From the NCBI GenBank assembly GCA_045114615.1, contig JBGUKU010000099.1, positions 1,385 through 65,384 of the forward strand: DNA of 64,000 nucleotides. The letters run 5' to 3'. Under the pieces are notes generated by a model, which worked only from the letters and a program-made list of their open reading frames with translations, was not told the origin of the DNA and ran no database searches. Each line of letters starts with the position of its first letter. The first letter of the stretch is position 1. Shown one piece after another: positions 1 through 64,000 of the stretch. Origin of the DNA: Anaerovoracaceae bacterium. GTDB taxonomy: Bacteria > Bacillota > Clostridia > Peptostreptococcales > Anaerovoracaceae. The translations under genes and the position numbers were made by a program.

Positions 1-745
1 TGTATACCTTGCCCATGTCGAACTTCAGGAAGTCTGCACTTCTGAGCATCGCTATCAGAATAGGCAGCGTCCTCTTGCTGTTTTCCTGAAGAACCAGCGC
101 CGGGATGAAGTAATTGTTCCAGTTCTGTACGAAAGCGAATATCGCCTGTACTGCGAGCGCCGGTTTCATGATAGGAATCACCACTCTGTTGAAAGTATGG
201 AATTCACTGGAACCATCTATCCTTGCTGCTTCCACAAGCTCAAGAGGCAGACTGGACTGCATATAGCTGTACATGAAGTAGAACACAGCAGGAGCTGCCA
301 CTGAAGGCAGGATGAGAGGATAAAGCGTATTGATCATCCCCATCTTTGTAATGACATTAATGAATCCCATCGCGGATACCTGAGTAGGCATAACCAGTAT
401 CAGCATTATGAAGATAAATGCCGGCTTCTTAAGCTTGAAATCATATGCATACAAGCCGTATGCCGTTAGGGCTGAGAAATATGTTGCCAATATGGCACAG
501 CATGCAGATACGATCAGACTGTTTTTTATGCCTGAGAGCACCGGGAGCTTGGCATCATGTATGACACTGTTGAAATTCTTTGAGAAAGAACTTCCCGGCA
601 GGAATGAGAATCCCGCCTGTATCTGCTGATGGCTCCTTGTGCAGTTGATCACAAGTATGTAGAAGAAGAACAGGCACAGGAACGTCAGTAGTATCAGTAC
701 TATATATGCAATGACTGTTCTTGCATGTGAAGGCTTCTTATCCAT
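1..745 (-). CDS. ABC sugar transporter permease (MalG/UgpE-like), C-terminus cut by window edge
   Basis: Absent from the ORF track because it has no stop in the window. Manual minus-strand translation from ATG 745 gives MDKKPSHARTVIAYIVLILL...LVEAARIDGSSEFHTFNRVVIPIMKPAL..., a multi-TM protein with the EAA loop of binding-protein-dependent permeases. Its start overlaps the upstream permease stop by 8 nt. Confidence 0.85.
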   Translation of the reverse strand, partial: MDKKPSHARTVIAYIVLILLTFLCLFFFYILVINCTRSHQQIQAGFSFLPGSSFSKNFNSVIHDAKLPVLSGIKNSLIVSACCAILATYFSALTAYGLYAYDFKLKKPAFIFIMLILVMPTQVSAMGFINVITKMGMINTLYPLILPSVAAPAVFYFMYSYMQSSLPLELVEAARIDGSSEFHTFNRVVIPIMKPALAVQAIFAFVQNWNNYFIPALVLQENSKRTLPILIAMLRSADFLKFDMGKVY

Positions 746-1709
746 TGACTGCCTCCTTTCTAGGTTTAAACCTGTCTCTCTTCTTTGTCTTTCTGTCATT
801 TTCCGTCGGATTCAGGTTGAAATACACTAGCAGACAAAGTATCGCGCATATTATGAACAATACTACTGAGATAGCACCGGCCATTCCGTAGTTCTTGCTA
901 TACAGATGGTTGTTAAGGAACATTATCAGTGTTGTGACCGTACGGTCAGGTGATCCCTTTCCGTTAGTGAGGATCTGCGGTACATCGAACATCTGGAGTC
1001 CGCCGATCATCGATGTTATCAGTACGTATACCAGGATTGGTCTTATCATCGGCAGCGTTACCCTGAAGAATGTCTGTCTTGGTGAACAGCCATCAAGTTC
1101 TGCCGCTTCAAACAGAGACGGGTTGATTCCCATTACAGCTGCCATGAGAAGTATCGTGGTATTACCGAACCACATAAGGAAGTTCATGAGGGCTACCAGT
1201 CCGCGCGTTCCCTTTACTGAAGCAAGGAACCTGAATGGTGTCTTTAAGATACCCATCGATACCAGCGACGCGTTGACAGGCCCGTTCTCTGAGAACAGAG
1301 CGAAGAAAAGCATGGCGAATGCAGATGCCATTATCAGGTTAGGCATGTAAATGACAACCTTGAAGAACTGCTTGCCTTTGATTTTCAGCCTTATATCTGT
1401 AAACCATGCAGCAAGAAGCAGCGATATGATTATCTGCGGGATGAACCCTGCCAGCCACAGTATAACTGTATTGCCTGCGTACTTAAGGAAATCGCTCTGC
1501 ATGAGCTCCTTGTAATTCTCCAAGCCAACCGGATTAGGCCCTATGATTGTCAGTCCGGAACGATAATACTCAAAGAAGCTGTAGTAAATTGTCTGTGCCA
1601 GCGGAATAAGCTGGAATATTGTGAAAGCTATGAAGAAAGGTGCAATAAATATATATCCCCATTTCGCATAGCTTATTTGTTTTATTTCGGATTTATTACT
1701 CTTAAACAT
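738..1709 (-). CDS. ABC sugar transporter permease (MalF/UgpA-like)
   Basis: 323 aa with multiple TM segments and the EAA loop EAAELDGCSPRQTFFRVTLPMIRPIL. AGGAGG RBS lies before ATG 1709. The gene sits between the binding-protein gene and the second permease. Confidence 0.9.
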   Translation of the reverse strand: MFKSNKSEIKQISYAKWGYIFIAPFFIAFTIFQLIPLAQTIYYSFFEYYRSGLTIIGPNPVGLENYKELMQSDFLKYAGNTVILWLAGFIPQIIISLLLAAWFTDIRLKIKGKQFFKVVIYMPNLIMASAFAMLFFALFSENGPVNASLVSMGILKTPFRFLASVKGTRGLVALMNFLMWFGNTTILLMAAVMGINPSLFEAAELDGCSPRQTFFRVTLPMIRPILVYVLITSMIGGLQMFDVPQILTNGKGSPDRTVTTLIMFLNNHLYSKNYGMAGAISVVLFIICAILCLLVYFNLNPTENDRKTKKRDRFKPRKEAVNG

Positions 1710-1790
1710 GGTGACCTCCTGAGTCGGGGATCTGTTTTCCTAAAATTTAAGGGGTGACCTGCCGGCCACCCCCATTAAGCATGGCTGAAA

Positions 1791-3182
1791 TTATTCCGGC
1801 CAATTAACTGTTTCGATCTCTGGATAGATTTCCTTGATGGCAGTCTCGAAGTTAGCCTTAGCTCCGTCAAGATCAACGTTGCCGTCGAAGTAATCCTTCA
1901 TGGAGTTCTGCATTTTCTCAATAACGCCCTGGTCATATGGCGAAGCGATCTTCAGGCTCAGGCCGGCTGCAGAATCGGAAAGCAGAGCGTAGTGGTTCTG
2001 TCCGCCGAGGAAGGAGTTGCCTTCATAGTTTGCAGCGAGGTCAGCGATAACGGACTTGCTGTTAACGAAGTCACCCTTGTCGACTGCGATCTTGTTAAGG
2101 ATGTCAGCATCTGTTGTCATCTTGATCATGATGTCTGCGATGAGATCAGCGTTGTCAGTTCCGGTTGCAGCGGTTATCCATGTACCGCCCCAGCACCAGG
2201 ACACAGGTCCTACGCATACTGCATAGTCTCCCCATGCGCTCTTCTCTGGATCCTTTGTTTCATCCGGATCAGCATTTCCTGTCAGAGTGAAGTCGATTTC
2301 CCATGTGCATGCAGGGATGCAGAATGCCTTGCCGTCCTTGCCCTGATCAGCTGCCCATTCAGCAGACCAGAGAGAAGTCTTGTTGTTCCAGCCCTTATCT
2401 GTGTAGTCCTTAGTCATGGTTACCCAATCCATGATGTTCTTATCGATGTTAAGGGTCTTTCCATCCTCTACGAAAGGAGCTGCATCATTGTTGTAGAAAG
2501 GTCTGAATGTGTCATCATATCCGGAAAGCATCTTATATCCGGCATCAGACATCTTCTGTGCTGTCTCTGCGAACTTGTCCCAGTCAGCAAGAGCTTCCTG
2601 TACAACTTCAGGATCATCAGATCCGAGTACTTCCTTAGCAATTGAACGTCTGTAAGCGATCAGTCCCGGGCAAGCCTGCCAGGAAACGCCCTTTACATTG
2701 CCGTCAGCGTCTGAAACTACTTCTTTAGTATAATCATACTGATCTGCTGTTGCATCAAGCACTCCAGGAAGATCAGCAACTTTCATTGTTGCATCGGAAT
2801 TGGTGTACTTCCTTGCATAGTCAGCCTCTACGAGGAACATGTCTACCTTGCTGTCAGTATCTGCACTCTCCTGAGCGAGAAGAGCTTCGTCAAGCTTGTT
2901 CTGATAGTTGTTGCCTTCGTTTGGCTCGATGATCCAGTTAACTACTGTTCCGTCTTTCAGTGTAGTTGTGGATCCGTCCTCTGCTACCTCAGCGACCTCT
3001 GGATAATAGTCGTTGAAGCGTGTCTGGAATTCGTCGTTCCAGCACCAGATGTTAAGTACCTTGCCGCCTTCAGAAGCCGCTGCTTCTTCACCGCCGCCGC
3101 TGTTACCGCCGCATGCTGTCATTCCGAAAATCATGGCTGCTGCGAGTGCGATACTCAGGACTGCTTTAAATCCCCTTTTCAT
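1791..3182 (-). CDS. Extracellular sugar-binding lipoprotein of the ABC transporter
   Basis: 463 aa. N-terminal signal peptide with lipobox-like FGMTAC followed by a G/S/E linker. Size and W/D/N-rich composition are typical of family-1 solute-binding proteins. AAGGAGG RBS. First gene of the permease operon. Confidence 0.85.
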   Translation of the reverse strand: MKRGFKAVLSIALAAAMIFGMTACGGNSGGGEEAAASEGGKVLNIWCWNDEFQTRFNDYYPEVAEVAEDGSTTTLKDGTVVNWIIEPNEGNNYQNKLDEALLAQESADTDSKVDMFLVEADYARKYTNSDATMKVADLPGVLDATADQYDYTKEVVSDADGNVKGVSWQACPGLIAYRRSIAKEVLGSDDPEVVQEALADWDKFAETAQKMSDAGYKMLSGYDDTFRPFYNNDAAPFVEDGKTLNIDKNIMDWVTMTKDYTDKGWNNKTSLWSAEWAADQGKDGKAFCIPACTWEIDFTLTGNADPDETKDPEKSAWGDYAVCVGPVSWCWGGTWITAATGTDNADLIADIMIKMTTDADILNKIAVDKGDFVNSKSVIADLAANYEGNSFLGGQNHYALLSDSAAGLSLKIASPYDQGVIEKMQNSMKDYFDGNVDLDGAKANFETAIKEIYPEIETVNWPE

Positions 3183-3211
3183 AGTTATCCTCCTTGCAAT
3201 AATAGGTGGGT

Positions 3212-4222
3212 CTATTCACTTTCCCACTTTCTGACACTGTTTCCGCTAAGAAACTCCCCCGACACCATGATCTGTTCGGCTACACTCGTGCCTTCTATCG
3301 ATTCCACAAGCTTGCGTACCGATTCTTTTCCTATTTTGTCAGCGTTCTGATACCATGTGGTCAGCTGAGGATTCAGTATCTTTGAAAGATTGATGCCGTC
3401 ATATCCGCATACGCTTATATCATCCGGTATGCTCAGCCCTCTTTCAAGGATCTCGGTCTGCCCTCCTATGAATGAGAAATCGTCTGGGAACATGATCGCC
3501 GTAGGCGGTTCTTCCAGATCGAGCAGTGCCGCTGTTGCCTTCCTGACCGAATCAGCATTGTGATATCTGGCTTCGACCATGTATTCAGGAGGAGTCTTGA
3601 TGCCGTACTCCTGCATGGCACGATTGAATCCTCTGATACGCTTCTGCGTTACCAGTGTGCGCTCGCCATGGATGAAAGCGATCCTTCTGTGACCCTGCTC
3701 AGCCAGGTAAGATGCCAGTCTGTATGATCCCTCCTGGTTGTCTGAAACTATCGAACTCAGATTGTCAAATGAGTAGTCGATGGTCACCACCGGTACATCA
3801 CTCTTGACAAGTTCGAGCACTTCCGGGTTCTGGAAGTCAACACTTGCTATAACGACTCCGTCGCAGTTCCTGTACTTGCAGTGCTGCAGAAATGACATCT
3901 TCTGTCTGCCTATGTTGTTGCTGATAAAAGTGATGTCATATCCGCTGGCCTCTGCCTCCTCCTTTACGCTGTTAAGGATGAGTGAGAAGAACTCGTGTGT
4001 CAGACCGCTCATGGTGTCATCGACGAACAGCACTCCGATATTATGGGATCTGTTTGTCTTGAGCAGCCTGGCCGCAGCATTCGGCATGTAATTGAGCTTA
4101 CGTGCCGTTCGCTTGACCAGCTCTACTGTTTCGGGACTTATTTCGTCGTATCCGTTAAGTGCCTTCGAAACAGTGGCCGGGGAAACGCCGCATTCCTTGG
4201 AGATATCTTTTATTGTTACCAT
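3212..4222 (-). CDS. LacI-family transcriptional repressor
   Basis: N-terminal HTH MVTIKDISKECGVSPATVSKALNG followed by a periplasmic-binding-protein-like sugar-binding core. Start refined to ATG 4222 (AAGGA RBS) rather than the track start at 4243. Confidence 0.9.
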   Translation of the reverse strand: MVTIKDISKECGVSPATVSKALNGYDEISPETVELVKRTARKLNYMPNAAARLLKTNRSHNIGVLFVDDTMSGLTHEFFSLILNSVKEEAEASGYDITFISNNIGRQKMSFLQHCKYRNCDGVVIASVDFQNPEVLELVKSDVPVVTIDYSFDNLSSIVSDNQEGSYRLASYLAEQGHRRIAFIHGERTLVTQKRIRGFNRAMQEYGIKTPPEYMVEARYHNADSVRKATAALLDLEEPPTAIMFPDDFSFIGGQTEILERGLSIPDDISVCGYDGINLSKILNPQLTTWYQNADKIGKESVRKLVESIEGTSVAEQIMVSGEFLSGNSVRKWESE

Positions 4223-4258
4223 TTGATTTCCTTTCTGCAGCATTCCAGCGAAAACGTG

Positions 4259-4272
4259 CGAATACGTTTTCG
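4259..4272. promoter_or_regulatory. Putative LacI-type operator O1 (CGAATACGTTTTCG)
   Basis: 14-bp near-palindrome with a central CG, located just upstream of the lacI-family gene start. It is the exact reverse complement of O3. Confidence 0.55.
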
Positions 4273-4290
4273 TAGCCTCATTGTAATTTA

Positions 4291-4304
4291 CTAAAACGTT
4301 TTCG
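4291..4304. promoter_or_regulatory. Putative LacI-type operator O2 (CTAAAACGTTTTCG)
   Basis: 14-bp near-palindrome (core AAAACGTTTT is a perfect palindrome) in the divergent intergenic region. Confidence 0.5.
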
Positions 4305-4399
4305 TCAATACATTTCGCAACATTTTTTGTAAATTTTTTGAATCAGGCTGCTTTTTGCTGCACTTTTCTAGATTATACACTATTTTTTTAAATTTATCC

Positions 4400-4429
4400 T
4401 TTACAAATTGTATTCTCGGGCCATATAAT
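4400..4429 (+). promoter_or_regulatory. Putative sigma-A promoter of the GH94 gene (TTTACA-18 nt-TATAAT)
   Basis: -35 TTTACA at 4400-4405 and -10 TATAAT at 4424-4429, about 45 nt upstream of ATG 4475. Operator O3 lies just downstream. Confidence 0.5.
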
Positions 4430-4442
4430 ATGCTTAAGTTTA

Positions 4443-4456
4443 CGAAAACGTATTCG
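4443..4456. promoter_or_regulatory. Putative LacI-type operator O3 (CGAAAACGTATTCG)
   Basis: 14-bp near-palindrome between the predicted -10 box and the GAGGGAG RBS of the phosphorylase gene, which is a roadblock position. It is an identical inverted copy of O1. Confidence 0.55.
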
Positions 4457-4474
4457 CTAATGAGGGAGCGCTAT

Positions 4475-6907
4475 ATGAAATTTGGATTTTTCGATGACAT
4501 CCATAATGAATATGTGATAACAACGCCAGAGACTCCCCTTCCGTGGATCAACTACCTCGGATCGCAGGATTTCTTCAGGCTTATTTCTAACACATCAGGA
4601 GGCTATTGCTTTTATAAAGATGCGAAACTGATGAGGCTTACCCGCTATCGCTACAACAACAGCCCTATGGACTGCAGCGGACATTACTTCTATATAAAAG
4701 ATGGAAACTGTGTATGGAATCCGGGCTGGCAGCCGGTAAAGACCCCTCTTGACTCATACAGATGCAGGCATGGTCTGGGATATACCGTGTTCGAAAGTTC
4801 CAGAAATGGACTTGATGCAGTTCAGGAAGTGTTCGTTCCTCTTCATGAGAACTGCGAACTTTCCAGAATTACTATGATGAACATGTCTTCGGAACCCAAA
4901 GAGATAGATCTGTACAGTTATGTAGAGTTCTGTCTGTGGGATGCCCAGGATGATGCCTCCAACTTCCAGAGGAACTTCTCTATCGGTGAGGTGGAAGTCG
5001 AAGGAAGCACAATTTACCACAAAACTGAATACCGTGAGCGCAGAAATCACTACTCGATGTTCTACGTCAATAAGGATATATGCGGATTCGATACAAGCCG
5101 CGACGCTTTTGTCGGTATATATAATGGAGCAGACAGGCCTCGCGCTGTTGAAGCCGGCGTCAGCTATGACAGTATTGCCCACGGATGGGCTCCTGTCGGC
5201 AGCCACCATCTGAAATTCACACTGGAGCCGGGAAAGATGTATTCGTGCATCTTTATTCTCGGATACTGTGAGAACCCATATGAAAAGAAATTCTCGGCTC
5301 CGGGAGTTATTAACAAGGAGCCTGCAGACAGGCTTATCTCACTGTTCGGTACTGACGATCAGTTTGATGCCGCCCTGCATGCTCTCAGGATTTACTGGAA
5401 AGAACTCCTTTCAAGTTACAAGGTAGTTTCCGGAAATGAAAAACTCGACAGAGCCGTTAATATCTGGAACCAGTATCAGTGCATGGTAACGTTCAACATG
5501 AGCAGATCTGCCAGCTATTATGAGAGCGGACTCGGACGCGGTATGGGATTCCGCGATTCCTGCCAGGATCTCCTCGGTTTCGTGCATCTGATACCTGAGA
5601 GAGCTCGTGAAAGAATACTCGATATCGCAAATACGCAGTTCCCTGACGGCAGTGCATATCATCAGTATCAGCCTCTTACAAAGCGAGGCAACATGGCAGT
5701 CGGAAGCGGATTCAATGACGACCCTCTCTGGCTGATCGCCTGTGTCTCCGCATACATCAAAGAGACCGGAGGCTTCAGCATACTTGATGAGCAGTGCACT
5801 TACGACAACAACATAAACGACATGGCTCCTCTTCTGGATCACCTCAGAAAGAGCTTCGATTATACGACCACACACCTCGGTCCGCATTCCCTTCCTCTCA
5901 TCGGACGCGCGGACTGGAATGACTGTCTGAATCTCAACTGCTTTTCGGAACATCCGGGTGAAAGCTTCCAGATAACCGGTCCAAGCGAAGGTCCGGTAGC
6001 AGAAAGCGTATTCATAGCCGGTATGTATGTGAAGTACGGTATCGAATTTGCCGACATACTTACACACATCGGATGTGATGAGGAAGCCGCCGGGATCATG
6101 AACCTGGTGGAGAAAATGCGTTCAGCCGTACTGGATGCAGGCTGGGACGGAGAATGGTTCAGGCGTGCATATGACGCTTTCGGTCATCCTGTCGGAAGCA
6201 AGGAATGCGAGGAAGGCCGCATATTCATAGAGCCTCAGGGCATGTGTGTTATGGCAGGCATAGGAACAGAGACCGGAGAGGCTGAGAAAGCTCTCAGAAG
6301 TGTAGAAAAACATCTTGAAACCGAATACGGTATCATGGTGCATCAGCCTGCTTATACAAAATATCACCTCGAACTTGGCGAGATATCATCCTACCCTCCT
6401 GGTTACAAGGAGAATGCAGGTATCTTCTGTCACTGCAATCCATGGATAGTCATATCAGAGGCTATGCTGGGACACGGCAACCGCGCCTTCGATGTATACC
6501 GCAAGACTAATCCGGTATTCCTTGAGGACATAAGTGAGATACACCGTACTGAACCATATGCATACTGTCAGATGATCGCAGGCCGGGATGCTGCGACACA
6601 CGGTGAAGGCAAAAACAGCTGGCTCACCGGTACTGCGGCATGGTCATTCGTAGCCGTCAGCCAGTACATTCTGGGAATCAGGCCTGAGCTTGACGGACTT
6701 CGCGTAGACCCTTGTCTGCCTGCAGATATCGATTCATTCAGCTGCGTGCGCAGATTCAGGGGATCGACCTATCATATAAGTGTTGAGAACAGGTCGGGCG
6801 GTCGGAGAGGCACTGCTTCAGTCACTGTTAACGGACAGCCTTCCGGCAACCTTATACCGGTGCCGGATGAATCATCAGACATTGACATCCGCATCATAAT
6901 CAGTTAA
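4475..6907 (+). CDS. cbp: GH94 cellobiose phosphorylase (cellobiose/cellodextrin/chitobiose phosphorylase family)
   Basis: 810 aa from ATG 4475 with a GAGGGAG RBS. The track's TTG start at 4355 adds 40 implausible residues. The N-terminus [29 protein letters not shown]...RYRYNN matches the characteristic N-terminus of cellobiose phosphorylases as I remember it, and the length is typical. Confidence 0.85.
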
Positions 6908-6941
6908 TTCTTTTTCTTCATACATATTCCATAATATAAAT

Positions 6942-6997
6942 ACGATTCCGCGATCTTACGTATAGTGCAGTACGCAAGATCGCGGAATCGTTTTATT
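6942..6997. terminator. Bidirectional rho-independent terminator between convergent cbp and GH5 genes
   Basis: Arms CGATTCCGCGATCTT (6943-6957) and AAGATCGCGGAATCG (6976-6990) form a perfect 15-bp stem, extendable further, followed by TTTTATT. Confidence 0.8.
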
Positions 6998-7023
6998 AAG
7001 CTAATTTACCGTGACATGCAGTT

Positions 7024-7959
7024 TCAGAGGTATTTTATCAGTTCCTCCCTGACCCCATCCATGCGGGCATCGCTTAAGCCGAAATCCATCTGCTTGTAGC
7101 TCCAGGCAGTTCTTGATATTCCATGCCGCTCGAACACCTTATATATGACCTTGTACCATTCAAGAGCTTCCTCGGGTGAAACTACGTCTATTACGCCGTA
7201 TTCTCCGCAGTAGAGATCTGCCCCATGCTCTGCTGCCTTCGAGAGCGCGGACTGAAAGAGTTCCTCGAACATATCTTCAGTAGTGCCTGAATCCCTGAAT
7301 GCCACTCTCTTTTCCTTATCCAGTCTGGGATCCCAGTATGCACCCTGATGCGTGAAGTCATGGGGTTCATAACAATGGAAGCTGTAAGCGACAAGGTTGT
7401 CCTGCGGAGCATCAAGGTCCTTTACCGCTCTTACATCGTTATAATCATAGCTGCCTATCACAATCGCTGTCTCTGGAGCAAATCTGCGGATACGCCTGAT
7501 GCACTCTGCAGATATCTTCTTCCACTCAGGCAAATACGATGCATCCGTGATCTCGTTGAGAAGATCGAATGCAACGTTCTCATGATCACTTCCGAACTCC
7601 CCGGCCAGTCTTTCCCAGAGCTTAAGGAATCTCTCCTGGTATTCCCTGTTATCGAAAAATCCGGATTCCTGCTCGCCTGCATCGAAGGAATATCCCGGCG
7701 CTTTATGAAGATCGAGCATGACGTTCAGTCCGCAGCGCTTTGCCGCATCCACTGCCCTTCTGATCCTCTCTATACCGTCATCCATGAGTTCAGCAACATC
7801 GTAGTCCACAGGAAGTCTTACATGATCGGCTCCCCACGATGCTATTGTCTCAAAGTCCTTTTCTGTTATAAAGCCGTTGAGCCTTTCAAGGCTGTAGTCG
7901 CACTGCGACATCCACCCTCCGAGGTTGACTCCTTTGTAAAAACCTTTTTCTTTAAGCAC
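7024..7959 (-). CDS. Intracellular glycoside hydrolase family 5 (cellulase-family; candidate cellodextrinase)
   Basis: 311 aa with no signal peptide. GVNLGGW start, acid/base motif LLNEI and nucleophile motif CGEYG are typical of GH5. GTG start preceded by AAAGGGGAG. Confidence 0.75.
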   Translation of the reverse strand: MLKEKGFYKGVNLGGWMSQCDYSLERLNGFITEKDFETIASWGADHVRLPVDYDVAELMDDGIERIRRAVDAAKRCGLNVMLDLHKAPGYSFDAGEQESGFFDNREYQERFLKLWERLAGEFGSDHENVAFDLLNEITDASYLPEWKKISAECIRRIRRFAPETAIVIGSYDYNDVRAVKDLDAPQDNLVAYSFHCYEPHDFTHQGAYWDPRLDKEKRVAFRDSGTTEDMFEELFQSALSKAAEHGADLYCGEYGVIDVVSPEEALEWYKVIYKVFERHGISRTAWSYKQMDFGLSDARMDGVREELIKYL

Positions 7960-8066
7960 TTTGCTCCCCTTTCACGTCCCAAATTCTGATTTATGCGCTG
8001 CATTTATGATATATTAGTTATCGATTAAAAGCCATCGCTTATTCATTAGAAGAGAGAGTTGTTTCC

Positions 8067-9812
8067 ATGATCAGAAAGCTCATGTTCCGCCTGCTTCCGG
8101 TACAGGTTATTCTGGCAGCCGTAAGCACTGTAAATATGATAGTATCCAGCTACTTTGCCAGCAACTATGTAGGCACAGAGGCGATGAGTGCTGTTGGTTT
8201 ATACGGACCGCTCAACATGTTCTTCGGAGCGGTAGCTGTTATGCTGGTCGGCGGTTCGTCCATACTCTGCGGTGAATACCTCGGTCAGAACCGTCAGGAT
8301 AAGCTGCAGGAAGTCTACTCTCTCGACCTTTTATTATCAGCTATGGCCGGACTTCTTTTTGCTGTATTAGTTATATTCCTGGCTATTTTTGACCTGACAG
8401 GATTTCTTACCCAGGATGCGGTAGTGCGCCCTTTGCTGAACCGGTATCTCATCGGCCAGGCAATCGGCATCGTTCCTCTCATACTCAGCAGCCAGTTCGC
8501 GTCATTTCTGTTCATCGAAAACAAAGGGCGCATAACTCAACTGGCGGTGCTCGTTTTCATAATTGTAAATCTTGTGCTGAACTATCTGTTTGTTGCGGTG
8601 ATGCATATGGAAGCATTCGGGCTCGCGCTTGCTTCGTCCATAGGAATGTGGGCATACCTTGCAGTAGAAGCATGGTATTTCGTATCGGGCAGATCGCATC
8701 TGCGCTTCACCCTGAAAAAGCCAGATCCTAAGGAAAGCGCAAACCTGTTCAGGATCGGCCTCCCGGGCGCCATGATCAACGGATACCAGACCTTCCGCGG
8801 CCTGATAGTCAACAAACTGCTCGAAGTATATGTCGGTGCTGTAGGAATATCCGCATTTGCTGCAGCAAACAACCTTCTGGCCCTATTCTGGGCTGTACCT
8901 GTCGGTATGCAGGCCGTGTCGCGCATGCTCATGAGCGTCGCTATCGGTGAAGAAGACCGCAGGTCCCTGACGGAAGTGATGAGGGTCGCTGTCAGACAGT
9001 ATATCCCGCTGATGTGTGTAATTTCTGCGGCATTGATCCTTTTGGCACAGCCACTGACATATATCTTCTATAAAGATCCTTCAGATCCAGTATATATGAT
9101 GACCGTCTGGGGCTTCCGTATACTGCCGCTCTGCATGCCTCTCGGTATCTTCTGCATGCACTACGTAAGCTACGCACAGGCAACAGACAGGCAGCGTTTT
9201 GTACATGTTCTTACGCTGTTTGACGGTCTGATCAGCGTATCTCTCTTTACAGCCATACTGATCCCGTTCCTGGGCATGAATAGTGTATATATCGCGAATG
9301 TTATCAACGGCATCGTTTCGGTCCTGATCATAATCTTATATGCAGCAAAAATGGCCGGACACTTCCCTCGCACAATGGATGAGCTGATGGTGATACCCGA
9401 CAGTTTTGGAGCAGGTGAAGATGAATTTACAGAGATCTCAGTAAGGAACATTGACGAAGCCGTCAGCATATCTCAGCATATACAGGAATTCTGCCTTAGC
9501 AAAGGCATAGACAGGCGCAGATCTTACTACGGAGGTCTGGCCGCAGAAGAAATGGTGGTCAATGTGATAGACCATGGTTTTACCAAGGATAAAAAAGACC
9601 ACTCCGTTGATGTCAGAGTGGTCTGTAAAGACAATGAGATTATTCTGCGTATCAAGGACGACTGCGTGCCGTTTGACCCTGAGGAGCGAAACCATCTTAC
9701 CGAAGGCGGCGATGCTGCATCCAACATAGGCATACGCATGATCTATTCCATCGCGAAAAACATTAAATATCAGAATCTTTTCGGTCTGAATGTGCTTACT
9801 ATACGAATTTAG
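8067..9812 (+). CDS. MATE-like 12-TM transporter fused to a C-terminal RsbW/SpoIIAB-like (HATPase_c_2) domain
   Basis: 581 aa. Residues 1-~440 are polytopic and MATE-like. Residues ~455-581 carry an N-box-like AEEMVVNVIDHGF and a G1-like IKDDCVPFDPEE, as in anti-sigma serine kinases. Confidence 0.7.
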   Translation: MIRKLMFRLLPVQVILAAVSTVNMIVSSYFASNYVGTEAMSAVGLYGPLNMFFGAVAVMLVGGSSILCGEYLGQNRQDKLQEVYSLDLLLSAMAGLLFAVLVIFLAIFDLTGFLTQDAVVRPLLNRYLIGQAIGIVPLILSSQFASFLFIENKGRITQLAVLVFIIVNLVLNYLFVAVMHMEAFGLALASSIGMWAYLAVEAWYFVSGRSHLRFTLKKPDPKESANLFRIGLPGAMINGYQTFRGLIVNKLLEVYVGAVGISAFAAANNLLALFWAVPVGMQAVSRMLMSVAIGEEDRRSLTEVMRVAVRQYIPLMCVISAALILLAQPLTYIFYKDPSDPVYMMTVWGFRILPLCMPLGIFCMHYVSYAQATDRQRFVHVLTLFDGLISVSLFTAILIPFLGMNSVYIANVINGIVSVLIIILYAAKMAGHFPRTMDELMVIPDSFGAGEDEFTEISVRNIDEAVSISQHIQEFCLSKGIDRRRSYYGGLAAEEMVVNVIDHGFTKDKKDHSVDVRVVCKDNEIILRIKDDCVPFDPEERNHLTEGGDAASNIGIRMIYSIAKNIKYQNLFGLNVLTIRI

Positions 9813-9821
9813 GCCCTGCTC

Positions 9822-10493
9822 TTAAATAACTCCTGCAGGTATCAGTATGATAAGAAGCAGTGCATCGATTCCCCATACAGCAATGAGGAATCTTTTTCTT
9901 TTGACCGGTTCCATATCAGGCACATAGTTTGCCGCCAGGAAAAATGGTATATACGTAGTTATGAATACCGGAAGCACTCCCCACCATTTGTATACCCAGA
10001 TGAAGGAATGGTTTGATGTTCCTGCAAGGAACGACTCGAAGAGAGCGAACAGCAGTGCCATGCTCAGCGCTCCGGCAAGCTTGCAGTCAATGCCTTTTTT
10101 GCCGTTTTTTGCAAAATATCTTGTACTGCGATTCTCCGGCAGCATCTTGAGTGAGATCATACCTGCCAGTGAGAACATCATAGACAGCTCCCAGCACACT
10201 CCGATCAGCAATATGAACGTTGTGGATTCATTGCTTACTGACCATAGCGGATATCCCGTCACATGCCCTATTATTGCATTACATATCTCATAGAACCAAT
10301 GGACTCCGTAAAGCGCAAACCCGGCGTATATCATGTCGTATTTCTTATTATGGAACTCAGTCCAATATACGTAAAATACGACAGCCAGAATGAAAATGAA
10401 GGTCCAGTTGAAGTTATCAGTGCTGCGCACCTGTATGGCATCTACAAGGTCTTTCGCAGCCTGGGACCCGTCTCCCCAGAACACAAAATGCAT
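9822..10493 (-). CDS. Hypothetical integral membrane protein
   Basis: 223 aa with ~6 hydrophobic segments. AAAGGGGG RBS. Tightly follows the FGGY kinase gene. I recognised no family. Confidence 0.6.
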   Translation of the reverse strand: MHFVFWGDGSQAAKDLVDAIQVRSTDNFNWTFIFILAVVFYVYWTEFHNKKYDMIYAGFALYGVHWFYEICNAIIGHVTGYPLWSVSNESTTFILLIGVCWELSMMFSLAGMISLKMLPENRSTRYFAKNGKKGIDCKLAGALSMALLFALFESFLAGTSNHSFIWVYKWWGVLPVFITTYIPFFLAANYVPDMEPVKRKRFLIAVWGIDALLLIILIPAGVI

Positions 10494-10510
10494 ATCCAGC
10501 CCCCTTTCCG

Positions 10511-12100
10511 CTACTTGGATACTGCTTTGAAAAGATTCTTATTGGCAGCATACAGTTTTTTGAACGTCTTGTAATACCGTTTATACTTTGCGTGTTTTTT
10601 CATATCCGGTTTATATGTAGCTGCGACCTGAATTAACTGTTTGGTGCATCCAAGATCAGGAATAAGCCCGAGCCCGACCGCCACTACTGCAGCAGCTCCT
10701 ACAGCTCCCGCGTTCTGAGGTGAAGGAACGGTCTCTATGGTCCTGCCTGTGATATCCGCGAGCATCTGACACGATACCGGTGCGAGAGCACCGCCCCCGA
10801 CAAACCTGATCGGATTGGAAGTCTTTACCAGCCGGCCCTGACATTCCAGCATCCATCTGAGATGATAGAATACTCCCTCAAGTACGGCGTGTATCATCTG
10901 AGTCTTACCGGTCTCAAGTCCAAGGCCGAAGAACATACCGGTCGCGTTCGGATCTTCGAAAGGACATCTGTTGCCGTGCAGCCATGGAGTGAAAATAACT
11001 CCGCCTGAACCCGGCTCCACATCCTTTACTACCTCGTTGAGATATGCGAACAGGCTCGTATTTCTCTGTTCGTAGTCTGATGGTATGCCCTCTTTCTTTA
11101 TGTAAACACCGATCTCATCAAGCGCCAGGTGATCTCTTACCCACTCAAGGCACTTGCCCGCAGTCTCCATTTCAGCAAAATAGTTATACTTCCCCTCCTG
11201 GGCACCGGTCACAGAAGCGATCATGGAAGTGACATCGACTACCTGCCTTTTTGTGACCGTCGATACCCAGCCTGAGGTCCCGCTGTAGATGTGTGTATCG
11301 CCGACCTCAACGCTGCCGGCACCGATACCGATCAGCGATAAGTCTCCTCCGCCTCCAAATACAGGGGTTCCCGCTTTTAATCCAAGCTCTGAAGCGGCCT
11401 TTCCCGTCAGTCCTCCGACTTTGTCGGTAGATTTGATGATTCTCGGCAGAAGATCCATGTTTATACCGAACATCTCACACAGTTCTTCACTCCAGCACTT
11501 GCCCTCAGGACGTGTATCATAAATGAGGGTTCCGAAGGCAGAGTCCTCGGTCATCGTGAATTCTCCGGTGCAGCGGCTGATAAGATAATCCTTTACATCG
11601 AGCCATCTGTAAGCATCTTTGAAGCGAGGCTCATGGTTCTCAAGCCATTTGTATTTCCAGACAGGGTCCTTAACAGAGCTCGTTACAGCACCTGTGATCC
11701 TGAGGCTTGGAATCAGTTTGAAAACATTTGCGCCTGCGATCTGTATACCGTTTGCTATACCTTTCTTCAGCTCTTCCTTAGCTCTCTGATCCATATAGCT
11801 CATAGGTCTGTGAATAGGATCGCCATTTTTGTCTACGATAACGAGACCCTGCATCTGTGAGCAGAATGAAATGCCTTCTATCTGATCAGGCGTTACATCC
11901 ACCTTGCTGAACAGCTCCCTTGTGCTTATGGCCATGCCGTTCCACCAGTCATCACCATCCTGCTCTGCACCGCCGCCCTCAAGGATGTACAAAGGATATC
12001 CTGCTGATGTGGATTCGAGCAGTCTGATCGTCTTATCCACCTTAAAAAGACAGGTTTTTACTCCGGTAGTACCGATATCATATGTAAGAATAAACGCCAT
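10511..12100 (-). CDS. FGGY-family carbohydrate kinase
   Basis: 529 aa. N-terminal YDIGTTGVKTC phosphate-1 motif, GGGDLSL and GGGA motifs of the sugar-kinase/actin fold. Confidence 0.85.
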   Translation of the reverse strand: MAFILTYDIGTTGVKTCLFKVDKTIRLLESTSAGYPLYILEGGGAEQDGDDWWNGMAISTRELFSKVDVTPDQIEGISFCSQMQGLVIVDKNGDPIHRPMSYMDQRAKEELKKGIANGIQIAGANVFKLIPSLRITGAVTSSVKDPVWKYKWLENHEPRFKDAYRWLDVKDYLISRCTGEFTMTEDSAFGTLIYDTRPEGKCWSEELCEMFGINMDLLPRIIKSTDKVGGLTGKAASELGLKAGTPVFGGGGDLSLIGIGAGSVEVGDTHIYSGTSGWVSTVTKRQVVDVTSMIASVTGAQEGKYNYFAEMETAGKCLEWVRDHLALDEIGVYIKKEGIPSDYEQRNTSLFAYLNEVVKDVEPGSGGVIFTPWLHGNRCPFEDPNATGMFFGLGLETGKTQMIHAVLEGVFYHLRWMLECQGRLVKTSNPIRFVGGGALAPVSCQMLADITGRTIETVPSPQNAGAVGAAAVVAVGLGLIPDLGCTKQLIQVAATYKPDMKKHAKYKRYYKTFKKLYAANKNLFKAVSK

Positions 12101-12115
12101 TGCTCACACCCTTTT

Positions 12116-15100
12116 CTATTTACCTTCTTCCGTTCCTGTATATTCCACCGCAAGCATTGTGAGGTCGTCGAACTGCTCAACGCCGGCAGCAAACTCTGAT
12201 ACGGCTTTGCGGACATTTCTCAGCATCTCTTCGACCGGAGCGTACTTGTCTGCGTTCAGTGCTTCGAGCATCCGGTCTGTGCCGAACAGCTCATTTTTAG
12301 AATTTGTTGCTTCAGGCACGCCATCGGTATATACGAACAGCTTGTCTCCTGGCCTGAGCTGCAGTTCATAATCATTGTATTTAACGCCTTCCATGCCGCC
12401 GACAACAAAGCCGTGATTATCTTTGATGATCTCGAACTCCTCTCCGGTATGGCCTATTACAGGATACTCATGTCCTGCATTGGATGCCACCATCTTACCT
12501 GTTGAAAGTTCCAGAATACCCAGCCAGACTGTGATGAACATCTCCATCTGATTGTTCTCACAAATCTCCTTATTTGCTTTTTCAAGCACCTCTGCAGGTG
12601 TATTATCTCCCGAAGCAAAAGATTTAATCAGCACCTTGGAATTCATCATGAACAGCGACGCAGGTATTCCCTTTCCGCTTACATCCGCAATCACCATACA
12701 CAGATGGTCATCATCGATAAGGAAGAAGTCATAGAAATCTCCCCCTACCTCTCTGGCAGGCTCCATCATGGCAAATAGCTCAAATTCTTTTCTCTCCGGG
12801 AAAGGAGGAAATTCATGTGGAAGCACACTTGTCTGTATCTGATTCGCCATATGCAGCTCATTGACAACACGATCACGCTCTGCCTTCTCGCGATGCTGTT
12901 CTTCGACCTTTTTCATCTTTTCACGAACATACAGCTGCAGGATAGCAAGTGAGCAGACTGCGAACAAAACCATTGCAAGCACAAAGAACCATGCCTGCTC
13001 ATAGAAAGCTTTTGCCTTAATGATCGTGGCAGTCATAGTCTTGCTGTTCCTGCCCATCGAATCCATTACCTGCATATCGAATCTGTATGTTCCGCCCTGC
13101 AGATTTGTATAGTAAAGCGGCCCCAGCTCGCTGAGCTTTAAAGTCGACGGCTTTCTTTCGAACCCTCTGAGCATGAATGACACTGTAGGATCCGTCAGTG
13201 AATAGTTGTAAACATATGCATAGACTGCCAGCTTCTTTGTGCTTGCCGGGATCCGTAAATAACCTTTCTTGTCAGGATATATAAATTTGCTGTCCGCTTT
13301 TACATACGGAACCGACATCTTCAGTTCTTCGATATCTTCCGGCGATTCTTCAATATTTACCTTTACCACTCCGGATCTGCCTGACATGTAAAGATCACCG
13401 TTCTCTGTCAGATAATTGTACGGATTGCTTGTGACTATACACGGGATTCCATTGGCTATTCCATAGTGGACAGGATCTGTGGCCTTATTTGCCATCAGGT
13501 CCTTAACAGGTGCAACGTAGATACCGTCACTGCTGAGTATCCACATATCGCCATTGCTGTTTTTAAATATATCCAGGTTGTCCGGATATGGGAATTTGCT
13601 TATAGTTTTTACCTTGTAGTCTTCTGTCAAATAGGCAAGTGAGTTCCCTGTAACCAGCCAGAAGATCCTGTTTTCTTCATCATATACTATTCGCATTATG
13701 ACGCCTGAAGCCAGTCCTGCATCCCTGCCTATATTCCTTGTGCCCTCGCTGTTTATAACATAAATGCCATCGCCGTTTGACCCTACCAGCACGTCCCCGT
13801 TTGGCGCTTCGCAGACGTTGAGAGTCTCATTATTGACTATGCCATTATCCCTGTCATAGGCAGCAACAACTGCATCGTCTTTTATTATGTTGAGTCCTCC
13901 CGTGACGGCAACCAGTATTCTGCCATCTCTCGTTTCATAAACGCTGCGAACACGTTTTGACAGGAGTCCGCCTGTCTCATCAAATACTGTCAGTTCTCCA
14001 TGGTCATAACGCAGAAGTCCCAGTGATTTCCATGTGGATATCCAAAGGCGGTCCCTGCTGTCACGGATTATTGAGCGTATACGGATACCATCCAGCAGAT
14101 CCAGAAGATCGGAAGCCGTCTGATCCTCTCTGAGCTGGCCTCCATTTGCTTTTCTTACTGAAGTCAGCGGAATGGACTCCACCACCCCTTCACCATCCGT
14201 AACTACAAGCCCGTTGTCAGAGCCCATGAACAGTTTTCCATCAAGCATGCAGGTGGTGTTGATGACTCTGTCTTCGAGTCCGTAGCGCGCAAAGACATCT
14301 GTGAAACGGTTAGCCACCAGTTTCATTACACCCTGACGAGAAGATGTAAACCACAGATTGCCCTGATAATCCATCATCACATGGTCTACGGAGTTGTTGA
14401 GAGGAAGATAGTCCAGAGAGTGGAATCCATCTTCAGCTATCGCACCTGCTCCGCCGCGTGTGCATACCCATAAATAATCGCCTATCTGAGTAATGTCATA
14501 AACACCGACGAGAGGAGAGATGTCGATACGCTCCGCAGTATTGAAGCCGCTTTTCAGATTAACGTGAAATACCCCCTCATCTTCAGTTCCATAGTATATC
14601 CATCCGGGCCTTTTATTATCCGGATACACACAGGTTATCGGATGCATTGTCTCGTCCTTCTCGTAATAGTTAACGAGATTTCCGTCACGCAGTATGAATA
14701 TATTGCCGTCATGTGATGTGCAGTAAACCAGACCGTCGCTGTCTGAGACCATGCTCTCAACATAAACATCATCAATTCTTTCGTCTTTCAGGGTGATCAT
14801 CTCAAGATCCGATTTGAACATTGAGATGCCGGCCGTGGTTCCTACATAAACACAGCCATCCTCATCTCCTTCGATATCGTTGATTTTGGAAGCACCGAGA
14901 CCGTCTTTTTCGCTCCAGAACCGGAACTCTCCATTCTCCATGACAGCCACACCGTTATCATTAGTACCGATCCAGAGCCTGTCCTGCTTGTCGACATACA
15001 GACTGGATATGCTGTTGACTCCCTGTGTGGAATCCAGACGCTCGAAAGTATTGCCGTCATACCGCACAAGTCCCGCATAGCAGCCTATCCATATAAAGCC

Positions 15101-15331
15101 TTCTGAAGTCTGTACGATGGTGTTTGCTTCAGCGGCAGGAAGGCCGTTGGTATTGTCATATACAACGGCAGAATAATTATCGTTGTTCCTGACTGGATCA
15201 ACAGATGGTTTTACCGCATCAGTATCTGCAGCTGCAGCTGTCTGTGTCACAATAAGCAGCACTAAAACCAGGCTCATCGCAAGCCATGCACAAACTTTTA
15301 TTCCTTTTGACATTTTATATTGAAGTCTCAT
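12116..15331 (-). CDS. Membrane sensor: extracytoplasmic two-component-regulator beta-propeller/Y_Y_Y region + TM + PP2C (SpoIIE/RsbU-type) phosphatase
   Basis: 1071 aa. N-terminal signal anchor, ~730 aa of repeated propeller-like units (W/GT..G), a TM segment (FFVLAMVLFAVCSLAILQLYV), and a C-terminal PP2C domain with GGDFYDF, ADVSGKGIPASLFM and YTDGVPEA motifs. Confidence 0.8.
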   Translation of the reverse strand: MRLQYKMSKGIKVCAWLAMSLVLVLLIVTQTAAAADTDAVKPSVDPVRNNDNYSAVVYDNTNGLPAAEANTIVQTSEGFIWIGCYAGLVRYDGNTFERLDSTQGVNSISSLYVDKQDRLWIGTNDNGVAVMENGEFRFWSEKDGLGASKINDIEGDEDGCVYVGTTAGISMFKSDLEMITLKDERIDDVYVESMVSDSDGLVYCTSHDGNIFILRDGNLVNYYEKDETMHPITCVYPDNKRPGWIYYGTEDEGVFHVNLKSGFNTAERIDISPLVGVYDITQIGDYLWVCTRGGAGAIAEDGFHSLDYLPLNNSVDHVMMDYQGNLWFTSSRQGVMKLVANRFTDVFARYGLEDRVINTTCMLDGKLFMGSDNGLVVTDGEGVVESIPLTSVRKANGGQLREDQTASDLLDLLDGIRIRSIIRDSRDRLWISTWKSLGLLRYDHGELTVFDETGGLLSKRVRSVYETRDGRILVAVTGGLNIIKDDAVVAAYDRDNGIVNNETLNVCEAPNGDVLVGSNGDGIYVINSEGTRNIGRDAGLASGVIMRIVYDEENRIFWLVTGNSLAYLTEDYKVKTISKFPYPDNLDIFKNSNGDMWILSSDGIYVAPVKDLMANKATDPVHYGIANGIPCIVTSNPYNYLTENGDLYMSGRSGVVKVNIEESPEDIEELKMSVPYVKADSKFIYPDKKGYLRIPASTKKLAVYAYVYNYSLTDPTVSFMLRGFERKPSTLKLSELGPLYYTNLQGGTYRFDMQVMDSMGRNSKTMTATIIKAKAFYEQAWFFVLAMVLFAVCSLAILQLYVREKMKKVEEQHREKAERDRVVNELHMANQIQTSVLPHEFPPFPERKEFELFAMMEPAREVGGDFYDFFLIDDDHLCMVIADVSGKGIPASLFMMNSKVLIKSFASGDNTPAEVLEKANKEICENNQMEMFITVWLGILELSTGKMVASNAGHEYPVIGHTGEEFEIIKDNHGFVVGGMEGVKYNDYELQLRPGDKLFVYTDGVPEATNSKNELFGTDRMLEALNADKYAPVEEMLRNVRKAVSEFAAGVEQFDDLTMLAVEYTGTEEGK

Positions 15332-15477
15332 TTAAGTATTTTCCCTTATCCGAAACTATTTATTTCAAACTCCTTCTGCAGCATGAAATGCATACTGCCT
15401 ATACATAGTTTATTATACTAAAAAAAGCCCCCGCGGTATAGCAAAGGCTGTTTCCGGCATTATTGCTTAATAACATT

Positions 15478-16887
15478 TTATCCTTTTCTGTTTTGCTCCT
15501 TCGGACTTAATTCCTGAAGTCTTCTGAAGCTCAGAAGTACCATCGACACAGACATTATGAACGCCATTGTATCAGCGATAGGGCTGGCGGCGAGAACACC
15601 ATTTATACCCATGAACTTCGGAAGTATGATAAGCAGCGGAATCAGGAACAGCCCCTGTCTCGACAGTGATACCAGCAGACCCTGCCTGTGATTGCCGGTT
15701 GCCGAGAAATAGTTGATAGTTACCGGCTGTATGTTCTGGAAAAATACCAGCAGCATGTAAATCTTAAGATATTTTTCCGCAAATTCATAGTACAGGTCGG
15801 AACCCGTTCCGAATATCGAGATTATCTGTCTCGGGCATGTCTGGAGCGCTATAAAGAACAGTACCCCTACTGTAAAGGCGGCCCCAAACGCTCTCCAGTA
15901 TGTGCCCTTCACACGGTCATATTTTTTTGCGCCCAGATTAAAGCCCCAGATAGGCTGGCATCCCTGTGCAAGACCCACGGCAAACGATACCATTATCATG
16001 TTGGTCTTCTGAGCGATTCCCGCCACCGCCAGCGGGATATCCGGCCCATATATGGACGCGGCTCCGTAAGATGACAGAACATTATTGAGCACTATCGCCG
16101 TGCACATCATAAGCATATGGTTGCAGAAGTTCGGGATGCCTGCAGACATGCTTCTCTTAAGATGAGGCAGGCTCACCTTCAAATCACTTATTCTTATATC
16201 GAAAGCCTTGAACCCCGGTAAGTAAAGGACCGCCAGCAGACAGCTGAATATCTGTGATACAGAAGTTGCGACAGCAGCTCCGACAAGTCCCATGCCCAAC
16301 GGAAACATAAACAGCCAGTCAAGGAACACATTCAATATGGCGCCGGAAACGGTACATATCATCGAATAGTTCGGGCTTCCGTCGGCTCTTATGATCGTAG
16401 ACGCGGTATGCGAAAACATGTGAAACGGAAGTCCGATCGTCGTGATTGAAAGGTATGACACCGCATAGTCATATACCATTCCGTCCGGATCAGCTCCGCA
16501 TATAGCAACAACTTTAAATCTTAATAAAAACAGCAGAATTCCTGTGACAAGGCCGGCAATGACAACTCCGGCAAATCCCGTATGCACATACTTTCTCGCT
16601 TCATCCAGCTCATCGGCGCCCTGGCTTATGCTGAAATTTGCTGCGGTTCCTATTCCGAACAGCATACTGAGTCCCGTCGTAAGTGTCACTGTCGGAAATA
16701 CGACATTAGTGGCAGCATTTCCGAGCATGCCAACCACGTGACCAATAAATATCTGGTCAGTAACGTTATAGGCTGCTCCGATAAGCATGCTTATGATAGC
16801 CGGAATCGAAAATCTTGCTATCAGAGGCGCAAGAGGAGCACTGCCAAGCGGGTTGTCTGCTGCATTTTTATAGGGACCTTGCTTCAT
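15478..16887 (-). CDS. MATE-family efflux transporter
   Basis: ~469 aa with 12 TM segments. N-terminal NPLGSAPLAPLIARFSIPAIISML is typical of MATE proteins. The start is uncertain: ATG 16887 versus TTG 16905. Confidence 0.8.
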   Translation of the reverse strand: MKQGPYKNAADNPLGSAPLAPLIARFSIPAIISMLIGAAYNVTDQIFIGHVVGMLGNAATNVVFPTVTLTTGLSMLFGIGTAANFSISQGADELDEARKYVHTGFAGVVIAGLVTGILLFLLRFKVVAICGADPDGMVYDYAVSYLSITTIGLPFHMFSHTASTIIRADGSPNYSMICTVSGAILNVFLDWLFMFPLGMGLVGAAVATSVSQIFSCLLAVLYLPGFKAFDIRISDLKVSLPHLKRSMSAGIPNFCNHMLMMCTAIVLNNVLSSYGAASIYGPDIPLAVAGIAQKTNMIMVSFAVGLAQGCQPIWGFNLGAKKYDRVKGTYWRAFGAAFTVGVLFFIALQTCPRQIISIFGTGSDLYYEFAEKYLKIYMLLVFFQNIQPVTINYFSATGNHRQGLLVSLSRQGLFLIPLLIILPKFMGINGVLAASPIADTMAFIMSVSMVLLSFRRLQELSPKEQNRKG

Positions 16888-16913
16888 GCTTTTATAATAC
16901 CACAAACAAAAGG

Positions 16914-16949
16914 TGCAAAAAGAGGAGCATATGCCACCGCATATGCTCC
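16914..16949 (-). terminator. Rho-independent terminator after the GPH transporter gene
   Basis: Stem GGAGCATATGC/GCATATGCTCC (16924-16949), followed on the minus strand by TCTTTTT. Confidence 0.7.
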
Positions 16950-16971
16950 ATCGATATTGGTTTTTTATGGT

Positions 16972-18330
16972 TTATTCCTCGCCCTTGATCTCTCTGATTC
17001 TGGAAAGGATCATCTTCTCGTTATACAGGAAGAAGAGGCACGCTCCGGTAACACAGGTGACAAATGCAACAGCCGCTGTTGCTCTGTAGCTTCCCGGAGT
17101 TCCGGAAACTGTGATAGATGTGAACACTACCATAGCGAGAGCCTGTCCCATTTTGAAAGCAAATGTACGTGCTGCAAAAAACATGCCGCTGCGATCCTCA
17201 CCTGTCTCAAGACGGCTGAGCTCTGCTACATCAGCAACGCAGGCCTGAGGCAGGATACCCAGGATAGCCATAGGCACGGATGCGCATACAGCTACGATGA
17301 AGCCCCAGTACAGGCCCTTTCCGCAGAGGAAAGTGATCAGGAATACAAGTGCGTATCCGAAGAATCCCGTGATTATCATTTTTTTCTTTCCGATCTTTGG
17401 CGCCAGTTTGTTGACGATCGGATACTGGCATACACTGAGGAAAGTCATGGTTGCCGTCAGCACGAAAGTCCATGTATCCTCGATCCCCATCAGCTTGGTC
17501 TCATAGAAAGCAAGTCCTGTCTGGAAGAGCGTAAGAGCAAAGAAGTATATAACATCGCTGTAAACAAAGCGTCTGAACTGTCTGTTCTGGAAAGTCTTGA
17601 GCAGCGAAGAGAACGCCTTTGTCTCACTCGGTTTAGCCTCAAGATAATCGCGCTCCTTGATGTAAAGGGACGGCACAAGCATGGCTATGCATGCAAGGGT
17701 CGCCATAATAGCAACAGCCATTCTTACTGAACCCGCCAGTCCGAAAGACCCCTGAAGAGCTCCGGCAACATTCGGAAGCATGAACGAAATCGACTGGCCT
17801 GCGATGAATGTGAATGAGATATAAGTCGAAACATTTATACGGTGCTGCTGTGTATCACCGAGTTCCGCGATCAGTGCGTTGTACGGAGTGCAGAATATCG
17901 TCATGAACAGATAGAACGTTATAAGCAGCGCAAACAGGATCACATCATTGACGACAATGTTTCCTGTTTGAGGCAATGTGAAGAGCCCGATCGTAATAAG
18001 TGCAAACGGGACAGCAATTGCACGCATGAATGGAATCCTGCGGCCGCCCTTGAATTTTGCGCGGTCAGACCATCCGGCTATCAGAGGGTCTGTGACAGCA
18101 TCGAATATACGTCCTACAGCCAGTACCAGTCCGAAAAGTGTGAGTTTAAACACTATCGGATGCTGGGTAATGCCCGAAGCGAATATGCCAGTGAGCGGGT
18201 TCTGCGCATCAGGCGTACCTGTATAGTAATAAACCATCCAGTTTGCAACTATTCCGGAAAGCAGGCTCCATCCGAACTGCCCGACTGCAAATATCCACAA
18301 CAGCTTATTTGTTATAGGTTTCTTCTGCAT
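16972..18330 (-). CDS. MFS glycoside-pentoside-hexuronide (GPH):cation symporter family transporter
   Basis: 452 aa with 12 TM segments. The motif GRIFDAVTDPLIAGWSDR is typical of MelB/GPH family loop 2-3. AGGAGAA RBS. Confidence 0.8.
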   Translation of the reverse strand: MQKKPITNKLLWIFAVGQFGWSLLSGIVANWMVYYYTGTPDAQNPLTGIFASGITQHPIVFKLTLFGLVLAVGRIFDAVTDPLIAGWSDRAKFKGGRRIPFMRAIAVPFALITIGLFTLPQTGNIVVNDVILFALLITFYLFMTIFCTPYNALIAELGDTQQHRINVSTYISFTFIAGQSISFMLPNVAGALQGSFGLAGSVRMAVAIMATLACIAMLVPSLYIKERDYLEAKPSETKAFSSLLKTFQNRQFRRFVYSDVIYFFALTLFQTGLAFYETKLMGIEDTWTFVLTATMTFLSVCQYPIVNKLAPKIGKKKMIITGFFGYALVFLITFLCGKGLYWGFIVAVCASVPMAILGILPQACVADVAELSRLETGEDRSGMFFAARTFAFKMGQALAMVVFTSITVSGTPGSYRATAAVAFVTCVTGACLFFLYNEKMILSRIREIKGEE

Positions 18331-18485
18331 ATTGGTTCTCCTATGATATTAGCGGCTTCTTAAGTTAAGCCTGGCAAAAAACAGCAAGAGAGCAGTTTAT
18401 CAACTGTCCCTTCCCTTTCCCGGTACATTGTAGCATGTACATCGTGTATATTGAAACTGTTTTTTACTCGGCAGTTTCCCTTTGT

Positions 18486-19196
18486 CTATTTGTTTTTCAG
18501 CGGAGCCCCGGAAAATCTGACTGCGACTCTCGCAAGCACCTCAGTCGGATCAATGGCAGGTATGCCTGTTTCCCCTATGAGATCGAAAGCCATTGGCAAT
18601 TCTGTGCATCCGAGAATCAGGACTTCTGCCCCTTTACCTTTCATCTCGGAAATAACTCCATCTATATCAAGATCCGAAAAGTCCATTATGCCTGCCTTTA
18701 CATGGTCATATATGAGACTCATGATGATCTTCTGTTTTTCTGCAGAAGGATATACAGGATCTATACCCTCTTCTTTGAGTGCATCACCATATACTCCGCT
18801 CCGGCAGGTACCATCTGTCGCAAGTACTCCGGCCTTCTTCACACCCATCTCAAAAATAAGCTGTGCAGTCAGCCTTGGCATATGCAGTACAGGTATTTTT
18901 ATGTCTTCACATACACTGTCATAGAAGTAGTGTGCGGTATTGCATGCCATCATGAGGACATCTGCGCCTGCTGATTCAAGGCGTTTAGCGCTTTTCTTCA
19001 GTTCAGGACGCGGATCGGTCCCGCCGTGAAGTATCGCGGCAGTTCTGTCTGCTATCCTCGTATTACAGTCTATCAGCACAGGAATGTTATCCTGATCGCA
19101 GGACGCAACAGTATTATTGAGTATCTTCTCGGCGAGGTCGTAGGTAGCCAGAGGACCCATCCCGCCGATTATTCCTATCGTTTTATAACTGTTCAT
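18486..19196 (-). CDS. Aspartate/glutamate racemase family protein (two-Cys type)
   Basis: 236 aa. IGIIGGMGPLAT N-terminus and both catalytic-Cys motifs are present: ACNTAHYF (Cys85) and LGCTELP (Cys197). Confidence 0.85.
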   Translation of the reverse strand: MNSYKTIGIIGGMGPLATYDLAEKILNNTVASCDQDNIPVLIDCNTRIADRTAAILHGGTDPRPELKKSAKRLESAGADVLMMACNTAHYFYDSVCEDIKIPVLHMPRLTAQLIFEMGVKKAGVLATDGTCRSGVYGDALKEEGIDPVYPSAEKQKIIMSLIYDHVKAGIMDFSDLDIDGVISEMKGKGAEVLILGCTELPMAFDLIGETGIPAIDPTEVLARVAVRFSGAPLKNK

Positions 19197-19225
19197 TTTA
19201 ACTACCTTCTATATGCAGCTCCGAA

Positions 19226-19981
19226 TCAAAGTATTTCTGTGAGTATCCTTATGAAGAAGATCACCAGTACGGTAAGCATGAGCGGACGTACAGCCTTAGC
19301 TCCCTTCTTTTCGAAGAATGTCACACCGATGTAATTGCCTATGATACCGAATAAGCCTCCGAAAAAACCCAGCAGTAATATTACCTTACCGTTCATAAGG
19401 TAAACTGCCAGTGACGATAAATTGGTCGTCAGATTTATGGATTTTGCAACTCCGTTGGCCTCTCCGAGTCTGAAATGCGCGAAGGCTGTCAGGAGCAATA
19501 TGAGGAATGTCCCCGTACCGGGTCCGTAGAACCCGTCATAAACGCCTATAAGAAGTGCCACCAGCGCTGACCGTATAATGGTCTGCCGATTGCTCAGCGG
19601 TTCCTTTTCGTCCATCTTTTTATTCCGCATGACATACAGTGCCGTCAGCGGAATTATGACAAGCATTATCCTTTTGAACAGTTCGGCATTCACCATAAGC
19701 GCGAGATTTGCCCCGGCTGATGAGCCTATAATGGCCATCAGAATACATAAGGCAGCCCTGCGCCACGGGATATATCCAAGTCTTGCAAGCCTGTATGTTG
19801 ATATTGTAGTGCCCATACCCGAACTCAGTTTGTTGGTCGCTATGGCGTTATGAACAGGCACGCCGGCAATCATATAAGCGGGCAGCGAGATAAGCCCCCC
19901 GCCGCCCGCAACTGCATCAACGAATCCCCCCAGAAATGTCAGGGGGCATACTATTAAGAAAGTCCAAATACTCAATTCCAT
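19226..19981 (-). CDS. TauE/SafE (TSUP) family anion exporter
   Basis: Start refined to ATG 19981 (MELSIWTFLIV...), because the longer track ORF would overlap bioY. GGFVDAVAGGGGLISLP motif and ~8 TM segments. Confidence 0.75.
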   Translation of the reverse strand: MELSIWTFLIVCPLTFLGGFVDAVAGGGGLISLPAYMIAGVPVHNAIATNKLSSGMGTTISTYRLARLGYIPWRRAALCILMAIIGSSAGANLALMVNAELFKRIMLVIIPLTALYVMRNKKMDEKEPLSNRQTIIRSALVALLIGVYDGFYGPGTGTFLILLLTAFAHFRLGEANGVAKSINLTTNLSSLAVYLMNGKVILLLGFFGGLFGIIGNYIGVTFFEKKGAKAVRPLMLTVLVIFFIRILTEIL

Positions 19982-20013
19982 TCCGGTTTTATCTCTTAGT
20001 CCTTTATAACCAG

Positions 20014-20589
20014 TTAACCAATTATAAGCGGTCTGAGTCTGCGCGTCATAACCGCTGCCAGCAGTATTTTCAGTGCGTCCGGAATAATGTACGGGAACAC
20101 ACACCATGAAAGAGCCGTTATCAGTCCGATGCTTCCGCTGTCCCTTGCATATACCACCATAAACCATGCGGTACCGAATGCATAGCAGACCAGCAGACCT
20201 GCGATCATCGACGCAACAAGCGCTTTAAAACTCCTGCCCAGAAGGCGTTCCATCAGCCACATCAGAAGTGCTGAAAATACAAATCCGATTATGTAACCTC
20301 CGGTGGCGCCGAACAGATGCCCAATGCCGCCCGTAAATCCGGAAAAGACAGGAAGTCCTGCCGCACCAAGCAGCAGATATATGACTACCGCAAGTGTTCC
20401 GTTCCTGCCCCCAAGCAGACCCACAGCGAGAAATACTCCGAATGTCTGCATGGTGAACGGTACGGCTGCAGGGATAGATATCCACGAGCATACAGCCATG
20501 ACCGCGGCACAAACCGCGATCATGGCAGCATCTTTTGTCTGAATGCCTTCATGGCCTGTTTTGGTTTTCACTTCAGTATAATTTGACAC
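20014..20589 (-). CDS. bioY: Biotin transporter S-component BioY
   Basis: 191 aa with 5-6 TM segments. Motifs PFTMQTFGVFLAG-like and GPTGGYL-like (GATGGYIIGF) are typical of BioY. GTG start with AGAAGG RBS. Confidence 0.8.
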   Translation of the reverse strand: MSNYTEVKTKTGHEGIQTKDAAMIAVCAAVMAVCSWISIPAAVPFTMQTFGVFLAVGLLGGRNGTLAVVIYLLLGAAGLPVFSGFTGGIGHLFGATGGYIIGFVFSALLMWLMERLLGRSFKALVASMIAGLLVCYAFGTAWFMVVYARDSGSIGLITALSWCVFPYIIPDALKILLAAVMTRRLRPLIIG

Positions 20590-20611
20590 TCAATTTACCT
20601 TCTTGATTAAC

Positions 20612-21850
20612 TTATTTTTTTGATTTAGGAAATTCCTTTCCCTCTCTTCTTGTCTCATAATCGCTAATGATCATAGCTGCCGAGAGGTCTCCTACAACGT
20701 TGATTCCTGTACGTCCCATATCGAAGATACGGTCTACGCCGGCAACGAGCGCAATACCTTCAACAGGCAGTCCAACAGACTGGAGTACCATAGCGAGCAT
20801 GATCATGCCTGCACCAGGTGTTCCGGCTGTTCCGACCGAAGCGAGCGTAGCTGTCAGAACGATTGTAACCATCTGGCCGAGTGTCAGATGGATTCCGTAG
20901 CAGCTTGCGATGAAGATAGCGCAGACACCCTGATAAATCGCGGTACCATCCATGTTGATGGTAGCACCAAGCGGAAGTGTGAAGCTGGCAACATCCTTGC
21001 GACCGCCCATCTTCTCAGCACATTCCATCGTGACAGGAAGTGTTCCAATTGAAGATGTACTGGAGAAAGCGAACAGAAATGCCGGGAGTGCTCCCTTGAG
21101 GAACTTGGCCGGACTCATATGGCCGAGAGTCTTGACCGCGAGCGAGTATGTGAACAGTGCATGTACTGCGTATGCAATGTATGCTGTCAGCAGTACCATT
21201 GCGAGTGATCCGAGTACCTGAGGTCCATTGACTGCCACTACCGGTGTGATCAGGCAGAATACAGCGATCGGAGTCATCTTGATGATTCCTCTCATGATCA
21301 CCATGAACACTTCATAAGCACTGTCGATCCATTCCTTGAACGGAAGTCCCTTGTCCCCGGCAATGATGATGCCAAATCCGACGAAGAGAGCAATAACGAT
21401 TACCTGCAGCATAGTATTATTTACCATAGGCTCGAACAGGTTGGACGGGAAGATATTTACTATCGTGTCCATGAAGCTCGTAGGCTCTGCAGCTTCATAT
21501 TCCAGCGCGCTTGTCTCCAGGACCTTATATGTTCCCTTGAAAATGTTCGCAAAGAGAAGTCCGATAACGATGGCGAACGCTGTAGTGCAGAAGTAATAAA
21601 TGATAGTACGGAGTCCGATAGTTCCTACCTTCTTGATGTCCGAGAGCGATACAACACCCTGAACTATCGAAGTGATTACGATCGGTACTACGATGAACTT
21701 GAGCAGGTTGAGGAAGATAGTACCAAATGGCTTGATATAAGCTTCGGTAAAATCTGCCGCACCCACTGCAAGGAAGATGAGTCCCGCTACAATACCCAGG
21801 CCGAGAGCAATAAAGATTTGAATCGGCAATGAATTTTTAATTTTCTCCAT
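20612..21850 (-). CDS. Dicarboxylate/amino acid:cation symporter (DAACS; GltP/DctA/SstT family)
   Basis: 412 aa. Polytopic, with the SSIGTLPVT and GATINMDGTA re-entrant-loop motifs characteristic of the family. AAGGAGG RBS. Confidence 0.85.
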   Translation of the reverse strand: MEKIKNSLPIQIFIALGLGIVAGLIFLAVGAADFTEAYIKPFGTIFLNLLKFIVVPIVITSIVQGVVSLSDIKKVGTIGLRTIIYYFCTTAFAIVIGLLFANIFKGTYKVLETSALEYEAAEPTSFMDTIVNIFPSNLFEPMVNNTMLQVIVIALFVGFGIIIAGDKGLPFKEWIDSAYEVFMVIMRGIIKMTPIAVFCLITPVVAVNGPQVLGSLAMVLLTAYIAYAVHALFTYSLAVKTLGHMSPAKFLKGALPAFLFAFSSTSSIGTLPVTMECAEKMGGRKDVASFTLPLGATINMDGTAIYQGVCAIFIASCYGIHLTLGQMVTIVLTATLASVGTAGTPGAGMIMLAMVLQSVGLPVEGIALVAGVDRIFDMGRTGINVVGDLSAAMIISDYETRREGKEFPKSKK

Positions 21851-21939
21851 AAAAACCTCCTTAAACCTATTAACCTCCTTACATTATAGTTAGCACATGG
21901 CTGAAGTCCTCACCCTTCCAGCTATGTGTATACTATCGT

Positions 21940-22665
21940 CTAAATACTGTCAGCTGATTCTCTGACATTAGCGCCTGCCATTCTTATGGCTGCCTTTGCG
22001 AGAATTATAGTAGGATCTACAAATGCATCCGATCTCAGTCCCATTAAGCTGAAGGCGATAGGAAACTCCGTACTTGCGAGTATGAGCACCTCTGCGCCCT
22101 GTTTGCCAAGATCTCCGATCAGGTTCTGCATGTCTTCGCGGACAGCATCCGGAATGACAGCTCTGCCCTTTTTGACATAGTCGTATACAAGAGACATTAC
22201 CAGCTTTTGCTGTTCCTCATTCGGATACACGGTCTGGATTCCCATGCGCTCAAGGGCATGACCGAACAGTCCGCTCTGAACAGTGCCGTCAGTCGCGAGG
22301 ACCGCAGCTCTGTTAACTCCATTGAGTTTCAGAAGTTTAGCCGTCTCTTCAGGCATCTCGATAATAGGGATGCTGATTTTGTCCTTTATGTCTTCTACAA
22401 AGCAGTGTGCTGCATGGCATGCTATCACTATGAAGTCTGCTCCGGCCGCCTCAAGTCTTCTGGCACTTGCCAGCATCTCTGGCGCAGGGCTCTCGCCTCT
22501 GCCCAGGATAGCTTCCGTCCGGTCAGGTATCCTGGTATCGTTGTCGACTATCATAGGGATGTGTTCCTGATCTGAATAGGCGTCTGTCATGCTTATGATC
22601 CTGCTCATCAAGTCTACTGTCGCAGCAGGACCCATGCCGCCCATGATACCAATGGTCTTAGGCAT
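21940..22665 (-). CDS. Aspartate/glutamate racemase family paralogue lacking the second catalytic Cys
   Basis: 241 aa. IGIMGGMGPAAT N-terminus. The first motif is IACHAAHCF (Cys83). The second motif reads LASTEFP (Ser198, codon AGT at 22072-22074) instead of LGCTELP. Confidence 0.8.
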   Translation of the reverse strand: MPKTIGIMGGMGPAATVDLMSRIISMTDAYSDQEHIPMIVDNDTRIPDRTEAILGRGESPAPEMLASARRLEAAGADFIVIACHAAHCFVEDIKDKISIPIIEMPEETAKLLKLNGVNRAAVLATDGTVQSGLFGHALERMGIQTVYPNEEQQKLVMSLVYDYVKKGRAVIPDAVREDMQNLIGDLGKQGAEVLILASTEFPIAFSLMGLRSDAFVDPTIILAKAAIRMAGANVRESADSI

Positions 22666-22730
22666 TTCAGCCTCCTTTCTGAAGATGTGACAGCCGCGCC
22701 TTTATAAAGCGCGGCTGTCGCTTAAATGCT

Positions 22731-23948
22731 TTACTTGAGTAATGCCGCTATAGCCTCAGCACATTTTACGCATTTCTCTTTCGAGATCGACGCGATGGAT
22801 ACGCGGATTCCCTTTGCCAGTGCCAGGCAGAAAATATCCTGCTCTTCAAGCTTCCTGCCTACTTCAGCAGGATCGTCGCATGCGATGGTCACAAAGAATC
22901 CGGCTCTGAACGGTACGCACTTCACTCCGTTGTCGTTGAGAGTCTTTTCAAAAATGCGGCCGCGCTCGAGGAGCATGTCACGGTATACTCTTCTCTCTTC
23001 GTCTACCTTTGCCCTGAGTTCAGGATCTGCGTAGATCTTGCCCATTACTACCATAGCTGAACGGTTGCAGTTCGACCATGTGGAACGGGCTGCATACTCT
23101 GCTGCGCGTCTGAACTCTTCAGCGTCTTCCGCGTTCTTAGCCATGCATACGATGGCTCCGAGTCTCATGCCGTATGCAGTGAGAGTCTTGGAAGCACTGT
23201 ATCCGAATATTGTCAGAACATGATCTCCGAGATCAGCAAGTTTTGGCACAAATGCGCGCACTTCGTCTTCTTCGCCTGCATAGTCGATGTATGCGACATC
23301 GAGGAACAGAACCACCTTGCATGCTGCCTTGTTGATGACAGCGATCATTGCATCCCAGTCTTCAAGGCTGAGTGAGTAGCCGGTCGGATTGTGAGCAGGT
23401 GTGTTGATCATCAGCACTACCTGATCCTGTACTGCAGCAAGCTCGTTCAGCTGCTTTTCAAGATCTACAGCATCAAAACCGCCGTCTTCATTGAAGAATC
23501 TGAAAGTTTTGAGCTTGCGGCCCTGTGACACTGCGATGTTTTTATAGTTTGCCCAGCACCAATCATGTGTAAGAACACTGTCTCCATAGTTGGAATAATT
23601 CTGGATCACGCTTGTGATACTTCCGGTTCCTCCAGGTGTCACGCACAGATTGATGTGCCCGGATGGCTCATAGTTTCCGAAAAGAGCCTTTACTACTGCT
23701 TCCTTGAATGCAGGTGTTCCGGTGATCGGAGCATACTCAGCATAGTCCGCAGGTGTCAGGGTGCGAATCGCTTCTGCGACCGATGACATTACTACGAGGT
23801 CACCGTTATCGTCGAGCAGAGCTCCTACTGTAGCGTTTACTACTGCATCCTTACCCTTTGCGGCGATAGCCGCTTTTGCGCGTCCGCTCAATGCGAATAC
23901 TTTATCTGCGACAGGAATGGTCCTGCCATTCTCTTTCACGAAACCCAT
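22731..23948 (-). CDS. Class-I PLP aminotransferase, AspC/TyrB-like (aspartate aminotransferase candidate)
   Basis: 405 aa. PLP-lysine context GYSASKTLTAYGMRLG resembles AspC SYSKNFGLYNERVG. AAAGGAGAG RBS. Confidence 0.75.
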   Translation of the reverse strand: MGFVKENGRTIPVADKVFALSGRAKAAIAAKGKDAVVNATVGALLDDNGDLVVMSSVAEAIRTLTPADYAEYAPITGTPAFKEAVVKALFGNYEPSGHINLCVTPGGTGSITSVIQNYSNYGDSVLTHDWCWANYKNIAVSQGRKLKTFRFFNEDGGFDAVDLEKQLNELAAVQDQVVLMINTPAHNPTGYSLSLEDWDAMIAVINKAACKVVLFLDVAYIDYAGEEDEVRAFVPKLADLGDHVLTIFGYSASKTLTAYGMRLGAIVCMAKNAEDAEEFRRAAEYAARSTWSNCNRSAMVVMGKIYADPELRAKVDEERRVYRDMLLERGRIFEKTLNDNGVKCVPFRAGFFVTIACDDPAEVGRKLEEQDIFCLALAKGIRVSIASISKEKCVKCAEAIAALLK

Positions 23949-23968
23949 TTGTTATCTCTCCTTTGCGT

Positions 23969-25366
23969 TTATACCGGATATGCCTTGTTCTTCATGTCAA
24001 TCGCAGCAGGATCCATCTCGCTGCGAAGGGCTGCTCTTCTCTTGAAGTAGTCGAGCGCTACCTGACCGAACAGAGCGTAAGTCAATACATCCTCATCCTG
24101 CTCCTTGTAGTCGCCTACTTCTGCCGTGAGCTTCTCAAGTTCAGGCTCAAGCAGGTCTGCAGGTCTGCAGGTGATTCTCTCGCTCTCATCGATCTTAGCG
24201 AGAACCTCAGGATTCATAGGCATAGGTGTTGAACCGTATTTGCCTTTGAGAATCTCCTTTGTCTCCTTGGACAGCACCTTATATCTCTCACCCATCAGAA
24301 CGTTGAGAACAGCCTGTGTTCCTACGATCTGTGATGAAGGTGTTACCAGAGGCGGCATGCCGAGGTCGTTTCTTACACGAGGTACTTCCTGAAGCACTTC
24401 AAGGTATTTATCCTCTGCATTCTGATCTTTAAGCTGTGATACAAGGTTCGAAAGCATTCCGCCAGGTACCTGATAAATAAGAGTCTTGATATCTGTTCCA
24501 AGAACCTTGGTGTTCATGAGACCGCTCTTGAGATCCTTGTCTCTGATGGTCTGGAAGTGAGCAGCTATCTTTTCGAGCTTGCTGATATCGAGACCTGTAT
24601 CGTATTCAGTTCCCTTGAATGTCTCCACCATTACCTCGGTAGAAGGCTGGCTTGTTCCGCCCGAGAACGGCGAAATGGCTGTATCGATGACATCAACGCC
24701 GTTCAGAGCCGCTACGTAATAAGTGATAGGAGCTACACCACTGGTGCAGTGTGTATGCAGCTGGATAGGAATATCCACTGTCTCCTTGAGCATCTTGATC
24801 ATCTCGCCTGCCGCTGTCGGCACCATGAGACCCGCCATATCCTTGATGCAGATCGAATCTGCTCCAAGCTCCTGGATACGAAGAGCGCGGCCCTTCCAAT
24901 ACTCAGGTGTATACGGCTCTCCGATAGTATATGACATCGCTACCTGTGCGTGAGCTCCGTAAGCCTTGGTCGCCTTTACTGCTGTCTCAACATTGCGGAG
25001 GTCATTCAGCGCGTCGAAGATCCTGATCCTGTCAATACCGTTGTCGATCGACTTTTTGACGAAATAGTCAACTACGTCATCTGAATAGTGTCTGTAACCG
25101 AGAAGGTTCTGGCCTCTGAGCAGCATCTGAAGCTGTGTGTTAGGCATAGCGGCACGGAGCTTTCTGAGTCTTTCCCACGGATCCTCATCGAGGAATCTGA
25201 TACATGAGTCGAATGTAGCTCCGCCCCAGCATTCGATGGCTTCATAACCGACTTCATCCATAAGAGCCAGTGCAGGTTCCATGTCTTCAAAAGGCATTCT
25301 AGTAGCGATCAGTGACTGCTGACCGTCTCTGATCGCAGTCTCCATTATTTTTATTTTCTTTCCCAT
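23969..25366 (-). CDS. Oxaloacetate decarboxylase alpha / pyruvate-carboxylase-B / transcarboxylase-5S-type carboxyltransferase (no biotinyl domain)
   Basis: 465 aa. N-terminal IMETAIRDGQQSLIATRM TIM-barrel motif, HTHCTSG metal site, conserved C-terminal conserved-region fold. No AMKM motif. Confidence 0.85.
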   Translation of the reverse strand: MGKKIKIMETAIRDGQQSLIATRMPFEDMEPALALMDEVGYEAIECWGGATFDSCIRFLDEDPWERLRKLRAAMPNTQLQMLLRGQNLLGYRHYSDDVVDYFVKKSIDNGIDRIRIFDALNDLRNVETAVKATKAYGAHAQVAMSYTIGEPYTPEYWKGRALRIQELGADSICIKDMAGLMVPTAAGEMIKMLKETVDIPIQLHTHCTSGVAPITYYVAALNGVDVIDTAISPFSGGTSQPSTEVMVETFKGTEYDTGLDISKLEKIAAHFQTIRDKDLKSGLMNTKVLGTDIKTLIYQVPGGMLSNLVSQLKDQNAEDKYLEVLQEVPRVRNDLGMPPLVTPSSQIVGTQAVLNVLMGERYKVLSKETKEILKGKYGSTPMPMNPEVLAKIDESERITCRPADLLEPELEKLTAEVGDYKEQDEDVLTYALFGQVALDYFKRRAALRSEMDPAAIDMKNKAYPV

Positions 25367-25384
25367 TTTATTCCTCCATTGATA

Positions 25385-26500
25385 TCAGACACCGAATATA
25401 GCCATGAATACTCCGGCAGCAACTGCCGTACCGATTACTCCGGCTACATTAGGGCCCATGGCATGCATGAGCAGGAAGTTCGTAGGATCGGCTTCTGCGC
25501 CAACCTTCTGTGAAACTCTCGCCGCCATAGGAACCGCGGATACACCGGCGGAACCGATGAGCGGGTTGATCTTGCCGCCCGACAGCTTGCACATGAGTTT
25601 TCCGAAGAGCACTCCGGCAGCTGTACCGAAACTGAATGCTATCATTCCGAGGATGACGATCTTGATTGTAGTCCACTTAAGGAATGCTTCTGCGCTGGTC
25701 GTAGCTCCTACTGAAGTTCCCAGGAAGATTACTACAATATACATGAGTGCGTTTGAAGCTGTATCCTGCAGCTGACGTACGACTCCGCTCTCACGGAAGA
25801 GGTTGCCGAGCATGAGCATTCCGATAAGCGGTGCTGTAGAAGGCAGTATGAGGCATACTACGATCGTAACGATTATCGGGAACAGAATGCGTTCTCTCTT
25901 GGAGACGTCTCTGAGCTGCTCCATCTTGATTTTACGCTCTGCTTCAGTTGTGAGCGCTTTCATGATAGGCGGCTGTATGATCGGTACAAGTGACATGTAC
26001 GAGTACGCCGCCACGGCGATAGGACCCATGAGTTCTCTCTGTCCCAGCTTCATTGCCAGGAAGATCGATGTAGGTCCGTCCGCTCCTCCGATTATGCTTA
26101 CTGCCGCTGCCTGAGCTTCAGTGAATCCCATGAGCATCGCCAGCAGGAACGCTCCGAACACTCCGAACTGCGCTGCAGCTCCGAGCAGGAAGCTCTTAGG
26201 GTTGGCGATCAGCGGTCCGAAATCCGTCAGTGCTCCGACTCCCAGGAAAATGAGAGACGGAAGTATGGTCCACTCATCGAGCATGAAGAAGTAGTGCAGC
26301 AGTCCGCCTTCTTCCATGATAGGCGGATACAGGTTTACCAGCAGCATGCCGAATGATATCGGAAGGAGCAGGAGTGGCTCATATTCCTTGACAATGGCCA
26401 GATACAACAGTCCGAGAGCAACTGCGATCATGATCACATTGCCTACGGTAAGGTTGAAAAAGCCGGTCTGGTGAGCCAGGTTGAATAAGGTATCTCCCAT
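25385..26500 (-). CDS. Na+-translocating decarboxylase beta subunit (OadB/MmdB/GcdB family)
   Basis: 371 aa, polytopic. Motifs GADGPTSIF and [14 protein letters not shown] are typical of the beta subunit. Confidence 0.85.
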
Positions 26501-26517
26501 TTCTTTACCTCCCGGTA

Positions 26518-26883
26518 TTATTCTACGTAAGCTACAGTCTGGCCTGATGTGGTGGCTTCTCCTTCTGAAACAACGATCTTGCTGACTGTGCCGTCCTTAG
26601 GTGCAACGACAGGGATCTCCATCTTCATGGCCTCGAGTACGATAATTGTGTCTCCGCTCTTGACCTGCTGTCCCTCATTTGCGACGATCTTGAAGACCTT
26701 ACCGGCAGTACCGCATACGACCGGATCGCCCTTTCCTTTTCCGCCGCCGGACTTGCCTGCCGCTTTTTTAGGTGCAGGAGCTGCTGCTGCCTTCGCCGGT
26801 GCTGCAGGAGCTGCGCTGCCGTCTGCCTTTTCTATTTCAACTTCGAATTCTTCGCCGTTTACTCTTACGATGTATGTCTCCAT
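26518..26883 (-). CDS. Biotin carboxyl carrier protein (stand-alone biotinyl domain)
   Basis: 121 aa. Ala/Pro/Lys linker followed by the biotinylation motif [10 protein letters not shown]. Confidence 0.9.
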
Positions 26884-27173
26884 GTTGCCCTCCGTACATT
26901 TCTGACGATGTATCCTTCTTCAGGTACACCCTCTTCATCTTTTAGTTGCTGATGGATCGCTGCCATGATGGCGGCAACGACTTCAGGCCTGATGCCCTCA
27001 GGTTCTTCAGGCTCTGCCGCTGCTGCAGCGGCCTGAACTGCCGGTTTTCTAGGCGCAAATGCCTTACCAAGCAGCCAGATGCAGATCGAAATGAATATCA
27101 GTACGCAGAATACCGTGCCCATTCCGATAAGCGTGTATAGCAGCGCGGTTAAGAATATCTGTCCTAAACTCAT
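26865..27173 (-). CDS. Decarboxylase gamma subunit (OadG family membrane anchor)
   Basis: 102 aa. Single N-terminal TM segment with GMGTVFCVL, an Ala/Pro/Glu linker and a basic C-terminus (IVRNVRR). Overlaps the BCCP start by 19 nt. Confidence 0.75.
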   Translation of the reverse strand: MSLGQIFLTALLYTLIGMGTVFCVLIFISICIWLLGKAFAPRKPAVQAAAAAAEPEEPEGIRPEVVAAIMAAIHQQLKDEEGVPEEGYIVRNVRRATWRHTS

Positions 27174-27181
27174 ATCATCAC

Positions 27182-28528
27182 CTACCTGCTGTTTACGAAC
27201 GTCTGAAGAGCTCCGATCAGATACTTTCTGGAGTCCTCAGGTGCGATCACCTTGTCAGCAAAGCCGTGTCTTGCCAAAGCAACGGCACTAGACTGGGTGT
27301 CGCGGAACTGCTGCTCGAGCTCAGATGACCATTTTCCGAAAATGACCTCTGTAGCCTGGCGCGGTTCTACGATACTTACATTGGCAGTATCCCACATGAA
27401 CACGTAATCAGCACCGAGTCCCTTGGAGTTCATCATACTGTAGGCACTTCCTACGATGGAACCTGTCACAAGGTTGATCTTAGGAACATCTGCTGCTGTC
27501 AGTGCCCTGACCATTCTCTCAGCTGCGCTAGGCAGTAAGATCTCTGTTGCCGAATCAGTATTGTAACCGTCGGTATCAGTAATGGTCAGAAGCGGAATGT
27601 GGAATCTGGTGCAAAGGTCTATCAGCTTTGCAGCCTTGTTGCAGCCGGCAGCTGTCAGACGCTTTTTGCCCTCATACTCATTGCAGGCCACCACTCCGAG
27701 AGGCATGCCCGCGATTCTGATGAATCCGGTCACTATGCTCTGACCTTCGTCGCTCCTGCATTCTATTAGACGGCCGTCATCAGACAGCTCAGCGAGTATC
27801 GCTCTTGCATCTCCGAGGCTGTCTTCGATACCGTCGCAGCTGCGGTTGAGATCTTCGTCGCTTACCTCAAGAACATTCGGCGCAAACTTGCTGCTCGGCG
27901 GCAGGATGTCCACTATGCCATGGATCTTCTCTACGATCTCTGCCCACTCAAATGTACCGTCATTGAGTGCCTCAACATATGGATTGTCACCGATGGCGTT
28001 GCTTACAACTCTCTGCGGGTTAACGAATATGCTTCCCTTATCCTTCTCAATAAAGACAAAGTCTGCAAGCTGTGCAGCGATCGACATTCCCCCGCCGCAC
28101 TGTCCTATTACCGCAACTATCTGCGGTATGATGTGCGAAGCCTCTGTCTGTCTCTTGTAAAGCTTCGCAAACTGATAAAGTCCGTCCAGCCCTTCTTCAA
28201 TACGGAAACCTGCACAGTCAAGGAGTCCGATCACAGGAGCATTTGCTTTGATAGCATGCTCGTACAGATCGACTATCTTGCGTCCGTGCTGTTCACCGAA
28301 TGTGCCGCCCATTACTTCATTGTCCTGGGCATAGACAAATACAAGGTTCCCATTTATCGTGCCGTAACCGGTCACCACGCCGTCTGACTCCTTAACGGAG
28401 TCCGGGTGATAGAACTCGGTAAACCTCGCCGATACATGTTCGCCCATCTCCATGAAGCTGCCCGGATCCAGAAGTTCCATGACCCTGGAAACCACGGCAG
28501 TTCTTTCATCACTTGCGATTACCTTCAT
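27182..28528 (-). CDS. Acyl-CoA-type carboxyltransferase (MmdA/GcdA/PccB, 12S-like), short form
   Basis: 448 aa. DGVVTGYGTINGNLVFVYAQDNEVMGGTFGEQHGRKI and GQCGGGMS motifs of the crotonase-fold carboxyl_trans family. AAGGAGG RBS. First gene of the cluster. Confidence 0.8.
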   Translation of the reverse strand: MKVIASDERTAVVSRVMELLDPGSFMEMGEHVSARFTEFYHPDSVKESDGVVTGYGTINGNLVFVYAQDNEVMGGTFGEQHGRKIVDLYEHAIKANAPVIGLLDCAGFRIEEGLDGLYQFAKLYKRQTEASHIIPQIVAVIGQCGGGMSIAAQLADFVFIEKDKGSIFVNPQRVVSNAIGDNPYVEALNDGTFEWAEIVEKIHGIVDILPPSSKFAPNVLEVSDEDLNRSCDGIEDSLGDARAILAELSDDGRLIECRSDEGQSIVTGFIRIAGMPLGVVACNEYEGKKRLTAAGCNKAAKLIDLCTRFHIPLLTITDTDGYNTDSATEILLPSAAERMVRALTAADVPKINLVTGSIVGSAYSMMNSKGLGADYVFMWDTANVSIVEPRQATEVIFGKWSSELEQQFRDTQSSAVALARHGFADKVIAPEDSRKYLIGALQTFVNSR

Positions 28529-28658
28529 AAGTTTCCTCCTTATGAGCTTATGATAATAGCACTACAATTTCTCCTGATTTTATTCTACATTGAAAGGGGG
28601 TTTTTATCAAACAAAAGGGGCAAACAGAACAAAGCAAAACAAAGCTTCAGCCTTATTG

Positions 28659-28687
28659 TTGTTTATGTTCAGTACAATTGATAAAAT
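28659..28687 (+). promoter_or_regulatory. Possible extended -10 promoter for the divergent aminotransferase gene
   Basis: TTGTTT (28659-28664), 17-nt spacer, then TGaTAAAAT (TG at 28679-28680, hexamer 28682-28687), 34 nt before ATG 28721. Confidence 0.35.
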
Positions 28688-28720
28688 AGAGAAATCAACC
28701 GGAAAGCGAGGGCTTCTGAC

Positions 28721-29890
28721 ATGCAGAAACTATCAAAAAAGACCGAACATTTTACGGATTCCGTGATAAGGCGTATGACCAGGATCGCCTATCAGTATGA
28801 CTCCATAAACCTGTCTCAGGGATTCCCTGATTTCGCACCTCCTGAGATGCTGCTTAATAGACTTGGAGAAACTGCTGACATGCTCGATGTGCATCAGTAC
28901 TCAATAACTTTCGGAGATCCGGGATTCCGCCGGGCGCTTGCCGAAAAGCAGAGCCGTTTCATGGGAATGGACATTGATCCCGATACAGAGATCACCGTCA
29001 CATGCGGCAGCACCGAAGCGATGATGTCATCCGTCCTCACAGTTGCTGATCCGGGTGACAAGGTCATTATTTTCTCGCCTTTCTATGAAAATTACGGCGC
29101 AGATACCATACTTTCCGGTGCTGAACCTATTTATGTACCTCTGGTGCCGCCTGACTTCCATTTTGATCCGGAGGTGCTTGAGGATGCCTTCAGACAGCAT
29201 CCGAAAGCGATGATACTCTGCAACCCATCCAATCCTACCGGCAAGGTGTTTACAAGAGAAGAACTCGAATTCATAGCACATCTTGCGGTTAAATATGACA
29301 CATACGTAATCACGGATGAAGTCTACGAGCACATCATTTATGAGCCATATAAACACACCTATATAGCATCACTGCCGGGAATGCGTGAGCGTACGCTGTC
29401 ATGCTCTTCCCTCTCAAAGACTTATTCCATAACCGGATGGAGGATTGGATATGTTATAGCTCCGCCTGAAATCACCGAGTGCGTCAAAAAAGTGCATGAT
29501 TTTCTGACAGTAGGCGCACCTCATCCACTTCAGGAGGCAGTTATACCGGGACTTCTGGCCGGTCCTGAATACTATGAGGAGCTGATCAGCTTATATACAC
29601 ATAAACGCAACATCTTCCTGAAAGGCCTTGATGACATAGGACTGAATCATACCGATCCGCAGGGAGCGTATTACGTACTCATGGATATCTCGGAATTTGG
29701 CTATGAAAGCGACCTTGAGTTCTGCGAAGACATGACCCGTTTAGTCGGAGTGGCGACTGTACCGGGCTCAAGCTTCTTCAGAGAGCCTGTAAACAACCTC
29801 ATACGCTTCCATTTCGCAAAACAGGACAGCACTTTATATGCTGCCCTGGACCGTCTTGAATCTATAAGAAAGAAAATGCCGTACAAGTGA
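28721..29890 (+). CDS. Class-I PLP aminotransferase (YbdL/kynurenine-aminotransferase-like subgroup)
   Basis: 389 aa. INLSQGFPDF N-terminal motif, NPSNPTGKVF, and PLP-lysine motif SLSKTYSITGWRIGY. Confidence 0.85.
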   Translation: MQKLSKKTEHFTDSVIRRMTRIAYQYDSINLSQGFPDFAPPEMLLNRLGETADMLDVHQYSITFGDPGFRRALAEKQSRFMGMDIDPDTEITVTCGSTEAMMSSVLTVADPGDKVIIFSPFYENYGADTILSGAEPIYVPLVPPDFHFDPEVLEDAFRQHPKAMILCNPSNPTGKVFTREELEFIAHLAVKYDTYVITDEVYEHIIYEPYKHTYIASLPGMRERTLSCSSLSKTYSITGWRIGYVIAPPEITECVKKVHDFLTVGAPHPLQEAVIPGLLAGPEYYEELISLYTHKRNIFLKGLDDIGLNHTDPQGAYYVLMDISEFGYESDLEFCEDMTRLVGVATVPGSSFFREPVNNLIRFHFAKQDSTLYAALDRLESIRKKMPYK

Positions 29891-29928
29891 GACTATTCCA
29901 TCTTTATTGTCCCCGGCAGTTTGCTCGT

Positions 29929-29955
29929 GAGACCCTTCTCAGGGTCTCTTTTTTT
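29929..29955 (+). terminator. Rho-independent terminator of the aminotransferase gene
   Basis: GAGACCCT-tctc-AGGGTCTC followed by TTTTTTT. The hairpin overlaps the stop codon of the convergent minus-strand gene. Confidence 0.75.
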
Positions 29956-32581
29956 CGAGCAGCTTCATAAGTATCTGTACTTCTTTAGTCTTTTCAAGTT
30001 TATCATAAAATTCCGATGAGAACTCCTCACCGTCAAAGTCATGAGCAGTGATTACGAATTCTTCGAGCTGTGCTGTCTCAAATCTGAGCAGGCCTGTTTC
30101 TTCATTGTATTCCGCTCTATATGCTTTTATCGTCTCTTCAGATGTCTTGTCTTCTTCAGCAAATACCGCATACAGCTGTCTGTCTCTGAAATCTTCCGGA
30201 AGCTCGTAATCCATGACCACTTCTACCGGCATTCCCAGTTTTGTTAGAGCCGTACCGTTTTTATATGCTGAAAGTACATAATACAGTGCCTCTTCTGCAT
30301 TATCTTTTCCGTCGTTAAGATCGTACATGTCGACTGCAAGGCTGATCGTACTGCCGGATGAATTGCTGACTTTTACCGGTCCGGAATTACCAGATTTAAC
30401 AGCTTTATTTGGCTTAACCGTCCTGGAATCATGTGTTTTTTTCGTGTCGTCTGACTTTACAGTATCAGGTTTGCTATCCGTTTTATCAGACTCGTCCGGT
30501 TTGCTTATGAGTCCGGTTCCGGTAAGGATTCTTTTTGCATTTCCTCCGATCGTTCCTGATCCGGTACGGGAGGAAATCGTAGTTGTTATCACCGAACCCG
30601 GCGCCGGTTCATGAATGCCTATATAATCAGCTTTACGGATCAGATAGATATTATCGGCAGAAATCTGTTCACCCGGACTACGAAGCACTGTGACTGTAAG
30701 CCTTCCGTTTATGTATCTGAAAATCTGATAGACTTCATTAACTCCCCCATAACCGTATTTTTCATGCAATACATCGTAGGATATGACCTTATCATCCCCT
30801 GCATCAAAAGCGTTGAACGGATCAAGCATGATATATTCCCCGCTTTCATAGGACGCTGTATGTCCGTAAAAGTCATTTCCGTCAAAATACGTGTGTTCAA
30901 AGAAGTTTAACGATACAACAGGTATCTCCTTCTGATCAGGAACAGTAACCAGATCCTTTGGTCCCATGAATACCGGCCCGCCGGTACCCATGGATACAGT
31001 TCCTGATCCGCTGTAATCGAATACTACAGGCGCTCCTTGTCTTCCATTGTAATCGCAGCTGCCGGTTTTTGCTCCATTCAGCAATTTGAAATTTTCCTCC
31101 AGATCTATTACTCCGGACCTTAAATACAATTCTCCTCTGTCAACAGATTCTGTAAGCTTCAGTTCATCGCTGCGGATTCCCCATCTCCCGTAAATATCCA
31201 GCCGGTCACCGTCCTGCATTATAATGTTTTTGATAACAGAGCCATGTTCGTAGTATAGTTCAGAGCTGCCGGTGTTTGTGAGTTTTTCGATCTGGCAGCT
31301 TCCATTCAGACTCAGAATGGAATCTTTGATTTTGATATTCAGCTCCTGCCCCTTATTTAGCCGGATCAATGAATTTTCAAGAACACCACTCCCCGAATAA
31401 TCACCATCGATATCAATGATATATCCTTTGAGTTGCCCTGATGTGATCCTGCCGTCATTAACAAGGTTCTTAACTACCTCTAAACCATTTACGACCTGGG
31501 TTATTAAAGCTCCATTCTCCAAAACAAGGTTGTCGACAGTGAGATGGCCATTGAAAACAGCACTATCTGTATATTTTTCACCTTTCTTCCATTCCTCACT
31601 TCCCCTCTCCATAAACTTGTAGATAGGATCACCGTTCTCATCATAATTTATATTTACAAATAACGATGTGATCCTGAGACTGGAGTTCCCTGGCAATACG
31701 AGCGTTGTTCCTTCCGGTAAAACGATCTCATCATCGATCACGCCTGTAACACTGCCATTGATAAGCTTGTAACTTCCATCATCCTGTCGCAGAAACAGTG
31801 CAGCACTTCCGCCATCTTCACCATAAAACTCAGTAACGGAGTGCAGGTTAAGCGCACTGTATTCAGAAATTTCAATTTTGTCGATCAGTATGATACCGGT
31901 ACCAATGATATCGATCTGCCCGTCAAACGAAAGTGTGCCTACTTTGCTGATACCTGTAGTAACAATGGTCACGCCGGTCCCGTTTGCCGTAATATCCGTT
32001 TTTTCTTTGAGCCCATCCAGAACAATGGTATTGTTGCTGCTGTCATAACTCCATCCGTCTCCGGATCCGTTTGAGCTGCCATCCAGCGTGGTTCCTGCAA
32101 TGGTTATCTTCTTTTCAGCAGGTGTACCTAAAGTTTCAGAACCCTGAGAAGCAAGGCTTTTACGTAAAGTGATGGCCGCCGGCTCTGAAGTTTTTTCAGA
32201 AGATTCAGGAGTCGCATCTTCCGGTTCAATACATGTCTGATCTGCATCTGCCGGTCCGTCTATTCCGGTCTCAGTTCCGACTGCATCCTGGATCTGCTCC
32301 TCCGGTACTTCAGCTGATTCGGATCCTGACTGCACCTGCTCTTCCTGCGCTGCCGTATTTTCTATTGTCTCCTGTACAGGTGTGCTTTCCGGTGCTTCTG
32401 CTTCTGTATTCTGAGATGCAGCGTTTTCAGAGACATGGTCAGCAACATCCTGTGAAGAACTGCCGCACTGCTCCTCTGCAGCAATATCCTCAATATCCTC
32501 TGCAAATACGACACATGCAGAAGGAATGACCATCAGCATGACCAAAACCATGCAAAGTCCTTTTCTTATAATTCTGTGCAT
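29939..32581 (-). CDS. Large secreted protein B (paralogue of 35509-38154): signal peptide + acidic low-complexity linker + beta-rich repeat region + conserved acidic C-terminal module
   Basis: Start refined to ATG 32581 (MHRIIRKGLCMVLVMLMVIPSACVVFA-ED), 7 nt after AAAGGAG. Colinear similarity to the other giant, e.g. KKITIAGTTLDGSSNGSGDGWSY...GTGIILIDKIEI and C-terminal LYAVFAEEDKTSEETI...FDGEEFSSEFYDKLEKT. No LPXTG motif and no C-terminal TM segment. Confidence 0.75.
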   Translation of the reverse strand: MHRIIRKGLCMVLVMLMVIPSACVVFAEDIEDIAAEEQCGSSSQDVADHVSENAASQNTEAEAPESTPVQETIENTAAQEEQVQSGSESAEVPEEQIQDAVGTETGIDGPADADQTCIEPEDATPESSEKTSEPAAITLRKSLASQGSETLGTPAEKKITIAGTTLDGSSNGSGDGWSYDSSNNTIVLDGLKEKTDITANGTGVTIVTTGISKVGTLSFDGQIDIIGTGIILIDKIEISEYSALNLHSVTEFYGEDGGSAALFLRQDDGSYKLINGSVTGVIDDEIVLPEGTTLVLPGNSSLRITSLFVNINYDENGDPIYKFMERGSEEWKKGEKYTDSAVFNGHLTVDNLVLENGALITQVVNGLEVVKNLVNDGRITSGQLKGYIIDIDGDYSGSGVLENSLIRLNKGQELNIKIKDSILSLNGSCQIEKLTNTGSSELYYEHGSVIKNIIMQDGDRLDIYGRWGIRSDELKLTESVDRGELYLRSGVIDLEENFKLLNGAKTGSCDYNGRQGAPVVFDYSGSGTVSMGTGGPVFMGPKDLVTVPDQKEIPVVSLNFFEHTYFDGNDFYGHTASYESGEYIMLDPFNAFDAGDDKVISYDVLHEKYGYGGVNEVYQIFRYINGRLTVTVLRSPGEQISADNIYLIRKADYIGIHEPAPGSVITTTISSRTGSGTIGGNAKRILTGTGLISKPDESDKTDSKPDTVKSDDTKKTHDSRTVKPNKAVKSGNSGPVKVSNSSGSTISLAVDMYDLNDGKDNAEEALYYVLSAYKNGTALTKLGMPVEVVMDYELPEDFRDRQLYAVFAEEDKTSEETIKAYRAEYNEETGLLRFETAQLEEFVITAHDFDGEEFSSEFYDKLEKTKEVQILMKLLEKKRP

Positions 32582-32597
32582 AACAGGTCTCCTTTCT

Positions 32598-34661
32598 TTA
32601 GAATAACTGCATCTCATTGATAACTGCATTTATTTCATCGCTGATCATTCCGGCATCTTCCTGTGCCTCCAGATCGCGTTTTATAGTATCAGCCTCTCCA
32701 AGTCCCGATGACGCTATTTCCCTGAACAGGCTGACTGCTCTATCGCTGTTGCCGGAGTACAGACATGCATAGGCATAGTTCAGTTTTACCAGCATGTTAT
32801 CCGGCTGGAGTTCGAGAGCTGACGATGCGGATGCGAGCGCAGCATTATAGTCTCTCAGGTGGATAAGTTCATAATATGAACGCCAGGCGAGGTACTGAGC
32901 CCGGTGATACTCTCCGAGAGACTCTGACACCTGACTGTATTCCCCCAGCCCCCGAGCGAAAAGCCTTTCTGACTTGTCGTATTCGTGCGCCTTGAATGCG
33001 TTTTCGCCGGTATTGAGCAGGCTTACCGCATATGCTGCGCGGTCCGGATCCGAACCTGTTTTTGCATATATCTTTCCGTAGACATCCGATGCATCAGAGT
33101 AATACTCATCAGCGGTGATGTAGTTTCCGCGGATATTGTGGCTGAGTCCTCTGTTGTTATAAAGCTCCGCCAGCATCTGCTGATATGAAATGTTTTCTTC
33201 GTCCTGTGCGAGTATCTCTGCATCTTTGATGGCTTCCTCGTAATAGCGGTCAGCATCTTCATAGTTTCCCGCATCCGTCAGACATGCGGCAAGCATGGAT
33301 GCGATCTGGATGCTGTTACTCCTGTTCTGGAGCGAATCGTTCATTCCTACAAGGGCATTAATGTCTTCATATGCATCTGACAGCATATCTGCTGCATCAT
33401 TGTACAGACCTGATCTATAGAGGAGTACTCCGTAATCGTATTTTACAGTACTGAGTGCATCAAGCACGTCTGCAGACTTATCCATACTGTCAAGAAGTCC
33501 CAGGCTCTGCTCAAAGCGTTCTGCCGCCAGATTTCCGTTTCCAAGATCGATAGCATTGCTTCCGGAGTTGAAGATCATTCTCGCCAGAACAAGATCGTCT
33601 CCGTGTGCAAGCGCCTGCTGCATGCCGATGGCCTTGTCGTAATCCTCTCCTGCCTCTTCATAGCGGCCTGCGGAGTTCAGTATGATAGCCCTGTTGTTGT
33701 ATCCGGATGCTGTACCGGCCTCCGCTTTTTCATATCCGGATCCTGCCAGCGTCTCGAACAGTGAAATGGCTGTGGTCTCGGAATCAAGAGCTTCATTATG
33801 CATTCCGAGAACATTCTCTGCCGTAGCCAGCTTTTCATAGTTTACGGCAGCCTCATACTCTCCTGCCTCTTTGTTGCGTGTCAGCCTGAGGATCTTATTT
33901 ATATCCTCAGTATTGTTGTACAGTATGTCACGGATACGGCTGTATGATCCCGGAACATCCGCAAGGCTGTCAGGCAATCCGTAGGTTAGATCATTCAGGA
34001 TCTGCATTGAAGCTGCTTCACGTTTTTCAGCTTCATTTCTGTAATTCTGTGCGCGTATCATCAGGCTCAGCGAGACTGCAAGTATCAGGACAAATGCAGC
34101 GGCACAGGTGACAGCACGTTTTACGACGTTTCTGTTCTGTTCTAACTGGTGCTCTCTGGCCAGCTCCTCCTCAGTGCAGCCGGCAATGCATGCGATCACC
34201 TTGAGCATCTCAGATTCGGCAAGAGACATCATCCTGCGAGTATCATTCCCCGGAACACGTATATCCATGAGCCTGTCCATTATATCCGGTATCAGCTTCA
34301 TGGATGCAGGGAATGAGGTATCAGGATCTCCGCTTATGAGTATCGGGAATACATGATCTGCTCTGCCGAGCTCAATGAAAGTTGCCACCTCCCTGTCTAC
34401 CCATTCAGACGAAGGAGTATCGGTCGAGCATACCACTACAAGGCAATCTGTGGAATGCAGAGCCTTGTCTATCGTATCGGTAAGTATCCTGCTTACAGGC
34501 AGCTCTTCAGTATCCCTGAAAGCACGCCTTACTCCATGCATTCCCCTTTCACGCAAAGAGGCAGGCAGACGGTAATTCTCTGCCAGATTGAACAGTTTCT
34601 GCGTTATCTCACTGTCCAGCGGCCTGTGGCGGTAGCTGAAGAACACATCGTAATCAAACAT
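32598..34661 (-). CDS. TIR domain - single TM - TPR-repeat protein
   Basis: 687 aa. N-terminal DVFFSYRHRP...CLVVVCSTDTPSSEWVDREVATFIE...VFPILISG is a TIR-domain signature (betaA FxSY, W-x3-E). One TM segment at aa 183-202. The C-terminal ~440 aa consist of repeated A/Y/N-rich 34-aa TPR-like units (YNNRG.., EEA/YEEAI..). GGGAGG RBS. Confidence 0.8.
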   Translation of the reverse strand: MFDYDVFFSYRHRPLDSEITQKLFNLAENYRLPASLRERGMHGVRRAFRDTEELPVSRILTDTIDKALHSTDCLVVVCSTDTPSSEWVDREVATFIELGRADHVFPILISGDPDTSFPASMKLIPDIMDRLMDIRVPGNDTRRMMSLAESEMLKVIACIAGCTEEELAREHQLEQNRNVVKRAVTCAAAFVLILAVSLSLMIRAQNYRNEAEKREAASMQILNDLTYGLPDSLADVPGSYSRIRDILYNNTEDINKILRLTRNKEAGEYEAAVNYEKLATAENVLGMHNEALDSETTAISLFETLAGSGYEKAEAGTASGYNNRAIILNSAGRYEEAGEDYDKAIGMQQALAHGDDLVLARMIFNSGSNAIDLGNGNLAAERFEQSLGLLDSMDKSADVLDALSTVKYDYGVLLYRSGLYNDAADMLSDAYEDINALVGMNDSLQNRSNSIQIASMLAACLTDAGNYEDADRYYEEAIKDAEILAQDEENISYQQMLAELYNNRGLSHNIRGNYITADEYYSDASDVYGKIYAKTGSDPDRAAYAVSLLNTGENAFKAHEYDKSERLFARGLGEYSQVSESLGEYHRAQYLAWRSYYELIHLRDYNAALASASSALELQPDNMLVKLNYAYACLYSGNSDRAVSLFREIASSGLGEADTIKRDLEAQEDAGMISDEINAVINEMQLF

Positions 34662-34663
34662 GT

Positions 34664-35509
34664 CTAGCCTCCCGTTACAGGCTGACCGCTCTCAGCCGTA
34701 TCATCAAGACCGAGCTCCTCAAGGGAACTCCTTGCATTATCCACTGCCTGCTGTATGTATACCAATGCCTGCGGTTCATCTGCGAATGCCGCCGGCAGTT
34801 CGTTCATCGTCCTCTCAGCGATCTCACGGCACAGTTTTGCCTGCTGATCTGCTATCTCACCTTCTGTGCGGGCAACATGTCCCAGATATGCAAATATCCC
34901 TGCCGCTCCCAAGCAGACAGCAGCGATCACAGATACCAGCATAATTATCGCTTTTCTGCGGCGCATGCGGTGGCGCTGCTCAAGGGCATCAGGATGCAGT
35001 CCCAGGATTGATGCGATGATCCTGACAGTCTCATAGCTCAGCGCTTCCCTCCAGCGCGAGCGGGTCTCTGCGCGAAGATCTGACGCTACAGGCTCTATGG
35101 TCTCGACGCGCTCAACGACAGTCATGTCAGGAAGTATCTTCTGAACGGTCTTTTTCTCAATAAAAGACTCCGGGAAAGAGTCGATAGGCTCTCCCCGGAC
35201 TATCACAACGATAATATTATTATCTTTTCCGATCTTGCGGAAATACTCAAGGCGCTCAAGTATGAACGGACTGGCCTTTGTTTCAGGCGAACAGAGCACT
35301 GCCAGAAAGCGGCTGTTGTCTAAGACATCACGTGTATCATCATCAAGCTCTCTGCCGGACACATCAACATACACCCGCCTGTAATCCAGTCCGCTGTCCG
35401 GAAGGACCACTCCTGACGGGAGTCTGTACTTGCGTATGCTGTCCGCAAGCTTATTTGCGACTGATGCATCCCCTGCTACGGCAATGATGCAGATATCAAA
35501 GTTCCGCAT
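34664..35509 (-). CDS. Divergent TIR-like domain - single TM - short ectodomain protein
   Basis: 281 aa. The N-terminal ~115 aa are colinear with the TIR of the next gene (FDICIIAV / KYRLP / FLAVLCSPETKASPFILERLEYF / IIVVIVRGEP). A basic cluster RHRMRRRK precedes the TM segment (aa 187-209), followed by a ~70-aa C-terminal tail. The ATG overlaps the upstream stop (TAATG). Confidence 0.65.
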   Translation of the reverse strand: MRNFDICIIAVAGDASVANKLADSIRKYRLPSGVVLPDSGLDYRRVYVDVSGRELDDDTRDVLDNSRFLAVLCSPETKASPFILERLEYFRKIGKDNNIIVVIVRGEPIDSFPESFIEKKTVQKILPDMTVVERVETIEPVASDLRAETRSRWREALSYETVRIIASILGLHPDALEQRHRMRRRKAIIMLVSVIAAVCLGAAGIFAYLGHVARTEGEIADQQAKLCREIAERTMNELPAAFADEPQALVYIQQAVDNARSSLEELGLDDTAESGQPVTGG

Positions 35510-38154
35510 TATCCTTCTTTTCTTTCTTTCAGATGTTCTATGAACAGCTTTGCCTCGTCCGTCTTCTCGAGCTCATCATAGAACTCAGGTGAGAATTCCT
35601 CGCCGTCGAATTCAAGTGCGGCGATAATAAACTCTCCCAGCTGTGAAGTCTCAAATCTGATCGTTCCGCTCTCTTCATCGTATTCGGCTTTTACAGCCGC
35701 AAGTGTCTCATCCGAGGTCTCATCTTCGTTGGCAAAGACCGCATAGAGCGGTTTATCCCTGAATTCCTCCGGAAGCACATACTCCATTTCCGCCTCGACA
35801 ACCCCGCTGAGTTCGGTGATCTGCGCACCGTTTATATATGACGTAAGGTTATAATACGGCGCTTTTTCGGCATTCTCAACGCCTTCGTTAAGATCGAACT
35901 CATTGATCTGAAGCACAATTGTATCACCTACTGTAGTGACTGCTGCGATCGTGTAATCACCGGCCGGTTTGCCAGGGTCCGGATCAACCGGTTTTGGCTC
36001 AGGCTTTGGTTCAGGCTTTGGTTCAGGCTTTGGTTCAGGTTTTGGTTCAGGCTCGACAGGATCCTCTGACGAGAACCTTGAAATGCCTGTTCCTGTAAAG
36101 ATAGGTTTGGAATTACCGCCAATATTTCCCGAGCCGGTCTGTGATGCATGTGTCGTAGTCATGGCAGATCCTCCAATGTTCTCTTCCGTAGCGGTCCGAA
36201 CCACCTTTCTTATCAGAAACACACCGTCAGCATCAGTGCTTTGCTGATAGCCATATCCAAGAATAGTCATGGACAATCTGCCGTTTTTGCAGCGGAGCAC
36301 CTCGAATAAAAATGGGGAAACCCCAAACTCTGATAATATCTCTTCAGGGACATAGGAGCTAAGCAGGTCAGTATAAGTAATCAAACCTTCTTCGTTTTTC
36401 TCTGATACATTATAGTCTGCAAGCTGAGTGTAAACCTCTTCTTCATTCACGTTTTCTTCCCATGTGTAATATAACAAGGGTTTCCTGGTATCAAGAAGAG
36501 CCAAAGACACGACCGGGATAGAATCAGCCTCCGGCATGATAATATCTTTCGGACCGAGGTATACAGATCCGTTTATCCCGTATGATACAGCACCTTTCCC
36601 GCTGTAATCGAACACCGGCCCTCCATATGTTTGGTTGCTTACTGTGGCTTCATTCACTTTAAGATCCGCTTCGAGTTCTGTAATAGCAGATTTGATCACA
36701 ACAGAGACTTTTTCGATCTCGTCAGTGATCTTAACAATACGATTGTCATTAAAAATATTTCTGCTGTATATACTCAACGAACCATTGGAAGAAGACTTTA
36801 TCTTCTTTAATTCAACATTACCCTCATAATATAGTTCGCAGTTTCCCGTGATGTTTAATTCATTGAGCGTATAATCACCACGCTCCAGAGAAACATTGGC
36901 ATCCCTGAGCTTGATGCTCGTTGTCTGGCCTTGGCTAAGTGTAATTATGGAATTCTCGATAATACCTGATCCCGAATAACCGACAGCGTCTACAAGGCCG
37001 CCGTTGATGACTCCATCATTTACCAGACTGCCGACAACTTTGAGGCTTGATATGATCACATCCGATACTCTATTGAGTTTGATCGTTGCGCCTTTTTTGA
37101 CAGTCAGATCGTTTACCTTCAGATTAGCTATGTAGTACCTGATAGCAGCTGCTTTCAATTCTTCTTCACTAAAGCCGGAATAGTCCCTTATGATAGTCTC
37201 ATTACCGTCTTCATCCGTCTCAACTACGACACCAAGAGCCTGAAGTTCAAGATAAGAGTTCTCAGGAAGTACAAGCTTCACATCTTCGATCTTATAATTC
37301 TCATCGACAATGCCTTTGACCGTTCCGTTAATAAGCATATATGATTCATCATCCTGTTTAAGGAATACTGCAACGCTGCCCCCGTCCTCTCCATAATAGT
37401 CTTTAAGAGGAAGAAGATTGAAGGAGCACCCTTCTGCAAGCTCAACCTTATCGATGAGAAGGATCCCGGTCCCGATAACATTGATGTCCCCGTCACAGGA
37501 AAGCGTTCCGATCCTGTTTAAACCGGTGGAAACGATATCGACTCCAGTGCCGTCTGATGTGATATCAGCGCTGTCTGTATAGTCCCTGAGAACTATCCTG
37601 CCGCTGTCCTTTTCGTAAGTCCATCCGCTTCCGCTGCTGTCGGCAGTGCAGTTGAGCTTAGTTCCGGCAATGGTAATCGTTTTATCTGTCTGAGCTGCTG
37701 TTCTTACTGATGCTGCAGCTGCCGGAGCAGGTGCATAAGCCGCTTTTGCCACAGCAGGTGCAGGCGCCGTATCTTTCGGATCTTCTTCAGGCCCGGACGG
37801 TTCAGGTGCAGCAGCTGACTCCGCCGTATCCTGCTCAGCAGGCTCGTACGGCTCGGGTTCTGCAGCCACTTCTTCAGCTGCAGTTCCGGCCTTTGCTTCA
37901 GATGCTTCTGGTGTTTGCATAGCTGCATTCTCAGATGATTCAGGTATTTGCGCAGCCGCACTCTCGCTTGATGCAGGAGCTGCAGGTTTCTCAGCTGCTG
38001 TCTCCGCCTCAGGCTCAGGCTGCACTGCTTCAGTATCAGCTGCTGTGTCCTGATCCTCCGGTAAAGTGTCGTCTGCAAAGACCTGCCACGTAAAAGGCAT
38101 GATCATAAGCATGATCATTAATATGCTGATGGTTTTGCGCGCATTACTTTTCAT
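35509..38154 (-). CDS. Large secreted protein A: signal peptide + Ala/Pro/Glu linker + beta-rich repeat region + (PEPK)n linker + conserved acidic C-terminal module
   Basis: 881 aa. Signal peptide MKSNARKTISILMIMLMIMPFTWQVFA-DD and AAGGGGGA RBS. Paralogous over its full length to 29939-32581. No sortase motif or C-terminal anchor. Confidence 0.8.
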   Translation of the reverse strand: MKSNARKTISILMIMLMIMPFTWQVFADDTLPEDQDTAADTEAVQPEPEAETAAEKPAAPASSESAAAQIPESSENAAMQTPEASEAKAGTAAEEVAAEPEPYEPAEQDTAESAAAPEPSGPEEDPKDTAPAPAVAKAAYAPAPAAAASVRTAAQTDKTITIAGTKLNCTADSSGSGWTYEKDSGRIVLRDYTDSADITSDGTGVDIVSTGLNRIGTLSCDGDINVIGTGILLIDKVELAEGCSFNLLPLKDYYGEDGGSVAVFLKQDDESYMLINGTVKGIVDENYKIEDVKLVLPENSYLELQALGVVVETDEDGNETIIRDYSGFSEEELKAAAIRYYIANLKVNDLTVKKGATIKLNRVSDVIISSLKVVGSLVNDGVINGGLVDAVGYSGSGIIENSIITLSQGQTTSIKLRDANVSLERGDYTLNELNITGNCELYYEGNVELKKIKSSSNGSLSIYSRNIFNDNRIVKITDEIEKVSVVIKSAITELEADLKVNEATVSNQTYGGPVFDYSGKGAVSYGINGSVYLGPKDIIMPEADSIPVVSLALLDTRKPLLYYTWEENVNEEEVYTQLADYNVSEKNEEGLITYTDLLSSYVPEEILSEFGVSPFLFEVLRCKNGRLSMTILGYGYQQSTDADGVFLIRKVVRTATEENIGGSAMTTTHASQTGSGNIGGNSKPIFTGTGISRFSSEDPVEPEPKPEPKPEPKPEPKPEPKPVDPDPGKPAGDYTIAAVTTVGDTIVLQINEFDLNEGVENAEKAPYYNLTSYINGAQITELSGVVEAEMEYVLPEEFRDKPLYAVFANEDETSDETLAAVKAEYDEESGTIRFETSQLGEFIIAALEFDGEEFSPEFYDELEKTDEAKLFIEHLKERKEG
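35989..36054. repeat. 12-bp in-frame tandem repeat (about 5 copies of AGGCTTTGGTTC) encoding (PEPK)n
   Basis: Direct reading gives cggttttggctc aggctttggttc aggctttggttc aggctttggttc aggttttggttc. On the coding strand this is EPEPKPEPKPEPKPEPKPEPKP. Confidence 0.9.
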
Positions 38155-38169
38155 GTCAGTCCCCCTTTA

Positions 38170-39723
38170 TCAGACAGCAGACCTGTCTGCGACTCCGGCA
38201 AGCATCTCCCATGCAAAAGCGTCTTTTTCTTTATCTTCTTCACTGAGTTCTGAATACGGGAGCATCATAGGATGCCTGCGCATCAGATCGTTCCTTTCAG
38301 GTGAGTATGTCCAGTTGTACATCTGGTGGTATCTCATCCAGCGTCTGTGCTCCATCTCCCTGCATATGTCCCTCTTATCAGGGTCTGCATCGCTGAACAC
38401 ATCATATGCTCTGCGGCAGTTCTCTTCCGTGAGCTCCGTGATGCTGTCGTCATCGAGAAGATATCGGACCTTTACGATCATGTGATCGGCCGCAGCTATG
38501 TTGGAACGTTTCAGATGATCGCTGAGATCGCTCCATCCGCCAGTTTTGCCAGATCCTTCGTTATAGATATCGTTGAGCGTGACCGCAAGCCTGTTGATAT
38601 CGTCCCTGACAAATGCTCTCATCGTAAATATATCTTTGCTGCTGCCAAAACAGCTGATCTTTTCAACTGTATTGTTTAACCTGACATGGACTTTTGCAGC
38701 TGTCGGGAACAGCATCATGATCTCTTTATAAGTTGCCAGATCGCTCCTGTCATCATCCTCACAGATGATGATCCTGTCGGCATTGCGTATGATCTCCGGA
38801 TGATACTCCCAGCATTCTTCGTGGAGGAACAGTGCGTCATCTTCAGGATCTCCGCCGCATAAAGTTCTGACTGCCTCACGGTGTGACTTCCTGAAATCCG
38901 AGGAATCTCCAAAGACATGGTAGCAGATGTATCTGCCCGGCTCGAATACATTGGTAAGGAGTCCCCTTTCAAGCAATTCTGCTGCGATCTTTCCGCTGCC
39001 GATCAGAACTATGGTCTTCTCGTCTTTGCGTAAAGGATGATCTCTCCAGTAGCACCTGCTGATGATCTCTTTTTTGCTGAATGTATGAAGGCTGCCCGAT
39101 ATCTCGTCAGACCCGAAGTCTGTAAGGCAGTACGTATCTATATCCAGACCGGCAGCATCTGTCGCCTGACGGTAATTCTCCCATGAGTCTTCACCCAGGC
39201 AGAAATACTTTATATCCTGCCCGCTCCCCTTCAGATCGATGAGTTCTTCAGGATTGCAGTCAAGGCGCACAACAGCCCTGCCGCCTATCCGGTTTTCTGC
39301 CGAGCGGCGGAAAATAATGGCGGCGTCAGGGTCATCAGCAAGAACGGATCCTGCAAATACAGCAGACTGCTCGTTCTCCTCACTGATCGCATACCATCTG
39401 CGGTCCCTTAACGACCGGAGTCTGAATCGCGGTCTTGCCTGTCCACTGATAAAACTTATCAGTACACCTACAAGTGCGGTGAACACCCCGAGACTGCAAA
39501 GGGCAAGAATTACACCAAGTGCTTTTCCTGCAGGGGTCACAGGGGAAAGATCTCCGTAACCTACTGTTGTAAGTGTAATGACAGAGTACCAGATGGCATC
39601 CCCTATACTGTGTATGGACGAACCCTCTGCCTTTGATTCGGCAGCCAGCAGCAATATAAGTACCGCCGCATATGCAGCTATAATCGCTATCACTATCCGT
39701 ATGTTTCTTTTTCTGCTGCTCAT
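38170..39723 (-). CDS. 2-TM K+ channel (TVGYGD filter) with cytoplasmic Rossmann-like domains and a C-terminal RyR domain
   Basis: 517 aa. TM1, pore helix, TTVGYGD (codons at 39550-39567), TM2. TIVLIGSGKIAAELLERG is Rossmann-like. C-terminal EMEHRRWMRYHQMYNWTYSPERNDLMRRHPMMLPYSELSEEDKEKD matches the RyR-domain (PF02026-type) signature as I remember it. The start overlaps the upstream stop (ATGA). Confidence 0.8.
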   Translation of the reverse strand: MSSRKRNIRIVIAIIAAYAAVLILLLAAESKAEGSSIHSIGDAIWYSVITLTTVGYGDLSPVTPAGKALGVILALCSLGVFTALVGVLISFISGQARPRFRLRSLRDRRWYAISEENEQSAVFAGSVLADDPDAAIIFRRSAENRIGGRAVVRLDCNPEELIDLKGSGQDIKYFCLGEDSWENYRQATDAAGLDIDTYCLTDFGSDEISGSLHTFSKKEIISRCYWRDHPLRKDEKTIVLIGSGKIAAELLERGLLTNVFEPGRYICYHVFGDSSDFRKSHREAVRTLCGGDPEDDALFLHEECWEYHPEIIRNADRIIICEDDDRSDLATYKEIMMLFPTAAKVHVRLNNTVEKISCFGSSKDIFTMRAFVRDDINRLAVTLNDIYNEGSGKTGGWSDLSDHLKRSNIAAADHMIVKVRYLLDDDSITELTEENCRRAYDVFSDADPDKRDICREMEHRRWMRYHQMYNWTYSPERNDLMRRHPMMLPYSELSEEDKEKDAFAWEMLAGVADRSAV

Positions 39724-41582
39724 TTTACTGACATTTCTCCTTGTTTAAGGATCTCAGGAATAATCAGAACGTTATTGATGTCATACTGCTTGTAGTCCAC
39801 AGCACGCCCTGTAATGGATCTTTCTTTTTCTGACAGATCATCAAGCTCATCCCACGGTATCAGGCAGGCATGAGTGCGGTTTTCAGAATCCTTGAACAAC
39901 CTGATGCCCGGGAGGCCTTTTTCAATGTGTTTTCTGTATGTATCAGCTCTTTCATCGAGCTCAGCGCTGCTCATAGGTGAGTATCCCATCACGAAGTGGA
40001 ATGCATTCCATCTGAGATGCTCCATCTCGCCTAATACTTCCATAACATCCGCGGCCGGCGGCCAGCAGCCTGCCATTACCTCGTCTGTTGTCAGACCTGA
40101 TGCACTTATGAATGCCGGTATGAAATCAGCAGAAGCGCGTGATGACATCTTGCTGAACGAGTCGCATGCCACCCATTTCTCCCAATCTGTCCTGTCAGAA
40201 TCATCATAAGTGCTGTTAATGATGATCGCATCACGGTCTGCTTTCTGTGCTGAAAGATACTCGAGTGAATAGATATCGGCGGTGATGATCGGACTGCCGA
40301 CTGTCTCCTGATATCTGACACCATCTTTTCCGCACCTGATGACACAGATATGTTCAGCTTTACGGCGCTTCAGATACATCATAAGATTATCCGAGATCTC
40401 GCGGTCGCTCTCTTCACTTCCGGTGCAGACCGCTATAAGCTTGAGAGTACTCAGCCTGTTATCGACGTAGTGATAGAACTCAATGCTCCTGCCATCCGCG
40501 TTGAAGCTTCTGATATCATAGTTTTCAAACATCGATGAGCACTCGGCTTTCATGTACCCTGCCTCTTTTTCAAAATTCGGTGAAAAAACAGCAGCGTGGA
40601 ATGTGCTGCCTGCAAACTGTCCGTTCATCAGCAGCTGTTTCAGTACAGCCTGTCCATGTCTGCCGAAGCCCACTATGGCGCAGTCAAAATCTTCCTGAGC
40701 ACGGCCGTCACTGCCGAATCTCACAAGTTCCCAAGGCGGGCAGGTCTTTATCAAAGCCCTTGCTGAAAGCATGGCACTGTCATAAACGTTGACGTAACCG
40801 TATCCGTACTGATCCGCAGATACCTGCAGCATCGAAGTTATGATATCTTCAGCTCCCGGAAGAGTAATGGCTGTTTTTTCAGGAGAGACGCCTGCTTCTT
40901 TAAGGGCATTTTTCAAGCCAAGAGCATAAAACAGATCTTTGTCCTCTTCATCCATTGCGAACACTTTTATATTGCGCCGGCTGACCCTGAGCCTTCTCAT
41001 CACGGACTTGTCGGACGATACAGCTGCGGGACCGCTTATAACGGACATCCCCATGTTGTTGAGATCTGTCACAGTGGAAGGATCGACATTTTCAGAAACG
41101 AAAATCACAGAACCGGCACCCCGTTCACGGCATTCCTTGCCCAGGCTTATGCTGCGGTCGTTGATTCCGTAGATCAAAGTCAGATCACCTTTTGCAGAAA
41201 GGATCATGCGCAGGTATCTCAAAGCTTCCTCACCGAGCGTGAACATCGCAGCACTGGCCATAGAATAAAACGCCAGAAGATGTATGATCCAGAATAATAC
41301 GATCCTGAACGGTGTCCCGACAGGTGAAGTGCCTTCTATTGATCCGTAATCATTTATGCCGACGAACATTTTTATCACACAAAAAGGCGTGCGGATCATG
41401 CTGAGCCCGATGTCACCGGTGCTTTCAGCAAATCCAACGCCATATATAAGTACACCTCCGGCAAAGGCTATGATCATGCATATGGTTGTGAGCCTGGCAG
41501 AAAAAGATGGTTTCAGAGCAAGGTTAAGAACCATTGCCAGAAGCAATGCAGTTGACAGGATAACAACAGTCACACTCGTCAT
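39720..41582 (-). CDS. Multi-TM protein with TrkA-N-like Rossmann domains and a C-terminal RyR domain (no pore signature)
   Basis: Start refined to ATG 41582, 5 nt after AGGAGG (track start is GTG 41588). ~5 N-terminal TM segments. AIVGFGRHGQAVLKQL is a Rossmann motif. C-terminal EMEHLRWNAFHFVMGYSP...HACLIPWDELDDLSEKE is an RyR-domain signature. Confidence 0.75.
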   Translation of the reverse strand: MTSVTVVILSTALLLAMVLNLALKPSFSARLTTICMIIAFAGGVLIYGVGFAESTGDIGLSMIRTPFCVIKMFVGINDYGSIEGTSPVGTPFRIVLFWIIHLLAFYSMASAAMFTLGEEALRYLRMILSAKGDLTLIYGINDRSISLGKECRERGAGSVIFVSENVDPSTVTDLNNMGMSVISGPAAVSSDKSVMRRLRVSRRNIKVFAMDEEDKDLFYALGLKNALKEAGVSPEKTAITLPGAEDIITSMLQVSADQYGYGYVNVYDSAMLSARALIKTCPPWELVRFGSDGRAQEDFDCAIVGFGRHGQAVLKQLLMNGQFAGSTFHAAVFSPNFEKEAGYMKAECSSMFENYDIRSFNADGRSIEFYHYVDNRLSTLKLIAVCTGSEESDREISDNLMMYLKRRKAEHICVIRCGKDGVRYQETVGSPIITADIYSLEYLSAQKADRDAIIINSTYDDSDRTDWEKWVACDSFSKMSSRASADFIPAFISASGLTTDEVMAGCWPPAADVMEVLGEMEHLRWNAFHFVMGYSPMSSAELDERADTYRKHIEKGLPGIRLFKDSENRTHACLIPWDELDDLSEKERSITGRAVDYKQYDINNVLIIPEILKQGEMSVK

Positions 41583-41655
41583 AAGCACCTCCTGTTCTGA
41601 TCCGGAAGAGTTGCAGACAATATTCTCTGAATACGGAAACTCCGTAATATTTATG

Positions 41656-44466
41656 CTATCGAAGTACAGATGTAAGAGTCCTCATCAGCACGCCTACATC
41701 AACCGGTTTGGCCACATGACCCTGCATGCCGGCTTCCGCAGCAGCATCTACGTCCTCTTTAAAAGCATTCGCAGTCATTGCTACAATAGGTATCCCGGCA
41801 AGTGCTTTGTTATCAAGGTTCCGTATCGCCCTCGTAGCCTCATAGCCGTCCATGACAGGCATCTGTATGTCCATCAGGACAGCATCGTAGTATCCCGGCT
41901 CTGAAGTCTCAACCATTTCCACTGCGATCTTACCGTTTTCAGCTGTTTCCACATTAAATCCCGCCTGCATGAGTATCATGTTGGCAATCTCCATATTTAC
42001 CAGATTGTCTTCTACAAGAAGGATCCTCTTTGTACTGAAGTCGATTTCCGGCTCAGAAGCCGCTTCACCCGATGCTGAGCCGTCACGGAGTTTTTCCGAA
42101 TCCGGCACATCACCCGCTTCGGCAAGCTTGAACTTCAGCCTTATCACAATCTCGGTCCCGCTGCCCGGAGCAGTCATGACCTCTATGGTTCCACCCATCA
42201 GGTCTACAAGACTCTTTGTGATGGAAAGCCCGAGTCCTGTTCCTTCTATTCCGCTGACAGTAGATGTGCGCTCGCGTTCGAAGGCATTGAACATCCTTTC
42301 GGCAAATTCTTTCGACATGCCTATGCCGCTGTCCTGCACCCTTATTTCATATGTGCCGTAGCCATTGTCGGTCGTTCCGGACTGCCAGATCGAGGCACTG
42401 ACTGAACCGCCTTCCGGCGTGAATTTGCACGCGTTGCTCAGAAGGTTAAGGAGTACCCTGTTGACGTTCTTGCGATCGCACCATACATAGCGATCCTCAA
42501 TCTGATTCGTGTGCACGCTGAAGTTCAGGTTCTTGTCCTTCATCTGCTCAGAGAACAGCTCGCTTATGCCGTCAAATACTGCGTAGAGATCTACAGGAAC
42601 GTATTCCAGCTCCATCTTTCCGTTCTCAATGCGGCTCATCTCGAGAATGTCGTTGATGAGCGCCAGAAGATGCTGACTGGAGTTTTCTATCTTATCGAGA
42701 TATTCTTTGACTTCATCCGATGCCTCGCCGTTTCTGGCAAGATTTGTGTAGCCGATTATGGCGTTCATCGGGGTGCGGATGTCGTGCGACATGTTGAACA
42801 GGAACTGGCTCTTGGCAAGGCTGCTTTCAACCGCATGTATCTTTTCGCGCTCGGCCGCGGCGTGTTTTTCCCTTACGAGGTTCTGCACGTAAAGCATGAT
42901 TGCCAGGCCTGCGAATACCAGGAGAAGCATTATGACTCCTCCTCCTGTGAGCACCTGTCTCATCTGATCCGCATCAGGAGCTGCCAGTACCCGCTTGGCG
43001 AGCCACATCAGCGCTGAATACAGAAGCAGAGCGAACAATATTATGCCTGACGCGGACAGTCCGCTGTACTCGGTAAGTGAGCTCCTCTCTACCGTACGCC
43101 AGTAGAACACGAATCCCAGCAGGCACCAGAGTGACAGAAGCAGGAACGCCTCGCTGCCCATGGCCTCCATCGCCAGGATCCTCGGCACCATCTGTACTAT
43201 AGCGAATATCACAGAGATGGCGGCACCGGTCATGCCGGTGATCATCACCCTGTTATTGCCCTCCATCCGGGCTATCTTATACGCAGCTGCTGAAGTATAT
43301 CCGAAACCTACAATGGCACCGAATGATGTCAGGTCTACAAACCATATGAGGGTGTTGCGGCCGAAAAGCGACAGCACTATAGCTATTGCCATTATGAAAA
43401 GTATGCTGTATGTCGTGCTTGAGAACTTTTCTGAAAGGATGCGGTCCTCGGCCATAGTTGAGAGCACGCGTGTTGTAGCCCGGTAGCCTCCGATAATGCC
43501 TGTCATTATTGCTGAGACGGCGGTGACTGTCATCAGGATGAGACCTGCCTTTCCCATGACGGATCTGGCCACGTGGAACGTAGGGACTGAATCTATGCCT
43601 TTAATCCCGTCCAGCCCGGCGACGTAATCCATCCAGGATGAGAATCCGTCAGGTACGGAAGCAACACTTATGAGCGTCATGGCTATATACGCCATCGTCG
43701 CTATTATTATGGACGTGACGATTATCTTTCCCGACTTTCTGACAGGGAAATTGAAGTGAGCCGTTTCGAAAGATGTGATCTCAAATCCGACGAATGCCCA
43801 CGGAGCCAGAATGGCTATGCTGAATATCGCGTTAGCTCTGCTGATCCCGGCGGTGCCAAATGTCCAGATGAATCCGCTGGAGAATGCATGCGGCAGGCAG
43901 AATACCGAGATTATCGCTATACCCGTTACAAGGATGAGAGAAAACACAGTAAACATCCTCTGAAGAACTGCCTTTGCCGCGATGAACATCAGGCCTACTC
44001 CCGCCAGCACCGCTACAGACAGGAAAGTCTCTTTCAGATATATGGTGTTTCCCGCGACGACATAGCTGATGCCCTTCTGAGCCTCTTCGCCCATCAGAGT
44101 CCTCACTATGATGAACAGCGCAGTGCCGTTCAGGAATACTATCGTCAGATATGACAGGCAGAGAAACCACGAGCTTATGAACGCGTGATCCCTTCCGAAT
44201 GCTTCCTTGGTGTATGTGTAGATACCGCCTGTGATCGAAGTCCTTCCCATGAGGTATGAGATGTTCCTTGCTACGATCAGCATTATTACCATTCCTATGA
44301 GCATGGCGATCAGCGTTCCGGCCGGTCCCGCGACAGGCAGGAACGTCGTTCCGGGCATGGCAAATACGCCCCAGCCGACCATGCAGCCGAAGGCCATCGC
44401 CCACACATCGATCGGCGAAAGATACCTGTCCAGTGGTTTCGTTATATCTCTATCATGCATTTCCAT
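41656..44466 (-). CDS. Hybrid sensor histidine kinase with an N-terminal APC-family amino-acid-permease-like domain
   Basis: 936 aa. Residues 1-~440 resemble APC permeases (LSPIDVWAMAFGCMVGWGVFAMPG...AGPAGTLIAML...GGIYTYTKEAFG), with extra TM segments after them. Then HisKA (FLFNMSHDIRTPMNAIIGY), HATPase (GTGLGLSI) and a C-terminal REC domain (ILLVEDN...DIQMPVMDG). Confidence 0.8.
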   Translation of the reverse strand: MEMHDRDITKPLDRYLSPIDVWAMAFGCMVGWGVFAMPGTTFLPVAGPAGTLIAMLIGMVIMLIVARNISYLMGRTSITGGIYTYTKEAFGRDHAFISSWFLCLSYLTIVFLNGTALFIIVRTLMGEEAQKGISYVVAGNTIYLKETFLSVAVLAGVGLMFIAAKAVLQRMFTVFSLILVTGIAIISVFCLPHAFSSGFIWTFGTAGISRANAIFSIAILAPWAFVGFEITSFETAHFNFPVRKSGKIIVTSIIIATMAYIAMTLISVASVPDGFSSWMDYVAGLDGIKGIDSVPTFHVARSVMGKAGLILMTVTAVSAIMTGIIGGYRATTRVLSTMAEDRILSEKFSSTTYSILFIMAIAIVLSLFGRNTLIWFVDLTSFGAIVGFGYTSAAAYKIARMEGNNRVMITGMTGAAISVIFAIVQMVPRILAMEAMGSEAFLLLSLWCLLGFVFYWRTVERSSLTEYSGLSASGIILFALLLYSALMWLAKRVLAAPDADQMRQVLTGGGVIMLLLVFAGLAIMLYVQNLVREKHAAAEREKIHAVESSLAKSQFLFNMSHDIRTPMNAIIGYTNLARNGEASDEVKEYLDKIENSSQHLLALINDILEMSRIENGKMELEYVPVDLYAVFDGISELFSEQMKDKNLNFSVHTNQIEDRYVWCDRKNVNRVLLNLLSNACKFTPEGGSVSASIWQSGTTDNGYGTYEIRVQDSGIGMSKEFAERMFNAFERERTSTVSGIEGTGLGLSITKSLVDLMGGTIEVMTAPGSGTEIVIRLKFKLAEAGDVPDSEKLRDGSASGEAASEPEIDFSTKRILLVEDNLVNMEIANMILMQAGFNVETAENGKIAVEMVETSEPGYYDAVLMDIQMPVMDGYEATRAIRNLDNKALAGIPIVAMTANAFKEDVDAAAEAGMQGHVAKPVDVGVLMRTLTSVLR

Positions 44467-47400
44467 CTGTCAAAGTTTTTTCATAGCCGAATACGGCGCA
44501 TCCCTTGCGTCCGGCTTCCTTGACCTTATACAGTGTGCTGTCTGCATCACTGAATATGTCTCCCTGCGGATCCTCACGATCCGAGAAAGCTATACCGACA
44601 CTCAGCGATACCGGAGGCAGATCATCTTTAGGATGCTGCAATATCTCGTTAACACGGTTCATCTTGTTTAATACGAGCTGACTCATAGAGCTGTTCGCTC
44701 TGGTCATGATTACAGCAAACTCATCTCCTCCTATACGGCACAGCACGTCGACGGATCTGAAACTCGTCTTGAGAAGTTCCGCCACACGTTTAAGGACACG
44801 GTCGCCGACAGCATGTCCATATGTATCATTCACAGTTTTGAAGTAATCAACGTCAATCAGGATAAGTGCCATATGCTTAGTGTCAACGCTTTCCATAATA
44901 AGGTCATATGCACCGCGGTTGAACAGTCCGGTAAGAGCATCGTGAGAGGCCTCGTGGCTCAGCTTTTCACGTGCAGCACGGTTTTCCTGAAGTATCTGAT
45001 TATACGTTCTTGTGACGAATCTCAGCTCCTCAACACCGGTCGGAGGGATTATCTCCTGGTTCTGCATAAGCTTTACCATGTTAGTAAGCGGCCTGCGTAT
45101 CATCCTGGTAATGATCATAACGATAGCCAGAACGATCAGCAGGAAAAGCACCGTGATCCATGTCTGGAGTTTGACAAGAAGTGAAAGTTTTGTGGAAGCT
45201 TTTTCAAGCTCCTGGCTCGATGACCGTATGAGAGACTTCGTACAAAGCCCTACGTTTTCTCTTATCCTGTCCTTATAGTGCATGTAATTATTATCGAATA
45301 CGAGTGTCTCAGCCAGATCTTTCATCTGCTCAGGAGTAAGACGTCGTTCCTCAGGGGTGAGCTGTACGTTTGCGATGTTTGCAGGCACTGTGCTCATATC
45401 ATACTTTCCGGCTTCCAGGATCAGCCTCATCGCCTTATTTTCATAAACTACAAGCTCATTTGATGAAGCCAGAGCAGCGTTAAGGTTGTCCAGAGCTCCA
45501 CTTTCATCTTCACCGAGGAGTTCTCCGAGACTTTCCACAGCTTTGTCTCTTCTCCTTGTCACTTCAACTTCCTCTATGAAGTCTTCCAGGTATTCCATCT
45601 CTCCTGTTACAACAAAGCAGCGGACACGGTCTGTAAGATAATCCGAGCCGGCCTCCATGTCTGATGCCGCGATCTGAGCAGCTATATACCGGTCACTGGC
45701 AGCCTCCATATACTGATAGCCCTTTGTAACAGATATATCAGCAAACAGAAGTGCTGCTGCAGCAAGGAACGCCAGTATTGTAAAGAATACCGTAGCTGTT
45801 TTGAGCTGTATCGCGCTGTGTGAATCATCATCTATATAGGTCTCTTTTATATCACTGTCACCCTGGGCTGATTCGTTTCTGCGCATCAGATCAAGCTTGA
45901 CCCTGCGGCTCTCGTCGCTTTCCGGCCTGGCATTTTTCTGTACGCTCGCAGCCTTTTTATAGGCAGCATCGGCTTCTTTTTTCTGAAGAATAAACGGTTC
46001 AAACTTCTCAGAAGGAACCGGCTTGGAGAAGAAATATCCCTGAACGATATCACAGCCGATGTTTTTTAACGCTTGGAGCTGTTCTTCCGTCTCTACGCCT
46101 TCTGCAATGACAGGTACTGACAGGAAATCAGATATGCCTATGATTACCTCCAGCATATGAGTATTTCCATCTTCCTTGAAAGCATTCCGTATGAACTGCA
46201 TATCCAGTTTCAGAGCATCGATAGGAAGCGTAGATATCATGTTAAGCGAGGAGTAACCCGTACCGAAATCATCCATCTCGATCTGGAATCCCTTCTCTCT
46301 CAGTCGCTGTGCAGTCTCTATTATCTGTGCTGAATCCTGCGTATATGCGGACTCAGTGACTTCAAGCAGCATGTCACGTCCGCTGAGTCCATGTCTTTCT
46401 GTAAGTTCCTCCAGCGTCTCAACGATATTAGGGTCATACATGTCTATCCTTGATACATTGACTGAAACAGGAACAGAGTACTTGAGCCTGTCTTTCCAAT
46501 CGCGTATCTGTCTTGCAGACTCTTCCCAGACATAATAGTCAAGCTGCTGTATCAGACCGTTTTCCTCAAAAAGAGGTATGAAATCACCAGGGCTTATCAT
46601 ACCGAGCTCAGGATGGATCCACCTTACAAGAGCCTCTGCGCTTGTAAGCACCGGAGTATCAGGTCTCACATCAAACTTAGGCTGATAATAAACCTGGAAC
46701 TGCTTCTCTCTGATTGCAGCCGGGAAAGCTTCTATCAGCTGCTCAGCATACAGCTGCTTTTCATGAAGCATGTCATCGTAAATACCGATCGTTTTGGTAA
46801 ATGATCCTTTTGCGGAATCCGCTGCCATTTTAGCGCGGTCAAACCTTCTTTCTATATCTATGGATCTGTCAGCGCATTCATAGACTCCCATGCGCAGTCT
46901 TATTCTGTTATCCGACAGGCTCTGCTCTGCAAGGCGTTTTGAGGCTCCGTCAAGTATATCTTCGAGACTTCCACCGTGCGGGAGGTAAAGAAGGAATGTA
47001 TCAGCCTCCTGTCTGCATGCCAGGCCGCCCCTTACGCTGACTGTTTCGAGCAGCTGTTCGCCGATCAGACGAAGCACTTCATCTCCGTAGCTTTTCCCAT
47101 ACCGCTCATTGACCATGCGGAAATGATTGACATCTATAATGACAGCGTCCATTTCCTTATCTTTATGATAGTGATCATACTGCTCCGCATAGCGGTAGAA
47201 AAATTCTTTATTATACAGGCCGGTCAGCAGGTCTTTCTCTGTCGACTGGATAATTTCCCTGTCTTCGGATAACTCGATCGTACGCAGTACTCTGGCGTGG
47301 ACCACGTCTACAGCAGGGTATGGCTTCGGTATAAAGTCCGCTGCACCGAGTCTCAGGCTGTCCACTTCAGTTTCCTTTTCAGCAGTCATCACTATAACAG

Positions 47401-47671
47401 GAATATGAGACAGACGATTATCTTCCTTTATCGCTTTCAGCACATCAAGGCCGGACATTCCCGGCATCAGAATATCGAGCAGGACCAGTGAAAGCGTCTC
47501 ACGGTATTGCTCTATCATCTCCAGTGTCTTTATACCGTCCTCAGCAAACAGAACCTCATAGTCATCTCTGAGCATCTCCCCCAGAATCTCACGGTTGATC
47601 ATCTCATCGTCTGCTATCAGGATCTGTCTCTTTCCGTTGACAGTATGAAATACTTCATGGCCTTTAAGCAT
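44453..47671 (-). CDS. REC - degenerate GGDEF - EAL - TM - ~190-aa loop - TM - GGDEF protein (c-di-GMP turnover)
   Basis: 1072 aa. REC (ILIADDE...DILMPGMSG). First cyclase-like domain with RQEADTF in place of GGDEF. EAL domain (EALVRW, DDFGTGYSS). Two TM segments flanking a helical loop. C-terminal intact RIGGDEFAV. Confidence 0.85.
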   Translation of the reverse strand: MLKGHEVFHTVNGKRQILIADDEMINREILGEMLRDDYEVLFAEDGIKTLEMIEQYRETLSLVLLDILMPGMSGLDVLKAIKEDNRLSHIPVIVMTAEKETEVDSLRLGAADFIPKPYPAVDVVHARVLRTIELSEDREIIQSTEKDLLTGLYNKEFFYRYAEQYDHYHKDKEMDAVIIDVNHFRMVNERYGKSYGDEVLRLIGEQLLETVSVRGGLACRQEADTFLLYLPHGGSLEDILDGASKRLAEQSLSDNRIRLRMGVYECADRSIDIERRFDRAKMAADSAKGSFTKTIGIYDDMLHEKQLYAEQLIEAFPAAIREKQFQVYYQPKFDVRPDTPVLTSAEALVRWIHPELGMISPGDFIPLFEENGLIQQLDYYVWEESARQIRDWKDRLKYSVPVSVNVSRIDMYDPNIVETLEELTERHGLSGRDMLLEVTESAYTQDSAQIIETAQRLREKGFQIEMDDFGTGYSSLNMISTLPIDALKLDMQFIRNAFKEDGNTHMLEVIIGISDFLSVPVIAEGVETEEQLQALKNIGCDIVQGYFFSKPVPSEKFEPFILQKKEADAAYKKAASVQKNARPESDESRRVKLDLMRRNESAQGDSDIKETYIDDDSHSAIQLKTATVFFTILAFLAAAALLFADISVTKGYQYMEAASDRYIAAQIAASDMEAGSDYLTDRVRCFVVTGEMEYLEDFIEEVEVTRRRDKAVESLGELLGEDESGALDNLNAALASSNELVVYENKAMRLILEAGKYDMSTVPANIANVQLTPEERRLTPEQMKDLAETLVFDNNYMHYKDRIRENVGLCTKSLIRSSSQELEKASTKLSLLVKLQTWITVLFLLIVLAIVMIITRMIRRPLTNMVKLMQNQEIIPPTGVEELRFVTRTYNQILQENRAAREKLSHEASHDALTGLFNRGAYDLIMESVDTKHMALILIDVDYFKTVNDTYGHAVGDRVLKRVAELLKTSFRSVDVLCRIGGDEFAVIMTRANSSMSQLVLNKMNRVNEILQHPKDDLPPVSLSVGIAFSDREDPQGDIFSDADSTLYKVKEAGRKGCAVFGYEKTLTDGNA

Positions 47672-47688
47672 CTTATCTCTCCTTTATG

Positions 47689-50001
47689 TTACTTGATCAG
47701 TGTTTCCAGTGTCTCAAACAGCAATTCAGGATCTACCGGTTTGCTCAGATGTGCATTGAGACCGGCCTGCATACTGCGCTCCACATCTTCATCAAAAGCA
47801 TTTGCAGTAAGCGCAATTACAGGTATCTCCTTCGCATCTTCCCTGTCCGAGGAGCGGATGGCTTTTGTAGCTTCAAGGCCATCCATTTCAGGCATGCGCA
47901 TATCCATTAATATTGCATCATAATACCATGGATCATGTTCCAGGTATTTTTCTACAGCGATCCTGCCATTTTCCGCAAGATCGACATCTATCTCTCTCAT
48001 GGAAAGCACCATCATAATGATTTCTGCATTAATGGAAACATCTTCGGCCAGCATTACGCGTTTGCCCGCGAGATCAGCCGTTTTGCTTTCCAGTTCAGAG
48101 TTCTTTCTGCGGAATGCATCGCGGAATTCGTCTATAACATTCCCGGCAAACAGCGGCTTTGGTACAAAAGTATCCACTCCTGCTGCACGCGCTTCATCCG
48201 CTATATCGTCCCAGTTGAACGATGTGAGTATGATGATCGGTGTCTCATCTCCTACTATTGAGCGTATCCTTCTGGTAGTCTCGACTCCATCCATTTCAGG
48301 CATACGCCAGTCAATAAGTATCAGATCGTAGTCCTCTCTGCGTCCGTGTCTGATCCGGACTTTATCAATGCCTTCCCATCCTGACTCCGCAGTGTCGCAG
48401 TTGATTCCGATCTGTCCGAGCACTATTTCTGCGTGTTCAAGTGCAACTCTGTCATCATCGATGGCAAGCACGCTCAGCTCTCCGGGATTGAAGTCACCAT
48501 CTTCTGTCTCAACACCGACTCTGTCAGACTGGCCGAGAGTAACTGTTACCGTAAATGTTGTCCCTTTTCCTTTTTCACTCTCGACCTCTATGGTCCCGTT
48601 CATCAGTTCCACAATGCTTTTTGTGATAGGCATTCCGAGACCGGTGCTGCCATACAGGCTGGTAGCAGAAGAATCCTCCTGACTGAAGGCATCAAACAAA
48701 TGCGGCAGGTACTCCTCGCTCATCCCGATACCATTATCGCTTATGGTGAACTTCAGGACTGCTTTATTGTCATACTTTGTGCCTTCCTCTATGGTGAAGT
48801 TGACTTTTCCGCCCTCAGGTGTGAACTTGACCGCATTGCCAAGTATATTGATCAGCACCTGCTTGAGTTTCATGGCATCACCTATGTAATAGTCATCGAC
48901 ATTCCCTTTTATCGTACAGTCATATGAAAGGTTCTTGTCTTTGCACTGACCGCTGATAATGGTATTGACCTGCTCCAGACAGCGTGAAAAAGAAAACTCC
49001 TCCTTCATGATAGTCATCCGCCCGGATTCTATGCGGCTCATATCGAGGATGTCGTTGATGATGCCCAGAAGATGCTGCGCGGATGAGCCTATCTTTTCAA
49101 GATATTCCATTACAGCACTGTTCACTCCTGACTCATTCATGGCTATGTTATTGAGACCAATGATAGCATTCATAGGAGTTCTGATCTCGTGGCTCATGTT
49201 TGAAAGGAATGCTGTCTTTGCTTTATTGGCGTTCTCTGCAGCTGCAAGGGCTTCCGAAAGAGCCTGCCTGCTCTCTGAAAGCTCTTCCTTCTGGAGACGT
49301 TCACGTTCTATGGACTTCTCCAGCTCTCTGCGGTATTCTTCTTTCTCATCTTCAACTACAAAGCTGTGCAGCACGCATGTTCCGAGCATATAACCTACGG
49401 CATAGAACGGCAGCAGCGGATAGAACACCTGAACGCCTATGAGCAGGGTCATCGCGATACCAAACAGCCCTATCGTCATATGCCTGTGCTTTGCCTTGCC
49501 TTCAGCCCTGCTGGTTACAAACATGGTGTAAACTGAAGTCATAAGGAACAGGATGATTTGTATTGCCAGTGTCACATAACGAAGAGTACCGGCATGATAT
49601 GCTCCGCTCTCATCAAACCAGAACAATACCGGATAAAAGAAATTGATAATGACAACAATTACTTCAAATACCAGGAACATGCCTCCTACATAATACAGCA
49701 GGCTTCCGAAGCGGTTCTTCTCTTCAAGGTAAATGACAACATACCTTGTCCACAGCATTACTGCAGCAGCCATGGCGATAAAATGTACGACAGTGTCAGC
49801 ATACAGAACCGAAGTCAGGTTATGTGACTCCAGTATGCCCCACAGCATATCTGTAATATAATAAGCCATAACGCCAAACAAAAAGCTGCGGTAGCTCTTC
49901 TGTGTAGATGTAAGAGCTGCCCTGTCTGCTTTCCACAGCACATCCCTGTTGATAATTAACAGAATGATAGCTGCCAGTATGCCGATAATTGAATACGTCA
50001 T
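47689..50001 (-). CDS. Hybrid sensor histidine kinase (multi-TM N-terminus, HisKA, HATPase, two REC domains)
   Basis: 770 aa. ~6-7 N-terminal TM segments, SHEIRTPMNAIIG H-box, GTGLGMPI G2 box, and two receiver domains (DWRMPEMDG and DMRMPEMDG). Confidence 0.85.
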   Translation of the reverse strand: MTYSIIGILAAIILLIINRDVLWKADRAALTSTQKSYRSFLFGVMAYYITDMLWGILESHNLTSVLYADTVVHFIAMAAAVMLWTRYVVIYLEEKNRFGSLLYYVGGMFLVFEVIVVIINFFYPVLFWFDESGAYHAGTLRYVTLAIQIILFLMTSVYTMFVTSRAEGKAKHRHMTIGLFGIAMTLLIGVQVFYPLLPFYAVGYMLGTCVLHSFVVEDEKEEYRRELEKSIERERLQKEELSESRQALSEALAAAENANKAKTAFLSNMSHEIRTPMNAIIGLNNIAMNESGVNSAVMEYLEKIGSSAQHLLGIINDILDMSRIESGRMTIMKEEFSFSRCLEQVNTIISGQCKDKNLSYDCTIKGNVDDYYIGDAMKLKQVLINILGNAVKFTPEGGKVNFTIEEGTKYDNKAVLKFTISDNGIGMSEEYLPHLFDAFSQEDSSATSLYGSTGLGMPITKSIVELMNGTIEVESEKGKGTTFTVTVTLGQSDRVGVETEDGDFNPGELSVLAIDDDRVALEHAEIVLGQIGINCDTAESGWEGIDKVRIRHGRREDYDLILIDWRMPEMDGVETTRRIRSIVGDETPIIILTSFNWDDIADEARAAGVDTFVPKPLFAGNVIDEFRDAFRRKNSELESKTADLAGKRVMLAEDVSINAEIIMMVLSMREIDVDLAENGRIAVEKYLEHDPWYYDAILMDMRMPEMDGLEATKAIRSSDREDAKEIPVIALTANAFDEDVERSMQAGLNAHLSKPVDPELLFETLETLIK

Positions 50002-50046
50002 GGCTCAATACCCCGATATCAGGCTTTGCCCGAACCCTTCTCTGTA

Positions 50047-50385
50047 TCAGAGAAGGGCTCTGTATTTTTTGAGTTCTTCGTCGATTCTGCTCAGCAGAGC
50101 GGAATAGTCAATATTGTTGCGTGCTCTGAGTTCTTCTGTGATCTCTGAAACAGGTTCAGAGAGAGTGGTGAGCGATACATTTGAAAGAACGCCCTTCAGA
50201 GCATGTGCCCTTTCAAAACCTTCGTTAAGGTCTCCATTCTGAACAGCAGCCTGCAGCTTCTCGAATCCATCATCGGCAAGAGCCATACTGACCATTCTGA
50301 GATAAAAGTCCTCCTTGCCGAGGCATCTGGCAAGGCCTTCATCGGTATTTGCACCGAGCGCTTTAAGATTTTCAATAGTAAGCAT
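50047..50385 (-). CDS. Hpt-domain phosphotransfer protein
   Basis: 112 aa, all-helical, with the conserved HALKGVLSNV histidine motif. AAGGAGAA RBS. Confidence 0.8.
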   Translation of the reverse strand: MLTIENLKALGANTDEGLARCLGKEDFYLRMVSMALADDGFEKLQAAVQNGDLNEGFERAHALKGVLSNVSLTTLSEPVSEITEELRARNNIDYSALLSRIDEELKKYRALL

Positions 50386-50416
50386 TTTGATTCTCCTTGT
50401 CTTTATCAGGTTCTGA

Positions 50417-51619
50417 TCAGCGGTTTGCTACAATAATGTTGCTGACCGAATAACTGAGGCTTGTCCGCTGCCCTTCGCGTATGAAGTGTGAGCTGATTCG
50501 CTGCGACACTACTGAACAATCCTCCTCTGTAGTGTTTATAAGAAGCACAAGATACTGGCCTTTCCCGTATCTTGTAACAGTATCTGTATGTCTTACGCTT
50601 TCAATTATCGTATTTCTTAGTCTTTCGGAAAGCTCTTCAAGGCGGCTCCCTCCACGCATCGGATTACCTTTGCTGTCAAGTATCGTGCAGAGCATCAGAT
50701 AGATTTTCTCCCCGGATCTCTCCATCATTCTCTCTGTCATCCTGTATATCTCCTGGAACACAGGAAGCGAACAGTAGTATCCTTTACGGTCATAGTCCTC
50801 CGGATTACCTATCTTCTGCTGTATTTCCTCAAGGGATTCATGACCTACAACAAGCTTGAGACCGATACGGTTTATGAACTCTCTGACATAACTGTTGGCA
50901 CGGCCGCCATATTCATTCACATATGCATCGACTGTTTTACGGTAAAAGCTTTCCGTTTTGTCGAATTTGCCCAGCCTTCCGAGAGCTTCCAGCGTCAATA
51001 TCTCCCATTCAGAGAAAGGATCCACCTTGCTGGCGTAAACGCTTACATCAAGGAGCTGTTTGTACTTATTCGCATCTCTGAGCAAATCAGTAAGCTCAAT
51101 AACACAGTCTGAAAAGATTTCGCGGTATCTTTCTGCTTCCTGAGCGCTCCATACACTGGATTCGTTACCCGCAAGGAATCTCCCGGCGTACATATAGCAC
51201 GCATCAGTCAGCATATCGATTTTCTGTTCATTCTCTTCGCAGCTCATCGCATTGTTGAAAGCTGTCTCGAATTCAGTAGCGTCTTCTATGACTTCTATAT
51301 CATCACACCAGAAATAGATACCCTTTTTCTTGACAACATACTGGCTGTCCGGAAGCCCAAGCGCTCTGAGTCTTTTGCGCAGATTATATATTATGTTTCT
51401 TATTGAATGTGAAACATCATCAACGTCTCGGTCCCCGAACAAAGCTGCTTTAGCAAGATCTCTCGACAGTCCCTGTTTCCTGAAATGAAGCAGTAGCTGC
51501 AGAAGCTGAACCATCTGTGATTCACTCTGATTGCCGAATGATAATTCGGAATCTTTGTATCTGATCGAGAAGCCTCCGAATGTTTTTACAATGATAGTAT
51601 TGTCTTCATTGCCGCTCAT
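50417..51619 (-). CDS. SARP-like winged-helix + BTAD + degenerate GGDEF-like domain regulator
   Basis: 400 aa. N-terminal IVKTFGGFSI...LLQLLLHFRKQGLSRDLAKAALFGD...IYNLRKRL pattern of the SARP/OmpR DNA-binding domain. A helical BTAD-like middle region. The C-terminal cyclase-like fold has RYGKGQY replacing GGDEF. Confidence 0.6.
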   Translation of the reverse strand: MSGNEDNTIIVKTFGGFSIRYKDSELSFGNQSESQMVQLLQLLLHFRKQGLSRDLAKAALFGDRDVDDVSHSIRNIIYNLRKRLRALGLPDSQYVVKKKGIYFWCDDIEVIEDATEFETAFNNAMSCEENEQKIDMLTDACYMYAGRFLAGNESSVWSAQEAERYREIFSDCVIELTDLLRDANKYKQLLDVSVYASKVDPFSEWEILTLEALGRLGKFDKTESFYRKTVDAYVNEYGGRANSYVREFINRIGLKLVVGHESLEEIQQKIGNPEDYDRKGYYCSLPVFQEIYRMTERMMERSGEKIYLMLCTILDSKGNPMRGGSRLEELSERLRNTIIESVRHTDTVTRYGKGQYLVLLINTTEEDCSVVSQRISSHFIREGQRTSLSYSVSNIIVANR

Positions 51620-51633
51620 GGTCTCACGTCCTC

Positions 51634-52692
51634 CTATGCTCCGACTTTCTTCACCATGAACTCATTGTTATTGCATGAAGAAAGAAGTGTATTCTTGCTG
51701 ATCCGGCCTTTATTGTACAGATCAAGAAGACTTGCATCCATAGTGATCATTCCGTCAGCAGATGCCGCCTGCATAGCCGACTCGAGCTGGTGGAGCTTGC
51801 CTTCTCTTATCATGTTGTGTATGGCCGGAGTTGACTTCATTACCTCGAATACCGGAATCAGGTGCCCGTCAACAGAAGTAATAAGCTGCTGGCATACAAC
51901 ACCCTTGATCAGCTGAGCCAGCTGGCCTCTTACCTGTACCTGCTGATTTGCAGGGAAAACATCCACGATTCTGTTGATCGTGTTTGCCGCGCTTGAGGTG
52001 TGGAGCGTGCTGAAAAGCAGCACCCCTGTTTCAGCTGCAGTAATAGCAGAGGATATCGTATCAAAATCTCTCATCTCTCCGAGAAGAATAACATCCGGAC
52101 TCTCTCTGAGAGCGGATCTCAGAGATTCAAGATAACCCGGAGTATCGATAAAGATCTCCCGCTGGCTGACGATGCTCTTGTTGTGCGAGTGCAGATATTC
52201 AAGAGGATCCTCCATCGTAATAATATGAGCCTCACGGCTCCTGTTGATCCTGTCGATCATGCATGCAAGAGTAGTCGATTTGCCGGAGCCTGCTGCACCT
52301 GTGACCAGTACAAGACCGGTCTTATTATCGGCAAGTGAAAGGACGCTCTCAGGGATCCCGAGAAGCGCCGGATCAGGTACCCCGAATTTGATGACTCTTA
52401 TTACAGCAGCAAGCGAGCCTCTCTGTCTGAACACATTCACTCTGAATCTTCCGAGATCTCTTATCGAAAAAGAAAAATCGTCGTCATTGTTCATGTCCAG
52501 ATTTGTCTTAGCGCGTCGGCCTGTCACATATATCTCATCGATAACCGCATTGATATCATCAGGCTTCATGATGCTGCCGCCATGTCTGTCCTGAGTTCCT
52601 TTAATCTTATAAGTCACAGGGATACCGGCGATGATAAAAATGTCTGATGCACCCTTCTGTATCGCAACCGTCAGTATTTCATTGAGATTCAT
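51634..52692 (-). CDS. pilT: Type IV pilus retraction ATPase PilT family
   Basis: 352 aa. ASDIFIIAG, RFRVNVFRQRG, Walker A GAAGSGKSTT, HIITMEDPLEY, Asp/His boxes LLGEMRD and LFSTLHT, VDVFPANQQVQVR. Confidence 0.85.
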   Translation of the reverse strand: MNLNEILTVAIQKGASDIFIIAGIPVTYKIKGTQDRHGGSIMKPDDINAVIDEIYVTGRRAKTNLDMNNDDDFSFSIRDLGRFRVNVFRQRGSLAAVIRVIKFGVPDPALLGIPESVLSLADNKTGLVLVTGAAGSGKSTTLACMIDRINRSREAHIITMEDPLEYLHSHNKSIVSQREIFIDTPGYLESLRSALRESPDVILLGEMRDFDTISSAITAAETGVLLFSTLHTSSAANTINRIVDVFPANQQVQVRGQLAQLIKGVVCQQLITSVDGHLIPVFEVMKSTPAIHNMIREGKLHQLESAMQAASADGMITMDASLLDLYNKGRISKNTLLSSCNNNEFMVKKVGA

Positions 52693-52729
52693 TATTGTTT
52701 CCTTCTTTCTCTGATGTATGCCTAAGCTG

Positions 52730-53131
52730 TCAGTTGCCCGGCCAGATGCTGTTCATCGGATCGGATGCGTTCCAGATTTTTGTAAGCTTCCATTTTGTAA
52801 CTTCATATCTTCCGGATCCATCCTGACGTGTCACAGCGACTTCAAGTCTGTAACCGCCATCTTCAGCAGTGAATTCGTATCCGTTTCCGGTCTGTGTTAC
52901 ACCGTTCATATGATCAGCCGGGTCTGAAACATCGGCTGATTCCACATAGCTCAGGAACTCTTCGCCCTGAGCTTCGAGCCCGTATCTGATCTGTGTTATA
53001 TCTGCAAATCTCTTTGCCATGGTCACATCTGCATTCGATGTGGCTACAGTGAGTACTGCCAGCGTTGTGATAACCATTGTGACTATCACCAGAAAGATGG
53101 CGATCGGACCGAGTCTGGTCTTATGAGTCAT
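52730..53131 (-). CDS. Small N-terminally anchored protein, pilin/pseudopilin-like (non-canonical)
   Basis: 133 aa. MTHKTRLGPIAIFLVIVTMVITTLAVL hydrophobic N-terminus followed by a beta-rich domain. ATGA overlap with the upstream gene. No canonical G-FTLxE motif. Confidence 0.45.
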   Translation of the reverse strand: MTHKTRLGPIAIFLVIVTMVITTLAVLTVATSNADVTMAKRFADITQIRYGLEAQGEEFLSYVESADVSDPADHMNGVTQTGNGYEFTAEDGGYRLEVAVTRQDGSGRYEVTKWKLTKIWNASDPMNSIWPGN

Positions 53132-53595
53132 GATCCCACCTCCTCTGCAGTAAAGTGGCTTCCGGTACTGAGATCGTATATCTTTCCCTCAAGCTGTCCC
53201 GGAACGCAGTAGTACACTTCGATGTTATCTTTTGTATATACTCCGGAAGCTCTCTCCTCTTCGGTCCTGTGAAGGACTGCACAGAAGTCTTTGCCTGCCG
53301 GATTGCCGTCCGTATCGAACACGATGTCGACCGAGCCGCCGGAAACATTTGCCTCGGCTGACTGCACATTGTCCATGGCTTTGATTTTTTCTGCAAGGAG
53401 AGACAGATCGTGCTCCGATGATGCCGCCTCAGCTGTGCTCTGGGCCATCATAACAGCCTGAGTCAGGTGTCTGGCTTCAATGGTCCTGGCCCTGCTCATC
53501 ACAAATACCTGAGTGATCATAACGATCACCAGTATCAGCAGTATGAAGAGCCCCAGGAGCTCCACTGTAAACGCAATGCTTTTCTTATTGTTCAT
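53128..53595 (-). CDS. Pilin-like protein with a near-canonical class-III leader (KKSIAFTVELLG)
   Basis: 155 aa. The N-terminus MNNKKSIAFTVELLGLFILLILV resembles prepilin KKGFTLIELLV, but with Ala for Gly and one residue missing before the Glu. Confidence 0.5.
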   Translation of the reverse strand: MNNKKSIAFTVELLGLFILLILVIVMITQVFVMSRARTIEARHLTQAVMMAQSTAEAASSEHDLSLLAEKIKAMDNVQSAEANVSGGSVDIVFDTDGNPAGKDFCAVLHRTEEERASGVYTKDNIEVYYCVPGQLEGKIYDLSTGSHFTAEEVGS

Positions 53596-53598
53596 CTC

Positions 53599-54042
53599 TT
53601 ATCTCTTTGTATTGACTACAGAAACACCTTCATCTGTTGCTACTGACAAAAGCCCGTCATCTCCGAGTTCAGGAACAAATGTATTTGTAGTGCCTATCTC
53701 GAGAGCAGTTTCGGGATCAAGCGGGATCCCTGCTTCAACATACTCTTCCATGAGTTTGCCTTCTATCATGAATATCCGGTGCTCATACCCGTCGCTGCTC
53801 CTGATTACCAGGCATTCCGTTCCGGATATGTTTTCGACCGCAACTTCACTGGTATTGCTGTCTTTGACACAATTGACCACATAAGAGCCGACAGCCCTGG
53901 TGTTGCTGTTCATGTTCTGTACTTCCGAAGCATGCTGATATCCTCTTGCAGCAAACACTACAAGACTTAGGATGACCACGAACAGGACTGTCACCGTAAT
54001 AGTCGATATTATGTCTCCTATGCCTCTTTTGCTTTCAAGCAT
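53599..54042 (-). CDS. Small N-terminally anchored protein, pilin/pseudopilin-like (non-canonical)
   Basis: 147 aa. MLESKRGIGDIISTITVTVLFVVILSLVV N-terminus. Sits within the type-IV-filament gene block. Confidence 0.45.
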   Translation of the reverse strand: MLESKRGIGDIISTITVTVLFVVILSLVVFAARGYQHASEVQNMNSNTRAVGSYVVNCVKDSNTSEVAVENISGTECLVIRSSDGYEHRIFMIEGKLMEEYVEAGIPLDPETALEIGTTNTFVPELGDDGLLSVATDEGVSVVNTKR

Positions 54043-54043
54043 T

Positions 54044-54361
54044 TTACTTGTCCTTTTTGTATATCACTTTGACTTCAGGAGGAAGATTCTCTGCATAAGG
54101 AATATATACGATCTTATAATCCTCCATGTTTACTGCCAGTCCGTAATTATCCACCAGATAGTCGAGGCTTTCAGGATATGCGCCTTCGATAACGTAACAC
54201 TGAAGCGCACGCCTTGATACGGTATCTTTGATAGCCTCTGCCTGCTCCTCAAAGCTGTCTTCTGCAGCCTTTCCGGCCCATACGAAGACGGCTGCGATCA
54301 GTATGACCGCAGTAATGACGACCGTCACTATCAATCTTCTGTAGTGGTTACTTCTTTCCAT
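54044..54361 (-). CDS. Small single-TM protein of the filament gene block
   Basis: 105 aa. RRLIVTVVITAVILIAAVFVWAG TM segment followed by a ~70-aa soluble domain. 1-nt gap to the next gene. Confidence 0.45.
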   Translation of the reverse strand: MERSNHYRRLIVTVVITAVILIAAVFVWAGKAAEDSFEEQAEAIKDTVSRRALQCYVIEGAYPESLDYLVDNYGLAVNMEDYKIVYIPYAENLPPEVKVIYKKDK

Positions 54362-54385
54362 GCCGGAGCTACTCTAATGAAACGT

Positions 54386-55450
54386 TTATCCGATGGAGTT
54401 CATGATACCGATCAGCGGCACCATAAGGCTGATGAGCATGATTCCGATGAATATCATCAGAACACCTGTGAGAAGAGGTTCGACAGTATTGGCAATACGG
54501 CCTATGCTCTTTTCGATGCTTACCTTGAGATTTGATAGTATCTTCTGCATGATAGCATCGAGCATACCGCTCCGCTCAGCAGGTATCAGCATTCTGTTGT
54601 TTGTCTGATCGTAGAGATGTTCTTCGTAAGCGGTCTGCGAGAAGCTCATACCGCCATCCATCTTCTCTTTGCAGCGCTGCAGCAATGACCTGAGCGCTTC
54701 GGTCTGCACTACAGGCATGCTCTTTACCAAAGCCTCATCCTGGTGCTCTCCGCTTGAGAGGAACATATCAAAACAGGACGTGAATCTGTAAAGATCCATG
54801 CTGCTGAAAAGATCTCTGAATGCAGAGAATTTTGACAGGAAGTTCCTGACTGTATCCTTCTTGCCGCCCCTCCACATCGCGATCCCGGCAACCATTGCTG
54901 CAAGAAGCACGATCATAATACCCAGCATCACTTTCGTCAGAGTGAACGACACATTGATATACCCGTAGGAAGAGGCTGACAGACTTCCGGCAAGATTCTC
55001 ATACACGCCATAAAACGCCGGGAATACAAGGGCCAGCATAACTACAAGTACCGCTATTACCATAAGCAGAAGGATAACCGGATATCTCACAGCTGATACC
55101 AGTGTTGTCTTCATGCTGTTTTCAGTCCGGTAATAGTCCGCAAGATGGAACAGCGTACTCTCGAGCTTTCCGGTGTATTCTGAGGTGCTGATCATGTCTA
55201 CGGAATAGTCAGGAAAAGCTCCGGTATCCCTCATGGCATCACCGAAAGGCTTGCCCATATAAAGATCATCTGCCATTGTATCAAAGGCGTTTTTCATTGC
55301 CTGCTCTGATGACGGAGTCTCCTCTTTGAGAAGCGACATTGCTTCACTTACCGAAATGCCGGATTTGACCATCATTCCCATGTTTTCGAAGAACGATGTG
55401 AGCTCGGTATAGTTCAGCATCCTGGAATCCGCTTTTTTCTCAGAACTCAT
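54386..55450 (-). CDS. Type II secretion / type IV pilus platform protein (GspF/PilC family)
   Basis: 354 aa. Two T2SSF-like repeats (FFENMGMMVKSGISVSEAMSLL...GKPFGDAM...STSEYTGKLE...YP) and three TM segments. AAAGGAG RBS. Confidence 0.8.
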   Translation of the reverse strand: MSSEKKADSRMLNYTELTSFFENMGMMVKSGISVSEAMSLLKEETPSSEQAMKNAFDTMADDLYMGKPFGDAMRDTGAFPDYSVDMISTSEYTGKLESTLFHLADYYRTENSMKTTLVSAVRYPVILLLMVIAVLVVMLALVFPAFYGVYENLAGSLSASSYGYINVSFTLTKVMLGIMIVLLAAMVAGIAMWRGGKKDTVRNFLSKFSAFRDLFSSMDLYRFTSCFDMFLSSGEHQDEALVKSMPVVQTEALRSLLQRCKEKMDGGMSFSQTAYEEHLYDQTNNRMLIPAERSGMLDAIMQKILSNLKVSIEKSIGRIANTVEPLLTGVLMIFIGIMLISLMVPLIGIMNSIG

Positions 55451-55483
55451 TAGTCTAAGCTCCTTTCACTTATATATGCATTT

Positions 55484-56440
55484 TCAATACTGGAATACGT
55501 CCATGTAATTGGAACCGTCGCCAATGAACTGACTGTCAGATCCATTGGCAGAAAAAGTGAGGTCGAGGCGGTTCCATTCACCTTCGTGAACCTCGAATTC
55601 AACGGCAACCCATCCCGTCTCCTCTGTGTAGTACATGTTCCACGCATGATAGAGATCACCGCTTTCACCTACATATCCGAATATAATTTTTGTCGGTATG
55701 CCATGGCTCCTCAGCATTGCCGCTGCAAGCGATGCATAGTCAATACAAATACCCTTGCCTGTCTCCATGGTCTCATCGGGATCCGGGATATAACCTGACT
55801 GTACAGTCTCTGCCTTCTTCTTATCGTATTTGACACTTTTGCAAACGAAGTTGAAGACGTTTGTGATGAAATCGTTAGCGTCTGTCGCCTGCGCAGCGAG
55901 TTCATCCGCCTTGAGCACGCAGGAGGACTCATCAGTATAATCTGCGTACTGACTCGGTCTGAGGAAAGGATCGAATTCATCCTCCAGTTCCACATATACC
56001 GATGTAGCGTAAAGTTCGCTGTACTTGGTATCGACTATGTTCTTCATGACCTTGATCGTATATGAGCCGTCTCCAAGCTGGAACGGATAGATCTGGTCTT
56101 TCCCGGTTACAACATCGTAGGTGTAAACCTCATCATCCTTGAATACCTGGACTTTGATTTTTTTATCCGACACACAGTGTATGCCGAAAAAGCCTTTGCT
56201 GCTCCTTGAGGTGTCTACCAGAACTTCGTCATTGCCATAAGCTTCATCTTCGTGGAACTGTGCACCTCTGAATTTAGGCACCTCGTATCTTTCGACAGTT
56301 TCATCGGCCTGAGCCCCGGTCTCTGCAGCCGCTCCGCCTGCCGCTTCACTGCTGCCGCATGCCGGAAAACACGCAAAAACGGAAGAAATCAGAAGACAGA
56401 TGATAAGATATTTGGCTTTCTTTTTCATCTTATGCCGCAC
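55484..56440 (-). CDS. Transglutaminase-like cysteine-protease-fold lipoprotein
   Basis: 318 aa. GTG start 6 nt after GGAGGA. Lipobox FPAC-G. Core motif GKGICIDYASLAAAMLRSHGIP...HAWNMYY (Cys/His of the transglutaminase core). Confidence 0.75.
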   Translation of the reverse strand: MRHKMKKKAKYLIICLLISSVFACFPACGSSEAAGGAAAETGAQADETVERYEVPKFRGAQFHEDEAYGNDEVLVDTSRSSKGFFGIHCVSDKKIKVQVFKDDEVYTYDVVTGKDQIYPFQLGDGSYTIKVMKNIVDTKYSELYATSVYVELEDEFDPFLRPSQYADYTDESSCVLKADELAAQATDANDFITNVFNFVCKSVKYDKKKAETVQSGYIPDPDETMETGKGICIDYASLAAAMLRSHGIPTKIIFGYVGESGDLYHAWNMYYTEETGWVAVEFEVHEGEWNRLDLTFSANGSDSQFIGDGSNYMDVFQY

Positions 56441-56476
56441 TTCATTCCTCCATTCAGTAATTAATATAGCTCTTTA

Positions 56477-56506
56477 ATTTTAACAATTACTGCCTTATAT
56501 TGTAAA
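56477..56506 (-). promoter_or_regulatory. Putative sigma-A promoter heading the 18-gene co-directional array
   Basis: On the minus strand: TTTACA (56506-56501), 18-nt spacer, TAAAAT (56482-56477), ~37 nt upstream of GTG 56440 and just after the glgA terminator. Confidence 0.45.
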
Positions 56507-56540
56507 TAGAGTTCGTCATTTTATCCGTCATTAAACAATA

Positions 56541-56572
56541 AAAGAGACTCAACAAATGAGTCTCTTTATTGA
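56541..56572 (-). terminator. Rho-independent terminator after glgA
   Basis: AAAGAGACTC-aacaaat-GAGTCTCTTT with flanking A/T runs, 26 nt downstream of the glgA stop. Confidence 0.75.
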
Positions 56573-56597
56573 TTGTTCTGAATTTTCCGGGATATCT

Positions 56598-58109
56598 TTA
56601 CGGTCTCAGTTCAAGATACAGATCTCTGTATCTCCATGCTGACGCCTCCCATGAAACATCTTTCGCCATGTTTCTCTGCACCATCTCATCCCAGTGCCAG
56701 CGATCAGTGAAGTACAGTGTCTTGGCGCGGTTGATGGCATCATAGAGCAATCCGGCTTCATATCTGTCAAAGGTGAAGCCATTACCCTGCTGTGTGAACA
56801 GGTTGTAAGGCTCTACTGTATCTTTCAGTCCGCCCGTCTCGCGCACAACAGGAACTGTACCGTAACGCATTGCTATCAGCTGTGTAAGTCCGCATGGCTC
56901 AAACAGCGATGGTACCAGCAGAGCATCTGCTCCCGCATAGATTCTGTGCGCTCTTCCTTCATCGTACATAATGCATGAGCATACGCTGCCCTTGAACCAG
57001 TTCTCAAAGTTGCGGAACGATTCCTCATAGAGGGCATCGCCCGTACCGAGCACTGCTATCTGTGTATTGCCGTCGATGAGCCCAGGAAGGATCTCATTGA
57101 CCAGATCGAGTCCTTTCTGATTCGTCAGGCGCGAGATAAGACCTATAACAAACTTGCTGTCATCGACCTCAAGTCCGAGTTCCTCCTGCAGAGCGCGCTT
57201 GTTCTGTCTCTTTTTCTCCAGAACTTCCGTGATATCGTAAGGCTCGGCGATTCTTGTGTCTGCCTTAGGATCCCACTGTACAACATCTATGCCGTTAACA
57301 ATGCCGCGGAGCTTTCCGGAATGATGGCGTATATGTGCATCCAGACCATCACCAAAGAACGGCGTCTGGATCTCTCCTGCGTAAGTTTCGCTGACTGTAG
57401 TAATAGCATCTGCATAAGCAAGTCCCGCTTTTAACATATTTGCGTCTTCATAACCTGTCTTGAACACATCGATGTTGAAGACTTCATCAGGAAGATTTGT
57501 CCAGTAGCGGATAGTAGAAATATTGTACACGCCCTGGAAGCGCAGATTATGAATAGTCAGAACTGTCTTTGCATCTCTGATGGCTGTTTCCGCAAACTGA
57601 GTGCGCAGCATAACCGGTACAAGGCTTGCCTGCCAGTCATGGCAGTGGATGATATCCGGGATCCAGTCCATGTAATTCAGTGCAGCAAGAGCTGCTTTGC
57701 AGAAGTAGCAGTACTTCGGAATGTCATCAACAAGGTTGAGGTAAGGGTTGCCGCTGCTGAAGAACTCATCGTTATCGATGAAGTCATATACAACGCCGTC
57801 ATGCACATATTCCATGATGCCTACGTAATATGATTTTCCGTCTGCACACAGATCCATGTCAAATGAGCCGCGGTATACCATCTTCTCCTGATATTCCCAA
57901 GGGATGCAGTGATAGCGCGGAATGATGACCTTGACGTCACAATTGAGCGCAGCCAGTGCCTTAGGCAGAGCATACATTACATCGCCGAGTCCTCCGGTCT
58001 TTACGAACGGATAGCACTCGGAACCGATGAAGACGATACTTCTTCTCGGCTGTGGAAGTGCTGTCTCTGCTGCCATATTTTCAGTATTCATTGTTTCTTC
58101 GTTTGCCAT
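56598..58109 (-). CDS. glgA: Glycogen (starch) synthase
   Basis: 503 aa. SECYPFVKTGGLGDV (KTGGL motif), HCHDWQ and the C-terminal GT5 motifs PSLFEPCGLTQL. AGGAGAA RBS. Confidence 0.9.
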   Translation of the reverse strand: MANEETMNTENMAAETALPQPRRSIVFIGSECYPFVKTGGLGDVMYALPKALAALNCDVKVIIPRYHCIPWEYQEKMVYRGSFDMDLCADGKSYYVGIMEYVHDGVVYDFIDNDEFFSSGNPYLNLVDDIPKYCYFCKAALAALNYMDWIPDIIHCHDWQASLVPVMLRTQFAETAIRDAKTVLTIHNLRFQGVYNISTIRYWTNLPDEVFNIDVFKTGYEDANMLKAGLAYADAITTVSETYAGEIQTPFFGDGLDAHIRHHSGKLRGIVNGIDVVQWDPKADTRIAEPYDITEVLEKKRQNKRALQEELGLEVDDSKFVIGLISRLTNQKGLDLVNEILPGLIDGNTQIAVLGTGDALYEESFRNFENWFKGSVCSCIMYDEGRAHRIYAGADALLVPSLFEPCGLTQLIAMRYGTVPVVRETGGLKDTVEPYNLFTQQGNGFTFDRYEAGLLYDAINRAKTLYFTDRWHWDEMVQRNMAKDVSWEASAWRYRDLYLELRP

Positions 58110-58132
58110 TTTTATTCTCCTGTATCTCCCCG

Positions 58133-59707
58133 TTAACGGAAGCTCTTCACCCAGTTCAGTAAAGAATCTCTGTAAACGTTTTCTCTGACTTCTCTTTTCA
58201 TCCGGTCAGTCAGAGGCCCGTTGGCAGAAAGTTTAGCAAGTATCTCAGCCTGAAGTTCTTCTATGCTCATCTCCTCATAGCTCTTTCCTGCTTCAGCCCT
58301 CTGAGGCATTTCATCAGTGCTTTCTTCAGGCTCATTTCTGTCCATCATCTTTTCCGGACTGTGCTTCAGCGGTTCGTAGTGATTCCTCTCATAATTCGGG
58401 ATCCATATTTCAGCGCTGTTGCCTTCCAGGCTGAACCTAAGTCTGCCATGATCAGAAGAGATCTCTCTTCCGTGAAGTGCACCGGTATATGACCCGTCAA
58501 GCCCCAGATCGAAGCTTTCTTCTCTGTCACTGTTAGTGACTGTTACAAGTATATCACCACGCATGAACGCGTATTTTGTAGTAGTCAGATCTGCCTCACG
58601 GTATTCTCCGTACCACAGAGCGGACTCCTTATTGTATATGTTACCAAGCGCACTGATGATATGTAAAGGGTTATTATCCTGTGATGAAAGCTCCCTCAGT
58701 GAAAGCGCCGGGCGAAGCGATGCGTCTGACCCTCTTTCTTTTCTTCCTTCAATACCGAACTCCGAGCCGTAGTAAACGGACGGAATACCCGGAAGAGTGT
58801 ATAAAAGCACATGAACAGGCAGGAAATGCCTCTTGTCACGCAGCTTTGTCATAATGCGTTCGACATCATGATTGTCTACGAAATCATACAGATGCACGTT
58901 GTCTCCGAGTCCCATATCTCTCTGGCGCTTAACAGTATGCGCTATTTCAAAATAGTTATGATCGTTATGAGCACTGTAAAGAGCTTTGTGCAGAGCATAA
59001 TTTGTCACAGAGTGCAAGGTATTGTCATTTACCCAGCGACCGTAATCTCCGTGAATAACCTCACCCATCAGCCAGAAATCATCCTTCAGACCATCAGTGA
59101 TGCTTCTGAGCTCACGCATGAATCCATGCTCGAGCACATCTGCAGCATCAAGGCGAATGCCGTCGATATCAAATTCAGACACCCAGAAACGCACAGTGTC
59201 AAAATGATACTGTCTTACCTCCGGGTCATACAGGTTGAGCTTTGGGAGCAGATTGTGGCCACCCCAGTTTTCATAGGAAAAGCCATCGTTATACTCGTTA
59301 TTTCCCCAGAAGTTTACGTTGCAGTACCAGTTTCTGTACCTGCTGTTCTCACGGTTTTCCTTCAGATCGCGGAAGGCAAAGAACCCCCTTCCCGTGTGAT
59401 TGAACACGCCGTCCAGGATCACATGTATGCCATTCTCATGGCAGTATCTCACCAGCTCCTTAAGGTCTTCATTATCTCCAAGTCTCTCATCAAGACGGCG
59501 ATAGTCTTCAGTATCGTATCCATGGGATCCTGATGAGAAGCACGGGCCGAAATACAGCGCAGTAAAACCGCACGCCTTCATATGATCGACCCACTCCTTA
59601 AGTTCAGGAAGTCTGTGTACCGTCTGACTGTGATCATTCAGTTCAGGCGCCCCAAGCAGACCTAACGGATATATATGATAAAAAACAGCCTCTTCATACC
59701 AAGCCAT
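58133..59707 (-). CDS. GH13 alpha-amylase-family enzyme with a ~75-aa helical/acidic C-terminal extension
   Basis: Start refined to ATG 59707 (AAAGGAGAA RBS). GH13 regions DGVFNHTG, GIRLDAADV, MGEVIH and FVDNHDV are present. No signal peptide. Confidence 0.85.
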   Translation of the reverse strand: MAWYEEAVFYHIYPLGLLGAPELNDHSQTVHRLPELKEWVDHMKACGFTALYFGPCFSSGSHGYDTEDYRRLDERLGDNEDLKELVRYCHENGIHVILDGVFNHTGRGFFAFRDLKENRENSRYRNWYCNVNFWGNNEYNDGFSYENWGGHNLLPKLNLYDPEVRQYHFDTVRFWVSEFDIDGIRLDAADVLEHGFMRELRSITDGLKDDFWLMGEVIHGDYGRWVNDNTLHSVTNYALHKALYSAHNDHNYFEIAHTVKRQRDMGLGDNVHLYDFVDNHDVERIMTKLRDKRHFLPVHVLLYTLPGIPSVYYGSEFGIEGRKERGSDASLRPALSLRELSSQDNNPLHIISALGNIYNKESALWYGEYREADLTTTKYAFMRGDILVTVTNSDREESFDLGLDGSYTGALHGREISSDHGRLRFSLEGNSAEIWIPNYERNHYEPLKHSPEKMMDRNEPEESTDEMPQRAEAGKSYEEMSIEELQAEILAKLSANGPLTDRMKREVRENVYRDSLLNWVKSFR

Positions 59708-59787
59708 TTGTCTTTCTCCTTTCTCTGCAGCATAATACTCCAAAAAAAAGAAAATTCAACCTTTTTATCATTATTGATAAAACAATT

Positions 59788-59814
59788 ATGCCGGAGCAGC
59801 AAGTGCTCCGGCAT
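59788..59814 (-). terminator. Hairpin terminator downstream of the decayed HTH/SOR gene
   Basis: ATGCCGGAGCA-gcaag-TGCTCCGGCAT, 12 nt after the stop codon of the out-of-frame C-terminal fragment, followed on the minus strand by AATTGTTTTAT. Confidence 0.55.
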
Positions 59815-59826
59815 GTATGATTCCGA

Positions 59827-60245
59827 TCAGATTTTCATCTGAAACAGTCCGTGTCTGTTACAGTATGCATACAGTTTTCTGATCCGGTTGATCTTGAAAC
59901 GCGCCTCTGCCGGCCCTTCCGGATACAGCTTAATCAGCTGACTACGATCTCTCCGGTCGACTGTATCACATTCCCGCAGACCGGACAGACATAGAACTTC
60001 GATCTGGCCATGTTTGACGACCTGTTCAGGTTTTTTACATCTTCGCCTGACAGCAGTTCTATCACGGAAATATCAAGTGCATTTGCGAGAGGCTCAAGCA
60101 GGCTTATATCAGGGAATCCCTGTCCTGTCTCCCACTTGCTCACTGCCTTGCTGCTGACAAATATCTTCTCTGCCAGCTCTTCCTGCGTCATCCTTTTGTT
60201 TTCACGGAGCTTTCGTATCACTGCTCCTGTAACATATCTGTCCAT
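59827..60245 (-). pseudogene. Decayed XRE-HTH / rubredoxin-like / superoxide-reductase-type fusion gene (internal deletion plus frameshift)
   Basis: ORF 59934-60245 (ATG 60245 after GGGAGG) encodes an XRE HTH (RKLRENKRMTQEELAEKIFVSSKAVSKWETG) and starts a Cys motif (FYVCPVCGNVI), then stops. A different frame at 59827-59940 encodes QLIKLYPEGPAEARFKINRIRKLYAYCNRHGLFQMKI*. This carries the C-N-x-H-G-L motif found at the C-terminus of superoxide reductases/desulfoferrodoxins. Confidence 0.55.
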
Positions 60246-60313
60246 ATCTTTCGCCTCCCTGTGAAACAAATCTATCACAGAGGCTCTGATGGCACTACCC
60301 ACGCATCGTGGAC

Positions 60314-60859
60314 TTAAAGGGCTGCAGCAACGGCCTTTTTAACCTCTTCCATGTCAACAGTAGGCTCGAATCTGGCGATTACATTGCCCTCTCTGTCGAC
60401 CAGGAATTTTGTGAAATTCCACTTGATGTAGGCTTTATCGCCGAACTTTTTGTTGTTTGCATTTGCAAACTTTGTCAGAGCTGCCATCTTAAGACCCTTT
60501 CCGAATCCTTCGAAAGGCTTTTCTGTTGCCAGATATGCAAACAGCGGATCTGCCGTTTCACCGTTTACATCGATCTTAGCGAACTGCGGAAATTCAGTTC
60601 CGAACTTCAGAGTGCAGAATTCATGGATCTCATCATCTGAACCCGGAGCCTGATCTGCAAACTGATTGCATGGGAAGTCCAGGATCTCAAAGCCCTGATC
60701 CTTCATCTCCTTATACATCGCCTCAAGAGGGTCATAATGCGGAGTGAAACCGCATCCGGTTGCTGTGTTAACGATCAGAAGAACCTTGCCCTTATAGTCT
60801 GCAAGACTTACTACATTACCGAATCTGTCTTTTACATCAAAATCATAAACGTTGCTCAT
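60314..60859 (-). CDS. gpx: Glutathione peroxidase family (thiol peroxidase)
   Basis: 181 aa. LLIVNTATGCGFT (peroxidatic Cys), FPCNQF and WNFTKFLVDREG motifs. Confidence 0.9.
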   Translation of the reverse strand: MSNVYDFDVKDRFGNVVSLADYKGKVLLIVNTATGCGFTPHYDPLEAMYKEMKDQGFEILDFPCNQFADQAPGSDDEIHEFCTLKFGTEFPQFAKIDVNGETADPLFAYLATEKPFEGFGKGLKMAALTKFANANNKKFGDKAYIKWNFTKFLVDREGNVIARFEPTVDMEEVKKAVAAAL

Positions 60860-61305
60860 TTTGTTCTCCTTTCCTTACCCAGAAGTTCATATAACAGTTC
60901 ATAAAGTTTTACAGCTTTCTCCGGTGACAGGTCGATGCACTCTCCTACCTTTTCTGGAATGTCCTTTGCTTTATCCTGCATCTCTCTGCCCTGATCTGTC
61001 AGTGTGATCACAACGACCCTGTCGTCTTCCGCGCTGCGTGATCTGGTGATATACCCTGCACTTTCCATTTTCTTCAGAAGCGGCGATACAGTCCCGTTAT
61101 CGAGCATCAGCCTTTCGCATATCTCACCGACAGTTATGCCATCCTTTTCCCACAATACCAGAAATGTGATGTACTGCGTATATGTAAGTCCCAGTTCTTT
61201 AAGCCATGGCGTATACAGGCCTGTCACACTTCTCGCTGCTGCATAAAGAGGAAAGCATATCTGATTTTCCAGTTTCATTAATTCTTTATAATCTGTTTTA
61301 TTCAT
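60856..61305 (-). CDS. ohrR: MarR-family organic-hydroperoxide-sensing repressor OhrR-like
   Basis: 149 aa. MKLENQICFPLYAAAR (sensing Cys), TYTQYITFLVLWE and LDNGTVSPLLKKMESAGYITRSRSAEDDR closely parallel B. subtilis OhrR as I remember it. 4-nt overlap with gpx. Confidence 0.8.
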   Translation of the reverse strand: MNKTDYKELMKLENQICFPLYAAARSVTGLYTPWLKELGLTYTQYITFLVLWEKDGITVGEICERLMLDNGTVSPLLKKMESAGYITRSRSAEDDRVVVITLTDQGREMQDKAKDIPEKVGECIDLSPEKAVKLYELLYELLGKERRTK

Positions 61306-61472
61306 AAATATTTACCTTTAAGCATTTATATTTGATACAACTATATTTTACACAATATATTCCCTATGTCAAGTGCTTTTTTGATATTAAAAATGACAGA
61401 AGATCTGCAGTATATCCTCTGTCATCTATTGTCACTGATTAAATACCGGAAACCGGTCGTATCTGTTCGGAT

Positions 61473-62417
61473 TTACTCAGTACGGTACTTTTTTTCAAGC
61501 TTGATGGCAAGGCCGGTATCGTCGGTGAAATACGAATCCACACCGAGGTCGATAGCACTTCTGATCTCTTCTTCGGAGTTCAGAGTCCATGCACTGAATT
61601 TCTTTTTATGATCACGTGCAGCCTTGAGATTGTCTGCTGTCATGTTTTTCTTCGGAACACTTATGATGTCTACATAATCATTTCCCAATGCAAGGTCGAA
61701 TGTTGCCTGATCCGCACAGACATACAGCTTTGGCATGTCAGGGAACGATTCATCAAGCGGCCTCAGAACATCAAAGAAAGATGAAGCTGCTATAACATTA
61801 TCCTCCATACCGCTTGTCCTTACAGCTATCGTAAAGGCATCGATGTTGCGTGATCCTGTGTATTTGATATCTACTATATATGTGACTGAGTCTCCGTATT
61901 TTTCAAAAAGATCCTTCAGTTTTATCACGTTGCTTCCGGATCTGGTTTTCAGTTTATCGATCTGGCCATCGGTCATACCGGAAAAGTATCCGCCTGTACC
62001 TGTCATATCCATAGCATAATCATCATGAGCCACATAAACTGTTCCGTTTCCGGATACTACAACGTCAGCTTCAATAAATTTTGAGCCTGCTTCAATGGCC
62101 CTGTCATAGGCAGCAAAAGTAAGCTCATCGTCTCCCGCTGATCCTCTGTGTGAATATACATGCGAAGCAGCTTCAGTGTCTGCGGTCTGTTCAGCAGCTG
62201 CCGGTTCATCCGGTTTATCTGCTCCTTCATCAGCAGCCTGTTCAGCAGCAGGAGCCTCATTAGCAGGCTTATCAGCTTTTTTATTATCTGACTTGCCGTA
62301 ATGCGACAGGATAAAAACTGCTGATGCTATACAAAGCAGGAGCAAGACTATGATTATAATTAGCTTTCTGTTCCTGCCGCTTATTCTTATGTCTCTGTTA
62401 TTATCCGTCTCGTTCAT
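61473..62417 (-). CDS. Membrane-anchored glycerophosphodiester phosphodiesterase (GDPD family)
   Basis: 314 aa. N-terminal TM segment, Ala/Glu/Pro linker, then GDPD motifs HRGSAG, FIEADV and AHDD. Confidence 0.8.
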   Translation of the reverse strand: MNETDNNRDIRISGRNRKLIIIIVLLLLCIASAVFILSHYGKSDNKKADKPANEAPAAEQAADEGADKPDEPAAAEQTADTEAASHVYSHRGSAGDDELTFAAYDRAIEAGSKFIEADVVVSGNGTVYVAHDDYAMDMTGTGGYFSGMTDGQIDKLKTRSGSNVIKLKDLFEKYGDSVTYIVDIKYTGSRNIDAFTIAVRTSGMEDNVIAASSFFDVLRPLDESFPDMPKLYVCADQATFDLALGNDYVDIISVPKKNMTADNLKAARDHKKKFSAWTLNSEEEIRSAIDLGVDSYFTDDTGLAIKLEKKYRTE

Positions 62418-62599
62418 TATCGTTTACCTGATTGTCCTGTTTTAACTGTATATGGTTAAGTATATGGTAAAAAAAGTCTGTTTCAAGGTAGCTTTACTCT
62501 TTTAAAGGACTGAAAGCAAAAAATATTTTTGCAAATTTTGAAATATACACTCAATTGCTGCAAAAAGCCCCCCTGCTGAGCATAAGCCGGTTTGCAGCT

Positions 62600-63697
62600 T
62601 CAGTTCTTTTCAGCGAGTGCTCTGAGCTGACGATATATGTCGTCTTCCTTCGGCGGACATCCTCTTACGCAATAATCAAAACCCGCAGTACAGCTGCCTA
62701 TACCAAGAAGTCCTTTTTCCCCCCGATGGCCCTGTCCTATGGCAATGCTTCCCGGCAGTTTTTCAAGAAGCCCTTCATTTTTGAGCCTTTCAAGCACCGG
62801 GATCAGGACTCCGTAGCATGCGCTGCATGAATCCACCTCATCAACAGCATAGCTTACATCCAGAATGCTGTGTGCAGGCAGATCCTCATAAGGTTCGCCC
62901 TCACATGTTACAAGTCTCAGGCGGGAAAGATCACTGCTCCCGATGCCGAGTTTCTCTGCTAAACCGATATATTCCACATCCTCAGTCTCATACCCGAGAA
63001 GTGAGCACACATAAGAATCCACCAGGACCGGGTCAACAGCTGTCATAATGCAGTTGCGTGTAACAGGGCTGCCGCCTTCCTCAAAGCTGAGATCTCCGCA
63101 GATATGATCTATAACGATAAAATCCTGCCTTATGCCCGCATTGAGATGTGCAATAGGCTTATGGAGCCCCATTGTATGGAATCTCCTCTTTTCCGTATTG
63201 GGAATCAGCCCTTTGAGATTCTTGAGCGCACAGGTGATATGTGTCTGACAGTGTCCTTTCAGAACAGGAACATTTATCAGAAAATCCCAGCTCCTGACTT
63301 TTTTGCAGATGGAAAGCGTTTCCCCTGCGCAGTCTGTGTCGACTCCCTTATCTTTCTGCATGTCAATAAGGGATACGCCATATTCCCGGGCAACTGAGTT
63401 GTATCCACAGTACTCGAAAGCTTCAGCAGTCTTGTCACCGACCCATGAACCTTCGGCGATAACTATATTCCCGTATCCCCTTTCCTGAAGAAACTCGACA
63501 ATACCTGCAACTATCTCCGGATGAGTTGTTCCGCCGAAAGAAGCAGGCGCCGGTGTCACAAGATTGGGTTTGATCGCGATACATGGATCATCAGAAACTT
63601 CCGGAAGCAGATCTGCAAGTCCTGACTGCAAGAGCAGTCTTTTGGTCATTTCCTTATAGTCAGTTCCATATGAACGCCATATTTCGTTTCTTTGCAC
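62600..63697 (-). CDS. DUF362-family protein (uncharacterised, Cys-rich C-terminus)
   Basis: 365 aa. IAIKPNLV..., GGTTHPEIV, LKGH and HxxCGD-like motifs are typical of DUF362. GTG start after GAAGGGGAG, overlapping the upstream stop (TAGTG). Confidence 0.65.
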   Translation of the reverse strand: MQRNEIWRSYGTDYKEMTKRLLLQSGLADLLPEVSDDPCIAIKPNLVTPAPASFGGTTHPEIVAGIVEFLQERGYGNIVIAEGSWVGDKTAEAFEYCGYNSVAREYGVSLIDMQKDKGVDTDCAGETLSICKKVRSWDFLINVPVLKGHCQTHITCALKNLKGLIPNTEKRRFHTMGLHKPIAHLNAGIRQDFIVIDHICGDLSFEEGGSPVTRNCIMTAVDPVLVDSYVCSLLGYETEDVEYIGLAEKLGIGSSDLSRLRLVTCEGEPYEDLPAHSILDVSYAVDEVDSCSACYGVLIPVLERLKNEGLLEKLPGSIAIGQGHRGEKGLLGIGSCTAGFDYCVRGCPPKEDDIYRQLRALAEKN

Positions 63698-64000
63698 TAT
63701 AGATTCTCCCCTTCAGCTTTTTCCTCAGTTTCATCATTATTTTCTTCAACTTCTTCAGTAGCTTTTTCATCTTCAGGTACCGGAACCAGATCATCTATAG
63801 TAAGTGACGTTCCGTCACCTGTGTATTCCGTTATAAAGACGCGGCAGTCAGTAACATCATCAAAGACGCATATATGCAGTCCTGTTCCCTCTTTTACTGT
63901 GAGCACCGTTGCGACATCATTGGGATTATCGCTGAGCGACGCTTCAGACGTGTCATCGCTTCGCAGAGGGAATCCTGCCTGTTCGTAAATCACGAGCTTA
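63697..64000 (-). CDS. Hypothetical protein, C-terminal part only (5' end outside the window)
   Basis: The open frame continues to the window edge. The acidic tail is ...EDEKATEEVEENNDETEEKAEGENL. It is translationally coupled to the DUF362 gene. I recognised no family. Confidence 0.4.
   Translation of the reverse strand, partial: KLVIYEQAGFPLRSDDTSEASLSDNPNDVATVLTVKEGTGLHICVFDDVTDCRVFITEYTGDGTSLTIDDLVPVPEDEKATEEVEENNDETEEKAEGENL

Follow-up and report, generated by a model that had tools for sequence, protein, structure and literature searches.

The oxaloacetate decarboxylase genes of Enterococcus faecalis lie within a citrate-induced citrate lyase locus, arranged as oadHDB-citCDEFX-oadA-citMG (PMC6193673, PMC3198936). 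The OadGAB pumps of Klebsiella, Vibrio and Salmonella are associated genetically with citrate lyase or with tartrate dehydratase rather than with aspartate genes (PMC7274780, PMC8473912), and aspartate is nowhere mentioned in a review of fermentative energy conservation (PMC8473912). The cuy locus of Bilophila wadsworthia encodes an SDF transporter, the racemase CuyB, the D-cysteate sulfo-lyase CuyA and RidA (PMC11193023).

The window analyzed here is a 64,000-nucleotide stretch of Anaerovoracaceae DNA. The initial annotation had described eleven co-directional minus-strand genes at 18486-28528; all open reading frames were found at these coordinates and the domain profiles assign each to the family then proposed. 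In transcription order, the predicted features are:

28582..28610, minus strand: sigma-70-like site ahead of the first gene, TTGATA-17-TAGAAT (best match, 10/12)
27182..28528, minus strand: 12S-type (acyl-CoA-type) carboxyltransferase from a divergent lineage, 448 aa (PF01039, Carboxyl_trans, 256 bits)
26865..27173, minus strand: OadG/delta-type membrane anchor subunit (PF04277, OAD_gamma, 70 bits; TIGR01195 42.6, cut-off 36.05)
26518..26883, minus strand: free-standing biotin carboxyl carrier protein (BCCP), OadD/MmdC/1.3S-like (PF00364, Biotin_lipoyl)
25385..26500, minus strand: Na+-translocating carboxybiotin decarboxylase beta subunit, OadB type (PF03977, OAD_beta, 518 bits)
23969..25366, minus strand: 5S/OadA-type oxaloacetate carboxyltransferase lacking biotinyl and association domains (HMGL-like and PYC_OADA)
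22731..23948, minus strand: AspC-like class I aminotransferase, cluster-specific paralogue (PF00155, Aminotran_1_2)
21940..22665, minus strand: racemase paralogue 2, Cys83 kept, second catalytic Cys replaced by Ser198 at codon 22072-22074 (PF01177, 142 bits)
20612..21850, minus strand: GltPh-type Na+:aspartate symporter (PF00375, SDF, 420 bits)
20014..20589, minus strand: BioY biotin transporter component (PF02632, 150 bits)
19226..19981, longest open reading frame to 20167, minus strand: TauE/SafE-family anion exporter (PF01925, 148 bits)
18486..19196, minus strand: racemase paralogue 1, canonical two-thiol enzyme with Cys85 and Cys197 (Asp_Glu_race; TIGR00035 215, cut-off 93.1)

The short spacing (up to 89 nt) also described for the cluster is borne out: in transcription order the genes are separated by 8, -19 (an overlap), 17, 18, 20, 65, 89, 22 and 29 nt, and the longest TauE frame overlaps BioY by 154 nt. 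TauE translation likely begins at Met63 (MELSIW..., position 19981), which leaves a 32-nt gap to BioY and a protein of 251 aa, the same as its orthologue in L068. For BioY, Met23 (position 20523) is the probable start, and the resulting 169-aa protein matches its L068 counterpart in length. The gene order occurs again in related genomes at 64-98% protein identity, and the arrangement is therefore more than chance. The core, from the 12S-type carboxyltransferase through OadG, BCCP, OadB, OadA, aminotransferase and racemase to the symporter, with or without a racemase behind it, recurs in the Mogibacterium-like loci L031, L033, L068, L069 and L078-L080; in L069 racemase 1 directly follows the symporter. 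In four rumen/gut studies, contigs from RNA libraries extend over 19.8-28.6 kb and span several of the gene junctions, including OadA-aminotransferase and aminotransferase-racemase 2, but they pool relatives at ≥93% identity and cannot prove a single transcript. The flanks of the cluster are almost without such coverage in three runs, and contig depth drops sharply above ~28640 (three runs). Sigma-70-like sites across the region are no more numerous than in shuffles.

The cluster is read here, with moderate confidence, as a catabolic operon that would convert external L- or D-aspartate into pyruvate with Na+ export. With the predicted substrates, direction and ion, aspartate would be imported by the GltPh-type symporter, and D-aspartate would enter the L-pool via the two racemase paralogues. 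The aminotransferase would then convert L-aspartate and 2-oxoglutarate into oxaloacetate and glutamate; 2-oxoglutarate could be regenerated by a glutamate dehydrogenase encoded in the genome outside the cluster. Subsequently, the 5S-type OadA would pass the carboxyl group of oxaloacetate to the free-standing carrier, and the carboxybiotin would be decarboxylated by OadB, anchored with OadG, while Na+ is pumped out. The exported Na+ could pay for Na+-coupled aspartate uptake, and pyruvate would go on to fermentation. On these sequence grounds, the rumen Mogibacterium that carries the cluster probably gains energy from aspartate.

Among the pump proteins, OadB scores 484.9 against the TIGR01109 cut-off of 190.6, and OadA lies below the cut-off of NF008985 (711.6 vs 718) and above that of NF006761 (682.8 vs 402). 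The OadG-type protein features a TM helix at the N-terminus, an Ala/Pro linker and the conserved tail EVVAAIxAAIHQ, and the BCCP carries the biotinylation motif EAMKM, with biotinyl Lys87, behind an Ala/Pro-rich linker. The genome holds one each of OadB, OadA, BCCP (tblastn) and carboxyltransferase, the last being its only PF01039 gene, and the sodium-pumping oxaloacetate decarboxylase is its only biotin enzyme.

The aminotransferase retains, in E. coli AspC numbering, Lys246, Arg280 (=Arg292), Arg374 (=Arg386), Trp130, Asn183, Asp211 and Tyr214, that is, both dicarboxylate-binding arginines and the PLP residues. The amino donor is not proven by these residues, since AspC-type enzymes accept cysteate and cysteine sulfinate too and Arg292 is also kept in TyrB. 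The top PDB matches, 3RQ1 and 4EMY, are both uncharacterised. The OadA-aminotransferase adjacency is found in at least six Anaerovoracaceae genera; the two genes are separated by 18-35 nt in G425, G458, G463, G536 and Emergencia timonensis, where the aminotransferases are only 43-46% identical, and by ~620 nt in G466. Aminotransferase-racemase pairs were found in G533, G421 and G463. This adjacency bears on the possibility that two units merely abut, a general pump for both oxaloacetate from citrate and an acyl-CoA, and an aspartate uptake and assimilation unit for nitrogen or amino acids, with no dedicated energy-conserving aspartate pathway. The five-gene pump module is self-contained in other genomes, this genome has a citrate lyase cluster, and the aminotransferase of the cluster has a widespread housekeeping enzyme as its paralogue (47% identity to the copy on C92). 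However, the cluster copy is additional to that housekeeping one, the tight adjacency is held across genera despite the divergence of the aminotransferases, and the RNA contigs bridge both junctions of the aminotransferase; two independent units thus appear unlikely.

As to the uptake step of the catabolic operon, the cluster transporter is closest, by sequence score, to solved Na+:aspartate symporters (376 bits to the PDB entry 'Aspartate transporter' 9BGZ and ~288 bits to GltPh/GltTk), with lower scores on NCBIfam's own scale (252 bits with the E. coli GltP model, 218 bits with DctA). It carries the NMDGT and DRIFDMGRTGINVVGD motifs and retains the TM8 Asp/Arg pair. Racemase 1 aligns over its full length with the aspartate racemase of P. 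horikoshii (1JFL, 182 bits). The Cys-to-Ser change of racemase 2 is kept in four orthologues (77-95% identity), which form one clade (support 95/97). EcL-DER, with Thr83/Cys197, is active on L-substrates only (PMC12838360, PMC12661438); since the Cys/Ser pair of racemase 2 mirrors that arrangement, this conserved variant may, by analogy, be D-specific.

Both racemases also exceed the NCBIfam CuyB cut-off (226.9 and 225.2 vs 190). Together with the pairing of an SDF transporter and CuyB in the Bilophila locus and with TauE as a sulfite-exporter family member, this would fit a different use of the aminotransferase-racemase-symporter-TauE part, with the pump merely a neighbour: after import and racemisation of cysteate or cysteine sulfinate, transamination would give 3-sulfopyruvate or beta-sulfinylpyruvate, and beta-sulfinylpyruvate would yield pyruvate and sulfite for export by TauE. 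Yet racemases encoded next to an ATP-grasp ligase and MurE exceed the CuyB cut-off as well (193.7 and 192.6 bits), as does one of 14 control genomes; the model does not distinguish aspartate racemases from those for cysteate, and the match is not specific. Neither a CuyA-type (PALP) lyase nor a sulfolactate or sulfopyruvate enzyme is encoded in the cluster, most orthologous clusters lack TauE, and the recurrent OadA-aminotransferase adjacency would go unexplained. Sulfonate use is regarded as very improbable.

The proposed aspartate pathway leaves the 12S-type carboxyltransferase without a role. This protein scores 256 with TIGR01117 mmdA, far under the cut-off of 998.8, and its match to GcdA is marginal (46 bits); its top PDB matches are PCC beta subunits (~230 bits), and its motifs are DCAGFRIEEG and VGSAYS where the canonical ones are DSGGARIQEG and YGGAYI. 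We know of no characterised enzyme with both carboxyltransferases plus a pump. The 12S-type carboxyltransferase is part of the five-gene dual-carboxyltransferase module, which is widespread, on its own, in Lachnospiraceae; outside Anaerovoracaceae the module sits amid housekeeping genes with no aspartate genes adjoining, so the pump is not intrinsically an aspartate device. On the same carrier and pump, the 12S-type protein would serve a second carboxyl donor or acceptor.

The 12S, 5S and small carrier proteins are also the subunit set of a transcarboxylase, and such an ATP-free enzyme, or a reversed Na+-driven pump, could run anabolically from pyruvate through oxaloacetate and L-aspartate to cell-wall D-aspartate. 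Aminotransferases are reversible, and pyruvate carboxylase, which many relatives have, was not found in this genome, where absences are provisional because the assembly is 86% complete. Racemase homologues in the family adjoin an ATP-grasp ligase and MurE, the setting classically tied to peptidoglycan D-Asp, so D-Asp is probably made within the family, which also counts in favour of the catabolic reading. On the other hand, the cluster racemases form a clade separate from the cell-wall-context ones, and the genome yielded no ATP-grasp D-Asp ligase homologue and no source of carboxylated acyl-CoA (no methylmalonyl-CoA mutase or AccC; FabF was not found either). Moreover, all close relatives have the aspartate importer within the operon, and OadB and OadG are retained at 92-93% identity. 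The anabolic direction is consequently held to be distinctly unlikely.

The initial annotation had also proposed the catabolic route itself. As a chain of aspartate uptake, racemisation, transamination and Na+-coupled decarboxylation, the route agrees with the synteny, the transporter and aminotransferase residues, the likeness to a solved racemase and the lack of any aspartase found in the 86% complete assembly; the 12S-type carboxyltransferase is the part left unexplained. BioY and TauE, once counted among the pathway members, are lineage-specific insertions, placed between the symporter and racemase 1 only in the closest relatives of the window. BioY has its symporter-side position only in the window and L068, and lies divergently upstream of the pump module in L079 and L080; the orthologous clusters L031, L033, L069 and L078-L080 lack TauE. 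BioY would supply biotin for the genome's only biotin enzyme, and TauE would be an accessory protein. The linkage to racemase and transaminase genes, which that annotation called unusual for a pump classically tied to citrate fermentation, is real. It does not replace the citrate link, because this genome has no second such pump and encodes, at another locus, a complete citrate lyase cluster; for the latter reason aspartate is not the only possible source of oxaloacetate for the pump.

The enzymes of the cluster are familiar, but linkage of the pump to aspartate genes and to a second carboxyltransferase has not been described before. The E. faecalis OadA-OadB-OadD-OadH system likewise has a split alpha subunit, with a 5S-type OadA lacking the biotinyl domain and a small biotin carrier as a protein of its own, and it too combines a membrane OadB with a small anchor subunit, although this anchor is OadH and not an OadG-family protein; it lacks the 12S-type carboxyltransferase, aminotransferase, racemase and aspartate symporter. 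OadGAB shares the OadB and OadG families, the 5S-type carboxyltransferase domain and the predicted chemistry, oxaloacetate to pyruvate and CO2 with Na+ export, whereas its alpha subunit has its own biotinyl and association domains. The MmdABCDE and GcdABCD pumps resemble the cluster in their 12S-type carboxyltransferase, delta/OadG-type anchor, free BCCP with Ala/Pro linker and beta pump, and the Propionibacterium transcarboxylase (12S/5S/1.3S) in the set of 12S, 5S and small carrier; the 12S-type subunit here differs from MmdA and GcdA in the low scores and altered active-site motifs given above, and from the Mmd system in that no mutase was found. The Bilophila cuy locus, in turn, likewise serves the catabolism of an acidic amino acid, and in it an SDF importer is joined by an Asp-racemase-family enzyme that comes before the degrading enzyme. 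The present cluster has no CuyA or RidA, and its degrading enzyme is a fold-type I aminotransferase; since this is L-specific, unlike CuyA, racemisation would proceed from D to L and not from L to D.

The initial annotation had described an eleven-gene cluster on the minus strand, and this description was borne out by the ORF calls and by the Pfam and NCBIfam family assignments. The eleven ORFs are all co-directional and are separated by short intergenic gaps (-19 to 89 nt). The features of the region are the following.

18486-28528, minus strand: the cluster, in the order 12S-type carboxyltransferase (CT12S), OadG, free biotin carrier (BCCP), OadB, OadA, aminotransferase (AT), racemase paralogue 2 (Rac2), symporter (SDF), BioY, TauE-family protein (TauE) and racemase paralogue 1 (Rac1)
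21940-22665, minus strand: Rac2
18486-19196, minus strand: Rac1
20021-20049, minus strand: sigma-70-like site (10/12) in the 3'-terminal part of BioY, a short way upstream of where TauE likely starts
28721-29890, plus strand: second class I aminotransferase, divergent from the operon

The longest ORF of TauE overlaps BioY, and a start at 19981 yields a protein of 251 aa, the same length as an orthologue. The sigma-70-like site could be an internal promoter for TauE and Rac1, in a region where the number of such sites is at chance level; the counts from the promoter and terminator scans of the region equal the shuffled expectation. No operon regulator is evident within the window. The divergent upstream gene encodes a LysR regulator in two orthologous clusters of Mogibacterium-like genomes (loci L031 and L033); in the window and in a third such cluster (L068) it encodes a second aminotransferase. 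The copy of the window is of the methionine/kynurenine type (NF006488, 371 bits for a cut-off of 498).

The genome of the window is represented by a 2.35 Mb assembly of 128 contigs that is 86% complete, and gene absences are therefore provisional. The close homologues of the cluster are labelled Mogibacterium sp. or Anaerovoracaceae. The order CT12S-OadG-BCCP-OadB-OadA-AT-Rac-SDF is found in related metagenomic and genomic contigs, with variation in the racemases: two are adjacent before SDF in L031, one is present in L033, L078 and L079, none in L080, and the order is Rac2-SDF-Rac1 in L069. BioY and TauE were initially listed among the genes of the cluster. They are co-located with the others in the window but are not conserved members, since their position between SDF and Rac1 is held only in the window and L068, which points to a recent insertion. 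In L079 and L080, BioY lies divergently upstream of the five-gene module (CT12S-OadG-BCCP-OadB-OadA). In L033 (6333-8542), from a related Mogibacterium genome, genes for an AsnC-type regulator and for an ATP-dependent PEP carboxykinase lie just upstream of the LysR gene of the cluster; the carboxykinase is another oxaloacetate-node enzyme beside the pump.

The five pump genes are followed directly by AT in the family genomes G425, G458, G466 and G536 and in Emergencia timonensis. The order OadA-AT-AsnC-racemase occurs in G463, where the locus ends at the contig edge, and G533 and G421 have AT-racemase pairs. The OadA-AT loci span separate genera of the sample, with AT identities down to 43-46%. 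Outside Anaerovoracaceae, the five-gene module was found at about 60 Lachnospiraceae loci and others, surrounded by housekeeping neighbours and no aspartate genes. The Lachnospiraceae OadG-like subunit (about 250 aa) is extended at its N-terminus: ahead of the OAD_gamma domain it has an additional region that weakly matches DUF3887 (L037:5588-6349), and an equivalent gap is present at about 60 loci (L082-L150).

SDF matches PF00375 with 420 bits and contains the motif INMDGTA and the segment DRIFDMGRTGINVVGD, with the TM8 Asp/Arg pair, as in GltPh-type transporters. The NMDGT motif and the TM8 pair are presumably the residues that bind the acidic amino acid, as in the GltPh literature. The best solved relative is 9BGZ, an 'Aspartate transporter' (376 bits), followed by GltPh and GltTk (about 288 bits); the NCBIfam models of E. 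coli GltP and DctA give lower scores, on NCBIfam's own scale.

The alignment of AT with E. coli AspC places the Schiff-base Lys246 of AspC and its two arginines for dicarboxylate binding, Arg280 (equivalent to Arg292) and Arg374 (equivalent to Arg386), in invariant columns, and the other PLP ligands are kept. AT scores 161.4 against the AspC/TyrB model NF006719, below the cut-off of 377, and its nearest structures, 3RQ1 and 4EMY, are both uncharacterised. The family as a whole has a housekeeping paralogue of this enzyme, to which AT is additional; a copy with 47% identity is encoded on contig C92 of the same genome. In genome G402, the housekeeping paralogue carries a TrmB-type (Methyltransf_4) methyltransferase domain fused at its N-terminus and lies beside ECF-transporter and thiamine genes (L046:8628-10514), and open frames of this kind, of 626-669 aa, occur in about a dozen family genomes. 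A racemase-aminotransferase fusion was considered for these frames and rejected, as the fused part is a TrmB methyltransferase and the context is one of housekeeping genes.

The two racemases differ at the catalytic residues. Rac1 has both cysteines (Cys85 and Cys197) of a PLP-independent two-cysteine aspartate racemase, scores 215 against TIGR00035 (cut-off 93.1) and aligns end to end with the P. horikoshii aspartate racemase 1JFL (182 bits). Rac2 keeps the first catalytic cysteine (Cys83) and has Ser198 at the second position (codon 22072-22074), and is thus not a two-cysteine enzyme; it also has IAC(H/N)AAH instead of CNTAH. The Cys-to-Ser change is kept in four orthologues, all in one clade. 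In the E. coli enzyme EcL-DER, a Thr83/Cys197 pair limits the activity to L-substrates (PMC12838360, PMC12661438). By symmetry with this mirror-image pair, Rac2 may be specific for D-aspartate, and the conserved one-thiol variant is a candidate natural enzyme of D-specificity.

Two other roles were weighed for the racemases. Both pass the CuyB (cysteate racemase) model NF052483 (226.9 and 225.2, cut-off 190). This match does not by itself point to cysteate, since the model is also passed by racemases in a cell-wall D-aspartate context (193.7 and 192.6) and by one of 14 control genomes; no CuyA-type (PALP-family) gene was found among the eleven cluster genes or their immediate neighbours. The cell-wall-context racemases are encoded in rows with an ATP-grasp protein and a MurE-like ligase in two family genomes (L062:4591-8097 in G448 and L063:8212-11659 in G512). 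A racemase flanked by an ATP-grasp ligase and by a MurE-like ligase is the classical arrangement for peptidoglycan D-aspartate, and these trios look like peptidoglycan D-aspartate cross-bridge modules in Anaerovoracaceae. Since their racemases pass the cut-off, the NCBIfam CuyB model would label aspartate racemases as 'cysteate racemase'. A search of the 86%-complete genome of the window for the putative D-aspartate ligase gave no homologue, which argues against a cell-wall role of both Rac1 and Rac2.

OadB belongs to the membrane beta-subunit family (OAD_beta/Na_pump_decarbB; PF03977, 518 bits; TIGR01109, 484.9 for a cut-off of 190.6). OadA has the HMGL-like and PYC_OADA domains of a 5S-type oxaloacetate/pyruvate carboxyltransferase (NF006761, 682.8 for a cut-off of 402; NF008985, 711.6, marginally below the cut-off of 718). 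It has 465 aa, ends after PYC_OADA without a biotinyl or gamma-association domain of its own, and differs in this respect from the alpha subunit of the OadGAB type. The biotin site is on a separate carrier protein of 121 aa with the motif EAMKM. CT12S, OadB, OadA and the biotin carrier are each found in a single copy in the 86%-complete assembly, in which the pump complex is, provisionally, the only biotin enzyme found. For this reason, the linked BioY is sensible.

The component that does not follow from oxaloacetate decarboxylation is CT12S, which is of a distinct lineage. It scores 256.2 bits against the methylmalonyl-CoA decarboxylase alpha model (MmdA, TIGR01117), far from the cut-off of 998.8. 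Its oxyanion-loop motifs are altered, DCAG(F/I/L)R and G(S/T)xY in place of the canonical DSGGAR and GGAY, and it shares 36-41% identity with the Lachnospiraceae counterparts. Methylmalonyl-CoA has no support as a substrate, as the mutase (PF01642) gave no matches in the 86%-complete assembly, while the controls responded. A substitute for acetyl-CoA carboxylase, in which the 12S and 5S pair would supply malonyl-CoA, also has no support: AccC biotin carboxylase and FabF were provisionally not found in the same 86%-complete assembly and hence no need for malonyl-CoA is evident. Of four Lachnospiraceae genomes that carry the five-gene module, three do have AccC. For glutaconyl-CoA the evidence points neither way; the similarity of CT12S to GcdA is minimal. 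The genome contains 14 matches to the HGD-D family. The annotated examples are two double-cubane-cluster anaerobic reductases (L071:5978-7246 on contig C100 and L072:1614-2765 on C59) and, at L070, a pair forming a HadBC-like 2-hydroxyacyl-CoA dehydratase, accompanied by an activase and by a CoA-transferase of family III; further matches are on contigs C65, C53 and C69.

The 12S-type and 5S-type carboxyltransferases and one small biotin carrier, encoded side by side, form a transcarboxylase set. Transcarboxylase (12S/5S/1.3S) has the same three domain types but lacks the beta and gamma membrane subunits. The subunit set is that of a transcarboxylase plus a pump, and a role of CT12S as a scaffold or in transcarboxylation is therefore possible. 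The complex prediction of CT12S with the OadG tail scored 0.00 for a mark of 0.32 and counts neither way. In a bolder and unlikely version, the five-gene core would be a transcarboxylase/Na+ pump hybrid, whose biotin carrier shuttles CO2 among the 12S, the 5S and the membrane decarboxylase. The cell would then switch between Na+-exporting oxaloacetate decarboxylation, acyl-CoA decarboxylation and ATP-free transcarboxylation, and in Mogibacterium a Na+ symporter and a naturally unidirectional (D-to-L) Cys/Ser racemase would have wired this core to D/L-aspartate.

Aspartase was not found in the 86%-complete genome, and glutamate dehydrogenase is encoded. On another contig (C101, L077:2407-13152), co-directional genes encode aconitase, CitD, CitE, CitF, isocitrate dehydrogenase, CitC, CitX/CitG, LysR and glutaminase. 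This gene content suggests a possible route from glutamine or glutamate through isocitrate and citrate to oxaloacetate, feeding the single pump. Given the complete citrate lyase cluster, the pump could also serve citrate-derived oxaloacetate.

Four RNA libraries, from as many bovine or gut studies, contain contigs that match the cluster with at least 93% identity. These contigs extend over 19.8-28.6 kb and cross the SDF-Rac2, Rac2-AT, AT-OadA, OadB-BCCP and BCCP-OadG junctions. The flanks of the cluster are nearly bare of such contigs in three of the runs. This cover is supportive only: the contigs pool related strains and show neither one transcript nor its relative level, and the sparse cover of TauE, Rac1 and the flanks is no evidence of absence.

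Family membership, residues and synteny, from which we infer every step, outline a pathway from aspartate through oxaloacetate to pyruvate. Aspartate would be taken up with Na+, and D-aspartate would be converted to L-aspartate. Transamination of L-aspartate with 2-oxoglutarate would yield oxaloacetate, from which OadA would carboxylate the biotin carrier. OadB would then decarboxylate the carrier and export Na+, and the gradient would feed the uptake. The Klebsiella oxaloacetate decarboxylase exports up to 2 Na+ per turnover (PMC8473912). The pathway had been proposed in the initial annotation and stands in part: the transporter, the AT residues, the similarity of Rac1 and the synteny fit it, but CT12S is left unexplained. 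On balance, the aspartate reading of the cluster is moderately likely.

Substrates known to drive decarboxylation-dependent Na+ pumps are citrate, tartrate, malonate, succinate and glutamate. If the reading is true, aspartate joins this short list. Asaccharolytic Anaerovoracaceae of the rumen and gut would then draw energy from aspartate, including the D-aspartate that bacterial cell walls release, and the Na+ circuit would be closed in itself, with the pump covering the cost of the symporter. A further outcome of the analysis is the five-gene pump module with its two carboxyltransferases, which is common in Lachnospiraceae.

Reviews connect Oad pumps with citrate, and aspartate is nowhere mentioned in one of the major ones (PMC8473912). 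In genome papers, the conversion of aspartate to pyruvate by way of oxaloacetate is routinely shown as a possible route, so the chemistry is unsurprising. No description of a linkage between aspartate genes and the pump was found in the literature on Mogibacterium or on aspartate racemase with oxaloacetate decarboxylase. Likewise, the literature on Lachnospiraceae or C. thermocellum gave no description of an aspartate linkage of the dual-carboxyltransferase module, and no biochemical study of this five-gene module was found. What was not found described is the dedicated operon with symporter and racemases. Since all the enzyme families are well known, the advance lies in the wiring and the substrate range and not in a new mechanism. 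Among characterised enzymes, the E. faecalis OadA-OadB-OadD-OadH complex is the closest. It has the split alpha subunit in common with the cluster and likewise carries biotin on a separate protein, OadD, as is the case here with BCCP. Unlike the cluster of the window, the genes of the E. faecalis complex sit in a citrate locus (PMC6193673, PMC3198936).

What the first reader, a model, noticed from the sequence alone, without database searches (positions are those of the whole stretch)
29939..41582. Six-gene operon with two membrane-anchored TIR proteins, two RyR-domain channel-type proteins and two paralogous secreted giants: candidate undescribed transmembrane TIR system
All six genes are on the minus strand, with junctions of -4 (ATGA), 15, -1 (TAATG), 2 and 16 nt, so co-transcription and partial translational coupling are very likely. 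The products, in order, are as follows. (i) A multi-TM + Rossmann + RyR-domain protein. (ii) A 2-TM TVGYGD K+ channel + Rossmann + RyR domain. (iii) An 881-aa secreted protein. (iv) A TIR-like/TM protein. (v) A TIR/TM/TPR protein. (vi) An ~880-aa paralogue of iii. None of the usual partners of described bacterial TIR defence systems is present here: no Thoeris ThsA SIR2/SLOG, no CBASS or Pycsar cyclase, no STING, no Argonaute. Both TIR proteins are integral membrane proteins with extracytoplasmic portions, which is unlike the soluble TIR effectors I know. A TIR (NAD-cleaving, nucleotide-signal-generating) module encoded next to an ion channel suggests signal-gated ion flux, either as abortive-infection defence or as surface sensing.
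Basis: partly seen in the sequence, partly recalled or inferred. Interest (0 to 1): 0.9.

Follow-up and report, generated by a model that had tools for sequence, protein, structure and literature searches.

The report
Membrane TIR–RyR potassium-channel signalling operon
This is a conserved, undescribed gut-bacterial operon that pairs receptor-like membrane TIR proteins with a potassium channel carrying a ryanodine-receptor-type nucleotide sensor, so it probably turns an outside signal into an NAD-derived messenger that gates ion flux.

Summary
The six-gene layout is real, and every junction is as reported. Domain calls hold with two corrections. g4 is a degenerate TIR that has lost the catalytic Glu. 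g1 is a paralogue of the channel's cytoplasmic part but is not shown to be a pore.

Comparative genomics shows a four-gene core: g1-g2 (RCK+RyR membrane proteins) and g4-g5 (pseudo-TIR plus TIR-TM-TPR). This core is kept through gene-order permutations in many ruminant-gut Clostridia. It carries 0-3 fast-evolving secreted giants found only in such clusters.

More distant g1/RyR relatives in Bacteroidota, Verrucomicrobiota, Spirochaetota and Ignavibacteriales also sit beside TIR genes. Most of those have the same TIR, one TM, extracytoplasmic-repeat architecture.

Two 2026 preprints show that phage RyR domains bind or cleave the TIR products 2'/3'cADPR. The four ligand residues are invariant in g1 and g2.

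Best explanation: a Thoeris-like TIR signal relay with an outside-facing sensor and a RyR/RCK-gated K+ channel output. A defence role is unproven, because the locus is not in a defence island.

It is not type X Thoeris. I rate it a new variant of a known kind, of high interest, with the mechanism inferred and not shown.

The parts
39720..41582 (-). g1: 620-aa membrane protein with an N-terminal 3-4 TM domain, a tandem Rossmann/RCK-like region (GxGxxG invariant) and a C-terminal RyR (R12-type) domain. It is a paralogue of the cytoplasmic part of g2.
   Evidence: ORF and start codon. Hydropathy. hhalign against the g2 family: 96.8%, E 2.6e-10. Invariant residues.
39723..40073 (-). g1 RyR-type domain. 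H524, W527, H573 and D603 (622-aa ORF numbering) align with the RyDEP ligand/catalytic residues H75, W78, H100 and D117. The domain carries two lineage-specific insertions.
   Evidence: Alignment A2. These residues are invariant in 59/59 orthologues.
38170..39723 (-). g2: 517-aa 2-TM K+ channel with tandem RCK domains and a C-terminal RyR domain. Its start overlaps the g1 stop (ATGA).
   Evidence: Pfam Ion_trans_2 1.3e-16 and RyR 1.2e-6. PDB sequence hits to a RyR repeat and to KvAP/KcsA. AlphaFold pLDDT 84 with Foldseek hits to GsuK, MthK, Slo1 and CASTOR.
39550..39570 (-). g2 selectivity filter T52-T-V-G-Y-G-D58.
   Evidence: Sequence. Invariant in the family.
38173..38403 (-). g2 RyR domain (residues 441-517) with ligand residues H459, W462, H484 and D501.
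   Evidence: tblastn hits to RyDEP (DyoEdafos gp78) and RyR Tad (CB1 gp68).
35509..38154 (-). g3: 881-aa secreted 'giant'. In order it has a signal peptide, an acidic/Pro/Ala low-complexity region, a predicted beta-solenoid (about residues 180-505), a (PEPK)n linker and a conserved C-terminal domain (736-881).
   Evidence: The family has 252 clusters at 50% identity.
34664..35509 (-). g4: 281-aa degenerate TIR (FFSY box replaced by CIIA in the window, consensus CILA; Arg where g5 has the catalytic Glu), one TM (188-206) and a short ectodomain of about 70 aa. It is a truncated paralogue of g5.
   Evidence: BLASTP E 3e-14. hhalign 99.0%, E 5.6e-18. Column counts. Hydropathy.
32598..34661 (-). 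g5: 687-aa TIR (1-130; F7, S9, Y10 and E91 invariant), one TM (184-202) and TPR repeats (about 270-687) predicted to lie outside the membrane.
   Evidence: Pfam and PADLOC. E91 is present in 28/28 homologues. Hydropathy. TPR PDB hits.
34389..34391 (-). Codon for g5 Glu91, at the position of the TIR NADase catalytic glutamate (motif W-V-D-R-E-V).
   Evidence: The assignment of this position as catalytic rests on established knowledge of TIR NADases.
29939..32581 (-). g6: 880-aa second giant, a paralogue of g3 (37% identity).
29929..29948 (+). Hairpin followed by a T-run. It is the intrinsic terminator of the convergent aminotransferase gene and overlaps the g6 stop codon, marking the 3' end of the operon.

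Best explanation
The cluster is a membrane-embedded TIR signalling module with a Thoeris-like logic but a receptor-like input and a RyR/RCK-gated K+ channel output.

Proposed sequence of events:
1. g5 is a single-pass protein with a cytoplasmic, catalytically competent TIR domain and an extracytoplasmic TPR domain.
2. g5 pairs with g4, a truncated pseudo-TIR paralogue, through the shared linker, TM and juxtamembrane segments.
3. The secreted giants are variable beta-solenoid proteins with a conserved C-terminal domain. They act as exchangeable extracellular co-sensors or ligands docked to the g4/g5 ectodomains.
4. An outside event changes TIR-TIR packing and switches on NAD+ cleavage or cyclisation.
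5. The product is most likely a cADPR isomer or related ADPR derivative. It binds the RyR domains at the C-termini of g2 and its pore-less paralogue g1.
6. g1 and g2 together form the RCK gating assembly of the TTVGYGD K+ channel. Binding opens or closes the pore, which changes K+ flux and membrane potential.

Shown here: gene linkage, domain identities, conserved catalytic and ligand residues, and the K+ filter.

Inferred: topology, g4-g5 and g1-g2 complexes, giant docking, the identity of the signal, gating, and the biological role. The role could be abortive-infection-type phage defence triggered at the surface, or environmental/host sensing. I rate these about equally likely.
For: Operon structure: tight junctions and overlaps.

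Conserved core: the four-gene core is kept at 51-100% identity (g2 down to 44%) with different flanks and three gene orders. These are g1-g2-[G]-g4-g5-[G], G-g4-g5-g1-g2, and divergent g5-g4-G-G-G / g1-g2.

TIR association: 40 of 80 species-level loci found with g1 carry a TIR gene. In 37 of those it is contiguous with the module. The partners include unrelated TIR families confirmed by Pfam: TIR-Sel1, TIR-LRR and TIR-beta-propeller. The association spans Bacillota, Bacteroidota, Verrucomicrobiota, Spirochaetota and Ignavibacteriales.

Shared TIR architecture: 35 of 42 such TIR proteins have one TM 30-110 aa after the TIR, followed by repeats.

TIR catalytic residues: the g5 catalytic-type Glu is present in 28/28 homologues. 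g4 has Arg there in 16/22.

RyR domain as a sensor: RyR domains bind 2'/3'cADPR and cADPR at nM affinity, or hydrolyse them (PMC13232231; 10.64898/2026.06.04.730250). The g2 RyR segment hits both characterised phage proteins. The ligand residues H/W/H/D are invariant in g1 (59/59) and in g2 (all four in 42/44).

Channel: g2 has the fold of an RCK-gated K+ channel (GsuK bound to ADP is the top hit) and an invariant filter.

Paralogy: g1/g2 and g4/g5 are each paralogous pairs.

Giants: they occur inside such clusters in 3/3 independent look-ups.
Against: - No biochemical or genetic data exist for any component.
- About half of the g1-g2 loci have no TIR gene within the sequence held. These include a Lachnospiraceae clade with conserved g2-g1 and no TIR within 10 kb. 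The RyR/RCK pair can therefore exist without an adjacent TIR.
- The locus and its relatives sit among housekeeping or signalling genes, not in defence islands.
- RyR R12 domains also bind ATP/ADP (as quoted), so the ligand need not come from a TIR.
- g1 and g2 keep the H/D dyad that makes RyDEP a hydrolase, so they might degrade the signal and not sense it.
- Topology rests on hydropathy only.
- The giant's structure model is poor (pLDDT 50).
- I did not compute a formal genome-wide background rate for TIR adjacency.
Confidence: 0.5

Rival explanations
1. Metabolite-level coupling without a dedicated second messenger. The TIR acts as a plain NADase. The RCK Rossmann domains and RyR domains of g1 and g2 sense the resulting fall in NAD+, or changes in ADPR/ATP/ADP, and adjust K+ flux accordingly.
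For: GsuK, the top structural match of g2, was crystallised with ADP. GxGxxG motifs are invariant in g1 and g2. The RyR R12 domain is described as an ATP and drug site. Half of the g1-g2 loci lack a nearby TIR.
Against: All four residues that contact the cADPR isomer in RyDEP and RyR Tad are strictly conserved. The RyR module recurs beside TIR genes even when it is a stand-alone 95-aa protein or is fused to AAA or TrkA_N instead of a channel. Both observations point to a specific TIR-RyR link.
Confidence: 0.15
2. The RyR domains of g1 and g2 are signal-terminating glycosidases like RyDEP, not sensors. They would reset or buffer the TIR product, and another part of the system would provide the output.
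For: The RyDEP catalytic dyad equivalents (H75, D117) are invariant in g1 and g2.
Against: Most tested phage homologues with the same residues bind but do not cleave the signal. The domains are fused to an ion-channel gating apparatus, the classic position of a ligand sensor. No other candidate effector is conserved in the cluster.
Confidence: 0.1
3. A cell-envelope or adhesion system. The giants are surface adhesins, and the TPR/TIR proteins are their membrane anchors or assembly scaffolds, with TIR acting only as an interaction domain. The K+ channel pair serves ion homeostasis and is linked only loosely.
For: The giants are secreted, have a beta-solenoid-like region with weak resemblance to autotransporter passengers and tailspikes, and carry a Pro-rich wall-spanning-type linker. 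There is no defence-island context. The hosts are gut and rumen bacteria.
Against: The four-gene core persists without any giant (L001, L005, L017, L018). The catalytic Glu and the FxSY box of g5 are invariant. The TIR-RyR linkage recurs in phyla that have no giants.
Confidence: 0.12
4. Chance adjacency of unrelated genes.
For: None beyond the absence of experimental data.
Against: The association is conserved through rearrangements, across different flanking genes and across several phyla. Start and stop codons overlap.
Confidence: 0.02

Closest known systems
Thoeris anti-phage systems, especially type X (ThsB TIR + ThsK 'ion channel'; bioRxiv 10.64898/2025.12.03.692087)
   Same: A TIR protein with the catalytic Glu is encoded next to a membrane effector with a K+-channel-type pore. 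The presumed logic is that a TIR product activates a membrane effector.
   Different: - The type X TIR is a small soluble ThsB of about 155 aa. Its effector is a 208-aa protein with only a weak Ion_trans_2 match and no RCK or RyR domain.
- Here the TIR is a 687-aa single-pass protein with an outside TPR domain and has a pseudo-TIR partner.
- The effector side is an RCK+RyR K+ channel plus a pore-less paralogue.
- Secreted giants accompany the cluster.
- The locus is not in a defence island.
- PADLOC finds no Thoeris effector.
Phage RyR-domain proteins RyDEP (DyoEdafos gp78) and RyR Tad (Pectobacterium phage CB1 gp68)
   Same: They share the same PF02026/R12 fold family, at 30-35% identity to the g2 RyR segment. 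All ligand-contact residues are conserved.
   Different: The phage proteins are small, soluble anti-defence sponges or glycosidases. Here the domain is host-encoded, fused to RCK domains and membrane domains, and linked to the TIR producer, which suggests a receptor role. Binding was not tested.
RCK-gated prokaryotic K+ channels (GsuK, MthK) and eukaryotic Slo/BK and CASTOR/DMI1
   Same: A 2-TM TVGYGD pore followed by tandem Rossmann-type RCK domains (Foldseek E 5e-6 to 1e-3, prob 1.0).
   Different: g2 has an extra C-terminal RyR domain. It is co-encoded, with translational coupling, with a paralogue (g1) that has a different TM domain. No Ca2+-bowl-type features were examined.
Animal ryanodine receptors and Toll-like receptors (functional analogies only)
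   Same: As in RyR, an R12-type nucleotide-binding domain sits on an ion channel that may be regulated by cADPR. As in TLRs, a repeat ectodomain, one TM and a cytoplasmic TIR make up the receptor.
   Different: The pore is a K+ channel, not a RyR Ca2+-release channel. The domain order is TIR-TM-repeat, inverted relative to TLRs. The repeats are TPR, Sel1, LRR or beta-propeller. The TIR keeps enzymatic residues instead of acting as an adaptor.

Membership tests
Thoeris (TIR-signalling anti-phage systems, general) | TIR-domain protein retaining the catalytic glutamate | tested here: met
   g5 passes the Pfam ThsB_TIR and TIR_2 cut-offs. E91 is present in 28/28 homologues.
Thoeris (TIR-signalling anti-phage systems, general) | Adjacent effector of a described type with a known signal-binding domain (SLOG, Macro, SLATT, DUF2270 and others) | tested here: not met
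   g1-g4 and g6 have no significant PADLOC hit (only a marginal SspC match for g2, E 0.039), and g5 hits only TIR models. The candidate sensor is a RyR domain, which is not among the described Thoeris effectors.
Thoeris (TIR-signalling anti-phage systems, general) | Protection against phage and infection-triggered signal production | not testable with these tools
   Needs expression and phage challenge, plus LC-MS.
Thoeris (TIR-signalling anti-phage systems, general) | Enrichment in defence islands | tested here: not met
   The rest of the window contains no defence system. Nine homologous contexts are housekeeping or signalling genes.
Type X Thoeris (ThsB + ThsK) | Small soluble ThsB-type TIR of the type II/X cluster | tested here: not met
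   The type X TIR is 155-163 aa and soluble. g5 is 687 aa with a TM and TPRs.
Type X Thoeris (ThsB + ThsK) | ThsK effector family (about 208 aa) | tested here: not met
   L088 3369-3995 has only a weak Ion_trans_2 match (E 1e-3) and no RyR or RCK domain. g2 is 517 aa with RCK and RyR domains.
RCK-gated K+ channels | 2-TM pore with a TVGYG-type selectivity filter | tested here: met
   Ion_trans_2 at 1.3e-16. TTVGYGD is invariant.
RCK-gated K+ channels | Cytoplasmic RCK (TrkA_N-like Rossmann) gating domains | tested here: met
   Foldseek hits to GsuK, MthK, Slo1, CASTOR and TrkA with prob 1.0 on a pLDDT 84 model. Pfam TrkA_N is not significant for g2 and is sub-threshold for g1.
RCK-gated K+ channels | Ligand-dependent gating | not testable with these tools
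   Needs electrophysiology or flux assays.
RyR / R12 domain (PF02026) nucleotide-binding family | Significant match to the family model | tested here: met
   g2 scores 29.1 bits against a cut-off of 27.4. Its PDB RyR-repeat hit has E 1.5e-14. g1 has no Pfam hit but is homologous to g2 across this region.
RyR / R12 domain (PF02026) nucleotide-binding family | Ligand-contact residues (RyDEP H75, W78, H100, D117) | tested here: met
   Invariant columns in alignment A2. Conserved in 59/59 g1 orthologues; all four conserved in 42/44 g2 orthologues.
RyR / R12 domain (PF02026) nucleotide-binding family | Binding or cleavage of cADPR isomers | not testable with these tools
   Needs purified domains with EMSA, SPR or TLC.

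The most novel reading that the evidence does not exclude
These operons are a bacterial 'Toll-like' outside-in pathway. An extracytoplasmic repeat sensor, aided by hypervariable secreted co-receptors, would activate a cytoplasmic TIR cyclase. Its cADPR-type product would directly gate an ion channel through an R12/RyR domain. That would make this the prokaryotic antecedent of the long-debated cADPR-to-ryanodine-receptor axis of animals. It would also be the first host-side RyR-domain receptor for TIR signals, widespread across several bacterial phyla.
Probability: 0.3. Interest if true: 0.95.

Novelty: new variant of a known kind. Interest (0 to 1): 0.82.

Why it matters
If the model holds, four things follow.

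1. It gives a host-side function to bacterial RyR domains. Until now only phage copies have been characterised, as sponges or hydrolases of TIR signals.
2. It offers a simple bacterial system to test whether R12-type domains transduce cADPR-type ligands into channel gating. This question is still open for animal ryanodine receptors.
3. It extends TIR signalling from cytosolic sensors to receptor-like proteins whose sensor domain faces outside the cell.
4. It adds a K+-channel effector class and a family of fast-evolving secreted partners that may define what is sensed, whether phage, host or polymer.

The recurring TIR-TM-repeat plus RyR association across phyla suggests a large unrecognised class of systems. 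Surveys based on defence islands would have missed it.

Tried and rejected
- g1 as a divergent K+ pore (FVGIND against TVGYGD). hhalign of the TM regions gave probability 0.2%, so this is not supported.
- Membership in type X Thoeris. Rejected, because both the effector and the TIR families differ.
- Identity of the giants. The only Pfam, NCBIfam and PDB-profile hits are low-complexity or above-threshold noise. The AlphaFold model from a 2-sequence alignment reached only pLDDT 50. Foldseek found no match with E <= 0.001, only weak beta-helix resemblances.
g1, g4 and g5 were therefore not modelled.
- Promoter and terminator scans found no more sites than in shuffled sequence. The exception is the + strand terminator at 29929-29948. 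Whether the operon has its own promoter or reads through from the upstream kinase gene is unresolved; the gap is 73 nt and contains a small hairpin.
- Rfam and tRNA scans of the window found nothing.
- Literature searches for a host TIR + RyR system found none.
- The g5 family profile against PDB sequences recovered only TPR structures, not TIR. The TIR assignment rests on Pfam and PADLOC.
Full report
**1. Observation**

The region holds six minus-strand ORFs. Reading the junctions directly gives these results:
- g1 stop and g2 start overlap as ATGA.
- g2 to g3 has a 15-nt gap.
- g3 and g4 overlap as TAATG.
- g4 to g5 has a 2-nt gap.
- g5 to g6 has a 16-nt gap.

Each start has a purine-rich ribosome-binding site. 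The ORF finder's GTG at 41588 lies inside the AGGAGG site. The g6 start is the ATG at 32581.

A hairpin plus T-run on the + strand (29929-29948) terminates the convergent aminotransferase gene and overlaps the g6 stop. Promoter- and terminator-like sites are otherwise no more frequent than in shuffled sequence. Co-transcription is therefore inferred from spacing only.

**2. Domain identities**

*g2 (517 aa).*
- It has two TM helices and a pore with T-T-V-G-Y-G-D. Ion_trans_2 scores 1.3e-16.
- It has a C-terminal RyR domain at 29.1 bits, above Pfam's 27.4 cut-off.
- Its best PDB sequence match is a ryanodine-receptor repeat (E 1.5e-14), followed by KvAP and KcsA.
- An AlphaFold model from 33 homologues has pLDDT 84. 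Its best fold matches are GsuK (crystallised with ADP), MthK, Slo1/BK, the CASTOR/DMI1 gating rings and TrkA (E 5e-6 to 3e-3, prob 1.0).
- g2 is therefore an RCK-gated K+ channel with an appended RyR domain.

*g1 (620 aa).*
- It has three strong hydrophobic segments and only a sub-threshold TrkA_N hit.
- Its family profile aligns with the g2 family over 395 columns, from the end of the last TM helix through both Rossmann domains to the RyR domain (hhalign 96.8%, E 2.6e-10).
- Its TM part shows no similarity to the g2 pore. I therefore do not call it a channel.

*g5 (687 aa).* It passes the ThsB_TIR and TIR_2 cut-offs. It has one TM helix at 184-202 and TPR repeats after it.

*g4 (281 aa).* It has only sub-threshold TIR hits. 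It is nonetheless a clear truncated paralogue of g5 over TIR, linker, TM and the first ectodomain segment (BLASTP 3e-14; hhalign 99.0%, E 5.6e-18).

*g3 and g6.* They are 37% identical over their full length. Each has a signal peptide and no TM or sorting motif. They match no Pfam, NCBIfam or PDB family.

*Known partners.* PADLOC finds no known partner.

**3. Catalytic and ligand residues**

TIR side:
- In 28 g5-family TIR domains the F-x-S-Y box and the Glu in the W-x-x-x-E position (E91) are invariant.
- In 19 other TIRs found beside g1-like genes the Glu is present in 17.
- In the g4 family the box is C-I-L-A, and the Glu position is Arg in 16 of 22.
- g5 therefore looks like an active NAD+-processing TIR and g4 like a non-catalytic partner. 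That this Glu is the catalytic residue is established knowledge of TIR NADases, not something tested here.

RyR side:
- Two 2026 preprints show that phage RyR (R12, PF02026) proteins act on TIR products.
[quoted passage not shown] Its homologues bind them with nM affinity. The contacts are H75, W78, H100 and D117 (PMC13232231).
- RyR Tad of Pectobacterium phage CB1 binds 3'gcADPR (Kd 43 nM), 2'gcADPR and cADPR (10.64898/2026.06.04.730250).
- The g2 RyR segment finds both proteins by tblastn (35% and 30% identity).
- In an alignment with them the only invariant columns include exactly H75, W78, H100 and D117.
- These correspond to H459/W462/H484/D501 in g2 and H524/W527/H573/D603 in g1. They are conserved in 59/59 g1 orthologues; all four are conserved in 42/44 g2 orthologues.

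**4. Conservation of the cluster**

Family sizes and hosts:
- g5 and g2 each have a few hundred homologues with parallel identity ladders.
- The named homologues come from ruminant-gut MAGs labelled Mogibacterium, Oscillospiraceae or Limivicinus.

Gene orders seen in look-ups and in a scan of one genome per species with a g1 profile (80 loci):
- g1-g2-g4-g5 without giants (L001, L005, L017, L018).
- One or two giants between the pairs.
- A giant after g5.
- G-g4-g5-g1-g2 (L006, L038).
- Divergent g5-g4-G-G-G / g1-g2 (L029, L031).
- The flanking genes differ between clades.

The giants:
- They form a family of about 250 clusters at 50% identity.
- Three arbitrarily chosen distant members all lie inside such clusters.
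- They evolve fastest, at 23-54% identity where g1 is 55-85%.
- Their most conserved part is the C-terminal domain.
- A low-confidence model (pLDDT 50) predicts a beta-solenoid for residues about 180-505. It has only weak resemblance to tailspikes and autotransporter passengers.

The closest clade:
- The cluster sits at the same chromosomal site. The flanking aminotransferase, carboxyltransferase and kinase are 88-100% identical.
- The cluster proteins are more diverged than these flanks.
- The window itself is a mosaic. g2 and g3 match L008 at 99% and 97%. g4, g5 and g6 match L009 at 100%, 99% and 98%. This indicates recombination inside the operon.

**5. A wider TIR-RyR association**

Numbers:
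- Of the 80 species-level loci, 40 contain a TIR gene.
- In 37 of these the TIR gene is directly adjacent to g1, or is separated from it only by g2, giants or other TIR/g4-g5-type genes.

The partners are not all g5 relatives. Pfam confirms the following:
- TIR_2-Sel1 (L051, L058, L061, L071).
- TIR_2-LRR (L020, L067, L080).
- TIR-beta-propeller (L044, and L078 in Rubritalea tangerina, next to a TrkA_N-RyR protein).
- A stand-alone 95-aa RyR protein beside a TIR in a Muribaculaceae MAG (L086).
- An AAA-RyR protein beside a TIR in an Ignavibacteriales MAG (L081).

Shared architecture: 35 of 42 of these TIR proteins have a single hydrophobic helix 30-110 residues after the N-terminal TIR, then the repeats. 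The TIR has no signal peptide and needs cytosolic NAD+. The repeats are therefore predicted to be extracytoplasmic. This is an inference from hydropathy.

Exceptions: about half of the g1-g2 loci show no TIR in the sequence held. In a Lachnospiraceae clade a nucleoside hydrolase and an AAA ATPase are conserved beside g2-g1 instead.

**6. Context**

The rest of the window contains no defence system, no tRNA and no Rfam match.

Upstream on the same strand lie, in order:
- a hybrid histidine kinase with an amino-acid-permease-like membrane domain;
- an RR-EAL-GGDEF protein;
- another hybrid kinase.

Downstream lie an aminotransferase and a decarboxylase operon. These neighbours are not conserved outside the closest clade. 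None of the nine annotated homologous contexts is a defence island.

**7. Mechanism proposed**

I propose a TIR relay across the membrane, in four parts:
- *Input.* The input is the g5 TPR ectodomain. The giants probably assist as exchangeable co-sensors docked by their conserved C-terminal domain. g4 is a non-catalytic TIR partner.
- *Signal.* The signal is an NAD-derived nucleotide made by the g5 TIR.
- *Receiver.* The receivers are the RyR domains of g2 and g1. As paralogues with translationally coupled genes, g1 and g2 probably co-assemble into the RCK gating apparatus.
- *Output.* The output is K+ flux through the g2 pore.

The gene linkage, domain identities and residue conservation are shown. 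Complexes, topology, ligand, gating and biological role are inferred.

Arguments for a defence role:
- the analogy with Thoeris membrane effectors;
- from my own knowledge, classical channel-based abortive infection such as RexAB;
- the fast evolution and recombination of the locus.

Arguments against a defence role:
- the lack of a defence-island context;
- stable vertical presence in a clade.

Surface sensing of host, polymer or neighbour cues is equally possible.

**8. Comparison with known systems**

- *Type X Thoeris.* This is the nearest described system, a TIR plus an 'ion channel' (10.64898/2025.12.03.692087). I recovered a type X locus. Its TIR is a 155-aa soluble ThsB. Its effector is a 208-aa protein with a weak pore match and no RCK or RyR domain. 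The present system is therefore not a member.
- *RyR domain.* It belongs to PF02026 and shares the ligand site with RyDEP and RyR Tad. Those proteins are phage counter-defence factors.
- *g2.* By fold and filter it is a member of the RCK-gated K+ channels.
- *TLRs and animal RyRs.* These resemblances are functional analogies only.
- *Literature.* I found no paper or preprint in the searched library that describes a host TIR operon with RyR-domain proteins, or TIR-TM-repeat receptors linked to them.

**9. Verdict**

I rate the system a new variant of the TIR-signalling kind, with a plausible but untested mechanism. It is of high interest because it would make the cADPR to RyR-domain to channel link directly testable in a simple system.

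Noticed in passing
window 32598-39723 (compare L008, L009): The operon is a recombinant mosaic. g2 and g3 are 99% and 97% identical to one MAG (L008). g4, g5 and g6 are 100%, 99% and 98% identical to another (L009). The reciprocal comparisons give only 76-83% (g6 has no L008 orthologue). This implies a breakpoint near the g3/g4 junction (about 35.5 kb).
   Followed up: partly
L047, L049, L050, L052, L054, L055 (about 11.9-12.9 kb and 4.5-6.5 kb): In Lachnospiraceae loci that lack a TIR gene, the g2-g1 pair is followed by a conserved IU-type nucleoside hydrolase (Pfam 8e-24). In five of the six loci it is preceded by an AAA ATPase. This may be an alternative partner set for the RyR/RCK pair.
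   Followed up: partly
L086 7826-15511; L078 413-10390; L081 848-4059: Distant variants of the TIR-RyR pairing. L086 (Muribaculaceae) has a g1-like protein, a stand-alone 95-aa RyR protein (Pfam 2e-34), a TIR-TM protein and a TPR protein. L078 (Rubritalea tangerina) has two TIR-TM-WD40 proteins next to a TrkA_N-RyR protein. L081 (Ignavibacteriales) has an AAA-RyR protein next to a small TIR.
   Followed up: partly
L001 18031-20142: A second receptor-like TIR gene (TIR_2, one TM, LRR; 703 aa) lies 6 kb downstream of the four-gene core in one MAG. Similar TIR-LRR genes sit directly beside g1 in L020 and L067, and a third TIR protein of this subfamily (repeats not checked) in L034.
   Followed up: partly
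window 41656-52692: A run of same-strand signalling genes lies upstream. It comprises a hybrid histidine kinase whose membrane part resembles an amino-acid permease, an RR-EAL-GGDEF protein, a second hybrid kinase, a BTAD/GGDEF-like protein and a PilT/T2SSE-type ATPase. The kinase is conserved next to the cluster only in the closest clade (L012, L014).
   Followed up: partly
window 35980-36060 (g3 residues 699-725): A (PEPK)n proline-rich repeat separates the body of giant g3 from its conserved C-terminal domain. It resembles the wall-spanning linkers of Gram-positive surface proteins. It accounts for the spurious Trypan_PARP Pfam hit.
   Followed up: no
window 41589-41655: The 73-nt gap between the kinase stop codon and the g1 start contains a small hairpin (TACGGAGTTTCCGTA) without a T-run. 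Whether it attenuates read-through into the operon is unknown.
   Followed up: no
window 34950-35130 (g4 residues 126-187): The cytoplasmic linker between the degenerate TIR and the TM helix is the most conserved part of g4 (81% against 64% for the TIR-like part). Its invariant motif is PDM..E...TIEPVA.DLR...YETVR..AS.LG.HPD.LEQRHR. This suggests a functional interaction surface.
   Followed up: no

Follow-up and report, generated by a model that had tools for sequence, protein, structure and literature searches.

Bacterial TIR proteins are known mainly from cytoplasmic systems: in the experimentally characterised ones that we found in the searchable literature, sensing and signalling take place entirely in the cytoplasm, and a 2024 survey noted that the membrane and repeat features typical of Toll-like receptors (TLRs) seem absent from bacterial TIR systems (PMC11350192). 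A gene of a rumen bacterium (Anaerovoracaceae, contig JBGUKU010000099.1) encodes a TIR domain, a single transmembrane (TM) segment and a long TPR array in one polypeptide of 687 aa, which raises the question of whether a bacterial TIR protein could sense from outside the cell and, if so, to which component its signal would be passed. In order to address it, the domain architecture, membrane topology and active-site conservation of this protein were analyzed together with the neighbouring genes, both in the window (the whole 64-kb stretch of DNA under analysis) and in the loci of its homologues.

Domain architecture and conservation

The following features were assigned to the long gene, all of them on the minus strand:

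32598..34661, minus strand: TIR-TM-TPR gene, 687 aa (ATG-initiated ORF)
34167..34661, minus strand: TIR domain, aa 1-165, predicted to be cytoplasmic (Pfam TIR matches)
34056..34112, minus strand: single transmembrane helix, aa 184-202 (the sole strong hydrophobic peak)
33882..34052, minus strand: conserved juxtamembrane segment, aa 204-260, predicted to lie at the outer face (common to the short paralogue described below)
32601..33881, minus strand: TPR solenoid, aa 261-687, predicted extracytoplasmic sensor (Pfam TPR families and AlphaFold2 model)

Two Pfam TIR families scored above their cutoffs in the N-terminal region: ThsB_TIR reached 34.9 bits over aa 7-105 (cutoff 21.2) and TIR_2 reached 31.2 bits over aa 34-113 (cutoff 28), while TPR_12 (66 bits), TPR_1 (46.6 bits) and TPR_2 (38.2 bits) were above threshold over roughly aa 270-650. 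The Kyte-Doolittle mean reaches 2.57 at aa 184-202, with no second strong peak along the protein, and the N-terminus (MFDYDVFFSYRH) is without a hydrophobic, signal-like stretch. The AlphaFold2 (AF2) model (mean pLDDT 87.8) places an alpha/beta TIR domain at aa 1-160, followed by an unbroken helix (aa 164-233) that takes in the hydrophobic segment, and a TPR solenoid made up of all-helical hairpins, for which Foldseek, run with the full-length model against the PDB, retrieved LGN, SPY, OGT, Tom70, and IFIT5; this search yielded TPR proteins only and no TIR match. The preliminary description of this DNA, based on its letters and translated reading frames, had proposed an N-terminal TIR domain, a lone hydrophobic span and TPR-like repeats, in this order and with no signal peptide, and all of these elements were recovered by the profile searches, the hydrophobicity plot, the model and the structural matches.

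The same single hydrophobic peak is found at an equal position in all 33 aligned homologues, where the hydrophobicity of the segment is kept and its letters vary. The TIR domain is the most conserved part (40% invariant columns), followed by the juxtamembrane segment aa 204-260 (35%) and the TPR array (11%); the region aa 235-687 carries a net charge of -40. As the architecture recurs in > 300 protein clusters and 80 species-level genomes, it is not a chance feature. In the wider family, 115 of the top 131 full-length representatives have exactly one TM, with propeller or TPR domains behind it, and a TIR-TM-LRR protein is present in a related genome (L001). Judging from these sequences, the N-terminal TIR plus single-TM module is widespread, and the 687-aa protein is part of a very large TIR-TM-repeat family.

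Predicted membrane topology

The charges flanking the TM were compared across the family. On average, the 15 residues before it contain 5.7 Lys and Arg (net charge +4.5) and the residues after it 3.5 (net charge +0.6). The N-flank is the more basic one in 28 of the 33 homologues, in 69 of 70 short paralogues and in 114 of 115 members of the wider family; in the 687-aa protein itself the bias is weak (4 vs. 3 Lys and Arg). By the positive-inside rule, a cytoplasmic TIR and an external TPR array are predicted. In addition, relatives with the same N-terminal TIR-TM module bear PQQ/BamB-type propellers after the TM, and propellers of this type are typically extracytoplasmic. With one TM, a positive-inside bias and no signal peptide, the protein has the predicted features of a type II signal anchor and is thus predicted to be an N-in/C-out single-pass membrane protein, in keeping with the orientation proposed in the preliminary description (TIR inside, TPR outside).

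Conservation of the putative catalytic glutamate

One further feature lies within the TIR domain:

34389..34403, minus strand: WxxxE motif W87-V-D-R-E91 with the putative catalytic Glu91 (invariance and alignment to BtpA)

The motif reads S-S-E-W87-V-D-R-E91-V in the 687-aa protein. No substitution of W87, D89, R90, or E91 occurs among 33 homologues with identities as low as 52%, and the WxxxE motif is likewise invariant among 42 more distant proteins of the TIR-TM type. When a profile built from the TIR region alone was compared with PDB sequences, it matched TcpB/BtpA, PdTIR, AtTIR, and AbTir, with W87-V-D-R-E91 falling on W-P-A-R-E of TcpB/BtpA; the matches are weak (E ~0.004), and the placement of Glu91 comes from this sequence-level alignment. 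In Brucella BtpA, W213 and E217 make up the WxxxE catalytic site, and the E217A substitution abolishes NAD+ hydrolysis (PMC7188309). Glu91, which aligns to E217 of BtpA, was already suggested as the retained catalytic residue when the sequence was first read, and this suggestion stands at the level of sequence alignment. The TIR of the 687-aa protein is predicted to be a putative NAD+-cleaving enzyme using Glu91, and the invariance of both Trp and Glu across the family and the 42 distant relatives would be hard to explain if catalysis played no part.

The six-gene cluster

The long gene is the fifth of six genes, whose features, in the direction of transcription, are:

39720..41588, minus strand: channel paralogue, 622 aa (4 hydrophobic helices; filter degenerate, FVGINDYG; RCK-like region; C-terminus RyR-like)
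38170..39723, minus strand: K+ channel and candidate effector, 517 aa (2-TM pore, followed by two RCK-like domains and, at the C-terminus, a RyR (R12) domain)
39550..39570, minus strand: K+ selectivity filter T-T-V-G-Y-G-D, channel aa 52-58 (read from the sequence)
38173..38436, minus strand: RyR/R12-type domain, channel aa ~430-517, carrying H459, W462, H484, and D501
35509..38154, minus strand: secreted ~880-aa protein A, often found with the cassette (N-terminal signal peptide, with its hydrophobic peak at aa 9-27; no recognised domain)
34664..35509, minus strand: short paralogue of the TIR-TM type, 281 aa, its TIR degenerate (BLASTP to the long protein)
29939..32629, minus strand: secreted ~880-aa protein B, last gene of the cluster (signal-like peak at aa 25-43 of the listed ORF)
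29929..29948, no strand assigned: GC-rich terminator-like hairpin and T-run at the end of the cluster (consensus pattern only)

The genes follow each other closely (junctions of -4, +15, -1, +2, and -32 nt), and behind the last one the pattern scan found the terminator-like hairpin, with a stem of 8 pairs, including 5 GC pairs, and then TTTTTTT.

The short paralogue aligns with aa 16-250 of the 687-aa protein (24% identity, BLASTP E 3e-14) and is located directly upstream of the long gene in 72 of 76 loci. In the short paralogues the column of Glu91 is occupied by R, C or R and that of Trp87 by F, A or A. The 281-aa protein has one TM (aa 188-206) with RHRMRRRK just before it, and its C-terminal tail aligns with the juxtamembrane segment (aa 204-260) of the long protein.

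The 517-aa protein was matched by the Pfam families Ion_trans_2 (60.7 bits) and RyR (29.1 bits, cutoff 27.4), and the best Foldseek matches of its AF2 model (pLDDT 85.3) were GsuK, Slo1, MthK, CASTOR, and TrkA (E 2.6e-6 to 1e-3 for GsuK, Slo1, MthK, and TrkA), with GsuK in first place (PDB 4gx1 being the ADP-bound form). Across 30 channel homologues, T52, T53, V54, G55, G57, and D58 of the filter do not vary at all and Y56 hardly varies. By sequence and model, the protein belongs with the RCK-gated K+ channels: it is GsuK-like, has tandem RCK domains and keeps the TVGYGD filter intact. It shares with GsuK, MthK, and Slo the 2-TM pore, the TVGYGD filter and two Rossmann-like RCK domains per subunit, and differs from them by the added C-terminal RyR domain, the degenerate-filter paralogue and the linkage to a TIR.

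The RyR domain was matched in tblastn by gp78 of DyoEdafos, i.e., RyDEP, and its residues H459, W462, H484, and D501, all four invariant in the 30 channel homologues, align to H75, W78, H100, and D117 of RyDEP. The latter contact or cleave 2′/3′cADPR, and PF02026 domains either cleave this molecule or bind it in the nanomolar range (Lopez Rivera et al., PMC13232231). The C-terminus of the channel has both an above-threshold PF02026 score and the H..W / H / D contact residues, and it would be a putative receptor of an ADPR-type ligand, or else a terminator of the signal. RyDEP is a small soluble phage enzyme or sponge acting against defence, whereas the domain is here fused to a cellular K+ channel.

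The 622-aa product of the first gene, which overlaps the channel gene by 4 nt, could be taken for an unknown protein, a view ruled out by profile comparison: hhalign related it to the channel family (probability 98.8%, E 1.3e-16, 429 columns), and it has weak MthK and TrkA_N matches as well as the motifs EMEHLRW and THACLIPW.

Proteins A and B are 37% identical to each other (BLASTP E 9e-175), and the true start of protein B is probably Met17 (nt 32581). Protein A gave no significant match in Pfam or PDB sequences, and neither did the large secreted proteins in searches of Pfam, NCBIfam, PADLOC, PDB sequences or source names; the family of protein A is small and fast-evolving.

Linkage of the partner genes and genomic context

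About 80 species of gut Bacillota have kept the cassette, some genomes with 2–3 copies. Partner genes were counted in the 41 well-covered loci, i.e., those with at least 9 kb of upstream sequence, using a search reach of 10 kb. A RyR-type K+ channel is located near the TIR pair in 23 of them and absent within 10 kb in the other 18, so that the channel was rejected as an obligate component. The degenerate-filter paralogue is present in 26 and a homologue of the secreted protein in 30 of these loci, and eight have neither channel nor secreted protein. The channel pair and the TIR pair stay linked despite rearranged gene orders and orientations; for one channel homologue (L091), no TIR pair was found within reach. 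The genes of the wider TIR-TM-propeller relatives stand alone, with no partners beside them.

The same cassette was found in three unrelated chromosomal contexts, and its insertion sites differ between species. In the window, its neighbours are metabolic, transport, signalling, and housekeeping genes, and no defence genes, integrase, transposase or tRNA were found among the larger annotated ORFs; a location in a defence island or mobile element was discarded for these 64 kb on the basis of the neighbour annotation.

Comparison with known systems

PADLOC and NCBIfam gave no system-level assignment for the locus, only TIR-level and generic TPR matches. The best PADLOC match to the 687-aa protein is the TIR of TIR-SAVED, an NAD+-depleting effector and not a signal generator, while the PADLOC ThsB models gave only weak partial matches to its TIR (E 6e-4 to 6e-3).

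The closest precedent in gene arrangement is Type X Thoeris, a validated system in which a ThsB TIR is paired with the ion-channel effector ThsK and in which the signal molecule is not known (Yirmiya et al., bioRxiv 10.64898/2025.12.03.692087). In both cases a TIR gene stands beside the gene of an ion channel, for which a response to a TIR-made molecule is proposed. Direct kinship of the two TIRs was ruled out, as no pairwise BLAST similarity was found, and the Type X TIRs are short, soluble and ThsB-like, whereas the present one is membrane-anchored and fused to a predicted extracytoplasmic TPR array. The present cassette also adds a degenerate TIR-TM paralogue and secreted proteins, it is located outside a defence island, and it has two channel paralogues with RCK and RyR domains, the latter a domain that the Type X paper does not name. 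Several soluble systems likewise combine TIR and TPR in anti-phage functions (BcTir/Tpr, E. coli TIR-II, Type VIII Thoeris ThsI, TIR-STAND-TPR), but their TPRs are cytoplasmic, often part of the effector or of a STAND NTPase, and have no TM between them and the TIR.

The predicted layout, in which one TM helix connects an ectodomain made of solenoid repeats to a TIR in the cytoplasm, is shared with animal TLRs, and the preliminary description had spoken of the same logic with inverted polarity. As an analogy of layout this is fair; it does not extend to the components, since animal TLRs have an LRR ectodomain, a type I orientation and an adaptor TIR, whereas the 687-aa protein has TPRs, a predicted type II orientation and a TIR that keeps the NADase Glu and is probably enzymatic. 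There is no evidence for a common descent of the two architectures. In the literature that could be searched, which mostly did not include subscription journals, we found no description of bacterial TIR-TM-repeat receptors or of prokaryotic RyR-domain K+ channels.

A possible outside-in pathway and its alternatives

Our confidence and our doubt are about equal as to whether the TIR receptor-enzyme, the short paralogue and the RyR channel form an outside-in pathway to an ion channel. In such a pathway, the TPR solenoid would act as the sensor outside the cell and the cytoplasmic TIR as an NAD+ glycohydrolase or cyclase. An outside cue (a ligand, a perturbation of the envelope or contact with a phage), possibly relayed by the co-encoded, fast-evolving secreted proteins, would alter the oligomeric state of the receptor, upon which the TIR domains would self-associate and cleave NAD+. 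The short paralogue, which has lost the catalytic Glu, probably pairs with the long protein by way of the TM and the juxtamembrane segment that both have conserved, and it may either restrain or nucleate the TIR assembly. We infer that, here and at most related loci, the ADPR-type product would be read by the RyR (R12) domains of the GsuK-like channel and of its degenerate-filter paralogue; a drop in NAD+ might also be read by the RCK domains of the channels, and GsuK itself is modulated by NAD+, ADP and Ca2+. The resulting shift in channel gating would change K+ flux and membrane potential, with either growth arrest (abortive infection, as in Thoeris) or an adaptive physiological response as the outcome.

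Since the channel is missing in 18 of the 41 well-covered loci and the wider relatives stand alone, the TIR may itself be the effector. We hold it to be unlikely, yet worth weighing, that the receptor is self-contained, that it stops growth by cell-wide NAD+ depletion, and that the channels and secreted proteins are independent of it or only loosely tied to it. The stand-alone organisation of the distant TIR-TM relatives, a nearby channel missing in 44% of the well-covered loci, the invariant catalytic Glu, and the best PADLOC match being a pure NADase effector (the TIR of TIR-SAVED) are all compatible with this explanation, which leaves unaccounted for the near-obligate degenerate TIR-TM partner (72/76 loci), the linkage of the channel pair that survives rearrangements, and a channel RyR domain with intact cADPR-contact residues.

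A role outside immunity, in which a TIR-made nucleotide would tune K+ flux and the cassette would serve as a physiological regulator of K+ and membrane potential, appears quite improbable to us. The cues might then be rumen peptides, cell-wall status or cell-cell contact via the secreted proteins. The housekeeping and signalling context, free of integrase, transposase, tRNA and defence genes over 64 kb, fits this role, as do the retention of the cassette across about 80 gut Bacillota species and the presence of RCK K+ channels, which are classical physiological regulators; moreover, an extracytoplasmic sensor with secreted partners would be unusual for intracellular phage sensing. On the other hand, insertion sites vary between species, some genomes have 2–3 copies, and both fast evolution of the secreted partners and a variable sensor domain are seen; moreover, the bacterial TIR-plus-effector operons experimentally characterised to date are all anti-phage. 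Together, these points argue for a conflict system instead. Finally, a non-enzymatic TIR scaffold, or a peripheral or re-entrant helix with both TIR and TPR in the cytoplasm as in the soluble TIR-TPR/STAND proteins, is very improbable, given the WxxxE Trp and Glu invariant in the family and in 42 distant relatives, the 19-residue segment with a Kyte-Doolittle mean of 2.57, the basic N-flank in 114 of 115 relatives and the PQQ/BamB-type propellers after the TM, even though the short paralogue without the Glu implies at least one non-catalytic TIR in the system, known bacterial TIR systems have their TPR domains in the cytoplasm, and the charge bias of the 687-aa protein alone is weak.

Implications of a possible outside-in receptor

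Taking the outside-in pathway as the preferred reading, a broader proposal can be made, though only tentatively and as one that may well not hold: the protein would represent a large undescribed class of bacterial transmembrane TIR receptors, and in this subfamily an extracellular cue would be converted into an ADPR-derived messenger and, through it, into the opening or closing of a RyR-gated K+ channel. If true, this would be a bacterial TIR system sensing from outside the cell, and a prokaryotic counterpart both of the TLR layout and of the disputed cADPR-to-ryanodine-receptor axis. The 687-aa protein, together with at least hundreds of TIR-single-TM relatives, would be outside-in TIR receptors, raising the question of which surface cues bacteria detect by means of TIR enzymes, and the candidate effector class (RCK and RyR K+ channels) and the catalytic/degenerate TIR pair would extend the repertoire of TIR signalling.

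Whether cADPR-type molecules gate channels by acting directly on RyR-type domains has been debated for decades in animals. The question of cADPR-RyR gating was reopened by the 2026 RyDEP work (PMC13232231). In the cassette, a simple K+ channel of the tetrameric type is naturally fused to a RyR/R12 domain and encoded beside a TIR enzyme; with a small bacterial channel amenable to purification and reconstitution, the question would become directly testable.

A divergent branch of the family, represented by three loci, has a DHH-DHHA1 nucleotide phosphoesterase in place of the usual neighbours. Being confined to these loci, the phosphoesterase was ruled out as a general partner; its presence there is consistent with a nucleotide signal.

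Cassette organization and domain architecture

The open reading frame at 32598-34661 of the minus strand proved to be real, and the layout assigned to its 687-aa product in the preliminary description was recovered in full: an N-terminal TIR domain (Pfam ThsB_TIR 34.9 bits, cutoff 21.2; TIR_2 31.2, cutoff 28), a single hydrophobic span whose nucleotide coordinates had been given correctly (one strong peak in a 19-residue scan, aa 184-202, Kyte-Doolittle mean 2.57), and TPR-like repeats at ~aa 270 to 650, where several Pfam TPR families scored above threshold. The signal peptide was absent as described, no N-terminal signal-like stretch being found in the 19-residue hydrophobicity scan, and the motif SSEW87VDRE91V was confirmed. 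With 33 homologues as input, AlphaFold2 gave a confident model (mean pLDDT 87.8): an alpha/beta TIR domain, one unbroken helix (164-233) enclosing the hydrophobic span, and, up to the C-terminus, an all-helical solenoid resembling classical TPR superhelices in Foldseek (LGN, SPY, OGT, Tom70, IFIT5).

The gene belongs to a cassette of six minus-strand genes with junctions of -4, +15, -1, +2, and -32 nt in order of transcription and a terminator-like hairpin 3' of the last gene.

Genes of the cassette in order of transcription
39720-41588, minus strand: 622-aa membrane protein, paralogue of the channel (hhalign)
38170-39723, minus strand: 517-aa K+ channel with C-terminal RyR domain (filter, Pfam, AF2, Foldseek)
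35509-38154, minus strand: 881-aa secreted protein, no recognisable domain
34664-35509, minus strand: 281-aa short TIR-TM protein, paralogue of residues 16-250 of the TIR-TM-TPR protein (24% identity, E 3e-14)
32598-34661, minus strand: TIR-TM-TPR protein, fifth of the six
29939-32629, minus strand: second secreted protein (37% identity with the first), last gene

The listed frame of the second secreted protein overlaps the TIR-TM-TPR stop by 32 nt; its signal peptide starts at Met17 (MHRIIRKGLCMVLV...), which makes nt 32581 the probable true start and the spacing a gap of 16 nt. Neither of the two ~880-aa secreted paralogues has a recognisable domain. They form a small family (37 hits) that evolves fast, and at distant loci no more than the C-terminal ~110 aa can still be detected. 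This part is always encoded immediately upstream of the short TIR gene, a hint that it may be what matters for the system. The first secreted protein also contains an (EPKP)n linker (aa ~699-725).

Conservation and the putative catalytic glutamate

More than 300 homologous clusters of the TIR-TM-TPR protein were found, nearly all of those listed being ~680-690 aa long with the same Pfam content, at identities down to 52%. In the alignment of 33 homologues, invariant columns made up 40% of the TIR domain and 35% of the juxtamembrane segment (aa 204-260), with the TM helix and the TPR array far below (11% each). Each sequence has one hydrophobic peak at the same position, where the sequence varies and the hydrophobicity is kept. 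This pattern fits a putative enzyme and interface under constraint, joined to a sensor that diversifies.

W87, D89, R90, and E91 are invariant among the 33 homologues, and the Trp and Glu of WxxxE are also invariant in 42 distant relatives (16-39% identity). When a profile of the TIR region was compared with PDB sequences, Brucella TcpB/BtpA ranked first (E ~0.004), followed by PdTIR, AtTIR, and AbTir, and W-V-D-R-E91 aligned onto W-P-A-R-E of TcpB. The WxxxE catalytic motif of BtpA includes W213 and E217, and an E217A substitution abolishes both NAD+ hydrolysis and toxicity (PMC7188309). The resemblance to a catalytic-Glu context pointed out earlier thus persists, with E91 aligned to BtpA E217; the profile evidence is weak but, together with the strict conservation, consistent with E91 as the putative catalytic glutamate.

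Predicted membrane topology and the short paralogue

Topology was assessed from K+R counts and net charge in the 15 residues on each side of the TM. Among the 33 TIR-TM-TPR sequences, the N-flank (mean 5.7 K+R, net +4.5) was more basic than the C-flank (mean 3.5, net +0.6) in 28 cases; the bias is small in the window protein itself (4 vs 3 K+R), and it recurs in 69/70 short paralogues and 114/115 distant TIR-TM relatives. By the positive-inside rule, the TIR is predicted to be cytoplasmic and the TPR region (~450 aa, strongly acidic, net -40) outside, in agreement with the earlier argument from the cytoplasmic location of the NAD+ substrate.

The short paralogue has a TM of its own, preceded by RHRMRRRK. 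In three orthologues its Glu91 column reads R, C, R and its Trp87 column F, A, A, the FSYRH and RAFRDTEEL motifs are absent, and its Pfam TIR scores are under threshold; by these sequence features it is a degenerate TIR. Its C-terminal tail can be aligned with the juxtamembrane stretch that is conserved in the long protein, which suggests that the two may pair through the TM and juxtamembrane region.

The K+ channel and its RyR domain

The channel has a canonical selectivity filter (TTVGYGD), and its C-terminal RyR domain exceeds the Pfam cutoff. Its AF2 model (pLDDT 85.3) shows a 2-TM pore, a pair of Rossmann-like domains, and, at the C-terminus, a helical module. The best Foldseek match was GsuK, then Slo1/Slo2.2, MthK, CASTOR, and TrkA. 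GsuK, a tandem-RCK K+ channel, reportedly responds to NAD+ and ADP. Its ADP-bound form is available as PDB 4gx1. The 622-aa protein is a full-length paralogue of the channel (hhalign probability 98.8%, E 1.3e-16, 429 columns) with a degenerate filter (FVGINDYG) and retained EMEHLRW and THACLIPW motifs.

A tblastn search of phage genomes matched the last 90 residues of the channel to mycobacteriophage DyoEdafos gp78, i.e., RyDEP, which was shown in 2026 to cleave 2'/3'cADPR (PMC13232231). Stable complexes with these TIR-made signals were obtained for six of the eight RyDEP homologues assayed, and the affinity of two sponge-type homologues that were characterised was in the nanomolar range (PMC13232231). 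H75 and D117 of RyDEP form the catalytic dyad, and W78 and H100 touch adenine and phosphates (PMC13232231); the channel residues H459, W462, H484, and D501 aligned onto H75, W78, H100, and D117, and all four are invariant in 30 channel homologues with identities down to 44%.

Distribution and co-occurrence

With each species represented by one genome, the scan recovered 80 loci, all in gut MAGs of Bacillota and nearly all from ruminants, including Mogibacterium/Anaerovoracaceae, Oscillospiraceae/Ruminococcaceae, Lachnospiraceae, Christensenellaceae, Family XIII, and Solobacterium/Erysipelotrichaceae; the window itself corresponds to MAG RUG14658 at 99% identity. The short paralogue lies immediately upstream of the TIR-TM-TPR gene in 72/76 loci. 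Partners were counted in the 41 loci whose upstream sequence extends for 9 kb or more (MAG contigs limit such co-occurrence statistics): 23 of them have the channel, 26 its paralogue, and 30 a homologue of the secreted proteins. Channel and secreted protein occur together in 20 of these loci; three have the channel only, ten the secreted protein only, and eight neither.

The genes flanking the cassette differ between species, and the channel pair may be upstream, downstream, or divergently oriented. A reverse search from channel homologues reached four loci: L089 (secreted protein, short TIR, TIR-TM-TPR, 622-like protein, channel), L092 (a minimal four-gene cassette), L090, which is cut by the contig end and has a TIR pair (L041) on a contig with the same WGS prefix (JAFXYJ), presumably of the same MAG, and L091, where the channel was present and no TIR pair was found within reach. 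Because the linkage survives rearrangement, it argues for a functional, but not obligate, coupling of the channel and TIR pairs. Within the most divergent branch (36-37% identity), the place of channels or secreted proteins is taken at three loci by a gene for a DHH-DHHA1 phosphoesterase immediately upstream of the TIR pair (L075:8474-9988, L079:7116-8669, L080:4177-5721). L079 has a longer version of the short paralogue, of 432 aa with weak TPR, and then a secreted protein of 1089 aa with a CAP domain.

Some MAGs hold two or three TIR-TM-TPR copies, suggesting a paralogous expansion of the receptor. These copies are diverged (L029 and L039; L050 and L064; L047 and L059; L023, L062, and L071), and some of them have no short paralogue.

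Proposed mechanism and relation to known systems

TIR NADases such as SARM1, AbTir, and plant TIRs need self-association. We propose that an outside cue would act on the TPR sensor, possibly via the secreted proteins, and alter how the long and short TIR-TM proteins associate, with the catalytic TIRs assembling and cleaving NAD+; an ADPR-type product would then bind the RyR domains, or the RCK domains would read the fall in NAD+, and the K+ channel would gate. We give this complete three-step chain roughly an even chance, and are more confident of the narrower claim of a predicted N-in/C-out catalytic TIR receptor with a degenerate partner.

Variable insertion sites and multi-copy genomes, together with the variable sensor and the fast-evolving secreted partners, point to a conflict system, whose output would be abortive infection, against which stand the housekeeping context of the cassette and the absence of mobile or defence genes among the larger annotated ORFs of the 64-kb window; that same context points the other way, to physiological regulation. 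The nearest described system, Type X Thoeris, validated in Bacillus sp. BH32 (bioRxiv 10.64898/2025.12.03.692087), combines a TIR gene with an ion-channel effector gene; its TIRs are short, soluble, and without detectable similarity to that of the window, and its description mentions no RyR domain, TM-anchored TIR, or TPR on the TIR protein. In the soluble TIR-TPR systems (BcTir/Tpr, E. coli TIR-II, Type VIII ThsI) the TPRs are cytoplasmic, whereas those of the window protein are predicted to be outside. Owing to these differences the locus was not filed under any described type, although by analogy it may function as Thoeris-type signalling does, with a membrane receptor at the input end.

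The wider TIR-TM-repeat family

Residues 1-260 served as the query of an exhaustive HMMER search, which yielded 10,169 representative clusters at E ≤ 1e-3 and, at the stricter E ≤ 1e-10, 4,987; some of the weaker matches will be ordinary TIR proteins. Among 149 top matches inspected, 131 were at least 450 aa long, and 115 of these (88%) had exactly one TM at residues 140-330, followed by a C-terminal region of median 818 aa. All 42 sampled relatives, from Lachnospiraceae, Coriobacteriales, Chitinispirillaceae, and a gammaproteobacterial metagenome, had TIR profiles and bear generic names only; their C-terminal domains were WD40-type propellers (at least 16), PQQ/BamB-type propellers (12), and TPRs (11). 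Being so widespread among relatives, 'TIR inside, one TM, repeat domain outside' is, as predicted from these sequences, a general bacterial design, and the window protein is a member of a TPR subfamily that gained paralogue, channel, and secreted-protein partners.

The likeness to Toll-like receptors drawn in the preliminary description holds for the layout and for nothing beyond it. A closer formal analogue is a TIR-TM-LRR protein encoded ~6 kb downstream of the cassette in the Mogibacterium MAG GCA_017433975.1 (L001:18031-20142; 703 aa), in which an N-terminal TIR (the Glu is kept, in an SSNCRRE motif) is joined by a Pro/Ala-rich linker to one TM (aa ~219-238), with leucine-rich repeats at the C-terminus.

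Two distant relatives inspected were stand-alone genes amid housekeeping genes. On two metagenome contigs, the gene of a T2SSE-type ATPase (L087:6623-7669, L088:1552-2598) and a stand-alone TIR-TM-WD40 gene are divergent neighbours, and T2SSE and T2SSF genes lie ~17-20 kb upstream of the cassette in the window (51634-52692 and 54386-55450), possibly a coincidence. The larger neighbourhood of the cassette, across the 64 kb of the window, is of housekeeping character and contains several fusions: an amino-acid-permease (APC) domain joined to HisKA-HATPase-REC, i.e., a transporter-like hybrid histidine kinase (41656-44466, minus strand), with a REC-EAL-GGDEF protein and a histidine kinase with two REC domains directly upstream (44453-47671 and 47689-50001), and the unusual combinations of a MatE efflux domain with an anti-sigma-factor-kinase-like HATPase_c_2 (8067-9812, plus strand) and of a Reg_prop propeller array with a SpoIIE-type phosphatase (12116-15331, minus strand).
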